From Bugula neritina (Eukaryota > Animalia > Bryozoa), in assembly GCA_964035545.1 (NCBI GenBank), contig OZ037771.1:13205133-13269132 (forward strand): DNA of 64,000 nucleotides, read 5' to 3'. A program made the position numbers and the translations under genes. Below the pieces are notes generated by a model that saw only the letters and a program-made list of their open reading frames with translations, did not search any database and was not told the DNA's origin. Positions 1-64,000 of the stretch are shown piece by piece (the stretch's first letter is position 1; each line of letters starts with the position of its first letter).

Positions 1-42
1 CACATTGAATTATTTTGCAGTGAATAGTTATAGGCTACAAAT

Positions 43-3000
43 GGCAACACAATCAGGCAAAGATATAGTTTACAAATTCTATAACTGCCGGATTTTAAAG
101 AATCACAAAATATATTGGGACGATCTTTGGGTGAGTAAATAATTATAGTTGGAACATAACCTAGATTTATTTGTTCCTGCATTTTATCAAACTACTGTTA
201 TATATAACCTGTAATATTGCTATATAAAACTCCCATAAATTCATAGTCGTCATCCCTGTGAGAAACCCCTGATGGAAAGGGTTTTTGTTAAATCGGACTA
301 AGGACTTATTCATATGTGACGCAGGAACAATTATGAATGGATGCTCTTTCTAACATCACCAATGTCCTTTACTGGGGTTCAAGCCCATGATTTCGTGTTT
401 AGTAAGCAAATGCTCCAACCCCTAGACAACTACTGTTCCCCAAGTAATATTGCTATATATGACATGTAATACTGTTATATATTACAAGTAATACATATAT
501 AAATAATGCTGTCATTTTGAACAAATGATATTTTCAAGATTTCTAGTGGGAGTGTTCTACTTTACATGTTCATATCACTATCTGCCTGCTGGTACATTCA
601 GCTGTATATTAGGTGCGAGACGGTGCAATACTCGACCCACAGAAGTGTTTCTATGGAGAAGTTATAAACCCTGATGTGAAAGTAGACTGTGGAGAGAGAC
701 TTATAGTGGCTGGCTATATAGAGACACAAATTAATGGCTTGTATAATTATTACACATCTATTACTACAGCTTTACTATCTGCAATTATATGACATGATAC
801 ACGCTATACATATATATTACTAGTCTTAGTGTATGTGACTACATTCTGAAATAATGGAAATATACCAGTGATAAATACTTTATGTTGCCCTTAAATATAT
901 TCTGTGACTGCTTTTCATTTAGCATTAGTTAAGTAAAAACAGAGGCAGTCTGGAAAATATTAGCGCACGTACATATCAGCTAGACCCCTGTTGACACCTG
1001 TTGACGGTGTGTACAAATTGTAAACAGGTGCTTACGGAGTGGACTTCTCTGATGCCCACGCAGCAGCTGACTTACACGACGTTAAGAGAGGAATCATGAA
1101 AGTTGCCAAAGGTTTACTCTCTCATGGTGTGACGTCTTTCTGTCCCACCTTAGTTACGTCCCCACCTGCTTTTTACCAGAGGGTAATGAATCTAAATAAT
1201 ATGTAACAATCAACCTCATTGGCTTATTTTGTGGAGTCAGCCACTTATGGCTGCTCTTAATAGTCTCATAGTCTTTCACACTGAAAAAGATCATGGTAAA
1301 ATTTTAATACTTGGTGAAGGTAAGAGAGCAGTTTTTATACCTATACCCTGTGCTGTGTGCCTGTTGAAGCAATATTCATTGTTCTTAGGTGATTCCACAC
1401 ATTAGGAAAAGAGAAGGCAATTCTGATGGTGCTGGTATACTTGGAATACATTTGGAAGGACCATTCATTAGTAAAGAGAAGAAAGGAGCTCACCCTGAGC
1501 AGTTCATCGTATCAGATCTGACCAATGGGAGCTCTTCTCAGCCATCACATGCTCTGGAAGAGGTGTATGGCAATGAGTTCTACAGCAACACAGCTATAAT
1601 AACCATGGCTCCTGAGCTACCCGGTGCTTTAGATGTCATACGTCAGCTTACTAACATGAAAGATATCCGGGTATCTATAGGTAATGCATTGGTATGGCCT
1701 GTCATGTGTTGTCACCTGTTCTCATAGCTATTGTATTTGATATATAGTAGCAAGCACCTGCTACATAGTGTCAAGCACCTGTTACAGAGTAGCAAGCACC
1801 TGCTACATAGTAGCAAGCACCTGCTACAAAGTAGCAAGCACTGCTACAAAGTAGCAAGCACCTGTTACATAGTAGCAAGCACCTGGTACATAGTAGCAAG
1901 CACCTGTTACATAGTAGCAAGCTGAGTTTGAAGTTTCTAAACCTGTTCCAGGTCACTCAGTGGGAACTATTAAAGATGGAGAGAAAGCAGTGCTGGCCGG
2001 AGCCAATTATATAACTCACTTGTTTAATGCTATGTTACCAGTGAGTATATATATTATACTATATACTATGTTATACTATTACACAGTATATACTAGATAA
2101 TACTATTACGCTTTATATACTATGTTATACTATTACACTATATATACTATTGCACTATATACCATGTTACTATAATATAAACTCAGTTCTGCTTCTGGTA
2201 GTTTCACCACAGAGATCCAGGATTGGTCGGTTTACTTACAAGTTGGAAATTGCCCAAAGATGCTGAGATCTACTATGGTATGATAGCGGACGGTATTCAC
2301 ACCCACCCCGCCACAATGAGAATTGCTCACAGAACTAATCCTAATGGTATCTACCATATCTCTTCTACTACTAGGTGTTATCTGCATATCTCCTCTACTA
2401 CCCGGTGTTATCTGCATATCTCCTCTACTACTAGGTGTTATCTGCATATCCCCTCTACTACTAGGTGTTATCTGCATATCTCCTCTACTACCAGGTGTTA
2501 TCTGCATATCTCCTCTACTACTAGGTATATCTGCATATATACTCTGCTACTAGGTGTTATCTGCATATCTCTTCTTCTACTAGGTGTTATCTGCATATCT
2601 CCTCTACTACTAGGTATATCTGCATATATACTCTGCTACTAGGTGTTATCTGCACATCTCCTCTACTACTAGGTGTTATCTGTATATCTCCTCTACTACT
2701 AGGTGTTATCTGTATATCTCCTCTACTACTAGGTGTTATCTGTATATATCTTCTACTACTAGGTGTTATCTGCATATATCCTCTACTACTAGGTGTTATC
2801 TGTATATCTCCTCTACTACTAGGTGTTATCTGCATATCTCCTCTACTACTAGGTGTTATCTGTATATCTCCTCTACTACTAGGTGTTATCTGTATATCTC
2901 TTCTACTACTAGGTGTTATCTGCATATCTCTTCTACTACTAGGTGTTATCCTGGTCAGTGACTCCATGTGTGCTGCTGGACTGGACACTGGTAACTACAG

Positions 3001-5110
3001 CATCGGGCAGCTGTCGGTAGAGGTGAAGGAAAACAAGGCTGTGCTGTCTGGAACTAACACACTTGCTGGAAGGTTGGTACCGTGTGCTCACCACCCATTA
3101 GATATGAATTTATTAGATCTTAGTCTACTTTTAAAGATGAGACACATCATCGGGAAATCCGAGTTTGGTCACATGATCAGCACAGTGTGTTATTGGTCGA
3201 TTTACCAGAGGTTTAGGGAACTGTACTTCTATGATCTAAATTTTTGTTAATAGAGTTAAACTACTTCCTATTTATAGTTTTCCTATAGGAGTGTCACATG
3301 TTTGGATTTGGATTAGTACAGGAGTTGTCTGCTCATCTGCAAACTAACTCAAGTTGTATAGTCAACTCTGGCACTTCCTGAAACTGTCTAACATACAGGA
3401 AATAATGATATTCAAACTTTACATAGAATATAGTTTAAAGGTTTTTCTGCATTATTATCACTGGTTGTATGTTTTTATACATATTCTGGTTTATAATATA
3501 TTGCAATACATTGCAGTCTATTGCAGCGTATTATAGATTTATAGTGTATTGTGATGTATTGCGATATATTGTAGTTGTTGCGGTGTATTGCAATATACTA
3601 CAATATAGTGTGGTAAATACTGTAGTATATTATAGTGTACTATAGTATATTTTGTTATATTTTAGTGTATTATAATACAGTGTTCCCTTCATATCTCACA
3701 AAATTCCATAAGTCAGGAAAAGGGCTTAGACCCCTGTTTTGTGACCTATGTATGTGTGTATAAGGACAAATTTCCGAATTTAACTGATGCGTGAGATAAA
3801 TTTGGTATTCTGCTACGTCATAAATTGACATAGTAGAATACCAAAACACTAAGATGTGTTTTAAGACCCACATCTTAGTGAGATATGGAGGGAGCACTGT
3901 ATATTGTATTATATTGTAGTATATTGTAGTGTATTGCAGTATATTATAGTGTATTGTAATGTGTTGAGGTGTATTGTAACATACCACAGTATCTTATAGT
4001 AAATATAATGAGTTGCTGTTTATTGCCAGCATTGCCTTCTTGGATCAGTGTGTCAGGAAATTCTACAAGGACACGGAGTGCTCTTTGGTGGAGGCTATTG
4101 AAGCCGCAACCCTACACCCTGCTAGACTTCTGAGTAAGTTCTTAGTCTAGCATTCAGTTTAATTATACTTATGAGAGAGGCTAAAGGTGTATTCTACTGT
4201 TATACTCATTTATTGTGTTAGTTATCCTCTCTTTATTTTTGTTATATAAACTAACTCATGCAAGTTTATAGTCATTATCCCTGTGAGAAAACCCCTGATG
4301 TAAAGGGTTTTTGTTAAATCGGGCCAAGGACTTGTTTAAATGAGGCACAGGAGCAATTATGACTGGATGCTCTTCCTAACATCACCAATGGCCCTTGTCC
4401 GGGTTCAAACCCATGACTTTGTGTTTACTAGGCAAATGCTCTAACCCCTTCAACTCCTTTGTTTATATTATAGATTATATCTAATATACATGTTCGTGTG
4501 TGTGTGTGTGCGCGTGTGTGTGTGCGTGCGTGTGTGTGCGCGTGTGTGTGTGTGCGCGCGTGGGGGTGTGGGTGGATGGGTGTGGGTGGGTGGGTGTGTC
4601 TTGTATTACAATGTCAAAATTCATTTTAATGCGAGTGAAATAGATCAATGAATCTTTTTGTGGTATACTATGTAAAGCTTTATTATGTTCTCTACTATAT
4701 TTAAGTAAGTTGTAATACATTATCATACAAGTTACGTTTAGCTCTGTCATGTATTAGTAATCTTCTACTATAAGAGTATCTAAATGTTACCCTTGAGTCT
4801 ATTTGCAATGTTCTGGCGGTTAGTTTTTATATGTTTCCTTCCAGTATTTACACTTTATATCATGCTAGATGCTGACCACAGGCTACTGTATAAGACCACA
4901 GGCTACTGTGGCCTTATACACGCTCACATACCCGTAGACTTTGTTCTACGCCGTACACTCTGTGTAGTGGTCATGTTATTCATTCCAGAGATACAAGATA
5001 GAAAGGGAACTTTAGACTTTGGTTCTGATGCAGATTTCGTAATACTTGATGATGAACTCAACATAGTGTCAACTTACATAGCTGGTGAATGTGTGTACAG
5101 GGGGGGATAA
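43..5110 (+). CDS. AMDHD2: N-acetylglucosamine-6-phosphate deacetylase (NagA/AMDHD2), 9 coding exons: 43-131, 613-736, 1028-1182, 1389-1681, 1952-2040, 2202-2346, 2943-3072, 4030-4133, 4989-5110
   Basis: Spliced translation gives family motifs [68 protein letters not shown] and [13 protein letters not shown]. Exon phases are consistent. Confidence 0.95.
227..441 (-). mobile_element. tRNA-derived SINE copy 1, in AMDHD2 intron 1
   Basis: Matches the ~210-bp family below. Flanked by a 16-bp TSD GTAATATTGCTATATA at 211-226 and 444-459. Confidence 0.85.
1745..1922. repeat. 21-bp intronic minisatellite (TAGTAGCAAGCACCTGCTACA)n
   Basis: About 8 tandem copies ending just before the acceptor at 1951. 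Confidence 0.9.
2347..2942 (+). repeat. 30-bp minisatellite (GTGTTATCTGCATATCTCCTCTACTACTAG)n forming the whole of AMDHD2 intron 6
   Basis: About 20 units from the donor GT at 2347 to the acceptor AG at 2941-2942. Confidence 0.95.
3678..3899. mobile_element. Tc1/mariner-type MITE (family A), inserted in a degenerate ~10-bp AT-rich repeat (~3495-3990)
   Basis: TIRs CAGTGTTCCCTTCATATCTCAC / GTGAGATATGGAGGGAGCACTG with TA on both sides; a second copy lies at 5143-5342. Confidence 0.85.
4254..4449 (-). mobile_element. tRNA-derived SINE copy 2 (head slightly truncated)
   Basis: Similarity to the other copies, e.g. GACTGGATGCTCTTCCTAACATCACCAATGG. Confidence 0.85.
4495..4598. repeat. (TG)n-type microsatellite
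   Basis: Visible TG/CG dinucleotide run. Confidence 0.9.
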
Positions 5111-5142
5111 TTTCTTATCAGCAGTTTCTCTCTGGAGTATTA

Positions 5143-5342
5143 CAGTGCTCCTTCTATATCTCACTAAGCTGTGGGTCCTAAAACCTCGATTCGTGACACA
5201 GAATACCAGATTTAACTCACGGATCCGTTAAATTCAGCCATTTTGTTCCTATACACACCTACATAGGCCACAAAACAGGAGTTCACGTCTTTTTCATGGA
5301 ATTTCGTGGGAACTGAAGCCGTGAGATATGAAGGGAACACTG
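5143..5342. mobile_element. Tc1/mariner-type MITE (family A), opposite orientation to 3678-3899, in the AMDHD2 3' region
   Basis: TA|CAGTGCTCCTTCTATATCTCAC ... GTGAGATATGAAGGGAACACTG|TA; interior resembles the reverse complement of 3678-3899. Confidence 0.85.
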
Positions 5343-5995
5343 TAATTGTTTTTGTACGATAATCAGTCACTTTTAAACAAAAAATAATAATTTAGTTGTT
5401 AGTAGAAACATAACTGTTTTCTTTCTTTTAGTGTATTTTGTAAATTCTTATGTTTACTTGAAAGTTGCATCAACTTTTTCATACTTCTTGAACCTAAAGC
5501 ACTTTCATGTTTTATAAAGCTGTTAGATGTATGTGCAATTTTGCTCAACTCCAAATTTATATATATATATATTGTTTATTTATGACATTATAGTCTTTGC
5601 TGTTTTACATCTTCATATTCTGTATATCTTTTAGGGAATATTGTTGTTATAACTTATTCTATTGGTGCAGAACTCATTGATGTCTAGTAATATTCAGGTT
5701 CAACTGTGCAGATCTTAATGTGGCCTATAGCTAGGCTTCATTAATGCTCGTTTAATTATTTTGTTTTTGTATTTTAATAAAAAAAGTTGTTGATATATAC
5801 CTCTAGCCCAGTTGTTATTTATAGTCAGTAGTTCCGCAATAAATACGCTAATCAATAGTATTTCTTTTCTATTGTTTTCTAATAACTTCTCCCAGAAAAT
5901 AAGCCTGTATGCAGGTATATGTTCACAACATGGATGTCCAGTGTTATGCCGTATGGTCGTATGGCAGCTTGTAATTAATAGCCATAGCAAAATGT

Positions 5996-8474
5996 CTACT
6001 CTTCCTTCATGTGTTTCTTCACAGCGTCATCATACATTGTTATGTCAAACTGAAAGCTTTTTGGAGACCCAAACTTCTTCCTTAAATATCGAGACTTTGA
6101 GCATTCTCTGTACACTTGGACGAATCCATCGTCTTCCTCACTCACTTCTTTGCTAACTGATGTCCTACAAAGTGGTAATATTCATTGTTTGTGTTAATTT
6201 GATGTAAAATACTACAATTGCACACATGCATAACCATATTAATAATATTTGGGTCATATTTCTGTAATGATAATAGCTTATTTAAATATTTGGCGTGAGG
6301 CTATTTTTCCTAATGTAATAGATTAAAGAAACTCTGACACACTTCATATATGCAGTATTAAAACATTCATATATATATCTTAGCTATCATCTACAGACTG
6401 TTAGAGGGTTGTGTGTTCAAACAATTGTGTTTTATAAGAAATTTTGTCTAAACATGTATCATTAATTTGGGAGTTGTGATTTCTTGCTGATGACGTATTC
6501 ATGCTCAATTTCATTACATGCTATTCTTAATAGCTGCTTAATCACTCAACTGGCTTAATTAAAGTTTAAACTACATAAATAAGGTATGTCAGGGATTTTT
6601 TAAAATCGGTAGTTTCTCCATCTCATATGAAGACCATACTGTAAAGTTAACCTGGTGGAGTCATCTTCTCGTATATATTTGAGTTTGAGCACATCTTCTT
6701 CGGAGATCTTTGGTTCATATTCTGGAGATTTTCTCTTCTGTAGACTCATTCTACGACCTCTGGTTAACCCTGTATTTGTTAAAGGACTTGGAATTTCATT
6801 AAAATTATTTACATGGAGCTAAAGTGTGTTGAATATCATTGTATAAAAAAACAACTTTTTATACTGAAAATCCCTACCAAGTTTCTTGTCATTTTTCTTT
6901 CGTTCAGCACTTAAAGGCTTTTGGTTCTCTTCATTGTTGGTCGTTGCCAGATTTTTCTGTTTTGGAGATACTGGCTGTAGCTGTAAATGTTAGCAGCATG
7001 GAGCATATAATACATTGAATTAAACAGCTATACTTACACTACTAGATGTTAACATGCACACACACACACACACACGAACACACACACGAACACACACACA
7101 CGAACACACACACACGAACACACACACACATACACACACACACGCACACACACGAACACACACACACACACACGAACACACACACACGAACACACACACA
7201 CACACACGAACACACACACACACGAACACACACACACACACATGGTACATGTACAAATCTCCATTAATTTTTACTAGGTAGCTCTTGGTTAATGGAGGAA
7301 CAAAGTGTGTCTTCTTGTTGCATTTTAGTGCTTCTTCACATTCTCCCTTCATTTCAGCGCCATGGTTAATAACTGCTGGACTGTTTTCTTTATCAGCAGG
7401 AAGGTACGGCTCTATCAAGATGTCCAGTTTCCTCTCTGTAAACATACTAAGAGATACTATTGTTGAAACTTGTAAATTATTAGAAGGAAATAGGTTTAAC
7501 CTCTAACAGAAACCCTGGTTTGTTATATATAGTATATATGATTGCAAGCAAGCTTTGGAGCTTTTATATTAATTATAATTTTTTAGATTGCTGTGTACTA
7601 AAATGCTTCCAATATAAAACTATAGTATTAGACAATGTAAAGAAAGATTCTCTATCAGTTCTAAGCCATATGTATGTCAAAATAACTAGCTCTTTCAAAA
7701 TATGTAATGCATTTGCTGAGTCTATGAGCAATAAACAGGTAAACAGATAAATCCGTGACTCACTTATAGTGGCAACTAATTGTACCATAGTTATCTCCTC
7801 TCTCTTCTTCCACTTTTTGTGTTTCCTAGCAACAAGCTCTCTGATATACTCCATATCATTAGGTAGGGGTTTTACTCTTGGCTTTTTAGTTATGTGTGGC
7901 AAGACTAAAGACAGCCATAAATACAACAATAAAAACATCAACATGGTGTGTTCGCGCGAGTGTGTGTGTGTGAGTGCAATACATACACACCTCCAACATA
8001 TACATTAGAGTTGTCTATCCTTGTTTGATGAGTTTTTCTAATTTCTGCCGCAACTTCTTCTTGCTCTTTTTCAATCTTTTTCAGCTGTAACCTGTAAGTT
8101 TGGTCATCTGATAATGTACAGAAGCTAAAGTTATTAGAAATAAGTCAACAAAATTAATAAAACACAACGCAACCCTATTCTATACAACTAAATGTAAAAT
8201 ATGTATCATAGTATCATATACGCGCATTTATATTACAATATATTTATGTGTAATATAGTAACTTATATAAACCTATAACTGAAAGATGCATATTATGTAT
8301 ACTTTATTAATATGAAATATTATGTAAACAGTGATAATTCAAACACCTAGCCTGCTTGTCAACATAGCGATATTCATTATGTAACTTAATTCCGATCTGC
8401 CTCTTTGCCTTTGCCAACTTTGACTGATTATTCTGTGCTCTACAAGCAGAAAGCAGTTGCTCTTTAAGAGCCAT
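5996..8474 (-). CDS. Uncharacterised multi-exon protein, K/E-rich and partly coiled-coil; about 7 coding exons (~8347-8474, ~7992-8125, ~7765-7904, ~7275-7446, ~6878-6980, ~6652-6769, 5996-6164)
   Basis: GT-AG bounded open exons reading [14 protein letters not shown]..., ...[20 protein letters not shown]..., ...[17 protein letters not shown]. No family recognised. Confidence 0.6.
7055..7241. repeat. (CA)n microsatellite interrupted by CGAA
   Basis: Visible. Confidence 0.9.
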
Positions 8475-9773
8475 ACACTACTTATGAGTGTATTAGCTCA
8501 CACAATACATTCTCATTCAAATTCTTAATACTGCAATAATTGCAGGAAACTCTTATTTTCATATCTCCAAGAAGTTTTTCCAGAACTTTTTTTAGCAAGA
8601 AGTACTGTGTCACGGAAAGGAGTAGAATAAAAAGTATTGATAATTTTATAGACAAGCTTCTCACCTCAATTTCATGCTGTTTTTTCCGAATCCGTTATCT
8701 TTCAGCACAGACCAGCTAATGTGTTACGATCACAGCTGAGCTTCTATGTAATATTAAGTAGATTTTAAGCTTTGTACGTTGATACAATTTACAATAAATT
8801 AATAAGCTACAATTGACGTAATATATTCAAGTGCCATACAACGATTTCTATATACATCCGCTGACAATAGAATAACAACTTGTACAAGAAAAATGTAGCA
8901 GCTAGAATGTACAAAGGAATAATTAGTATAAATGAGTAGTTGAGTTATTGTACGTTTGAGCCTTTAAATGGTTATAATCTAACATGGATATCCTTAATGA
9001 TTGTAATCTATAAATGTTTTGAGGCAAAGCATAGTGGCAGTTATAATTGACACGTGGAGTAGGTGATTGCCTTTTGTGACAACTTGATCAGTGTTATATC
9101 TGCATTCAATGACACCTGAAGCAAGTGCTATAAAGAACTCTAGGTTTCTGGTGACACTGGGCATGTGAAGCACATGTCAATGTAACTCAGGATCAATTTT
9201 GTTAAAGTTGAAGTGCTTTGTTTTCAATATAAGTGTTTTGTATGAAAACTTGGAAAATATTTTGTAATTTGTGTTATTAGGGTTGTCATATAACAGTAAG
9301 TCCAGGGCAAATAGGAAATGACTTTGAATAAGTCAAATAGCTTTATACAATTAGTATTATGTGTTAGTTAAACTTTTCATCATATTGATTCATCTCTGTA
9401 TAATTAGACAATATTCATCACTATCTATAATTATTTCAGCTGTACAGATCACTGGGATAAAGATTATAACGAATAAAAGTATTTTATTAAAAGGTGTGCT
9501 TAGAAATTAGTAAATTTTATTAAACTTTCTTTAAATTACCAACACTACAAATAAAAAAATTCACAAAATACATTTTTAGTGCACCAAAAAATGAATGTCT
9601 ACCAGTTGTAGGCATACAATGATTCAACCCATAATAAATGAAAATAGAATGTTAGTTAAAAGTGAATTATCTTTGACATAATATGGCAGAATGAAGCAGG
9701 TACCCCTGGGAAGTGAAATGTCCAGTGCTACTTGTATTGAAGTCTTGGAAATATGTCACAGCAAGTGCATAAC

Positions 9774-11848
9774 TCATGAGAAAGCAACTCCAATAAGAAA
9801 TCCTCCAGCAAATCCTCCAGTAAGAGGCACATTTTGTACAACAAAGTCAATTATCTAAAACAGACACAGTGGCATTGAAAAAGGCAACTCCTAGTTAACC
9901 TGTTAAACTAATACAACAACTCCAAGACTTTGGAAATAAACACAACTTGTAAAAAACTCCGCAGGTTTATAGTAATTATCCTTGTGGGAAACCTTGATAG
10001 AAATTTTTTTAAAGCAGGCTAAGGACTTATTCAGATGTGACACAAGAGCCTTTATGACTGGATGCTCTTCCTAACATCACCAATGGCCTTTACTGGGGTT
10101 TGAACCCATGACCTCGTGTTTACTAAGCCAAACGTTGTAACCTCTAGACCACGGCTGCTCCCTACAACTGACCCACTTATGCATTTTATGAAATAAAAGA
10201 TAAACTTTGCGTAATAATTGCTGCATGACACTTTGACTAAGTTTAGTCCAAACAAGATGGCGCAAGTAAAAGTAAACACCTACAGATTTCTGGTCCAGAT
10301 CTGCGGCTCGAGAACGTCTGATAAACTCGGTGCCACGATGTCCAAGGTCTTTGTGTATTCTCTTCCAGTCTACCTTGACATAGCCATAGTAATGGGCCAG
10401 CTACAGAAGTAATGGTGTGTTATTATATACAGCAATGAAGCTGTTATGGCAAACAGCAGAGGAAAAGTAGACAAACAAATACCTGCATTCCCAGCAGAGC
10501 TGTACCAATACTGAATGCCGCGGTCTTCCCTATTTTCATCAGCAAATATCCCGATAAACTGTAAAATAATACAAGACTACAATTGCTGAGCAGATTGTAA
10601 GCAGAAAAAAATCATGTGAAGGCACAAATGCTGCCATTTTCTTAGACCTGTAAATTATCACAGCTATTTTTACAAAAATACTAGAACTAACTCAAATAGC
10701 AATCTCTTGACCTATGAACAGGAAGACCTTGACTTATACACATAAATATTAATCAAAGCCTTTATTGGAGCAGCAAGTAAACTTGAATATGTGAACCTAC
10801 CACCCAGCTACTCCGCCCGCAGCAGCTTGTCCCCCGGGAGTCTTTGGTGAAACTTTAGTGACATAGCTTAGAATACGATCACGTCTGCTTTCCTCTTCAT
10901 CACCACCTCCTGTGTAACGTGCTAACAAAGTCTGGGCGTCGTCCAGCAGGTCATCTAACTAACCACGGGCAAAACATATTTCTAATATCACAGCATGGTG
11001 AATCAAACAATGACTTGAATTGACATGCAGTGATCAAGTCTAAACTTAAGATTACAAAAAACTAATAAAACCGGTGGGTAGTAATTTAAACACAAATAGA
11101 ATAAAACTGAAGATCTAAGTCTAGCTGATTTGAAATTATCATTTACAATAAACACTGCCATTCAGCTAACCGCAGTTTTGACTTTTAAATAAATATCAGG
11201 CATCATTTCCAAGTAAACATAAATATTCAATAAAAATATTATGTGTTTATTTCACTTAATCTATTGCATAACTCCACTCTACTTAACTTTTTACACATAT
11301 TTTTCTCTTAGTTTACATGTAATTAATAGAAAAATAATTGGTCAATAAACACAATCATGATTCAAGATATGTGGCGTAAGTTTTACTATGCAAACTAATA
11401 ATCGACTACACAGTTTAAAAGACAAAAAAGTTGGGAGGTTCAAACCTAGAATGTTTCGTCCCATTGGCTGTCCTATCACACTTTGTCTTTGTTAACGTTT
11501 ATGTTTATTATCAATGACAAATACACAGTTTCAGGATATCATAATGATATCCTAAAACTCAAACTGAAACTGTGTAACGCACTAACTGCATTATCTATGT
11601 TTATGATTATTGTTAAAATTAGCTTGGCGTAATGATAATTTTACTATTACGATTAGTAATTATCATTATTTATTATTTACGATGAGGGTCAGTACGACTA
11701 CTATTACGACTATAAACAAAGCAATGGCTAATGGTAATGCTGCTGAAAATCAATCCAATTATTACAATTGCTATGTTGCGTGGCTAGATTTGCTTTTAAT
11801 GTTTTTATAACAATGCACAATGAATAATGAAGCACTTACTTTTGCCAT
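9774..11848 (-). CDS. FUNDC1: FUN14-domain mitochondrial outer-membrane protein (FUNDC1/FUNDC2-like); exons 11840-11848, ~10801-10958, ~10483-10558, ~10280-10401, 9774-~9854
   Basis: Spliced translation QAAAGGVAGWLSGYLLMKIGKTAAFSIGTALLGMQLAHYYGYVKVDWKRI...FVVQNVPLTGGFAGGFLIGVAFS* matches the FUN14 family pattern. Confidence 0.85.
9953..10162 (-). mobile_element. tRNA-derived SINE copy 3, in the last FUNDC intron
   Basis: Family match; the head reads CTAGACCACGGCTGCTCCC on the + strand. Confidence 0.85.
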
Positions 11849-13397
11849 AACGATAGTGATGAGCGGGACCTGGTGTCAAACTCAATGGTATTAATTACTA
11901 TTACTTATTACTATTAGTAATACCAATAGTCTAATAGTAATAATAATATACTAATACTAATAGTAATAATAGTAATACTAAGTCTAATAGTCAATAGACA
12001 ATCTCAATCTGAATCACTTGATTTTGAGTTTTTCACAATCACAATGACAATGTCAATAATACTAAATCAGAATGAGAATGGGAATTAGTCTTAGCGTGGA
12101 TATAAATTTTGCTAGCACTGCAACAGTTGCCTATAGAAGTCAAAAACGAAATTAACAGTAAATTCAATTCAATTCATCTACCAGTATTCCTGCTGACGGT
12201 TGAAGAAATAATTATTACAATTAGCTTGCTGACCGAAAAAGGTTTAGAAACACTACGTACAGCGCACAAACTATAACAATTTTTAACTTATGTTTTTGTA
12301 CTATACTTTTTTCTGGCGGTTCAGATTGCGCCACTTCGCAATACGGATCTAGCCAGTGTGAACTTTAACCCTTTGCTCTCGGCCTCTCATGAAAATGCCT
12401 TGGGTGTATAGTGGATGATGGAGCAAACAACTTCGAAACCTTACCTGTCAGCTGTTTTGTGCGAGTATAGTTATGTCATAATATATAAAAAATAAAATAT
12501 TCTATTTGTAGAATTTGTACTCAGCTGTAAATTTATTTATAGTTCACCACCTAATATGATATCAATATTGCACAATATAAATTATGCAGAATAGACATAA
12601 TATTTTGTTAAATCTTACCATTTGTAACAGGCAGCTATAATAATAATATATTATTCATAAAAGTAACAACACTGCTGCAGCTTTGTGACTGTGTAGATTT
12701 TAATAAACTATTATTGTATGCAACTGCTCAAAATATGAATAAATAATAATATATATACATTAACACCTTGCAAAAACGCTCCAGATGGTACATGGGTCAT
12801 TTTACTTTATTTAGTACATTCACACCGCATTTTGGCACTTTTTACAGTGTTCTATGCTATCCCAATAATATACTTGGACTTTAAAGTCACTTTATTTCTT
12901 GTAGTAAAACCATGCTTTAGTTACTAAAAAGCATCAGTAGGTCAATCAAGTTAATGCATTGTAATCGTCATTAAAAAGTTAGAAACTAAAAATATTCTGA
13001 TTAACAGTCTTGAAAAAATGGAAATTTATTTATTTTAATATAACCGTGTAATTGAAATGGATGAAATTGAATTATTTATGCTATGTGATGGAAATAAACT
13101 TCTTTAAATTGCCAAAATTTTCTGCTCAGCAAATATTGTTTGTATGATTTGGTTTGACATAATTATTTAAAGTATTTATTCAACAGCATGTATGAATTGG
13201 GTCTTTTATGGTCCTATGTGTGTAAGGTAGCAACTCTGGCTGTACACCTGTGCATGAATCAGTTTATAGCTTTCTCTTCACCGCGAACTATTGAAAACAA
13301 CAGTACATATAATATATTATAATATATAGCTTGATGTCAACAATGACAAAATAATTTGAATAATACGTTACGTCTTACGACTAGTTCAACAATCAAA

Positions 13398-14382
13398 ATG
13401 AATAAAAGTTCACTCTGTATCTGCCTTTTGGTGAAGCTAGTTGATTATTCTACTGCATCAGATATATTCTCGAATAAAATGCATTGCAACAGACATTCGC
13501 TCTCCGATAAGACATCTCTGACTACCAGTTTGAATGAGATTGTCTCTCCAAGCTACACTCTCACTGAGTAAGTTTATTTGTAACTTCTTTCAAAACGTGA
13601 AGTAGGAAGTTTACTGCTTAATAATATGTTGTTATCTATAATTATATAATTATTAAATTAACATGCATGCTATTTATTTATAGAAGATACATTATGTGGA
13701 AATTCATTATAGACTGAAACTTTTTACTCCATTACAAATTAAAATTTGTTTAAATGTTCAAAAAATTATTAGTTGGTACGTAACGCTATACATAATGGAT
13801 GACGCAATGAATTGCACATCACAGTAGAAAACATGCAGCAGGGAATACAATTCCAAATTATACTTGTTCTATATCTTTTACCTTTATCAGTAATTATAGC
13901 AAAGCTTTGTAATGGATTATAAACATGAATTATTAATGTATTAAAAATTGATAAATTTTATTATGTGCGTGCAACCAATTTGACAATCTATAAAACACAT
14001 TTTTAGAAATCCAGATGAAGTTATAGAGATGAAAGTCTTTATTAAAAGAGTAAAGAGTGCTATTGGTAGAGATGGGGTAGATGATGGAGTGTGTGTGTTT
14101 GAGAAAGTTATAGACCATCAGATAACATTGAAAGATATTGAAGAGGCAGGTGATGAAGTTGTCTCCCCAATTAGTAACAAGAAGACAACTTTCAAATCTT
14201 CATTCTGCAATGTACTTAGTAGCTTCAGAAGGAAAATTAGGAATAGTAGTGACAGTGACATTAAAGCTATCTCCTATAGACAAAACAAATTCTGTTGCTC
14301 TAAAGTTACATTAAATAGAAAATGGCTAAAGGCCATTAAATCTTGTTTTATAGTAAAAAGGGATCAGTATTGTATATATTGA
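13398..14382 (+). CDS. Putative secreted orphan protein, ~181 aa, two exons (13398-13567, 14007-14382)
   Basis: Donor GA|GTAAGT and acceptor TTTTAG|A join two ORFs in frame. Signal-peptide-like N-terminus MNKSSLCICLLVKLVDYSTA. Confidence 0.55.
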
Positions 14383-14385
14383 AAT

Positions 14386-14597
14386 GGGAGCAGCCGTGGT
14401 CTAGGGGTTAAAGCGTTTGCTTTGTGAACATGAAGTCACGGGTTCGAACCCCGACAAAGGCCATTGGTGATGTTAGGAAGAGCATCCAGTCATAATTGCT
14501 TCTGTGCCTCATCTAAACAAGTCCTTAGCTCGTTTAAACAAAAACCCTTTCCATCAGGGGTTTCTCACAGGGATAGTGACTATAAACTTGTGTGAGT
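14386..14597 (+). mobile_element. tRNA-derived SINE copy 4 (full length)
   Basis: A box TGGTCTAGGGG and B box GGTTCGAACCC. 19-bp TSD AGTATTGTATATATTGAAA at 14366-14384 and 14595-14613. Confidence 0.92.
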
Positions 14598-16257
14598 ATT
14601 GTATATATTGAAACACCAGCTGTTAATTTAATTATGTTCATTTAAAGTATATGTTGATTACTGTTGTTACACATATGTATAAATGTATAGGCTATATAAA
14701 TTTTATTACCACACTATACATATATTACGTCCCTGAGATAAAAACTACAGCTAGTAGTAATTTTAATATACATGTATATTTCCAGGGCCTCCTGATCTTT
14801 TGGGTGGAGTCTTGTTTATTTCCTATAATCACTCATGTATAGCAAAACATATTTTATGGAAATAAATTATAATTTTATATTAAATAACATACTAATTGAA
14901 ACTAATTTGCAACATAATTCTGAAAATATTTAGCATATAGCAGCATTGACTGTACTGCAGTGAAGTTTTCCCAGCTGCAAGTGAAAACTTTGAGACTGCT
15001 ATTAACATAATGAAGTTCCTTTTGCTGGTATTTTCTTGAACATCAAGCAAACAACTTAATGACAGTTTACCACAAACACAACAGCTGCAAATAACATGAA
15101 AATAATTTATACAACAGTAAATAAAACATTTTAGTTTTTACAAATTGTGCAAAAAATATTTGTGTTGCATCATAATAACACACATAGCTAATATCTCGTA
15201 CAATGTAAAACTAATATATGCAGATTAATTACACAAGGCTAATGTTTGTTTGAACTCACCAAATAGACAGGTTGATGCTTATTTGTTCTGGTTATTTGCT
15301 GACCCTTTAATTAGCATTCACTTTGTTTTATTACATCATAAAATCTAGTATTATCTAACTAATAACCCTCAAGCTTTACTACCTAAAAAAGGCATCTTCA
15401 AACTCCCGTGTGTAAATCTTTTTAATCAAGTGAAGTATGCAAGAGTTGTTGGTCAATAATTGATACTGATTGAATGGTTCAATGTGTTTCCTAGTCAGAG
15501 AGTAAAGAAGATAAGAAAAGAATTTAAATGCCTTCGGTAACTGTAGCCTGTACAATTATTTATATAAATAATTTTGCAGTTTTTTGCCCAGTTAAACATA
15601 GAGAAGATCTATCTTGCCCCATGGTGATGGGATATTTTTGCAGGGTGATGGCATTTAAGCACCTAAATTCTTTAATAATTATGTTTTTACATCACAATAA
15701 TATATTAGCTGATCTGCAAAACATTTCTTTCTGTCTTAACTGGCCTGATTTGCATATAGCAAATAACTTGTAGTCTATGGTTGTATTATAGACTAAAAAC
15801 TATTTAATGCTACCAGGTATTCATTCAGGTTATAAGTGACTACAACAGGCACATAGTGTATCTTTATAACATCCTACTGCAAGCATCTCAACTCTATATA
15901 ATTCTTGTAATTTATGTCAGGAAACCAACTCATTCACCGCCATGTCAATAAAAAACTTCAAGTATGTTATATAACAGCAGCTGCATGGGGCTGTGGTACA
16001 ACTGCACCATGCAGGGTATGTTCGCAGATGTGTAATTTTCACTTGTAATTTACAAACATTTGATATAGAAATTTAAAAAGTTAAACTCAAGACTCATAGA
16101 TTCAAGATATAAAATAAAACGTCATAAACTTTTACAACTCTTTTTAGAAGCATACATTTTGCATAATTGAGCTTGCAGAATAGTGTACTAGTTGTGGTGG
16201 TGAGAGATATTAGAGTTGGTACACACTCTTGATTGGCTGAGTGTTACACTGTCTATT

Positions 16258-16303
16258 AATGGGATTTTCTACACGTGTGGCATAACGTGTAGAAAATCCC
16301 ATT
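16258..16303. other. Perfect 19-bp inverted repeat with 8-nt loop
   Basis: AATGGGATTTTCTACACGT-gtggcata-ACGTGTAGAAAATCCCATT. Confidence 0.9.
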
Positions 16304-17082
16304 TAACTGATAAACCAGAAAAGGTTTACCTGGTGGTGATTATACACAGCTATTACTGGATGTATTGATTCACTATACCCAGCATGTTAAATCAGAAATA
16401 TAATTATGGTGTAATTACTAAAGTACATTATGTTTGATTTGCAAACACAGATTTGTCAAGTGTACAGCTCCAGGCAAGATAAAGTATATTAGTAGTTCAT
16501 GATATATCAGAGTAGATTGTAAATGTTATTGCTTTAGTATTAGATTGTATGTTAGTTATTGGAAGATCTGCATTTATAACTCACTCAGCTAGAGAACTAC
16601 AAGTAGCCTGTTTTGTTGAGTATTAGTGTAACTCAAAGTGTGAGTTGGAAAGAAATTCCAAATTTTATTTGAAAGAAGATAAAGAAACTTTCTTGTAAAG
16701 CATATTTGAGCTTAATGGTATTTTTCAAATATTTGCACTATAATAAATTTTTTAACACTAAAATCCAGAAGATTTATGTGTATTGAATGTATAGTAATGC
16801 AGCTTATATAGTTGTTTAACTTATTTCCTTACAGCTATGTGGATCGTACAATATATCTTTTATTCGAAGGTATTTTCAGAAACAATTTAAATAACTTTGT
16901 GAAAGTATAGGTAATAGTTATAGGGGTGGTAACTAGCATTTTTATCTTTTGTTTTGACACAAAAAAACACAATTATGAAATCTTTCAACTTTGCAAAAGT
17001 TTAGTTTAATTTTATTGACACACACTTAGGCCTACATATTTGTATATTCTTTCTGCTCAGTGTAAACAAGGGGTGCTGTCAG

Positions 17083-18329
17083 ATGAGTTCAGAAACTAAC
17101 AACACCTCGCTGGCGTATAGTTCTGAAGAGAACACCAGCAAGTCAGTAGCTCAGATATTATCTCAACATGGTGGGTGGTCTAAACTCTCTTTTTATAACT
17201 TATAGTGAATTGTGTATAAAAGGCACCTGCAGGAACTTGCCAGGATCTCATTTTCTCTACATGAAACATAATACAGCTTTTATAAGTGTTTTGTAAAAGA
17301 AAATTCATAATAATTTTAAAGTTGAAGTTTGTCAATAGTCTCCAAATTATATTTTCAATAAATCACTGTGATAATGAAAAAATATTTTGAAAAATGTTTT
17401 TTATATTTACTTGTATTTAATACCCTATGTATATTTTATATTATTGATTGTGCCTACCATATTGGTTTTGGAATTTTAAAGGCTCATACCTGATAGGTTG
17501 CTCTGAATTAAAGCACTTCAGGTTCACCTTATGTATATTAAACAGTTATGTATAGTGTGGAGGGGGAGAAGAGGGCCTCAGTGTTTTCAGTTGTCAGCCT
17601 TTAATGCATTTTTGACAGCTCTAAGGCTCCATCATTTTGAATAACTTTTTTATACAACTTATGCTACCATAAGACTGAGAATTCACTCAAAGAAAATTGC
17701 TACGCATTTATATGATCATCACATATAGCTCCCTGTTATATAGCATACATCTAATGTGAATAATGAAATATGTGGGTAGATTGTATGTAGCTTTAAGAGC
17801 TTGTAGGGAGCAGCCGTGGTCTAGGGGTTAGAGCGTTTGCCTAGTCATGGGTTCGAGCCCTGACAAAGGCCAAGGGTGATGTTAAGAAAAGCTTCCAGTC
17901 ATAATTGCTCCTGTGCCCCATCTGAATAAGTCCTTAGCCTGATTTAACAAAAACTTCTTCCATCAGGGGTTCTCACAGGGATGGTGACTATAAACTTGCG
18001 TGAGTTTTTTAAAAGCTAGAATGAAATGGTTCAGGGCCTCAAGGTAGGCCCCTGATCAAATCTATTGAAATAGCATTTGTACCATGTGAGCTGCCTCAAT
18101 ACTTGTAGTACTCCGTGACTTATGGAACATCGTGTTCATAATATTTGGAGTGATTATAATCCTCATTCTGATTGGCTACACGGTGTACAGAAGAGCATCC
18201 TGCACATGTAGGAAGAAACTGTCACCTAAAGTCATGTATCAGGTTGGAGAGAGTGAAGCAGACGATGATAATGACGTCTGCTCAGCCAATGACATCAAAG
18301 TTGATTTCACAGTCTTACAGTGTAAGTAG
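17083..18329 (+). CDS. Small single-pass (type III-like) membrane protein, ~102 aa, exons 17083-17170 and 18109-18329
   Basis: In-frame phase-1 splice. N-terminal N-x-T/S sequons, TM segment IVFIIFGVIIILILIGYTVY, then RRASCTCRKK and an acidic tail. Confidence 0.65.
17806..18005 (+). mobile_element. tRNA-derived SINE copy 5
   Basis: Family match starting GGGAGCAGCCGTGGTCTAGGGG. Confidence 0.88.
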
Positions 18330-19318
18330 GATGTGGGGCATATTTAGATATCATTGTTTATATGCAGATATTTAGAGATTATGGCTAGCTACTCTTAAAT
18401 AAAATCAACTGTGTCTAGTAACAAACTGTTGTTTAGGAATTTGTAAAAACCTCTTCTGGGCAATCTTTAACAAACATAAGCAGATATACAAGATTAAATA
18501 TCTTTTGAATCAGCCTTTTACAAATTACTTCAATCGTAGACAAGAAGATAAGACCTCACCAGAAAGAAAGCTGGCAATTGTAAAATTTAACTTCAATCAA
18601 AATTTTTTTTAAACACCAATGTCTGAAAATAAGTTTATTCAATGATTAGCTAAAATATTTTCCTCCTAATGAAAATCTTACTTCAAGTTCAAAATAGCAT
18701 TGACACTAGTACTCTCTGTTTTAGCGGATTACTAAGCATTTTCTGTGCTGTTTTATTAGTAAAGCCTGATTCTTTGATGGTCAATCTTAAACTTTCCTTT
18801 ATAATATAATATTATTATAAAATTCTCATCCTAAAGCATCAACTCCTTGTCATAAGTTAGCAACCTATAGCATTATCAAATACATGGTAGTATTTGCACT
18901 TCCTCTACGTAGATTATATTCATCCACAGAACATTAGTTTTAAGTCAGCTGGAAATAATAAACTCTGCAAGGAAGGAGTTGAAAGAGTTTCCGAAATTTT
19001 CACTGGTTGTAGATTATAGAATTATGATTATAATTACTACAAAGTTTTCAATTCTTAGCCTATATATTAGCTTGAAGCCTGCCACACTAATTAATATATG
19101 TTTATTATAACATGAAATAATCACAAAGCAGTAAGCAAGGAGCAAATTTGATAAAATTTATCCACTTAAAGGCAGCAACTGAAAAGAATTAAACCCCTAT
19201 ATAGTAATATGCTTAAAAGTTCAAACAAATAAATACAAATAGCATTACCAACTGCATTACTGGATTTCGTCAACTGACTTATGTTCTAAGCTGTATATTA
19301 ATTTTAATATCATTACAG

Positions 19319-22300
19319 TGACTGATCAAATACGAAGGCAGAGCCATATGGAAGCACGGGAACCCGTTCCTTTAACTTCCATGCTTTATCATCAAACGTA
19401 TTTAAGAACTCAGCTAAAGGAGAAAGCTAAACCCAAGCTACCTAAAGGAAAGAAGACAAAAAGCCAATGCAAAGAATCAGTGAGTAATTTGTGTTTTTTA
19501 TAAGTTAAGGAATTCATGTTGTAAAAAAATCTTGTTATTATTATGTACTGCTTACCATATCATACTTGGGCCCAATGTTTCTGTATTAGGTATAAGGAGT
19601 GTATGCTATTATAGCTGTGCTAGAAAAACTAATTAGAGATATATGCTATTGTAGCTATACTAGCAATAAGGGATATATGCTATTGTAGCTATACTGGGAA
19701 CAAAGTATATGTGCTATTGTAGCTATGCTAGAAACAAGGGACATATACTATTGTCTCTGTTTGTATATATCAACTATAGTATTTTGCACAGTCAAAGAAT
19801 GTGGCTGTCACGAAACTTTCTGGTGAAACCCTGATATCCAGTACTACCGGGAACACTGAGTCGAATGCACCACCAGCAACAGGAGCAAACAACTCCAACC
19901 AAACTGCTGACGTATTCTTCAATAGAAAGATAAATGTAATAGCTTGTAGCTCAGAACCTCTGTATTATAGCTTGAACAACTACGGGCTACAGCAAACTAT
20001 GGGACTGTGTAAGCATACAACCCTTATTAATTGAAACAAAGTAAGATCAAAAGCTATATTGTCAACTTTCATTACTTTGATAGTTTCACAGCTAATGAAT
20101 TATTACTCATCTTTATAGTGAGAAGACAACTCTCGAAACTCAAATATGGTGATTTGATCAGACTAGTGCCATTGAGTAATTCATATATTGTAGTAATTTG
20201 TGCAATTACTGTGCGTGGGTTCCTAGCTTTGTAATTATAGTCTATTTATCCACATCAACAAAGTATTTAAGTGAGATTCACGAGGTTTATTTATTGCTAA
20301 GTATATAGAAAGATATAAAAAGTACGCAGACTTGAAACACTACATCTTTACTCGCTTAGTACGCTCTCTCTCTACTACTACTACTACTACTACACGCTGA
20401 GGGTTATCACATGACGCAGTCTGATTGGCTAAAGGGGCTTGGGGGACGCGCGTATTACGTACTCACTACACCGCCCCCCCCAGCAGAAAGCCCTACTTTC
20501 TGATAACACAGATACAGTTGATACTAAGACATAAACGTTACAAAACTATAAAACTGAGAGAGCGTATGGCACATAAAAGAAAGAACACGACTATGTACAG
20601 TAATAAAAAGTATATATATATATAAAAAAAATATATAACAGTAAAACACACGATGACACTGACGGGAGGCACTTGTGGTGAATAGTCTATGGTTAGAGAT
20701 GCATACTTGTAGGTTACTATAAGATTGTCACACTGAGGAATTGTTTGTTAGCACCGGGCATGAGAGGGGTTCGAGACGGGGGGGGGGGGGCACCACCTGC
20801 GGTACCATCACGGGTAGGGAGTTTAGGGATGTTGTTTTCAGGCGCTTCCTTTCATTCGGGCTACAGAGGCAGAGAGTGCCCGGAGTTCAGATGCGGCGGC
20901 AGAGATTCTCGGTGTCAGTCTTTGCACTTCTTTCTTTAGTTCTCGTATCCGCTCTTCTGCTTCTCCTAGGTTCCGGGCGGGGGCAGAGTGCCGGTTGGGG
21001 GACGAAGATGGCCAACGCCGTTTACGAGAAGGCCTTGGGGAGACGGGGGGAGAGGGACGCCATCGCTGTGGTACTTCGATGCGTCGTAGCACGACTCTGG
21101 GTATGGAGTCGGGGCGGGGCACTGTGCGTGCGGGGGGTGATGGACGGGGTACGTGTGGTCTCCTATATCCGGGTGGTTTAGGGCAGGGTCCCTGGGTGAT
21201 GGTCCTGGGTGTGGGGAATTCCTGACGCAGCCGTTCGTAGCGAGCCGGGTCTGATATGAACGGTCGGATGAGATCAAGGAATTGTGGAAAGGAGGGTTCG
21301 TCAACTTCGAAGAGGTGTCCAACATGGCATCCCATAGTCCGCTGGTGACGGAGGATGTAGTCCCTGTGGTAACTATATTCACCACAGGGACAAAAGGTGG
21401 TGAAATAATGTTGGGGAATGTGAACTCGGAGTCTTCGTGGTGTGGTGAAATGAAGCTGGCATAAACGGCAGGTGGTGCATTTGTCGTCGCCCTTGTGCTC
21501 TCGTATAAGTGCTTCTGTGTCTGGGGTAACCCAGCATGGCTGATGTAAGAGTGCCTCCGGAAGTGTAGTGGGAACGGGTTCCTCGTTCCAAGCCATTTCT
21601 AATGACGGCATGTCACCAGGAAGAGGAGAGAGAGCTGTATCTAAAAGAGCAGAATTACTGTTAGATCGAGTGTGATCTTTACACCATAATTCTGATGACA
21701 ACCGACTGTTACTAGTCTGGGAGTCATACATCTTTTTAGATAGAACTCGAGGGACTGAGTCGTGTCGTGTAGACTGACAGAGAGACATAGTGTCAAGCTC
21801 CAGATCTAGTAGATCGTCGGCCATCGTTATGTTCTCGTCGCCTTTCACGTAAGACTCAGTCCCCAGTAGTTGTGATTCAATCAAGGCGATTAAATCAGAA
21901 CTGACTGATGGTAGACTTGTTTCCATGAGTGGAAATGTTAGCTCAGAGCAAGCTTACCTGAGAACCCGGTATTTGTAATCATACTCAGCGTTCAAGCTTG
22001 GATGTCCGTGGATTGAGTTTGAATGCGTCTGCCCTTGACAACGTCAGCGTAGGAAAAGACTGGGCAGCGTGGTTGTTGCGCACGGCTGGAACTATTTGCC
22101 CCGGGCGTAGTAGTTTTGTTTACTACTCCGCCTTCGCAAAAGTTGAGATTTCCGTGGTGTTCACAACTCCCACGCTTTGTTGCCAGTCCTTCCGTACGGC
22201 GCCCAGCTGGACTTTCGTAACTGCCGTTTGTAACACGGTCACATACGAAGTCTTTCAGGTATGCTGGGGGTTGTCTAGTACGCTGTCCCCGTTCCAGGGG

Positions 22301-25300
22301 AGGTGACGTATTAGCTGGAGAGGGGGTTGTAGTTGTTGGTTGGGGCGGTGTACTCACTGGTGGGCTATTTTGCTCTACCTGTGGTGTTTCTGGCCCGTCG
22401 TTGATGATGGCATTTCCCTCTCCGCTGTTGTCTCCGGATGGAGCCCCTCCCACGGGGGGGTTTTGCACTTCCGGACGCGGATGCGGATCCGGAAGTGGTG
22501 GGGGTAGACTTGGTACTGGAGGCGGTGGGCGCACTTCCGTTGGTGGGAGTGGCGTTTCCTGTCTCACCAAGTCCTCCTCCCGCGGCACAACCACTTCGTA
22601 TTCTGGTCCGTGCCGTTGCCGCCCGCGCGTTGCTGTCTGCCTCCTGGGCTCCAACAACGGGGGGGGGCTGCTACTGCTGCTCCTGGGCTAGCCCAATACG
22701 GTTTCAAGCGGGCTTCATTCTGGACAGAGACCTGCCCAGATCGCTCCAACTTGTACGTATGATTGGGCATTGCCTCAACTACTACGTAGGGTCCCACAAA
22801 CTTAGGCTGGAGCTTAGCCGCTTGTCCTCGACGCCTACGGTAGTTGATCATCCACACCCAGTCTCCAGTTTGATAGAGGGGTGGTTCCTGAGAGTCCTCT
22901 TGCCGTACTTGCCACTGCTTTGCCCGCAGTATTTCGTGTGCGGCCCTCAGGTCCTCTATCAATTTACTGGCATACTCGTGGATGGTATAGTCTTGCTCTG
23001 GGATGTGGTATGTGAGGTGGTCAGGCACTCGCGTCTCTCGACCGAGCATCAGGAGGTTAGGGGTTTCCCCTGTACTGGTGTGTGGTGCACTACGGTAGGC
23101 CCGCATGACTTGCGGTAGTACCGTATCCCACTCCTCCTGACCCCGGCCAAGGAGCAGACTGCGCAGTGCATCGCCCAACATGCGGTTGTTGCGTTCTACC
23201 ACCCCGTTGCCCTGAGGATGGTACGGGGTGGTCCTGCTTTGATTTACTCCCCAGAGGCGGCAGAGGTCGCTCAACAGTTGGGACTGGAATTGAGCCCCCT
23301 GATCCGAATGTATTTGCTCGGGTAGTCCAAGATAGCAGAATACATTTTGGTCCAGCACCCTGGCCACCGTGGGGGCGGACACATTTGGAATAGCCAGGGC
23401 GTCCGCCCACCGAGTAAAGTGGTCGGTTAATACTAGGATCCAACTGTTTCCTCTGGGGGTGACGGGCATGGGTCCGACTAGGTCGATAGCTACCACCTGC
23501 CATGGCCTTCCAGCATATAGCCTACGCCGTCCCGCTTCGCCAGGGAGACGGCAATGCTTGCTGGCCTGGCAGATTTCGCATTGTTTGACTCTACGCCGTA
23601 CCTCCCGCTCCATGCCGGGCCAGTACCACCGGAGCTGTAACTTGGAGAGCACCCTGCTTACCCCGGCGTGGGCCTGTTTGTGGGTGTCCCATACTAACTC
23701 TCGGCGTATGGCGGCTGGGCAGATCACCCTCTTCCTTCCATACTGGCTGTTGTGAGCTGCCACTGTGATGGTCAGCAGACCATCTGGCCCGATCCGCAGC
23801 GAGTCCCAACGTTGACAGTACGACCGTAACTCGGTGCATCCCTGCAGCAGTTGTTCTTCACTGGGTTGTCGCCCCTCCTTTTTGGCACGATATACGTCGG
23901 CTACTACTCCGGGGAGGTCCTCCTGGAGTCTTCGTAGCTCCCTGACGTTATCAGCCAAGACAGGATTGGCACGGAGGCGTTGGATAGCCTCCGGGGGCGT
24001 AGTGGCCTTCTGTAGGAGTTGACCCTGGTCCCAGTCATACTCCGTTTCAGAGTGGTTCAATGCTCTCAACTCGGATTTTGGGGGACCTCCATCCCTCTTC
24101 TCGATGTTGAGGCATTGTTTGCACCCCTCGTCCGGTCGCCGGCTCAGTCCATCAGCATTGCCGTGTTTCTTACCGGGCCGATGCTCGATCCGGTAAGAGA
24201 ACTTGGCCAGGAGCCATCGGGCGACTTGACTGGACGGTTCTGCTCTCTTGCATAACCAAATCAAGGAGGCGTGGTCAGTCCGCAAGCGGAACTTCCTGCC
24301 GTATAGATAAGGTCTGAAATGCTTCACCGACTTGATTACTGCCAGCAGTTCCTTTCGGGTAGTGCAGTAATTTCGTTCAGTGGGCGAGAGAGACTTACTG
24401 TAATAGGCCACGACCACTTCGCGGCCCTCCTGCACCTGGGACAGCACAGCGCCGACATTTTGGTCGCTGGCGTCAGTATCGAGGATGTACTCCAGGGCAG
24501 GGTCTGGATAGGCTAAGATAGGGGCCTCTAGCAGGCGGCCCTTGAGGCAGTCGAACGCTCTCTGTTCGACGGGAGTCCACTGCCAGGTCACCCCTTTGCG
24601 GTGAGCCGGTTTAACGGCTGCGCTACCCCCGCAAAGTCTGGTATGTATTGTCTGTAATACCCTACCAGCCCCAGGAAAGCCTGTAGCCCGGTCAAATCCT
24701 GAGGGGTTACCCAATCTTCTATAGCTCGTACCTTTTCAGGATCCGTCGCCACACCGTGTCGGCCGACGACGTGCCCTAGGTACTTCACCTCTGGCTGCAA
24801 GAGAGCGCACTTGGAGGGTTTGAGCTTCAGATTGGCACCTCGGAGTCGATCGAAGACCTCCCGCAGACGGCTGACGTGTGTTTGAAAGTCTGGGGAGATC
24901 ACGATGACGTCGTCGAGGTATACCAGCAGTGTCTTCCAGTGGAGTCCACTGAGGACCTGTTCCATGAGCCTCTGGAACGTGGCGGGGGCGGAAGTTAGTC
25001 CAAAGGGGAGGACTTTCCACTTCCATAAGCCGTCCCGCGTGATGAACGCCGCCTTCTCCTGGGCGTCCGGGCTGAGAGGGACCTGCCAATAGCCGCTCAA
25101 CAAGTCTAGCGTACTGAAGTACTTGCTGCCGGCTAAGGCTTCCAGAGATTCGTCGATCCTGGGTAAGGGGTAGGCGTCCTGTATGGTCACGCTATTGAGC
25201 TTGCGATAATCCACACAGAACCGCCAACTGCCGTCTTTCTTTCGGACCAGGACGACCGGCGAGCTCCACGCACTATGTGCTGGCTCGATGAGGCCGCGGT

Positions 25301-28072
25301 CCAAAAGATCCCGGACTTGTTGGCTGACCTCCTTTTCCTTCTCGGGTCCCAGCCTCCTAGTGGGCTGGCGAATAGGGGTAGTCCCCGCAGCTAGCGGTAT
25401 CTCATGACGGACGGCCGTGGTCAGGCCGACGTCATGGTCCCCGCTGCTGAACACGTCGCTATAATCACGTAGCAACTGAGCCATGGTCTGGCATTCCACG
25501 TTGCCCGTGCAGCCGTCACACGCTGCCTGGTATAGCTCTTTGACGTGTGGTGGGACGGTCCCCCGCCTAACTGACGGGCTCTGTTGGGGACCTTCCGTCG
25601 CAGCTCCCAGCGACGGCCCTATATCCTCCTCCTGGATGGAGTAGAAGCGACCCAGCATGGATCCTGACGGCAATTGTACTGCTTCGGAGAAGGGGTTGAC
25701 ACACTGCACCAAGATCTCTCCTCGGTCAGTCAGCCGGTTAAGACTGCTGGCGAGTTGGATTCTTCTGTGCGCACCTTCGACAACCCCTAACCCCGAGAGT
25801 TGGCTATTGTTCACTCTGCAGTGAACGGTAGCCCGGGAGCGGCTGGGTATAGTACAGTTCCGTACTACCTGCACACCTTCCGCTAGGGGACGACCGAACT
25901 TGTCGACACAGGCGAGCTCCCTGCCGCCCATTAGCATGGCTGACTTGCTAAAGTCAATATGGCACCCGTGTCTCTTCAAGAACGGCATCCCCAGTATAGC
26001 ATCTTCTTCGAGTTGGCTGATGACGAAGGTTTCCTGAATGACCTGGTCGCGGACGCGCCCAGTCAGTTCTATGATACCGTAGAAAGGAATCCGCGACCCG
26101 TCAGCTAGGGTGCCCGGTTCCCCGGTATAGGGAGCTAAGGCTCCCCTCTCCCTAGAGGGGAGGGTGTCGAAGACCCGACGGCTGAGGAGATTAGTGGTAC
26201 ACCCGGAGTCTAACAGAAAGGTGACAGCTTTGCCAGCCACCTTCCCTGGCAAGAAGTAGCTGCCTCCGTGAGGTTGTACCCGTACTCCCCCAGCGTGCTC
26301 GGTCTCGGCCGAACGGGGCTGTGCCCGTTTGTTCCGCAGTTTGCGGGGCCGGTGAGAGTTTCCTTGCGGGGGGGGGTGTTTTGATCCTCCCCGATGCCCT
26401 GAGGGGCCTCGCTGGTCCGCTCCATTACTGGTAGCGGACCGAAGCGGTTGGTGAGAGGCAGAGAGAAGGGGTCTCGTGGTCGACCCGGCTGGCTGGTTCG
26501 GTGGGGTGTTTGCCATTGATGGGGGGCGGGCCGCTGGGCCCGTACGGGCTCCTGGCGACATCCACCCCGTTTTCCTCTCGGTTTGGGTCCGCGGAGCTCT
26601 GGAGGTCTCCGGGGAGGTTGTGGTTTCTGCTGCCGTTGGAATCGTGGGCCGCTTGAGCGGCGGTGTCCCTGGATGCCGCATTCCCAGCGTGGCATAGTGG
26701 GTCTGGGGGGTTTTGTTGCTGGTCTCTTATATCTCCTGGAGTGGTTGTATGTTATGGTCGCCATCAATTGTCCCAGTTTAGTCATCAAGCGGTCCATCTC
26801 CATCTCTAGAGGGGGGTTAGTGGTAGCGGCAGCTATTCGGACCGGGTGGTCTGACTCTCTAGAGGTCCGCGGAGCAGTCTCCTCCGTCTTGTAGAGCTGC
26901 TCGGCCTCAGCGTAGGCCTTGTTTTCTTGAATTGCGGCCTCTATCGTGGTTACCCCCTTGGCTTGTAACTGGTGGTGGAAGCCCAAAGTGTTGAGGGACT
27001 GTACAAAATCTTCGAATGTATAGCGCCGTCTGTGCGTTTCTGGCAGATCGCTATACGCGGTCCGTGCCAGTCTCTGCACCAGAGTGGCGTGATCAGGAAG
27101 CGGTGTACATGTCTTGCGGAGCAGTCCCTGCAGCTTGGACTTGGCGACGGCAACGGGTATGCCAAAACGGGCCCGTAGTGTAGCAATGATCCCGTTTACG
27201 CTAGACTTCCACCCGTACGGCTTGGCTTCTTCCGTCAGTGCCATTCGCAGTTTCGCAAGAGTTACTCTTGGCGGCCATCTTGTAATGGCTGCAACTTCAC
27301 GAAACTCTTGAATGAACTGTTCAACATCTTCAAGGCCCGTGAATACGGGAACCTCTAATGTATTCCTATGTGCCTCCTCTCCAGCTCTGAGAGGGCCTAT
27401 GATAATGTTTCGCTCACCTTCTTCCATTGAAGTTACTCTTTCGTCCATGATGTTCTAATACTTTCCCATTGTCTTTATATAGTAGCTAGTAATCCCACCG
27501 CTGCCACCACTGTAGTAATTTGTGCAATTACTGTGCGTGGGTTCCTAGCTTTGTAATTATAGTCTATTTATCCACATCAACAAAGTATTTAAGTGAGATT
27601 CACGAGGTTTATTTATTGCTAAGTATATAGAAAGATATAAAAAGTACGCAGACTTGAAACACTACATCTTTACTCGCTTAGTACGCTCTCTCTACTACTA
27701 CTACTACTACACGCTGAGGGTTATCACATGACGCAGTCTGATTGGCTAAAGGGGCTTGGGGGACGCGCGTATTACGTACTCACTACAATATTACAGATTG
27801 TAGAGATGAGATTTCTAGCTGAGGGCAGTGTGTTCTCTTAAATGTTATATGATTGACTTTTGATATATGATTTGAATAAGTTATTATAGGCATACTCAAA
27901 CTACAGTTTAACACCTGCCTGCCTTACTTGTTAACACTTGTCATGAGATAAACATTCACTGTCACTGTTATCAACTAATATTCTAGATTCTTCCAGCAGT
28001 CACGACCCTTCTCGGCCAACTGGACAGTACTACATGCCCACAAGTGCTGAGGATATTGCTCCGATTGGCTAA
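19319..28072 (+). CDS. Possible uncharacterised spliced gene (candidate exons ~19319-19479, ~19792-19911, ~19949-20007, ~20119-20148, ~27997-28072) with the LTR element in an intron
   Basis: Several AG/GT-bounded open segments on both sides of the LTR element. The model is not fully resolved. Confidence 0.3.
20189..20470 (-). repeat. 3' LTR (282 bp)
   Basis: TGTAGT...ACTACA; by eye identical to the 5' LTR except for one extra CT and one extra CTA microsatellite unit. Confidence 0.97.
20471..20481 (-). promoter_or_regulatory. Polypurine tract
   Basis: GGGGGGGGCGG on the minus strand immediately before the 3' LTR. Confidence 0.75.
20838..21926 (-). CDS. Retrotransposon ORF3: 362-aa C2H2 zinc-finger, Arg/Pro-rich, C-terminal coiled-coil protein (not Env)
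   Basis: [21 protein letters not shown] is a canonical C-x2-C-x3-F-x5-L-x2-H-x3-H finger; a variant finger CPC-x12-H follows. No signal peptide or TM segment is visible. Confidence 0.8.
   Translation of the reverse strand: METSLPSVSSDLIALIESQLLGTESYVKGDENITMADDLLDLELDTMSLCQSTRHDSVPRVLSKKMYDSQTSNSRLSSELWCKDHTRSNSNSALLDTALSPLPGDMPSLEMAWNEEPVPTTLPEALLHQPCWVTPDTEALIREHKGDDKCTTCRLCQLHFTTPRRLRVHIPQHYFTTFCPCGEYSYHRDYILRHQRTMGCHVGHLFEVDEPSFPQFLDLIRPFISDPARYERLRQEFPTPRTITQGPCPKPPGYRRPHVPRPSPPARTVPRPDSIPRVVLRRIEVPQRWRPSPPVSPRPSRKRRWPSSSPNRHSAPARNLGEAEERIRELKKEVQRLTPRISAAASELRALSASVARMKGSA
21992..24590 (-). CDS. pol: pol C-terminal part: RNase H and integrase (HHCC, DDE, GPY/F), with the Pro-rich tail in a shifted frame after ~22660
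   Basis: [53 protein letters not shown] and KFVGPY. The tail contains [12 protein letters not shown]. Confidence 0.92.
24591..26376 (-). CDS. pol: pol N-terminal part: aspartic protease and reverse transcriptase
   Basis: [53 protein letters not shown] and YLDD. Confidence 0.95.
26210..27448 (-). CDS. gag: Gag-like ORF
   Basis: First ORF after the PBS. Capsid-like [16 protein letters not shown]...LRARFG, degenerate knuckle [15 protein letters not shown] and an LTNRFGPL motif. Confidence 0.8.
   Translation of the reverse strand: MDERVTSMEEGERNIIIGPLRAGEEAHRNTLEVPVFTGLEDVEQFIQEFREVAAITRWPPRVTLAKLRMALTEEAKPYGWKSSVNGIIATLRARFGIPVAVAKSKLQGLLRKTCTPLPDHATLVQRLARTAYSDLPETHRRRYTFEDFVQSLNTLGFHHQLQAKGVTTIEAAIQENKAYAEAEQLYKTEETAPRTSRESDHPVRIAAATTNPPLEMEMDRLMTKLGQLMATITYNHSRRYKRPATKPPRPTMPRWECGIQGHRRSSGPRFQRQQKPQPPRRPPELRGPKPRGKRGGCRQEPVRAQRPAPHQWQTPHRTSQPGRPRDPFSLPLTNRFGPLPVMERTSEAPQGIGEDQNTPPRKETLTGPANCGTNGHSPVRPRPSTLGEYGYNLTEAATSCQGRWLAKLSPFC
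27491..27509 (-). promoter_or_regulatory. Primer-binding site complementary to the tRNA-Leu 3' end
   Basis: Minus strand TGGTGGCAGCGGTGGGATT, 1 nt from the 5' LTR; complementary to ...AATCCCACCGCTGCCA-CCA of animal tRNA-Leu(AAG-type). Confidence 0.88.
27511..27787 (-). repeat. 5' LTR (277 bp)
   Basis: Direct repeat of 20189-20470; has CCAAT and AATAAA on the minus strand. Confidence 0.97.
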
Positions 28073-28169
28073 TGCAAAACTGAGTTACACAATATAACTA
28101 TCTTAACATCTTGCTTACTTCCAGGTTGTTGATATGTAATTGCTCTAATACATGTTGTAATTACTTGTC

Positions 28170-28311
<142 letters not shown>

Positions 28312-28783
28312 ATTATCTCTATTTGTTAGATAGCCCAATATGCCAAATAGATGCCTTCTTGTTGGAACAATTTTGATAAAAGCATTTCTTATTTCATGCA
28401 TGCTTTTTATTGTTTATTTTATTGTAATAAATAAAAAATGCTTTTGGTCACAAACAGTAAACACTATAAATGTCTTGTACTAAACAACATTTCAACTACA
28501 AAAATATATTGCAATAAAAATTGTTCATTGACAAAATTAAAGTTATTTTGCTCGATAAAACCAGCACAATGTTGTTTTCCTGCTCTAAACAAACTACATA
28601 AATAACATGTTATAACAACTTTTTGAAGTTTGCAACTGTGTAGGCCTATGTTGATAATTCCGGACAAATGAATGTTTCAATAAAGCTGTCCTGGTATTGT
28701 TTATATACACTATGTCAGCGAATTGCACCGCAACATCAGTTGAATATGTATATATATCTTATTAAAAGCTATCTATCACAAAG

Positions 28784-31700
28784 TTAGACATCATTGCTGG
28801 AACCAGGAGTTGCCAATGCCTGAAGTGTAGCTGCAAACCTTTCAAAGCTACGAATTTGAGTTCGGTTCCTGATGAGCAGGTACAGCAACCCCACCAGCAT
28901 CTGCAAACGGCACAAACTAAGACATCATTAATTTCTAGCAGTTGTTACAAAAGTTGTGATGTCAGAACAAAATACTGTCGCAAAGTTAATTACTCAACTG
29001 TGACTACTATACTTAGGTTGAGTAGTTAATAGTGAGCAGTATAAAATATACTGCTCACTATTGCTTAGTAATGATTGATATAGAGAAAGTTTAGTAAAGA
29101 AAGGGAGAACTTTTATTAGCCTAAGTTCTTTAATTTTCTTAATAAATTTTGTTGCGACACGAGTTGAAATTCTCACGAGAACCTACATACAGATGAATAC
29201 ATAGGGCTTTATAATTAACTCTTTGATAGAAAGTGGTCAAGACCTCTGAAGCTACTTACACAACCTAATGATCTTAAACTAAGGGGTCTAAAACTAAAAC
29301 AAACTCTAGTCTAGAGTCTAAAGTGAAGCCCCTGCTAAGAGAATGTGGTGGAAGACAACTTATGATTTTAGAATAATTTGCACATTTTCAAAGCTGCTTA
29401 AAAGACGGTATTTAACTTACAAGGACTAAGGGGCAGCCATGGTTTAGAGGTTAGAGCGTTTGCTTAGTAAACATAAATTTATGGGTTTGAACCCCAAAAA
29501 ATGTCATTGGTGATGTTAGGAAGAGCATCCAGTCATAATTATTGCTCCTGCGCCTTATCTGAATAAGTCCCTAGCCCGATTTAACAAAAAGCCCTTTTCA
29601 TCAGGGGTTTTCTCAGGAATAATGATTAGAAACTTGCGTGCGTTTTTTATCTAACATACAAGGGCTGTGATAGCTCCAAGGGTCAAGGTTAAAACGAAGA
29701 CCAGCACACAGGGTTCAACACTTTTAATTATGAGTTTTTCTTCTTCATGGTCGATGGATTCATTTGATGCTGCGGCAATACATCTCCCGTTTTCACACAT
29801 TTTGCCGTCTGCACACTTTGCGCCATTGGGCACACGGCCAGGATTATAGTCTGTGTCACCTGTGAGATGATGGAAAGCAGTTCATTATCAACATCAATCA
29901 AGTGGTTTGTCCAAAATAATTGTGTCAATCAGATGTTGGAATTAAACAAAAGTATAAGCATGCTACAACAACAAACATGCACACACACACGCACACACGC
30001 ACGCGCACACACACACACACACACACCTATATGGTGTTTTGAATTCTGTTACCAACACAGTGCTATTCTCTTTATTGTAGTAAACGAAAAATATACTTTA
30101 TATCAATTTGAGCTGATAATTTAGATAAAATTATGGCAACTAGTAAATAATCTCGCAAAGCTTACGTTTGAATTATATACTTGCACTCTGAATACATACT
30201 TGCACTCTGAATACATACTTACACTCTGAATATATTATACTTACCCACTGAATATATAATTACACACTGAATATATACTTACACACTGAATATATACTCA
30301 CACACTGAATATATACTTACACCCTGAATATATACTTACACCCTGAATATATACTTACACCCTGAATATATACTTACCCACTGAATATATACCTACACCC
30401 TGAATATGTACTTACACCCTGAATATATACTTACCCACTGAGTACATGCTTACACCCTGAATACATACACTCTGAATATATACTTACCCTCTGAATATAT
30501 ACTTACACCCTGAATATATACTTACACCCTGAATATATACTTGCACTCTGAATATATACTTACACTCTGAATATATTATACTTACCCACTAAATATATAA
30601 TTACACTCTGAGTATATACTTACACCCTGAATATATACTTACACCCTGAATATATACTTACACCCTGAATATATACTTACACCCTGAATATATACTTACA
30701 CCCTGAATATATACTTGCACCTTGAATATATACTTACCCACTGAATATATAATTACACACTGAATACATACACTCTGAATAGATCATTACACCCTGAATA
30801 TATACTTACCCACTGAATATATACTTGCACCTTGAATATATACTTACACTCTGAATATATACTTACACCCTGAATATATACTTACACCCTGAATATATAC
30901 TTGCACCCTGAATATATACTTACACCCTGAATATATACTTGCACCTTGAATATATACTTACCCACTGAATATATAATTACACACTGAATATATACTTACA
31001 CCCTGAATATATACACTCTGAATATATAATTACACACTGAATATATACTTACACCCTGAATATATACACTCTGAATATATACTTACACCCTGAATATATA
31101 CACTCTGAATATATACTTGCACCTTGAATATATACTTACCCACTGAATATATACTTGCACCTTGAATATATACTTACACTCTGAATATATACTTACACCC
31201 TGAATATATACTTACACCCTGAATATATACTTACCCACTGAATATATACTTACACCCTGAATATATACTTGCACCTTGAATATATACTTACCCACTGAAT
31301 ATATAATTACACACTGAATACATACACTCTGAATAGATCATTACACCCTGAATATATACTTACCCACTGAATATATACTTGCACCTTGAATATATACTTA
31401 CACTCTGAATATATACTTACACCCTGAATATATACTTACACCCTGAATATATACTTGCACCCTGAATATATACTTACACCCTGAATATATACTTGCACCT
31501 TGAATATATACTTACCCACTGAATATATAATTACACACTGAATATATACTTACACCCTGAATATATACACTCTGAATATATAATTACACACTGAATATAT
31601 ACTTACACCCTGAATATATACACTCTGAATATATACTTACACCCTGAATATATACACTCTGAATATATACTTGCACCTTGAATATATACTTACCCACTGA

Positions 31701-34700
31701 ATATATACTTGCACCTTGAATATATACTTACACTCTGAATATATACTTACACCCTGAATATATACTTACACCCTGAATATATACTTGCACCCTGAATATA
31801 TACTTACACCCTGAATATATACTTACACCCTGAATATATACACTCTGAATATATAATTACACACTGAATATATACTTACACCCTGAATATATACACTCTG
31901 AATATATACTTACACCCTGAATATATACACTCTGAATATATACTTACACTCTGAATATATACTTGCACCTTGAATATATACTCACCCACTGAATATATAC
32001 TTGCACCTTGAATATATACTTACACCCTGAATATATACTTGCACCTTGAATATATACTTACCCACTGAATATATAATTACACACTGAATATATACTTACA
32101 CCCTGAATATATAATTACACACTGAATAAATACTTACACCCTGAATACATACACTCTGAATAGATCATTACACCCTGAATATATACTTACACCCTGAATA
32201 TATACTTACACCCTGAATATATGCTTACCCACTGAGTATATAGCTTGAGTGCATCTTTTTCCGTACACATTTTTATTTGCTATTTCCGAAAGCAGAGCCT
32301 TAACTCTCGGGCTAGCAATAGCCTGAGCTCTGGCACGGCATTGCAGAATCCCACAGAGAGCGTCTTGCTCAGTCCTGCAACTGATGTAGCTACGCAGGCC
32401 ACCGTGTGAGAAGAAAGGGTTTGCAATTGTATCTGATCCACAATTACCATAAGACTCACCTGTAATGTAAATGAGGGAATAACACTGAAGCTGCCATATA
32501 CATGTTACCATGGTAACGCGTGGTAATCACTATAGACGCATAGTTAGTTTGTTGAGAGTTTTATGTGTGTGAGGTCATATATAGCTAGGCATCTTTTCAG
32601 CTGAGTTATTTTGTAAACTAATAAAAGTATTTATCAACATCATGAATAGAAAAATAAGTTCAATATGCTATAAAAAAGCATTGTTGTAGCTTAAAATCAG
32701 CACTTAAAGTCTAATAATACGCTAACTTTTACCTTTACAACAAAATTCTACCTGAATAATTAATGGTGCTAAAACTGTTTGCATTAATAGGTTGGTAGCT
32801 CGCGGCTGCTTCAGCGTAAACCCCCTCCCCCCCTCTCAAAGTTTTAAAACTCAGGCTATGTAATAATGCTATTACCATGTATAAGAAAAAAAATTTGAGT
32901 AGCCAAAGATGATTAAGACATCAGTCATAGTTTATACACAAACCTACAGCATTGTTGACAAGGTAACATATTTCATCAGCGTTTTCAGTATCTTCACCGT
33001 CACCGTACAGTACGTGACACTGGGATAGGTGGGAGTTGCACTTGCCATCATAGCAATACGCTTCACCATTGTTATAACAAGGCATACCATTGAGCACATG
33101 TCTGTCCTCGGGGCACCTGTTAGACATGCCGTCGCAGACGTCATCTATGTCACAGTGGATGTTGTTGACAGGTCGACAGACTGAGCCTTTCGACTTGAAG
33201 GCGCAGGTGTTCAGATTGCAACAAGATCCTGCACATTGCCAAATGATATGAAGAGAGATTATGACAACTTTATTACATTATATAGTGTTTGTTAGTTGCA
33301 GTAAGATACCATTTATTATAACAGGTAGTTTCTATATATAGTTTCTAATGGAACTGCCCAACTTCGGGCACGGGTTATTAAATTCCCCCCCCCCGACTTT
33401 CTAACAACTATTAATAGAATTATACAGGAAGCTATTGTTTTCTTACCTCTTGCACAAGTCGCATTGCTGTATAATTTGCAGGTCTTTGGGTTGCAGCATT
33501 TGCTTGTACATAAAGGAGAAGGACCACAATCACACTCTTCACCTGCAGGGAACAGTATTACATTGTGTACTGCAATGAACAGCATTACATTGTGTACTGC
33601 AGCAGCATTACATTGTGTACTGCAGTGAACAGCATTACATTGTGTACTGCAGTGAACAGCATTACATTGTGTACTGCAGCAGCATTACATTGTGTACTGC
33701 AGCAGCATTACATTGTGTACTGCAGTGAACAGCATTACATTGTGTACTGCAGTGAACAGCATTACATTGTGTACTGCAGTGAACAGCATTACATTGTGTA
33801 CTGCAGCAGTATTTGTTATATGATTGCGTGTGCTACAGCATTGTTACATGTTATATGATTTACGCTTTATGTGTATACACATGTCTACTTGTGAGTGTGT
33901 GAGTTTGTGTGTGAAGATTAGAATAAGCCACATCCAGACTGCTCTATTGCTCTATTTTTTCAAAATTCTGATATATTTTGTTTAAATTTTATTTAGCTAT
34001 CAAATATTATTCTAATTAGATATTATAAGGAAATCCTTGCATTTACTTGACTCTCAGTTGATTAAGACAACCCAACATAAGAGATTAAGACAACTCAACA
34101 TAAGAGATTTTGATATGACAAATTACCATATTTACCAACAAGGGAAAGCTTTAAACTAGCTTGCAAAGATAAACCAGATTACCTTCATTAACCATGTAAT
34201 TCCCACACAGAGACCCATTCTTATACTTGAATAGCGAAGACGGCTTATTGGAGAGACACGAGCCAAGTCTGCTCAATTCTAAGGCTGCAATGATGTCATT
34301 CCTAGAGCATTCAGACCACGCCCACGACAGCTGACCTTCTCCTACAGATAACTAGACATTCCCAATCACTACAATTGGTCACGCTTCAGTGCCCTTATAT
34401 CACTACATCCCCATGCTTCGAATTTACTGCGTTCCCGTTATGAACCATATGAGTATATTTGTGGTTGCAGTATGAACTAACTCAACTGGTTGTGCTTTTC
34501 TATTGACCTGTTCCCAAACATCAAAAGAAAAATCCATTCGCATAATTCGAAGTGATGGAAACATAATGATGATGTGAATAGATTTCTGCATTTAGGAGCA
34601 GTAGGGGAGAAATTTAGATAACCTCAGTGTTTAATGTTTTTATTACATTTTTGGTTTGGGGCACGGGTTAAAATTCTCACGAGAACATAACTTCTTATGC

Positions 34701-36414
34701 TACATTTCTAATCTAGAACACATGCTTTTCTCAATTTCTCCACTACTGCACTTATATCGCGATGCGTGGTAACCGTGTTAATAAAATTAAACTACAGCCA
34801 CTAGTTAATGAAAACTGCATTTTCGAATCCATTTGTTGAAGTTTCTTGTACAGATCTATTCAGATTATGGGAATATAGTGTATATAAGTTGCCATAGTGG
34901 TAATAGCAGTGTGAGGTTCAAGATTTTCACTAATAGTAGTAAACATCAACACTATGCATAAATTCCTGTTACAAGGAATTGAAAATATACAGCAGGTAAG
35001 GAAATTAATGATGCATAATTCTAAAATTTAAAAATGGATGAATGAAACATAGATATTAGTCATTCAATTTCACATAAAATTACTCAAAAAATAAAATCTG
35101 CACCTAAAAAATCACATAAGATAAAACATTGGTTCATTTTGTATGTAAAACTATCATCTCAACAAGCACATAAAAGCTTTTAATTCAAGTTTAGCAAACT
35201 TACTTACTTAACTTTGGAGACATAAGACAGCCTGTGGCACTTGAGTAACAACTTGAGCTGCAAGATCTATTGATATTTTCACTAGTGTGAGAGACCCCTA
35301 GTGTGTGGGCTATCTCATGAGCCAATACACCAGCCGATACGAGAATGGATTTTACCGAGTCAACTATTAATATACCTGCTGAGCTCAAGGAACAAGCACC
35401 GTTCAATGAAGCTATCCCGGCTACGTTGTCACTCAGTGTTCGGTTCGTGACGAGTACTGACAAATCGCTGTTTCCAATATGGCCTTTACCAATACGGTAA
35501 TAGTTGAATTGAGTGGCTATTGCGTCGGAATTATATATGTCTTCAGTCTTTGATATCTTTGGGAAACGAATTGCATCTCGAAAGTTCCACACTTCGACCC
35601 CTCGTAGAGCAAGGTACACGTTGAACTCTCTGTAGTAGCGAGCAGCGTAGTGCGTCAGTTGTAACACTCTGTCAACACAATTGGGAATTGATCTATTTAG
35701 TCTCTCAAACATGCTAGTATCAAAGACAATATACATCTCAATGTATCTTTCTGGACGAGCAAAGTTCTCTTCAGATTGCCGCTCTTTCCTGCTTGTGTAA
35801 GGAAAGTTCGGCTGAACTGGTTTTTTTGCTCCACAGTTCATTTTCTCAGCGTAGTCCTTATTTTCATCAAAACTATGAGTTTGACTCAATGTGAATATGA
35901 CGAGTGAGTTTGAGACATCTGTGTTTATAGACATGACTTGTTTGTCAGTCTCTAATGTTCCACTTATACCATTGCAAAGGTTTAAAGTTACTAAAGAAGA
36001 TGTATGGTTGGTGATTTTCCCATTGAGGTAGCAATGTTCAAGCTCATAGCCTATGTTGCTGTCCTCTTCTATAGAATGGTCCGTGTTGTTAGAATACATT
36101 ACCACAAATTCGTCCGCCAGAATCGTATAAGATTTTGTCAACTGCAATTTGATTGGATGCAATTCAGAAGAATATATGAGCAATTCTACGTTCTCATTGG
36201 CTAACTTGACAATTTTTGTCAAATTGTCTAAGTCTTGCTGATTGGTTAAAATCTTGCTGTAGTCATGTGACTGAAAAGTTATGTGTATTTCTATGTTTAT
36301 CAAATGATCCTTCTTTAACTCACCAAGCCTTAACCGGCCCTTCTCGTATGTATTGCAGTACGTCAGCACAGCTGTATAGAACATATACCAGTAGAAGGTC
36401 AGCCGCCTGCGCAT
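28784..36414 (-). CDS. ADAM-family (M12B) metalloprotease-disintegrin; exons 35208-36414, 34183-34341, 33447-33542, 32944-33228, 32229-32459, 29660-29859, 28784-28900
   Basis: Signal peptide, prodomain (HCYLNG, LNLCNG, MNCG), furin site RKER, HEIAHTLGVSH zinc motif, CLM Met-turn, CGN..GEECDCG disintegrin, Cys-rich domain (CYDGKC, ALCGILQC, VPNGAKC), TM segment and short tail. Confidence 0.92.
29028..29062. other. Perfect 16-bp hairpin with 3-nt loop
   Basis: AATAGTGAGCAGTATA-aaa-TATACTGCTCACTATT. Confidence 0.85.
29430..29642 (+). mobile_element. tRNA-derived SINE copy 6, in the last ADAM intron
   Basis: Family match. Confidence 0.85.
30170..32228 (-). repeat. ~2-kb minisatellite with ~19-bp unit (minus strand TATATATTCAG(GGT/TGG)GTAAG)
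   Basis: About 100 units contiguous with the donor of ADAM exon 32229-32459. Confidence 0.95.
33545..33810 (-). repeat. 27/21-bp minisatellite (minus strand TACACAATGTAATGCTGTTCACTGCAG)
   Basis: About 10 units contiguous with the acceptor at 33543-33544. Confidence 0.92.
34595..34752. mobile_element. MITE family B copy (~160 bp)
   Basis: GGAGCAGTAGGGGAGAAATT...TTTCTCAATTTCTCCACTACTGCAC. Homologues at 40539, 41746 and degenerate copies at ~8530-8665, ~29100-29185 and ~44030-44165. Confidence 0.75.
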
Positions 36415-37679
36415 GCTTATCAGAGCTGAAAACAGCCTTATAAAGTATCCATTTATTAGACTGTTGACAGATGGTAAAAGTTTAAAAGTTTTCTGTGATA
36501 TAGCAGATATTCTATTTTATTGAATGTGCATTGCGTAAATAATAGATTTATTTTATTGTCACTGTTAGGAGTGATGCGTTATGTGTCTATACACTTTTCG
36601 TAGCTCAAACTGCACCTAAAGTTGAATTTATTCATGAATTAGTGTTTTTAAAACTTACTGGCTCTATAAATGATAAAAAACTTTTGCCCATGCATGAATA
36701 TGCATTGCTATTTACATTGATTGCTTTACTAGTCTATAGTTGTTTAAAAATGCATAAATTGAAATTGTCTCTACATAAAAAATGTAATGTTTTGTAGGCT
36801 TATTACACACACTTGCGTTACTTACATGTTTTGCAATTATAGGCAAACATAACAAATTAACTGCAAAAATTCTTTTTATAGCTTTTAAATTGTATTTGAA
36901 ACAAACCGGCTGCATTACGCCATAAACTGTACTGTAAGTGAAATGTATTCTGTAATATTGCACCGTTGCAAAAATAGCTATGCCAATATTTGACTTTTAT
37001 AATGTAATTGCTGCTAAAAAGTTTATCTACTCATGCATGATAACTGAACTGCCTACACATTATAATATAGCATAATAAAAATTAGTGTAAGTATGAGTGC
37101 CTACAGGGTGACAATTGCTTCTTGACTTACATAATTTTTTATAACTCTTAAGAGTTACGTTGTAAATTTCAGCTCCATGCTCGGCTATACCCAAAATATG
37201 ATTATGTAAAATACACAAAACCCAAATCGAAATTGATAACTGTTATAATATTATGTATTTCTCGAAAGCCTTTTTATTTGTAAGTTATTTTCTCGTGCTC
37301 AACTAGAGAAAGAGGAAACAACTTATATACTAATTTTCATGCTGATTGTAGATGTTCAACTAAAACTTTTTCTCAGTAAAATAATATCTGTTACTTATTG
37401 ACTTGTAAAAATACGTGCAATACATAATATATCGACTATAAGTTGCGTGCGGATATTTTATTAGCCTAATCAATGTTTTTGACAGCAATATTAGGTTCTT
37501 CCAGCTATTTTCATTTTGTTATTGTTCAACTTCATTAGTGTCTGTGAGTAACTTGTCACTTCTATTCAACTTTAAGGCAAATACTAATAGTAAACTCCAA
37601 CAGCAAATTTTAAGCTGCAAAAATTTAAACTCAAACTGTTCCTAGTACTGCCACTGGTACATTAACATTGACATTCTTA

Positions 37680-38100
37680 GTTATGGTTATAATAATAATT
37701 AGTAATTACTTATACTAATAGTAATACTATAATTATAAGTATAACTATAATAGTTATAGTTACTATTAATTTTAAACTTAAAGTATTAGTATAAGTATAA
37801 CACTAAGAGTAAGTCTAACGGTTATACTAATACTAATAGTAATATTATAAGTATAAGTGTAACTATAAGTATTACTATTAGTATTAGTATAACTATAACT
37901 ATAAGTATAAGTATAGTTATAACTATTAGTATTACCATTGCCATTGGCATTAGTATTAGATTTACTTTTAGTATTGCTATTACAGTAATACTATTACTAT
38001 TAGTATTAGTATTACTATTAGTATTAGTATTACTATTAGAATTACTAATTAGTTATTACTATTACTATTAGTAATACTTATAGTTACAGTATTACTTTAA
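37680..38100. repeat. AT-rich (TAN)n low-complexity tract
   Basis: TAGTAT/TACTAT/TAACTA hexamer-like repeats. Confidence 0.75.
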
Positions 38101-39942
38101 CTTTAAGTTTATATAAATCTATGAAATTAAAATCGAGTCTTAAATTAAAAGAAATCCAATGGCAATTGATTAATTACAGCCAATTAATATTATCATTATG
38201 TTATTGTCGGTATGAGTTTAGATGTTTTAAGTTGAAGTTGTCAATGTATCAAAATAATACTGATCATTATTATTATAATTGAAATAATAAACGGGCTATA
38301 AATCATATCATCAATCATATTAATAATAGTGATCATATAAATGATTAATAATAATGATTGTGAATTAATCAAATGAATAATCACAATGAAAAACTATATA
38401 ATAATTATAATGATGATTTAATTTTACTTTTAGTATAAATTAGTTATATTCATATTACTATTAGAATGTAAAAGAGTATTACTACAATAATTATTTATTT
38501 TTCCATTATATTTGTGGCTATGGTTGTTTAAATATTAATTACCGTAACGGATAACTGTTATCTTTATGGCTCTGGGTATTATCTAACTACCATTGAAAAT
38601 ATAGTTTCTGATCAATGAAGATTAAATAGCATTTTAATTAAAGTTAATCAAAGCTGGTATATTCAAACAGGCAACTATATTTCTAGTGCTTTTGAGTTAT
38701 TCAACCACTATTTTAACTATGTCATTTTAACTGCATTATATTTATTTGTTTAATTTTATTATGATTAATTGAACATGAATAAATATTGATTTATGATAAA
38801 TAATTGAAGCTACAAATTCACATTTTTATTTGAACTGTTATATGTTGTATGCATGCAAATACCCAGCGATTTCTGTTGAATTGCAATTGTATAAAATAGT
38901 TTAAATAAGATAAAAATATTATACCTTCATCAAAAACTTGAAAATAAACTTAAATTGAACCTAGTTTAATCAATTTATTGCTTGTATTAACTTGTATTGT
39001 ATTTTTGTGTATTATTATAATTAAAATTTTAGTTAATTGTTCATTACTATTGCGGAATAATGTTATTTTTTACGGTCAAAATTATAGCTTATCGTAGCAA
39101 CATTTTTCGATAAATGTAGTAGAGTATATTTGTAATGTGTATATATGTGTACGTAGTTAGTTTACATTGCAGTTTGCAAACAGGGAAGTACACTCATTTC
39201 ATTTTTATAGATGCCGTCTCAGGCTCTAAGTTTTTGCTAAATTGCAATAGCCTCTGAGCATACTCTTTTTGTATTTGGTTGGGTTTTAGCACTTAGAGAC
39301 TCTGAAATCTCTCAAATCTGAAATCTAAGATTAGATATATTCTTAGAAACAGAAAGCTCAATTAGCATTATTTTCAGCTTTGACTTTTTCTAAGCTTAAT
39401 GCTTCAATTATTATTAGGTGTTTATAATTTTTATATGCTCAATGCTTTGTAGAACTAGGAATGTTTAGTTCAAGTTATAATAAGGTTGCATGTAGTATTA
39501 AAGCTAGTTACTGAGAATTCAACATAGTAGCTTACTAGGCAACAAATTTATTTCCTTGTACATTTTTTGTGTTCTATACTTGGCTATAGTGACATTCTAT
39601 ATCAATTACTCCTACTTTAGTTGCTTTACCTCACTAATCTGCTCAAAGAAATAACTGTAATATCTGCTGAGGTAATGATGAAAAATCATTACAAAAACAG
39701 CATGTGATGCACTGAAAAATAGTCCATGTTGAAGTCTGTGTGAGAGGCTTTCATATTGAACTATCAAGAATAAAATATTAGAATGTATTATAAAGTTTCC
39801 AAAGTTTTACAAAGATCTCTATTCTATTTATGACTATCTTTACTCTTAGTTAATGGCAGAATTCCTGCTTTAGACTTTATTACTCTGGTTTTGCTATTCA
39901 AGCATGGTAAAAACATATGAGTTTATTGTCTGCTATTTTTTG

Positions 39943-40113
39943 AAAACCCCAATGAAAAGGTTGTTTTAAATCAGGCTAAAGACTTTTTTGTAATGTAATG
40001 CAGAAGCAGTTATGACTGGATGCTCTTCCTAACATCACCAATGGTGTTTGTACTGAGCCACTGGCCTCGTGTTTACTAGGTCAGCACTCTAACCACTACA
40101 CTACGGCTACTTC
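39943..40113 (-). mobile_element. tRNA-derived SINE copy 7 (degenerate)
   Basis: Core ATGACTGGATGCTCTTCCTAACATCACCAATGG retained. Confidence 0.75.
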
Positions 40114-40361
40114 CTCACTCAAACATGATAGGCTAATGATTTTTTATTTTATTTGTTTAAATATTTTCTGCTAAGCACTAGACTTTTCATATTGGGAAAA
40201 GGATACTTACTGAATGGAAAAATAAATTTAATAATATAGGAGAGATAAAAAGGCTTGTAAATTATACGTTGTGTAAGGTTAAATAATACATGAGTTACAC
40301 CTTTTTTCAGACGTGTTTTGTCATTGAACATTGTAGAGTATATTCTACATTATGCAGGTTA

Positions 40362-40507
40362 AAATGGTTTCATCCCAGATAGACGATTTCCAGTTAGACA
40401 ATCCCCAAACCCCACATAAAATACATGTATTGTACCAAAATAAATATATAGCTCCATGTGGGAATTCTAGCTTCTAACTGTGAAGTGTCTATCTGGAATG
40501 ACACCGT
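40362..40507. mobile_element. Candidate MITE (family C)
   Basis: Imperfect TIRs ATGGTTTCATCCCAGATAGAC / GTCTATCTGGAATGACACCGT; single copy in the window. Confidence 0.45.
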
Positions 40508-40538
40508 TAAAATCAGTGAGTCTCAAAGTTTCCATTTA

Positions 40539-40694
40539 GGAACAGTAGTGGAGAAATTGAGATAGCCTAAGTTCTTTAATTTTATTGGAAAATTTTGGTT
40601 TGGGGTGCAGGTTGAAATTCCTGTGAGAACATAACTTCTCATCACTTTTCTAATCTAAAACACAGGCTTTTTTCAATATCTTCATTGCTGCACC
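40539..40694. mobile_element. MITE family B copy
   Basis: TIR-bounded and homologous to 41746-41904. Confidence 0.8.
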
Positions 40695-41074
40695 TACCTC
40701 AAATTTTTGGCTGGTGTAAAAATGCTTTAATAGTAGGGTATATATCTTTAAATTATTTATATATAAATTTAACTAATGGCTAGTCGGGATAATGATTAAA
40801 TATTGACATACTTATCACAGTGATAAGGATTGTGTCAATCAATGCAGTTACTGATAACTTCAATTACAGTTGAGAGAGGTGCAGTGCTGAGCTACATGTC
40901 ACTACTATAACGACTATGTGCTGCAATCAACAGGGCAAATCATTTAAAGCTTGCAATAGCCAGGAGATGAGAATTTACCTTTGAGTGAAATATAAAGATT
41001 TATAACATATTTAAAGGTAAGTTTTACAAAAACTGCTAACTTTTCATAGATCTTGAGTTACGTCTTACTATGTT

Positions 41075-41385
41075 TACTTGAGTCATTTACTTAAGTCATA
41101 TTTTACTTGAGTCATTTACTTAAGTTACATAGCCAAGTCACATAATTGAGTCACATAATTGAGTCATTTACTTGAGTCATTTACGTAAGTCACTTACTTG
41201 AGTTATATGCTTGAGTCATTTACTTGAGTCATTTACGTAAGTCACTTACTTGAGTTATATGCTTGAGTCATTTACTTGAGTCATTTGGGTAAGTCACTCA
41301 CTCGAGTTATATACTTGAGTCATTTACTTGAGTCATTTACGTAAGTCACTAACTTGAGACACTTACTTGAGACACTTACTTGAGA
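41075..41385. repeat. 13-bp-unit repeat (TTTACTTGAGTCA)n
   Basis: Visible tandem array. Confidence 0.85.
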
Positions 41386-41745
41386 TATATACTATATTTA
41401 TGCCAATTATTACTTAACATATTATTTAGTAACCCAATCAATACTTTCAGTGACTAAAACTGTAAAAGCCTCTTGCAATTGTGGTATAACAGTGTGTAGG
41501 CCATATTGCATTGACATTATGTAAGCATAGCATTGGCTATTCTAAGTCACTTACTTATCTGGGCTTGACATTAGTCAAGGGTACTTCCCAACTTGATTTT
41601 AATTCATAATGAATTCACATATCTAGTGTACAGAGGCTCGTGTTTCACAACACTTAGTGAAACACTTGGGTGAAAACTTATACATTGTAAGTGTTTATTA
41701 TGCAAAATGGGAGGTGGAACGGCACATCACATTTCTTTCCATTTA

Positions 41746-41904
41746 GGAGCAGTAGTGGAGAAATTGAGAAAAACCTGTGTTCTTTAACATCTTTATCAAA
41801 TTTTTGGTTTTAGCATGGGTTGAAATTCTTGTGAGAACATAACTTCTTTTGCTAAAGTTTTAATCTAGAACACAGGCTTTTCTCAATTTCTCCATTACTG
41901 CACC
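41746..41904. mobile_element. MITE family B copy
   Basis: TIR GGAGCAGTAGTGGAGAAATTGAGAAAA / TTTTCTCAATTTCTCCATTACTGCACC, flanked by TA. Confidence 0.82.
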
Positions 41905-43589
41905 TACCTCTTATTTTAATGCTGAAGAAATTCAAGAGTTTTATAGTGTATACTTCATAGTTTGTACTCTATACTATATAATAATATATATACTCTATAG
42001 AGTTGACTCTATACTAATCGTACCATTCATACTGATACTGTCTGTTAGAATCTCATTACTGCATGAGTCATAATATGCTGGTGACATGTAGGAGGAGACA
42101 GAGGTGAATCTTTCACTTTGAAAGTGAATATAACACATTTTGAGCTGTTGATGTCCATGTTTTTGCTGCCCCATTCTACTATTGCCTGATTTTGCTGCCC
42201 TACTCTATCAGTGTCTGTTTTTGTTAACCTTCTATAACTTTCTGTCTAAAAGTTTTAATGTAAGCACAATCTGAGTATAATTACGGCCATGTTGTTGGTG
42301 AAGCTGCACCTGCATTTTTCTTCTGTGTTTACATGAACATCTGTAGAGGCAGCAGTAACAAGCGTGCCAGGTGCTAGGCAGGTTACAAATAACTCTTCAT
42401 TCTCAACACAAAACCAGAGTGGGCTTTGGTTTCATTTCTGCTAGTCTTAGAGCTGTGAGTTCGAATTTGTCAGTCTGCCTTTTCAACTACTTCATTTTTT
42501 GATTTTGTTTCGTAATATTGACACAGTAGTCCTAGCTACTCCGAGATAGGTTTAGTGGTTCAAAAAGGTGCTCAAGAGTACAAGAAATGAATCCAATATA
42601 CAAGAAAAATTGGTCACCATTACGAGTAATATTATATAGCTGTCGCCTGACTCAGCCCAATGCTGTGTGCCCAGTAGTTCCACTTGCTAAGGACGTTGGA
42701 ATTTAAACGGTAAACTCACACGATACGTCATAGGCTGACGTCATAGGCTACACTATTTAGTTTAGTTGGAGTTGTTGGGTCACGTGATTTGTATTGCAAA
42801 GCTGTTATTCTGAATATTCACTTGTTTAGCAGGGCCGTCTGCTGGTATATCATTTCAATATTGGAATAACATTTGATTTTTAGAACAAATAATATTTGTT
42901 TTAATTATCAAATACTATTTCAATGTTGAAACATAGCGTGTTATGATGATCATAATATTATTCAACCATTGGAGTGGGATGTTTCGTAATAAATTGTCCA
43001 CCTTGATGTACCAACTCTAAAATATTACACCCAAACTCGCTGTCCAGCCTTGTGTGATTCATCCCCTGACAGCTCCATCTGTTTACTTCCAACTTTTGAT
43101 GACATGTTGCAATATATAACGAGCCTAGCAGACGTACACCAACTTACATCCAGTGCCCTGCTGTAGTACTTACGTATGTACTATGACCCCAGTAGCTGTC
43201 AGCTGTGTATTGGGACATGGAAAACCAATCAGATGTGATCTCAGTTTGATTCAACTAACTACTAATCCTGATAATGAAATACATATAGTTGCCTTTAATC
43301 TCAGCTGATGCGTATTTAAATAACCAGAAAGTTGTAGAAGATATCATTTAGGTATTTGTGTCAGTTGGTGTCAGATCTGCTCGTAAGTATTGGTAGGATT
43401 ATCTGGTTACTTTGCTACTTACATAGTCTAGGATGGTGTCATATAATTATTATAGGATTCTACTGTTTTATTATCTAACAACAGTGATAAGTGCTATCAC
43501 TGTTTGTCTCATTGCTACTTAAGCTTGTCAAATGTGTGACATACTTGGAGCATCACTTATCTACTAGTAATTGCTGATACATTAGTTGA

Positions 43590-43760
43590 TAGTACTACTC
43601 ACTGTACTGTACTGTAGTACTACTCACTGTGCTGTAGTACTACTCACTGTACTATACTGTAGTACTACTCACTGTACTATACTCTAGTACTACTCACTGT
43701 ACTATACTGTAGTACTACTCACTGTGCTGTAGTACTACTCACTGTACTGTACTCTAGTAT
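43590..43760. repeat. Minisatellite (AGTACTACTCACTGT...)n before the first coding exon of the TBC1D gene
   Basis: Visible 20-25-bp units. Confidence 0.85.
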
Positions 43761-43850
43761 TACCTGTAGTCACTCCTGTGTGCTGCCGTGTTACTCACCT
43801 GCTGTCTTGTATATTTTACAGTCGGCAGCAGACGGTAGCTAACCACGGCC

Positions 43851-46800
43851 ATGTCTGACAGAAATCTCGAGACAGCATTTCCACCAGGTAAGTTTTACTG
43901 ACTGCTGATAGAGGGAGGTACTAGGGGTGTATCAGAGTGGGTGGATTGGAGTAGGGGACGGCATTCTGCAGCATAGTGTTATTGTGAAGTCAAATGTTTC
44001 ACTTAATAGTTATTATAGCTACAGTAACCAAGAAATTTCAATAGTTCAAGTTCTTTAATTTTAAAAGATATTGGTATGAGGTGCGAGTTTAGGTCCTCAT
44101 AAGTGCATAGCACCTTTTCCTACATTTATTATCTAAAACACAGGCTTTTTTCAGTTTCTCCTTTTTTGTGGTTCTTGCTTTCCAATCTATATGAAAATGC
44201 AGCCATGTGCACTGCGTGTGTATGTTAGTATGTTGTATGTATGTTGTGTGCACGTGTAATACCTAGAATTTGTCAAATGGCTGTTATTTTGAATCATCCA
44301 TAATGCATATCAGTGCTTCTGTCCTTTTAAGGCACTTCAAAAGGTAAAAAGTTTAAACTTTTAAAAGGTAAAAAGTTTAAACTATTGAACAGCTTATAAT
44401 GAATAGCATGTAGTGTTCCACAAAGCTGTGTTAGAGAGCTAAAGTAAAGGAAGTCTTTTAGGAGTTATCTCTCTAAACTGTATCTAGCTGTCTCATGTCA
44501 GTCAGCGTATATGACATCATAATGACATCACATCCTGTGATTACCTCTCTTTCTTAGTAAAGCAGCGAAGTGTGGACGTCTCAGGATCCACAAGACTCGC
44601 TGCCACTGCCCGGTTTAGCAGAACTGTAAGTCAGCCCGCCTTCTCGTCCCGATCTCTTACCAGAAACACCTCCAATGGAACTCAGTCTGTTACTCTACGC
44701 TATAAACTCACATATCTTGGTAAGACTTGACTCATCCTTAGCAACTCTGTTGAATCGCTGATTACTATAGCTTAGGATCTTACATTTCTTATGTCTATGG
44801 GTTAGGGGAAGGCTGTGGCATCCTCCCAGTCTGCTGTCTGATAAACTAAGTCTCTTATTTGCTGCTTTGAGTTGGGGAATGTTCAAATTCATTTTTGGTG
44901 CACCATTATAAAGAGATTGGTTAGCAAACCTTGGCTAGTTTTGTCTACATTCACTGGTCTTTGAAGGTCAAGGAAACGTTTTTATATCATTCTAAACTTA
45001 GTGTTAACCGAGTTTATCTGCTATAGGAATATATGTGTATCAGAAAACTAAGCTTAATAATATATGGTGGAAGGGTGGAGGGAGAGAAGTGTTATATTCC
45101 ACAGTTAACCCTTTTTTAGACAACTTTCCCCTCTCACATTGTGGAATATATTTTTGTCATTCCAAGGAAATTGAATGGGAAAACCCATGTTTTTAGATGA
45201 TAATAAATAAGTTCTGGAAAATTCCGAGAAGAGTTTGACTCAGAAACACTGTTTGTAATCAGTTGATGAGAAGTTGCTGCTATGAAAATCCAACGCCCAT
45301 TATTCGTATCCACACTGTTAGCTTTGTGTTGATAGGTGCACTGCAGCTGGATCGACGAATCACAGACAAGATGTTAAAGTGGGTGCTGGTGGATATAAAA
45401 AGGCGGAGAGAGGTGAACAGGAGTTGTTACCTCCTGATACGAAATGCTCACGTGAAGGTCATGTCGGCCACGGATTCCAGCGACGTGCTTCTCGAGCATC
45501 ACGTGCACAGCATATCTAAGTTCTTACGGTGTCAGCGGGACAGGAAGTGCATGTTCTACCTGCAGCGTAACAGCGTCGACGCCCCCGTCGTCATGTTTGC
45601 GTTTATCTGCGAGCAGGAGGACAAGGTACGCACTGAAGTTGTGGTCCCTGACGTCTACTTACATTATGACTTGAGACTAACACACTTGTTGACTTAGTTG
45701 TAACTTTGAAATTAATATCCGTTTACAGAAGTCAAAAGTTGTCTTCACTTATGGTAATACTGAAGCATAGGGAACTTAAATGCTGTGGATAGATACTTGA
45801 TTTAGATTATTATACTGTAATACTGCACAATATTGTAGTGTTCCACTGTGCTTTTCTATACTATATTGTCACGTAATGAACTATAGTGCTATATTATTAC
45901 TATATATAGTATATTATACTATACTATATAATTATAGTATCTAATACTATGCTATAATATATAATACAGTGTACTGTACTATAATATATAGTATAGTGTA
46001 ATATACTATAACATATAGTATAGTATAATATACTATATATTATAGTATAGTATAATATACTATATATTATAGTATATTACACTATACTACATATTATAGT
46101 ACAGTACACTGTATTATATATTATAGTATAGTATAAGATACTATAATATATAGTATGGTGTAATATACTATATATTATAGTATAGTATAATATACTATAT
46201 ATTATAGTATAATATACTATATATGGTATACTCTATGATTATGTATTAGTAGTATATTATACTAGACTATATATAATATATAATACAATATCATAGTATC
46301 CCTATATTGTATATTTTGGAGTATCTTCTCAGGTGTAATTATTATGTGATATTTAAGGTGGTGGACATATTCACCAGTATACAGGAAGCAGCTAAATCTA
46401 CTAAGAAACCAGACCACATTTCTTTATCTCACAGGAAGCATATCATTAGCAAACTCTTTGAGGTGAGAGGTAGCAAATAGATTATAGCTACTAATTTGGA
46501 GTTGTATTCCCAGATAAAGATAAAATATTGGTATTTATAAATTTTAAATTTGGTTTAGAAGTTTTTCGGTGTCACAAACTTTTTTGTCACTAAGAAGTTA
46601 CTGGTTTTAGCCAGTATAATGTGATACAAACATAATATTGTCTTAAATGTAAGACAGAAAATATTTAAAAACTATATCATTATGTTAGTGTTTAATTTTG
46701 CACAAAGCCATTAATAGGACATCTTTTACCCTTTTACCTCTTGTCACACGTACGTTCATGTGAGCTAGATTTAGTAAAACTCTCTAGTGATGTACAATGT

Positions 46801-49800
46801 TCTATGTAGTCTGAGAAATTATAGGTTAATAGAAATTGTCTCCACAATATGGTAGCATTGTATTTATATCCGCGCTGAATAGGGATATTGGGACTAAAGA
46901 AGATATTTAAATAAAGTGGCTGTTAAACTATCAATATTTCAGCATTTCGATACGGATTTCTAAATGCAGCTTACAATTGATTAAATGTGCTCACTCAACA
47001 TCAGATGTACGCCGAGGTTGTACATGTATGCAATAGTGTTGAAAATACTAATCATCAGAAATTCTGACAATTTTAATACCTGAGAAATAATATTACATAT
47101 ATTCACTTTCACAGAACAGAAACCAATACAATACCGATGTCTAAATACCGTCTCAGTTCTAGTTGAGATTACTCTAATGGTACATTTATACCTTCGCTAA
47201 AAGAATACCGAGTTTCAGTTACTTTCACTCGTCCGAGTACCCCTTTTTAGTTTTACTAAAAACCATTGAAATCATATTGATGTGGGAGCTTACTTTCTGA
47301 TAATAAAATATAACTTGCTTAATCTCTATTTGATGCCCTTTGAAAATGTAATGAGTTAGATGAGTTGACAGCATAAAAGCGATAATCGAAAAAGCGTAGG
47401 CGATATAATTATAAATGTAAATATTGATATTTACATGGAGTTATCATTCACTTTTATTGTTATTCTAAAATCGGCTGATTAAGTTATCACAAATCAAAAA
47501 TTTAGACCAGTGACCTTTACAATGCAATGCAACTCGGTGAAATTTCAACTCGGCCAAATTGAATTTCTGACTCAAAATCGGTAAGGTATAAACGCAGTGT
47601 AAGTTGGAGTTACTCTTTCTACCTTGCTACAGAGGGAAGATAACTTCGAAATTCACTGAAAGTGTAGTACCTTATTTTAAAGACTATTTTCACCTGGTAT
47701 AATTTACACTCAAGTTACAAAATGTTGCGAGTTCAAACTCATGAAATCATCATTTATCTACTGATTCTAAAGGAGGATTATGGGTCTCGGAGTGATTTAA
47801 TGAAATCACCTTACAGCCTTCTTTCAATTATTCAGTTTAATTATTTGTAGTTTCAACTTTGTCAGTGTTTAAGTGCTTGCACTACCTACTTCCTTTCTTG
47901 AGTACATTGTCTAGTCATTCTGGAAGCCCTGGAAATTAATTGAATGGATCTAATTTACTAGCAATCTTTTTGAATTGCTTGTCTTCATTGAGATTAATTG
48001 ATACATAATTCATGTTGATACAATTTTCATGTTGGAGATTACAGAACTGTTGTTGACATGCGCGGCGCGGCTTGTGTACCAACACATGTACACTTGATAA
48101 GATACTGATAACATTCTTTGCTAATACTGCTTCACTTCATTTGATATCGACAATGATACTCTGCACGGAGTGTGTAGCAATGTGAGAGGGTCTATCTACC
48201 TGTTCAGATGGTCGTACACTGAGTATAAGCACCTGTTTTATCTGTTCACAAGTGGCGCTTAAAACGCTGGAATTCACAGCTCATTTGACTCAAGATATTG
48301 ACTGAGTGCTACTTGAAACTCTTAGTACTCAAGTGTTTCTCGGCATGCTGATGTAATCACTTACCTCACCTGGTCGCTAATTTATCTGCTGCTGCCGCAC
48401 GGCATGCTCTAGTCGCTGCCGACATGATGCGCTATGAGGATTTATCTCGAAGGTCTAGCCTGTCTTGCTATGAGGTTGGTGTGTGAAGCAGACAAAAGTG
48501 GATCAATTGTAATAATTTGTAGCCGTTAGACTGGACAAATTTATCCCTAAGACTTGCTATAGTTTTGTACAGAATACGGTTGCAGTGTTTACGTTATCTT
48601 TCTTTCTGATATTAGTTTGAACTTCTTACAGCTTGAATAGATAATGTTTGTGTACTGTGCGATACGTAGTGAGTAAGATATTGTATGTAGTTTGTAATAT
48701 AGTGTGTGTAGTGCGTAATATATTGTATGTAGTTTGTAATATATTGTGTGTAGTGTGTAATATAGTGTATGTAGTTTGTAATATATTGTGTGTAGTGTGT
48801 GTAATATAGTGTGTGTAGTGTGTAATATATTGTGTGTAGTCTATAATACATTTTATGTAGTGTGTAATGTACTGTATATAGTGTGGAGTGTTATCTAAAC
48901 AGTGTGTAACTTGTGGTGTGTATTGTATATTATGTATTTTATAAAGTGTAACTTGTGGTGTGTATTGTATATTATGTATTCTATAAAGTGTAAAATGTGG
49001 TGTGTATTGTATATTATGTAATATATAAAGTGTAACATGTGGTGTTTAATGTATATTATGTAATATGTAAAGTGTAACATGTGGTGTGGGATTGTGTGAC
49101 AGATTTCAAAGTCTTTGTGACATCATTATACTACTCGCACATTGCATAATACAATCATGTTGAGATTTTCTTGTTTCTATTTGCCTGTACAAACAGTTGT
49201 AAAGTAACCTGAGTGAATATGTGGTGATACATTGTATCTATACTTAGTACAGCGTATGTACAGCGTAAATATAGTGTCGTAGGTACAGTGTCGTAGGTAC
49301 ACAACCTAGCCCTGTCTCTTGAATGTGCAAACTTTATATCATCAGATAAAATCAAACATTGAATGTAAACAATTAGGTCTATTATTAATACAAATTTTCC
49401 TTTTTATCATTTATATTAAGAATTATCTGGTCTAATTTAAAAGAAGTAAGCATTCAGCACCTTACGGACGACAATATAACACTTATGATGTCACTTCTGA
49501 TTCGTTCTGTTGCTACACAGTGACATGATAAGGTCGTCAGGATATCAACTTATCAGCCATATTGTCTCTCAGCTTCTCACACTCCCCATCCCTTCATGTT
49601 CCATTTCTTGACTTTGAAGAATGTTTTCAGCATACAAAAGCTGTATTTAACTTTTTGAAACGAGGAATTTTCAAATAACAAATGGATGTTTAGTGAAAGG
49701 TTTGAGAGCAAAATCGTATTAGTATAGTAGCTTCACAATGGCCTTTTACTATGTGATTATGATATATTCTGCAAAGGAAATACAACTCTAAATGCATTGT

Positions 49801-52800
49801 TGATGGCCTAAGCCCTAAACACACTAATTGTGCAGTTATATATATGCTACTTCACTTGTTGACCAATTATCTGTTAGCAAATACTCCTTTAATAAGATTG
49901 TATTCAATTGTTCGTGCCAATGCTAATTCTATACCTACAATCCAATGTATTATGGATTTTGCTGTTGTATTTTAGTATATATGATTTGTTTATACTTTTA
50001 CAGTTAAATTTAATATAATTGCATTATTTTGTTCTTATTTATGACTCAGTGAACGATGATCTTTAGTTGTAATCGTTTGATGAATTCAGAAATAATTAAA
50101 AATATAATTCCATGATTTCTTCTACTGCCACCTCACTCATTGACATCTCCTTCCAGGTTAGATATCAGGGAAGAATATCCATAGCTGAGAGGTCCAAGTC
50201 TGGCGATTTTATAGACAGTTGGCTGTTGAATAGACAGAGCAGGTTACTCCAATCAGAGGTTGGTATATGCAGTGGGCGTGGCTTCTAAACGCTGTCAAAG
50301 TCAGCATTGTCAGATGCCAGAAAATGTATTAATTTTTTACCAAGTTTTGTATTTTTATTCGAAAGAGGTTTAATATAATTTGATGTACAGTTGAATGTTT
50401 CTATCATCTACTGTAGTAACGACACACTGTAGTAACAACATTCTGTAGTAACTGCACACTGTAGTAACAATATACTGTAGTAACAACACACTGTAGTAAC
50501 TACATACTGTGGTAATTGTGTTGAATTGTTTAAAGACCTCTAATTTGAAGTGGGAGACAATTTTGTATAAAATTCAAGTTTTTTTGTAAATAAAATTTGT
50601 GTCTATTTGTTCCGAACACATGAGGTCAAGGTCATTATGGGCTGTGAAGTAACTTTCTTATCACTAAACAAGTAATAGCCTATGTATTGATAATAAAGTG
50701 TATAACAAACAATGATAGGAATGGATAGATTCTTGTACTCTGATGTATGCAGTGTATGCAGTGAATAAGAAGGTATGAGAGATATAATACAGTGCTGTAC
50801 TCAATATACAGAACTATACATACAGAGAGATGTAATATCCATACAGGTTAGCAAGAAAGGCTCGTATCTGGAGCTACAGTCCACCAGACTTAGACACGCT
50901 AGTGACAATGCTAGGCAGAGAGCTAGCACATCGGGGGCGAGTGACGACCACCCTCAATCTGAGTCTGGATCCGGTAGGGTACGCAGGCTAAGTGAAGGAA
51001 GTGACAGAGAAAGACATGACAGCGAAAATAGTATGAAATCGGCTAGTGCTGGGAGCAATCGGAGCATCCGGAGTGACAGGAGTGATGATAATTTATATAC
51101 TCCGGACAGTGGTGAGTTTACAACACTACAGTGTATACAACACTACAGTGTGTACAACACTACAGTGTGTACAACACTACAGTGTATACAACACTACAGT
51201 GTATACAACACTACAGTGTGTACAACACTACAGTGTGTACAACACTACAGTGTGTACAACACTACAGTGTGTACAACACTACAGTGTATACAACACTACA
51301 GTGTACAACACTACAGTGTATACAACACTACAGTGTATATGACACTACAGTGTGTACAACACTACAGTGTATACAACACTACAGTGTGTACAACACTACA
51401 GTGTGTACAACACTACAGTGTATACAACACTACAGTGTGTACAACACTACAGTGTGTACAACACTACAGTGTATACAACACTACAGTGTACAACACTACA
51501 GTGTATACAACACTACAGTGTATACAACACTACAGTGTATACAACACTACAGTATATACAATACTACAGTATATACAACACTACAGTGTGTACAACACAT
51601 TACCTGCTACCAACAGGTATATTCGATGGAGAAGACAGCATCAGTCGCCAAGTTTCCTCAACCAGCTCCAACTCCGTGATGTCAGACATCTTTGATGAGG
51701 TGGACATGAGGGAAGGCAGACGGTCTACATTGATCTCTACTCACGACACTAACAAGACCATGTTGCTACAGGTAAGTGTATTTATTCTACCAGTCAGTAT
51801 ATTCTACAGGTGTTATACAGGTGCTCTTGTTGGCCCCATCCTTTCACCTGTCACAGACTCTACAGTATAACGTAGTTTGTAGTGTGTCACTGGATGTTAT
51901 TTGGACTAAACATATTCTGTTATCCTCATATCAGAGTGGGAAAGAAGTTGCCTTTTTTGTTAGAGGAAGTCGCGTGACTTGTTTTTTTTAAAATTAGTTT
52001 GGAGACAAACATGGAAGAAAAGTCTTTCTAATCCATTTACAATTAGAATATTGTTGATGATTACTGAGCATTTTTTGCCTCTTAATATTGTTTATTGTCT
52101 GTAAAATGTCTGAAATCCACTCACTCTAACAAACCGCCATAAAGATGTGATCACATCATGAAAATAGATTTCATTATTTATATGGACAGAGGTGTATAAT
52201 GTGTTTATTATGTAAGGCCATTATCATCTCCCTACATTGTAAAGTGTATGTTTATCATGATACTATATCAGTTGAGTTGAAATGTGTCAAACATTGTAAA
52301 TATACAAGGAAGTACAGCAAAGGGAAGTGCTAGGTGATGGGTTATCTTATGTAAAGTACTATAACGTAGCTGTGTACTCCACTATACTTTACTATAACTT
52401 CACTATAACTCCACTGTAACTTTACTGTAACTATCACTATAACTACTATAACTTCACTGTAACTTCACTATAACTACTATAACTCCACTATAACTTCACT
52501 ATAACTACTATAACTTCACTATAACTTCACTATAACTACTATAACTACTATAACTTCACTATAACTACTATAACTTCACTATAACTTCACTATAACTACT
52601 ATAACTTCACTATAACTTCACTATAACTACTATAACTACTATAACTTCACTATAACTACTATAACTTCACTATAACTACTATAACTTCACTATATACGTG
52701 TTGTAGATTGATGATGAGAAGACCTCCATAATCAGTTTGGATAAGAAATCTATAATACTAGAGAAAACTCACAAAGAGATATCTTATTGTACTCAGGTGA

Positions 52801-55800
52801 GAGTTGTGTCCCACCTGTAGTGTGTTATATGTGATAGCCTGTGGTCTCTCCCAAATATGACGTATTATAGAGGGTGGCCTCTGGGGTGCCCTGCACGTGA
52901 TGCTAGCTTGTGTTCTGGAATAGATTATATGCGAATTTGTTCTCATTATTCATACATTCAATGTCACTTGTTCATTCAATCTACATGTCACTACTTCTAT
53001 TTATTATTTACTATTCAAAAAATTTAGCTTTTATTTAACTTTAAATTTGCTATGTCAACTTTTATATACTTTATGCTTATTAAGCTTAACACATGCTGGA
53101 TAGCAAAGACTGCACTGATACATATACTGATACATATACTGACACACATATACTGATACATATACTGATACATATACTGATACATATACTGATACATATA
53201 CTGACACATATACTGACACATATACTGATACATATACTGATACATATACTGATACATATACTGATACATATACTGACACATATACTGATACATATACCGA
53301 TACATATACTGATACATATACTGATACATATACTGATACATATACTGACACATATACTGATACATATACTGATACATATACTGATACATATACTGACACA
53401 TATACTGATACATATACTGACACATATACTGATACATATACTGATACATATACTGATACATATACTGACACATATACTGATACATATACTGACACATATA
53501 CTGATACATATACTGATACATATACTGACACATATACTGATACTTTATTTTACGCCTGTATACGTCACAATTCTATTGTAGGGAAAGAAATTTATTGACC
53601 ATTTTGGTTTCATTTGCTGTGATAGTCAAGCTAAGAAAGATGGAAAGAAAAATGTATACTTCATGTATATTTTTCAGGTATATTTATAATATAACTTATT
53701 CTTCTCTATATCAGAGTAAGTGAGTAGGGAAAGAGTTAAGATTAAGAGTTATCTGCACATGTAACTTGTTTTTGTTGGATGTAGTACACAGCAGTTAGCT
53801 GTGCTCCAAGCTGCATATACATATATTACAAAGGGGGTGGGGGGTGGGGCGAGAGAATGAGGGGCGAGGCCCTCTAATATGAGGCTCATTCAACATTTAA
53901 ATGAATTTTTGTATGAAAAATTGTATTATAATAATAGAAGGTAAATAAAAACTAAACATCATTAATAATATTATGCAGCTATTTTCTTAGTTTCATGTAG
54001 TATATGGCGTATTGTGATATATATCGTTGTCGTATGACTGTTGCCAGTGCGCGTCAGATTACGTCATCAACGAGGTGATGGACACGCTAAGGAACGCCTT
54101 CACGGCTGTCCACAAACGTAACATAGAGATGCAGAGCTGTGACAGCTGCCCCATGCAGCAGTATCACAGACTGTGCGAGGACTTGTCGGCCATTAAGGAC
54201 AGTGAGAGTGCCTACAACTGCGTGCAGAACCACATACAGCATCTTCCCATGGCGGACTACTCGGAACTCATGAATAAAGTGAAGAGTGAGCAGTGCACGA
54301 CTCACGAGGAAGCTAACGACGTGCTGATGACTAAACTACGCATCATGTGTGAGCTGAGACAGATGGACCACACACATGGCAAAGATTCAGACGTGAGTTT
54401 CTTCTGTCTACTGACTACTGGTCACTATATACTGACTACTATGTACTAGTTACTATCTACTGACTACTAGTTACTATATACTAACTACTGGGTACTGATT
54501 ACTATGTACTGACTGTTAAGTACTTCACTGAATACTAAATACTGACCGACTATTAGACGTTGAGCACAGCATCTAAAACTCAGTACTGATCACTTACAAC
54601 TTGTTACTCCCAACCTTGCTCTATCTACAATGTCACAGTGACTGAGTAATCTTTCTTTGCTTTTAGTTTAACTTTATCAACAACAGACAATCAAAACTTA
54701 ATCTATTTGGAAACAAAGCGAAAAAGGCTTTCACTTTTGATATGTTTAAGGTATGTATGTGTTATTTTATTTATTTAAGTTATATAGTATCATGTAAACC
54801 TGCCATTAGCTCTAATCATATAACAATAGCTTTCCAAAATATATTTGTATGATTACTTATAATTTGCAGTCTTAAACAATAGTGACACTGCTCAATAGTG
54901 ACACTCACTCATACAATCACCTGCTCAGTAGTGTCACTCACTCATGCCAGCGCCTGCTCAATAGTATCACTCACTCATGCCAGCACCTGCTCAATAGTAT
55001 CACTCACTCATACAATCACCTGCTCAGTAGTGTCACTCACTCATGCCAGCACCTGCTCAATAGTGTCAATTTATTTTTAGCACAAACATCAAAGTAGCAA
55101 AGATGAAGGAGAGTCCAGAGCTAAGGCAGTAGTTATACCTATTATTGATCTCTCCGTAAGTTGCATATTCCACATTCTATTATAATGATTGAAATTTTGT
55201 GGAGCTCTTTGCTGTGAAGTTGCTGTTGTTGTGTTGCAGTCAGATCTGTAGCACATGCGAGTAAAACTTTGGTTGTCTTATGACACAAAGTTTATGAGCA
55301 ACTGGTAAATTGACTGACTCACCACCTTTTGGAGTGTGCCAAGTCAGTATTCAGTCTGAGTGTAGTATTGGTGTTGTAGTATTTGTTTTTACCATCTTCA
55401 GTCTCAACTCTGTGACAAATTAATAACTAAAACACTAACGGCCGCTTATCTTCAGTGTCTTCTCTATTCCCAATATCAACTCCGCACTAACCCCCCCCCC
55501 TCCCCGTCAATATATGAAGTTGTGACAAAGTTCCAGCTCTCAGGTTAGCCTTTTAACTCTTCCAGGAACTGACAAATCAGGAGCTCCCGTCTCCCGCTCC
55601 ATCTCCCACAGCCAAGGTGACGTTTTCCACATCCGACTCCAGCAGCGACTTGCCGAGTGGCGGCAGACCCCGTTCCCGCACTGCAGGTGTGTGTAAATAA
55701 ATGTCTTTTAAATTATATTGTGTTGTCAGCAAGAATTGAGGCTTTAAAATTTATTTGATGATTGATGCTCAGTCTGTCATTATATTGAACTGTGTCATAC

Positions 55801-58800
55801 TTTCCATACTGGTATACTCAATGACTATATTACCATATTACTATATTACTGTATTACTATATTACCATATTACTATATCCTTTATTGTGTTACTAGACCA
55901 TTCACTTTACTGTCACACCATTCTGTAGGCTCGATAACACCATTAGATGTGGAGAAGCAAAGTCTACTCCAGAAACTGACCAGTATGGGCCAAAGTCTAG
56001 AAGAAGCCTTCAGGGGAGAGAAGAGTAGCTCTCCAGAAAAGAGCAAGTGAGTGGCTCTGAGACCATGTTAGTCACACATGACTAGTAGTGTTTGCTGGTG
56101 TTGTTGGCGTGACATGCTGTGACAATATTTAGAGTGATGAAAAAAACTCAAGCAAGTTTATAGTCACCATCTCTGTGAGAAAACCCGTGATGGAAGGAGT
56201 TTTTTGTTAAATCGGGCTAAGGACTTATTCAGATGTGACACAGGAGCAATTATGACTAGATGCTCTTCCTAACATCATCAATGGCCTTTGTTGGGGTTCG
56301 AACCCATGACTTCGTGCTTACTAAAAAAACCGCTCTATAACCCCTAGACCACGGCTGCTCCCTTAAAGTGATAAATAAGAAAGTTTCTTCCATCATATTG
56401 AACTGATTTCAATGGTAACATCCTATTTGTTTAGTTTTGCCTCACTGGCTGTGAGAAAGGTGAGCATGCCGGCGTTCAGTGCTATTCACTCCAGTCCCGA
56501 CTTCCAGCGACTCAACGACTCAACTCCGGGCGGCGAGAAGAAGCACAGGAGGATGAGTTCGTGGAGACGAGACATCTTTGAGAGTGTAGTTACTACCCCT
56601 TCTAAAACTAAGCGGGTATGTTAGCATAGTTACTACCCCTTCTAGGACCAAGCGAGTATGTTCTTATAGGTACTACCCCTTCTAAAACCAAACGGGTATG
56701 TCGTCCTAGTTACTACCCCCTTTTAAGATCAAACAAGTATGTTGTCATAGTTACTACCCCTTCTAAAACCAAGCGGGTACATTGTCAGGGTTACTACCCC
56801 TTCTAAAACCAAGCGTATGTTGTCATAGTTACTACCCTCTTCTAAAACCTAACGGGTATGTCGTCATAGTTACTACCCCCTTCTAAGACCAAACAAGTAT
56901 GTTGTCATAGGTACTACCCCTTCTAATACTAAATAATGGTGGCTGTAGTTAATACCCATCAATGATCTGTCGTTCCTTTACTCGGATCAATGCATAACTG
57001 ACTCTGATGTAGAACGCAATAGTTGAGTTGGAGGTGAAGAGATCAATGGGAAAGAAAGAGGTGCGGGGCATGTGGCGGTCGGCCATTGAACAAACTATTC
57101 TCCTCAACAGAATGGAGAAAGAGAACCAGAATCTGAGAGGTAAACTCTTGCCTTGCATTTGAGAGACGTTTGGTGATTGGCTGATATTTAGTCCACTATC
57201 TGATCAGCTGTGTATACCAGTGTTCTATATGCTGGGATGTAGCAATGAGTGCTGCTAATATAAATAAAAACGGAATTCTTATGCCTGTTTAAATGTTTTG
57301 TCAACAAAGCTTATTGAGAGCTCGTAATGTGTTCAAATTCTGTTGGAGATATATTGCACATGTTTAAACATGGAATTGTCAACCCAACACTTTATTGAAA
57401 ATCTGTTATTTGCCAAGACTCTAGTGGATCTAATGCAGCCAAATATTGTGCCAAGTCAGGTAGCCATATGAGTAAACACTTGAAGCACACTGAAAGGTGT
57501 GCAGTAGTCTTCCACTCAGGCAGCCAATAAAAATTGTTAATTTTAATACTGCCATGCTGTACACACTGCAAAGTTTTTCTTTGTTTATATTATTGTGAAA
57601 TAAAATAAATTTATTATTGGTGTTCTAGGGGATGCAGAAATGTACTGTTTTAAATCGCATTCTTGTTTCTAATTGGAAACTATTTGTGTTTTGCAGTTGA
57701 ACATAAAACTTCTTCTTGCTATAATTTTGTGAGTGTGGAGTTGTCTTCCATGAGTAACTGGTGGGAAATCTGCATACAGGGTTGTTTGTTCACAGAACAC
57801 GAGCAGAAAATGGAAGAGAAGAGATCTCAGCTCAGCTATGAAGAGGTCACGCCGTGTAAAGAGGAAGTTGTGACTCGTTGGAGGTCATTGCTCGGCAAAT
57901 TGAGATCCGACTCGTCTTCTTCCGTGCAGAAAGTGGATCTGTGGTCTCTGGTTAAAGAAGGTAGTCATGTGACAGCATGTGATGGCATGTGACAGTATGT
58001 GATAGCATGTGACATCATGTGACAGTATGTGATATCACGTGACAGCACGTGATAGCATGTGACAGTGTGTAGTAGCATGTGATAGCACGTGATAGCATGT
58101 GACATCATGTGATATTATGTGATAGCATGTGACAGTATGTGATATTATGTGATAGCATGTGACAGTATGTGGTAGCACGTGATGGCACGTGATAGCATGT
58201 GACATCATGTGACATCATGTGATATTATGTGATAGCATGTGACAGCATGTGACAGTATGTGATATCACGTGACAGCACGTGATAGCATGTGACAGTGTGT
58301 AGTAGCATGTGATAGCACGTGATAGCATGTGACATCATGTGATATTATGTGATAGCATGTGACAGTATGTGGTAGCACGTGATAGCACGTGATAGCATGT
58401 GACATCATGTGATATTATGTGATAGCATGTGACAGTATGTGGTAGCATGTGATAGCACGTGATAGCATGTGACATCATGTGATATTATGTGATAGTATGT
58501 GACAGTATGTGATGGCATGTAATAACATGTGACATCATGTGACCACATATGGTAGAATGTGACAGTATGTGACATCATGTGATGGAATGTGACAGCATGT
58601 GACACGTGACAACATATGACATCGTGTAACAACATGAGACAGCATGTGACAACATATTGCATCATGTGACATTGTGTGACAGCATGTGACGGTATGTGAC
58701 AGTATCTGATAGCATGTGATGGCATTTGGCAGTATTTTGCCTGCTGCTTTCAACGTGATCCACAGCATGTAAAATTGACTTTATAATAAGAGATGCTGTT

Positions 58801-61800
58801 TTATTGTAAAACATATGCATGCAATTATTGTGTAATAAATGAACAGCCATATGTTCTTCTGCATGGTGTGAGCTGCTATACATATATAAGCTGCCTTTAT
58901 TTCTGTTGGCTGCAGTGATTATTCGCAAATATCACAATTTTATTTTCTCCAATGTGAGGTTTTGTTAATTTTCAAATGTTTAGCTTTGCATTGATCATCA
59001 GTTTTGTTATGTTACTAATGATAGGTCCGGCTAGCCTAAGAGAAATGGTTAGAAGGGGTAGGTGGTGACGGGTGATTGTTTTACTGGAAATCAGGCTAAT
59101 TGCTCACAGCTTGTTAATACTTATTTTAATTTCGCCAGTCGAACCCTTAGTATGATGCTGCTGTATGGGGAATTATGAGAAGCGATGTTTCTTTTAGTGA
59201 TGCGGAATAATCTTTCTCATGGCGTATGGATACAATAATAGCTGCAGTTTCCAAACAAATTTCAAGCTGTATAATTTGGTTATGATAAGTAACAGTTGTG
59301 CTAATTAACTAAGCTGCTCTGTGACTTGGTATACGGAGACTTGACACATGGACTTGACACAGACTTGATTTATAGACTTGACTTGGCTTGACACCTGGAA
59401 ACGCAATAGAGAGACAATGACTTAATGACTTGTCACGCAGAATTAAATCAGAACTTAATACAAAAGTTGTGGACACAAAATGGGACTAGATATATGATGA
59501 TTTTAACTAAGCCATTATGACACACTTCCAGTAATTTAGCTTCTGTTTGCTCAGGTTTCCAGGTGGTTGCAGGTTCTCAGGTGACTGTTGCAGGTGTTCC
59601 CAGAGCCAAGAGGGGAGACATATGGAAACTTCTGGCAAGACAGTATAACATAAACAATAAGGGGCTGAACACACAGGCAGAGGAGAGACCTCCAGATATG
59701 CCGGGATACAAGGAGCTTCTCAGGGGACTTACTCCTCACCAGCATGCTATACTCATTGACCTTGGTATGACCTTCCTACTCTGGACTCTCACAGTATGAC
59801 CTTGGTAGTCTATACTTTCAGAGTATAGCCTCAGAGTATCACCTTGGTAATATTCTTGACGTTGCGTGTTGTAGGTCGCACGTTCCCCCAACACGACTAT
59901 TTTAAGATGCAGCTGGGAGCTGGCCAGCTGGCGCTGTTCAACATACTGAAGGCGTACTCTCTGGTTGACACGGAGGTCGGCTACTGTCAGGGACTCGGCT
60001 TCGTAGCTGGAATATTACTGATGCACGTGAGTTATCGGTCTCGGTAGGTGTGTCTCGGTGGGTGTGTCTCAGTGGGTGTGTCTTGGTAGGTGTGTCTCGG
60101 TGGGTGTGTCTCGGTGGGTGTGTCTCGGTGGGTGTGTCCCGGTGGGTGTGTCTTAGTCTGTCAAACTGTTGCTGTGATTTAATCTAACCTTTTATTTAAA
60201 ATAATTTATTTTAAAAAATATAAATTATTTTTATCAACTGGGACAGAATCTAGTTTTCAATTTAAAAACCAAATGTATTCAAATAATTTTTTGCCTAATC
60301 ATAATAGACAGTGGAATAACAAGTTTAATAATATGATTTGCTTTTGTAAAGGTTATTGGAAAACGTCGTTTCTGCCATAAAAGCTTACATTTACACATAG
60401 GGTTACTTTATTTCATGCGTATTTTATTGGCGTTGAATGTCGTTTTGTACAACAGTAAATGTTGAGTTTCTAAAATAACTTAGCGAGATTTGAGTCGCCA
60501 GTCTGGTTGTAGATCGGGGAGGAGGAGTCCTTCGAGTTGCTGTGTCACCTGATGTATGATCTCGGGCTACGTAAGATCTACAAGCCAAACATGGCCGGTC
60601 TGCAAGTCTCCATGTACCAGTTGGCCAGACTGATGAAGTAAGTCAAGTTATACTAGTGTAAGTGTACAGGCAGTGTAAGTACAGGCAGTGTAAGTGTAGA
60701 CAGTGTAAGTGCAATGTAAGTGCAGACAGTGTAAGTGTACAGGCAGTGTAAGTACAGACAGTGTAAGTACAGTGTGAGTGTAGATAGTGTAAGTACAGTG
60801 TAAGTATAGACAGTGTAAGTGTAGACAGTGTAAGTGTAGACAGTGTAAGTACAGACAGTGTAAGTGTACAGACAGTGTAAGTGTACACAGTGTTAAGTGT
60901 ACAGACAGTGTAAGTACTCTATTTCTTGCAGGGACAGGTATTCATCTCTGTACGACCACCTGGAGGACCTGGAGGTCACACCTGTGCTGTACGCAGCTCC
61001 CTGGTTCATTACTCTCTTCTCATCTCAGTTCTCAGTGGGATTCGTCTCCCGTGTGTTTGGTAGGTCTTACTTAATGCTTGTTATATATGCAACTGTGGGA
61101 GATAACTCCATCTAACTAAATATGCAAACATGGGAGATAACCCCATCTAACTATATATGCAATTATGAGAGATAACTCCATATATATATGTAGATGTGGG
61201 AGATAACTCCATGCAATTATATATACAACTGTGGGAGATAACTCCATCTAACTATATATACAACTGTTGTGGAGTATTTCTACAGATTACACTTGTGTAT
61301 GTTTCTTCAGACTTCCTGTTCATGGAGGGTTACTCAGCTGTGTTCAAAATTGCGCTGTCGCTGCTCTCCACCCACGAGGAGGAGATTCTCTCGAGTGACA
61401 GCTTCGAGTCTGTCACAGAAACTCTCAAAAAGACTCTTCCCGAGATGTCAGCAGACAAAATGGAGACCGTCTTTGAAAAAGTATGAAATTCACTTGACTC
61501 TGTTATACTCTGTATTACTATACTCTGTTATACACTGTATTACTATACTGTGTTATACTCTGTATTACTATACTCTGTTATACTCTGTATTACTATACTA
61601 TGTTATACTCTGTATTACTATACTCTGTTATACACTGTATTACTCTACTCTGTTATACACTGTATTACTATACTCTGTTATACTCTGTATTACTATACTG
61701 TGTTATACACTGTATTACTCTACTCTGTTATACACTGTATTACTATACTCTGTTATACTCTGTATTACTATACTCTGTTATACTCTGTATTACTATACTC

Positions 61801-63758
61801 TGTTATACTCTGTATTACTATACTGTGTTATACACTGTATTACTATACTCTGTTATACTCTGTATTACTATACTCTGTTATACACTGTATTACTATACTC
61901 TGTTATACTCTGTATTACTATACTCTGTTATACTCTGTATTACTATACTCTTTTATACACTGTATTACTATACTCTGTTATACACTGTATTACTATACTC
62001 TGTTATACACTGTATTACTACACTCTGTTATACTCTGTATTACTATACTCTGTTATACTCTGTATTACTATACTCTGTTATACTCTGTATTACTATACTC
62101 TGTTATACTCTGTATTACTATACTCTGTTATACTCTGTATTACTATACTCTGTTATACTCTGTATTACTATACTCTGTTATACACTGTATTACTACACTC
62201 TGTTATACACTGTATTACTACACTCTGTTATACATTGTATTACTATACTCTGTTATACACTGTATTACTATACTCTGTTATACACTGTATTACTATACTC
62301 TGTTATACACTGTATTACTATACTCTGTTATACATGGCACAGAGTCTTACTGAATTAACCTAACACAAAGCCATGTGCATAGCAAACACTTATGCTATAA
62401 TATAAAAGGGTTCGCTGGTATACTGTGTATTATAATTGATGTAAACAGATTTTTGCCCTCTTATATTGAAGGCCATACATTTGCAGTACATATTTAAACT
62501 TTATTTTGTGAAACTAAGTTGTTCAATAATAGCAACTCTCAAAACCTGGTTTTGTGGGTGAAATTTTAAAAATCTTGATTTCTTCATCTTGTTATATTCT
62601 CTCGATGCGTAGGCCAACAGTTTAGATCTGGCCACTGACCTCTACACGTACGAGATAGAGTACGACGTGATGGAAGACGACAGCACGGTATGCAAGATGG
62701 AGCAGGCATACGCCAAACTTCTTGAGCAGAACACAGCTTTGTCCGAGAAAGTCAACACTCAGGCGCAGAAACTTCACAATCAGGTGAGACGTGAGCTCTC
62801 TGAAGTGAAGAGGGAGAAATCTCCCAGTTACACCCCTTAGACTTGAAGAGAAGCACATGCTGCTGATGTCAATGTGTAGAGCACATGTTGTCAGTGTCAA
62901 TGTGTAGAGCACATGCTGTTGGTGTCAATGTTTGGTTTGGTTTGGTTTATTTCATTTCATCAAAGGTATTTAATAACACAAGGACATTAGTAAATGCCAA
63001 GGAGGCGATGATGAGGCCCATTGCGCTATAGCCTAGCTAGTCATGCGCGGGCCAACACGAGCTGACAGCGACTCTATCCAGAAAAATACAAAAAAAATAC
63101 AACTATTCTAACAGATAAAGCCTCAACTTCCTCCCAAATTCATTAGGGTTGCTAATTGACCGTAAAGGGATTGTGTTGAGCACATGTTGGTGTCAATGTG
63201 TAGAGCACATGCTGTTGGTGTCAATGTGTAGAGCACATACTGTTGGTGTCAATGTGTAGAGCACATGTCAGTGTCAATGTGTAGAGTATATGCCGTCGGT
63301 GTCAATGTGTAGAGCACATGCTGTTGGTGTTAATGTGTAGAGCACATGTCAGTGTCAATGTGTAGAGCACATGTTGTTGGTGTCAATGTGTAGAGCACAT
63401 GCTGTTGGTGTCAATGTGTAGAGCACATGCTGTCGGTGTCAATGTGTAGAGTACATGCTGTTGGTGTCAATGTGTAGAGCGCATGCTGTCCGTATCAACA
63501 TTGAGTAATTAACAGAGGCTGTACAAATGCTGCTCTTTGTTATAGGAGATAATGATAGATGCCCTACAACAGTCACACACGAAGCTAAGTAAACGAGTCC
63601 GAGACATGGAGCTGGAGAGAGCTAAGCACCTCACTATGATAGATACACTCAAAGAGTTTGTACCTCAACACATGCTTCAGCAATTTACTTCAACCTTTTC
63701 TTCCTGTGGCAGCAGCGCCACCCACAACGGCAGCATTACTCATCAGTCTGTTGGTTAA
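43851..63758 (+). CDS. TBC1D1: TBC1D1/TBC1D4 (AS160/pollux)-type RabGAP with two PTB domains, TBC domain and C-terminal coiled coil; about 24 coding exons
   Basis: PTB-like exons ([12 protein letters not shown]; DHFGFIC; [32 protein letters not shown]), [32 protein letters not shown] and TBC motifs [37 protein letters not shown]. Confidence 0.92.
45880..46270. repeat. AT-rich degenerate repeat (TATAGTATA...)
   Basis: Visible; partly self-complementary. Confidence 0.75.
48655..49090. repeat. Two adjacent TG-rich minisatellites (~21 bp and ~42 bp)
   Basis: Visible. Confidence 0.8.
51119..51598. repeat. 17-bp minisatellite (CACTACAGTGTRTACAA)n filling almost all of intron 51112-51616
   Basis: Visible. 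Confidence 0.95.
52375..52694. repeat. (CTATAACTTCA/CTATAACTA)n ending just before the acceptor at ~52706
   Basis: Visible. Confidence 0.9.
53115..53542. repeat. 12-bp minisatellite (TGAYACATATAC)n
   Basis: Visible; explains the spurious YQYM and SVYV ORFs. Confidence 0.95.
54885..55066. repeat. ~33-bp minisatellite (CACCTGCTCAATAGTATCACTCACTCAT...)
   Basis: About 5 copies ending just before the acceptor at 55080. Confidence 0.85.
56146..56362 (-). mobile_element. tRNA-derived SINE copy 8
   Basis: Full-length family match. Confidence 0.88.
56587..56930 (+). repeat. ~40-bp minisatellite whose first unit is the exon end plus donor (TAGTTACTACCCCTTCTAAAACTAAGCGG|GTATGTT)
   Basis: About 9 copies; the first spans the 56615/56616 junction. 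Confidence 0.92.
57961..58722. repeat. 10-bp repeat (GTGAYAGCAT)n starting at a donor site
   Basis: Visible. Confidence 0.92.
60045..60152. repeat. 14-bp repeat (GGTGGGTGTGTCTC)n
   Basis: Visible, just downstream of the donor at ~60027. Confidence 0.88.
60638..60918 (+). repeat. (CAGTGTAAGT...)n array filling a TBC-domain intron
   Basis: Many GTAAGT units between the donor at 60638 and the acceptor at ~60930. Confidence 0.9.
61082..61270. repeat. ~33-bp minisatellite (TATGCAACTGTGGGAGATAACTCCATCTAACTA)
   Basis: About 5 copies. Confidence 0.8.
61497..62334. repeat. 25-bp minisatellite (TACTCTGTTATACWCTGTATTACTA)n
   Basis: Visible; explains the YYYTLL-type ORFs. Confidence 0.95.
62855..63490. 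repeat. 28-bp minisatellite (GTGTCAATGTGTAGAGCACATGCTGTTG)n interrupted by a LINE fragment
   Basis: Visible. Confidence 0.9.
62931..63172 (-). mobile_element. 5'-truncated non-LTR retrotransposon (CR1/L2-like) 3' end
   Basis: Minus strand reads [22 protein letters not shown], resembling a CR1/L2 ORF2 C-terminus, followed by a short 3' UTR and an (AAACC)n tail. Confidence 0.6.
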
Positions 63759-64000
63759 GATCAAATTGGTGAAAACTTTACCAATTAGTTCGGACAGCAT
63801 ATGTTAATTGTGGTCTTTAATTTTAGTAACTACTGCTGAATCTTCCATCATATGGTGACTCATTATTTTACCCTAGTAACAATATTTTTACACAATGTAA
63901 ATTAATCAAATTTTTTGCTTGACTACTGCTACCCAATTTATATTCTCTTTTGCCATGCACATGCAATGCAATGTACTGTCCCTTGCTCTGGGCAGTGTAC

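What the first reader, a model, noticed from the sequence alone, without database searches (positions are those of the whole stretch)
20838..21926. Young Gypsy element carries a transcription-factor-like C2H2 zinc-finger ORF3 where env would be
Seen: an intact 362-aa sense ORF between the pol tail and the PPT/3' LTR. It has an acidic N-terminal patch ([12 protein letters not shown]), a canonical C2H2 finger ([21 protein letters not shown]), a variant finger ([23 protein letters not shown]), an Arg/Pro/Ser-rich NLS-like stretch (RPSRKRR) and a C-terminal heptad coiled coil ([18 protein letters not shown]). No signal peptide or TM segment is visible, so it is not Env. Known: third ORFs of animal Ty3/Gypsy elements are usually env-like. 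Inference: this may be an element-encoded nucleic-acid-binding regulator, such as an LTR transactivator, anti-silencing factor or targeting factor, analogous to retroviral accessory genes. ORF3 is uninterrupted while gag-pol has three frame breaks.
Basis: partly seen in the sequence, partly recalled or inferred. Interest (0 to 1): 0.88.

Follow-up and report, generated by a model that had tools for sequence, protein, structure and literature searches.

The report
Retrotransposon's own double zinc-finger gene
A young Gypsy-type jumping gene carries, where an envelope gene would sit, an intact extra gene for a predicted two-zinc-finger protein shared with many diverged relatives, which likely binds DNA in the nucleus and would help switch the element on.

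Summary
Confirmed: a 362-aa ORF (20838-21926, minus) lies between pol and the PPT/3' LTR of a very young Ty3/Gypsy element, with no membrane segment. It is a family, not a one-off: 74 close and 224 profile-level homologues keep the zinc ligands, a W-x4-T helix, an E-V-D strand and Arg/Lys on both finger helices. The 125-aa core folds as one compact domain (pLDDT 96) with no clear solved match; finger 2 is C-x-C...H...C, not C2H2. A distant element (L067, 35% core identity) has it directly before PPT, LTR, the same PBS and gag; 11 of 241 homologues carry protease, integrase-tail or PPT-side sequence; bryozoan genes also hold it. In-phase splice sites suggest a spliced message (no RNA data). Function untested: DNA-binding activator/anti-silencer 0.35, integration tether 0.25, Rev/CERV-like RNA regulator 0.25. 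The gag-pol breaks lie in base runs and say nothing on selection. Non-env ORF3s are known; ten paper searches found no description of this family. An earlier scan finding (e1-7276517) may be the same family (not verified). Interest 0.62.

The parts
27511..27787 (-). 5' LTR (277 nt, TG...CA), with AATAAA at 27617
27492..27509 (-). primer-binding site; 18 nt identical to the PBS of L067; tRNA-Leu identity is recalled, not tested
26624..27451 (-). gag (29% identical to L067 gag); zinc knuckle near 26689 degenerate (no zf-CCHC hit, unlike L067)
27413..27420 (-). candidate splice donor 31 nt into gag (last exon base 27418, phase 1); predicted
21992..26726 (-). pol: protease, RT, RNase H, integrase (H2C2, DDE, SH3) and low-complexity tail, in pieces; frame changes near 26368-26376, 24590 and 22659-22667
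21952..21982 (-). upstream ATG (21982, pol-tail frame) and the element's best-scoring candidate splice donor (last exon base 21958, phase 1); predicted
20838..21926 (-). ORF3, 362 aa, intact
21627..21926 (-). ORF3 aa 1-100: acidic, mostly disordered, conserved in close and mid-distance relatives; also the most stably folding RNA stretch of this element (predicted)
21640..21667 (-). candidate branch point and splice acceptor (first exon base 21640, phase 1 in ORF3); predicted
21192..21566 (-). ORF3 aa 121-245: compact double zinc-finger domain (W132-x4-T137 helix, C2H2 finger, C-x-C/H/C finger, V208-D209 strand, two helices)
20985..21191 (-). ORF3 aa 246-314: basic Pro/Ser-rich linker (net +15) with NLS-like PSRKRR at 299
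20841..20984 (-). ORF3 aa 315-362: long C-terminal helix, coiled-coil-like; predicted
20471..20481 (-). polypurine tract
20189..20470 (-). 3' LTR (282 nt)

Best explanation
ORF3 is an accessory gene of a Ty3/Gypsy lineage that encodes a predicted double zinc-finger protein, likely made from a spliced message, which likely enters the nucleus, pairs up through its C-terminal helix and binds DNA, where its acidic N-terminus would activate the element or keep it from being silenced. Shown: the ORF, its place, its family, its conserved ligands and basic residues, and the same place in a distant element. Predicted: the fold, the splice sites, the coiled coil. Inferred: DNA as ligand, dimer, activation. 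That it is a functional nucleic-acid-binding accessory protein of some kind I put at about 0.85; this particular mechanism at 0.35.
For: Layout acidic N-terminus (net -12) / two fingers / basic NLS-like linker (net +15) / C-terminal helix is that of a dimeric activator (established knowledge). Among 45 domains under 55% identical to each other: C153 43, C156 43, H169 44, H173 43, C179 44, C181 44, H194 41; Arg/Lys at 164 (37), 165 (31), 167 (31), 188 (33), 193 (28), 196 (31); Asp/Glu at 189 (37); 164, 165, 189 and 193 are the helix positions +2, +3, +2 and +6 that touch bases in classical fingers (recalled rule). The nearest solved folds are DNA-bound tandem fingers (Kaiso Z 3.5, rmsd 2.8, 57 residues; profile hits HIC2 E 8e-7, SALL3 2e-5). 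Host flanks are CpG-poor (o/e 0.40 and 0.48) while the element is 0.81 and the LTR 1.05, so the element likely faces methylation. Element link: L067 and 11 of 241 homologues with protease, integrase-tail or PPT-side sequence.
Against: No binding, expression or localisation data; no RNA run was listed. Fold matches are weak (no Z of 5 or more among 48,161 chains; no Foldseek E under 0.001) and the inter-finger link is a beta-strand, not the classical linker. Finger residues stay conserved although the window and L067 LTRs share no more 7-9-mers than shuffles. An acidic-leucine patch was found in only 5 of 28 diverse members against 1.8 expected, with a pattern chosen afterwards. In-frame fusions to the integrase tail in relatives fit a tether at least as well.
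Confidence: 0.35

Rival explanations
1. Integration-targeting tether: the finger domain binds a chromatin or DNA feature and steers the integrase, either as an in-frame extension of Pol or as a separate partner, as chromodomains and the CopiaMBD domain are thought to do.
For: Integrase-tail sequence in the same ORF as the ORF3 part in P0137, P0202/P0232/P0233, P0226, P0148, P0176; the donor at 21958 is in phase between the pol-tail frame and ORF3; conserved recognition residues across unrelated LTRs suit a host target; precedent PMC6673714 (abstract and opening read); an unverified earlier finding (e1-7276517) reports such a fusion.
Against: Here a stop separates pol from ORF3, and most relatives that reach the N-terminus begin at or near the same Met (61 of 70 without a long extension); P0214/P0230 keep the domain after protease with no RT or integrase match; two searches for long fusions found none (weak, they also missed P0214).
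Confidence: 0.25
2. Rev/CERV-like RNA regulator: made from spliced RNA, it binds a structured stretch present only in unspliced genomic RNA (21641-21991) and licenses its export or holds back its splicing.
For: Donors ranked 1 and 2 of 410 and acceptor ranked 6 of 560, all phase 1 (chance 23, 44 and 34 of 2000 shuffles); the stretch upstream of the acceptor is the best-folding of 29 windows (z -6.1 and -7.4); NES-like M35-x3-L39-x2-L42-x-L44, NLS-like motif and SP/TP sites; CERV has a Cys finger, coiled coil, candidate NLS and NES and shares its start with Gag (PMC10309623, sections 9 and 15 read).
Against: Splicing is the usual route for any ORF3 (PMC5408684, passage), so it does not single out this role; the splice scores use rough recalled matrices and were picked after looking; L067 shows no strong gag donor and has 5 of 17 windows at z -5 or lower; the closing stem vanishes in a longer fold; 3 of 7 relatives with the upstream motif have Asp-Lys where the donor needs Gly-Lys; the fold is unlike the description of CERV.
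Confidence: 0.25
3. A captured host gene carried as a passenger, without a role for the element.
For: Annotated bryozoan genes hold the domain, some in two copies (Bugula KAF6040922.1, KAF6040923.1; Watersipora XP_067940963.1, XP_067940964.1, XP_067944745.1); only 15 of 87 close homologues are full length.
Against: Ligands are near-invariant across element-borne copies 25-35% identical; same place in a distant element; 9 of 11 listed substitutions in the C-terminal half of ORF3 are at third codon positions; partial proteins come from short contigs and dead copies.
Confidence: 0.05

Closest known systems
CERV of the C. elegans LTR retrotransposon Cer1 (PMC10309623; abstract, sections 9 and 15 read)
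   Same: Non-envelope nuclear accessory protein of a Ty3/Gypsy element with Cys-rich finger, coiled coil, candidate NLS and NES; spliced message sharing the gag start (only predicted here).
   Different: CERV is described as nematode-restricted, with H, M and G-protein-like domains and a C4 loop; ORF3 has a C2H2 plus C2HC double finger and no G-like domain. No sequence comparison was run.
Family-specific non-env ORF3s of bdelloid LTR retrotransposons (GDSL, DEDDy, coiled-coil, TM; PMC5408684, passages read)
   Same: Extra ORF between pol and the 3' LTR that is not Env.
   Different: Those are enzymes or membrane/coiled-coil proteins; 'zinc' does not occur in that paper.
Classical tandem C2H2 DNA-binding domains (Kaiso/ZBTB33, HIC2, SALL, ZBTB20)
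   Same: Finger 1 fits C-x2-C-x12-H-x3-H; the two-finger part aligns over about 50-57 residues at Z 3.2-3.5.
   Different: No TGEKP-like linker, C-x-C second finger closed by Cys, extra W-x4-T helix, E-V-D strand and C-terminal helices that make one compact domain; no match spans the domain.
Chromatin-reader add-ons of LTR elements: chromodomain of chromoviruses (mentioned in PMC12440569 passage) and CopiaMBD (PMC6673714, abstract and opening read)
   Same: Small reader-type domain added to an LTR element; in some relatives fused after the integrase tail.
   Different: Different domain; here a separate ORF with its own conserved start.
Uncharacterised bryozoan proteins (Bugula neritina EB796_000763/000764; Watersipora subatra XP_067940963.1, XP_067944745.1)
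   Same: Same domain and a C-terminal helix in several.
   Different: Annotated as host genes, often with two domain copies; their genomic context was not examined.

Membership tests
Ty3/Gypsy LTR retrotransposon (Metaviridae) | LTRs with TG...CA ends, target duplication, PBS, PPT | tested here: met
Ty3/Gypsy LTR retrotransposon (Metaviridae) | pol order PR-RT-RH-IN | tested here: met
   Pfam hits; motif places
Ty3/Gypsy LTR retrotransposon (Metaviridae) | RT phylogeny inside a named clade | not testable with these tools
   no Repbase or GyDB set held
Env-type ORF3 | signal peptide and transmembrane anchor | tested here: not met
   highest 19-residue hydropathy 0.93; no Env family in Pfam
Classical C2H2 (Kruppel-type) zinc-finger protein | C-x2-C-x12-H-x3-H finger | tested here: met
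   finger 1; ligands in 43-44 of 45 diverse domains; 21 of 68 members hit zf-C2H2_4 at E 0.1
Classical C2H2 (Kruppel-type) zinc-finger protein | tandem fingers joined by a TGEKP-like linker, second finger C2H2 | tested here: not met
   linker YFTTF forms a strand; finger 2 is C-x-C-x12-H-x5-C
Classical C2H2 (Kruppel-type) zinc-finger protein | sequence-specific DNA binding | not testable with these tools
   needs binding assays
Rev/CERV-like export factor | made from a spliced subgenomic RNA | tested here: inconclusive
   in-phase sites predicted; no RNA run
Rev/CERV-like export factor | structured response element in the intron | tested here: inconclusive
Rev/CERV-like export factor | homology to CERV M/G domains | not tested
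   CERV sequence not held; no G-protein-like fold among the listed matches
Integrase-fused targeting domain (chromovirus-like) | in frame with the integrase C-terminus | tested here: not met
   stop at 21992-21994 in this copy; met in some relatives

The most novel reading that the evidence does not exclude
A widespread lineage of invertebrate Gypsy elements encodes its own transcription-factor-like protein with a new compact double zinc-finger fold, used as a stand-alone regulator in some families, fused to integrase in others, and taken over as host genes in bryozoans: an LTR retrotransposon with a self-encoded activator or anti-silencer, like a complex retrovirus.
Probability: 0.3. Interest if true: 0.85.

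Novelty: new variant of a known kind. Interest (0 to 1): 0.62.

Why it matters
Accessory genes of LTR retrotransposons with a known job are few (Env, CERV, sORF2). A conserved zinc-finger accessory family gives a small, well-folded, testable protein for asking whether retrotransposons regulate their own transcription, export or targeting as complex retroviruses do, and whether such genes seed host zinc-finger genes. It also names a domain that Pfam does not cover.

Tried and rejected
No whole genome is held, so copies could not be collected and dN/dS was not computed; the look-up of contigs behind the protein hits is closed. Scans for close ORF3 relatives found none in viral contigs (4 stretches, 0 confirmed) or metagenome contigs (78 stretches, 0 confirmed); integrase patterns found none in viral contigs. 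The degenerate motif scan gave 8 viral and 84 metagenome loci; 1 of 92 (L067) held the domain, the rest are chance matches. No RNA holder was listed; this is no evidence on expression. Searches for long fusion proteins were blank (weak). The Atlas gave only weak C2H2-type leads at 0.90 or lower and was unavailable for the core. BFVD and PDB Foldseek gave nothing under E 0.001; whole-model VIA matched only the C-terminal helix. Rfam: one chance-level hit. The idea that aa 1-100 are mere intron was rejected: the Met-1 start and an LLD...VPYK motif persist in relatives down to P0175 (iE 7e-7). Codon-position counts on listed variants were uninformative for core (6 of 14 third), linker (7 of 19) and N-terminus (3 of 7), mostly one divergent contig and only 40 of 136 rows shown. 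Protein-level pairing tests of the RNA stems beat shuffles at 4 of 18 positions and are confounded by kinship; 5 of 6 listed paired variants keep a pair, 1 breaks it. One search compared overlapping alignments and is not used. The domain tree has many open branches and gives no direction between element and bryozoan genes.

Full report
Observation. The minus strand holds a Ty3/Gypsy element from 27787 to 20189. Its LTRs (277 and 282 nt) differ only in the length of a microsatellite and are flanked by a 4-bp ATAT duplication, so it inserted very recently; no other copy lies in the window. Pfam finds protease, RT, RNase H and integrase in Gypsy order. ORF3 runs 21926 to 20838, 362 aa, 65 nt after the pol-tail stop and 367 nt before the 3' LTR; 0 of 2000 shuffles give such an ORF. 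It has no hydrophobic segment and no Pfam hit at cut-off. The gag-pol frame changes lie at or beside base runs (26368-26376, about 24590, 22659-22667), and contigs of other copies differ in length at two of them. In an element with no LTR substitutions these look like slips or assembly errors (inference), so they are no evidence that ORF3 is kept while pol decays.

The family. A word-indexed search gave 74 homologues among 7048 candidates, 50-91% identical; a profile search of 1.84 billion representatives gave 224 at E 0.001 or better, 150 listed. Of 87 close homologues 15 are full length at 52-71% identity; the rest are partial or frameshifted, and short contigs cannot be told from dead copies. 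Reducing 159 domain hits to 45 under 55% identity leaves near-invariant W132, T137, C153, C156, H169, H173, F178, C179, C181, H194, V208, D209 and P238, and Arg/Lys at 164, 165, 167, 188, 193 and 196. The N-terminal 100 residues, though predicted disordered, keep their start and an LLD...VPYK motif in mid-distance relatives, so they are likely coding. Three coded runs of one study cover the element with thousands of diverged contigs (4206, 13717, 6407 laid), ORF3 included: a multi-copy family. In the 11 listed substitutions from the C-terminal half of ORF3, 9 are at third positions; the lists for core, linker and N-terminus show no such bias and are small, cut and mostly from one contig. dN/dS could not be computed.

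Link to the element. A degenerate motif scan returned 92 loci, of which one, L067 (CAJIBL010000229.1), holds the whole domain (87.5 bits), 35% identical over 97 columns. There the ORF ends just before a polypurine tract, a 719-nt LTR, the same 18-nt PBS as in the window, a gag with a zinc knuckle and a protease. RT and integrase are off that contig, so it shows 'last ORF before the LTR', not 'after pol'. At protein level 11 of 241 sequences carry other element parts: protease (P0214, P0230), integrase SH3 (P0158), integrase tail in the same frame (P0137, P0148, P0176, P0202, P0232, P0233, P0226), and read-through into the 3' UTR and PPT (P0076). For the other homologues no context is known. 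Of 20 distant clusters looked up, 4 include annotated bryozoan genes; whether these are elements, domesticated copies or the source is open, and the tree does not settle it. The host of the window is unknown; an invertebrate animal is my inference.

Structure. AlphaFold2 gives the whole protein pLDDT 69 with two ordered parts, about 121-240 and 315-361. The core alone, with 68 diverse sequences, reaches pLDDT 95.7 and pTM 0.87: helix, helix, finger 1, a strand that leads into finger 2, a further strand and two helices, packed as one domain. No solved chain matches it as a whole; the best rows are DNA-bound tandem fingers over about 50-57 residues (Kaiso Z 3.5), and Foldseek has nothing under E 0.001. 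This neither proves a new fold nor a function.

Expression. With rough recalled matrices the two best donors of 410 are at 21958 and at 27418 (31 nt into gag); an acceptor with a branch-point motif at 21640 ranks 6 of 560. All three are phase 1, so either donor would join in frame to ORF3 at residue 96, from the gag start or from an ATG at 21982. Each site arises in 1-2% of local shuffles, but I picked them after looking; L067 shows no strong gag donor, and 3 of 7 relatives with the upstream motif do not fit the 21958 donor. Residues 95-96 in relatives stay compatible with the acceptor. The stretch 21641-21991 folds better than all 100 shuffles (z -6.1) and best of 29 windows; its inner stems persist in longer folds, its closing stem does not, and L067 has 5 of 17 windows as strong. 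No RNA data exist here.

Mechanism. An acidic N-terminus, two fingers with conserved basic residues at base-contact positions, a basic NLS-like linker and a C-terminal helix make the layout of a dimeric DNA-binding activator; the host flanks are CpG-depleted while the LTR is not. I commit to that reading at 0.35. A tether for integrase (0.25) is favoured by the in-frame fusions and by conserved fingers over unrelated LTRs; a Rev/CERV-like RNA regulator (0.25) by the splice sites, the structured stretch and an NES-like motif. A passenger gene is unlikely (0.05). The dimer could not be tested.

What is known. CERV of Cer1 is a nuclear, spliced, non-envelope protein needed for genomic RNA export (PMC10309623; abstract, sections 9 and 15). 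Bdelloid elements carry GDSL, DEDDy, coiled-coil and TM ORF3s, typically from spliced messages (PMC5408684; passages). MDG1-group elements carry sORF1 and sORF2 (PMC11952523; passages). CopiaMBD is a captured methyl-CpG reader (PMC6673714; abstract and opening). Passages of PMC12440569, PMC6338049 and PMC6431247 mention no such zinc-finger ORF. Ten searches listed no paper on this family; the library lacks most subscription journals, Repbase and GyDB were not available, and supplements were not read, so an entry there is possible. The scan's earlier notes led me to CERV and the rotifer paper; e1-7276517 describes a two-finger module fused to a Gypsy integrase in another genome and may be this family, but sequence look-ups with P0001, P0202 and P0108 returned nothing.

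Verdict. Real, element-borne, conserved and apparently undescribed as a family: a new variant of a known kind (non-envelope accessory ORF3), interest 0.62. The boldest open reading, a self-encoded transcription regulator spread across a Gypsy lineage and taken over by hosts, has probability about 0.3 and would merit 0.85.

Noticed in passing
window 21641-21991: Dual-use stretch: conserved protein N-terminus that also folds as the element's most stable RNA (11-bp stem 21853-21863 with 21751-21761, 10-bp hairpin 21873-21897); 21626-21745 is the most deeply covered part of 21290-21995 in runs X2 and X3.
   Followed up: partly
window 21940-21994 and P0092, P0124, P0148, P0166, P0176, P0184, P0205: The short peptide read past the pol stop here resembles a 19-aa in-frame N-terminal extension of ORF3 in relatives, so the pol/ORF3 junction changes frame between subfamilies.
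   Followed up: partly
P0214, P0230: 1145-1208-aa proteins with a Gypsy protease, a long low-complexity stretch and the finger domain but no RT or integrase match: possibly a non-autonomous family that keeps ORF3.
   Followed up: no
L067 1-4530: Contig reads ORF3-like ORF (726 aa, 5'-open, with a 144-nt repeat), PPT, 719-nt LTR, PBS, gag, protease: either a collapsed assembly or tandem elements sharing an LTR; RT and integrase are off the contig.
   Followed up: yes
P0234, P0238 (Bugula), P0095, P0237, P0198 (Watersipora): Bryozoan annotated genes, two with adjacent locus tags, carry one or two copies of the domain; P0234, P0238 and P0198 share a further N-terminal segment by eye.
   Followed up: no
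window 27455-27469 and 26689: An ATG in frame with gag is followed by a stop before the next Met, and the gag zinc knuckle is degenerate, so this copy may be non-autonomous despite identical LTRs.
   Followed up: no
ORF3 residue 189: Acidic residue at helix position +2 of finger 2 in 37 of 45 domains; from recall, Kaiso reads methyl-CpG with an acidic residue at a like place. Untested.
   Followed up: no
window 221-440, 4289-4449, 9984-10144, 14386-14605, 17843-17977, 29442-29546, 56182-56342: A dispersed repeat of about 130-220 nt in both orientations, and many minisatellite arrays elsewhere.
   Followed up: no
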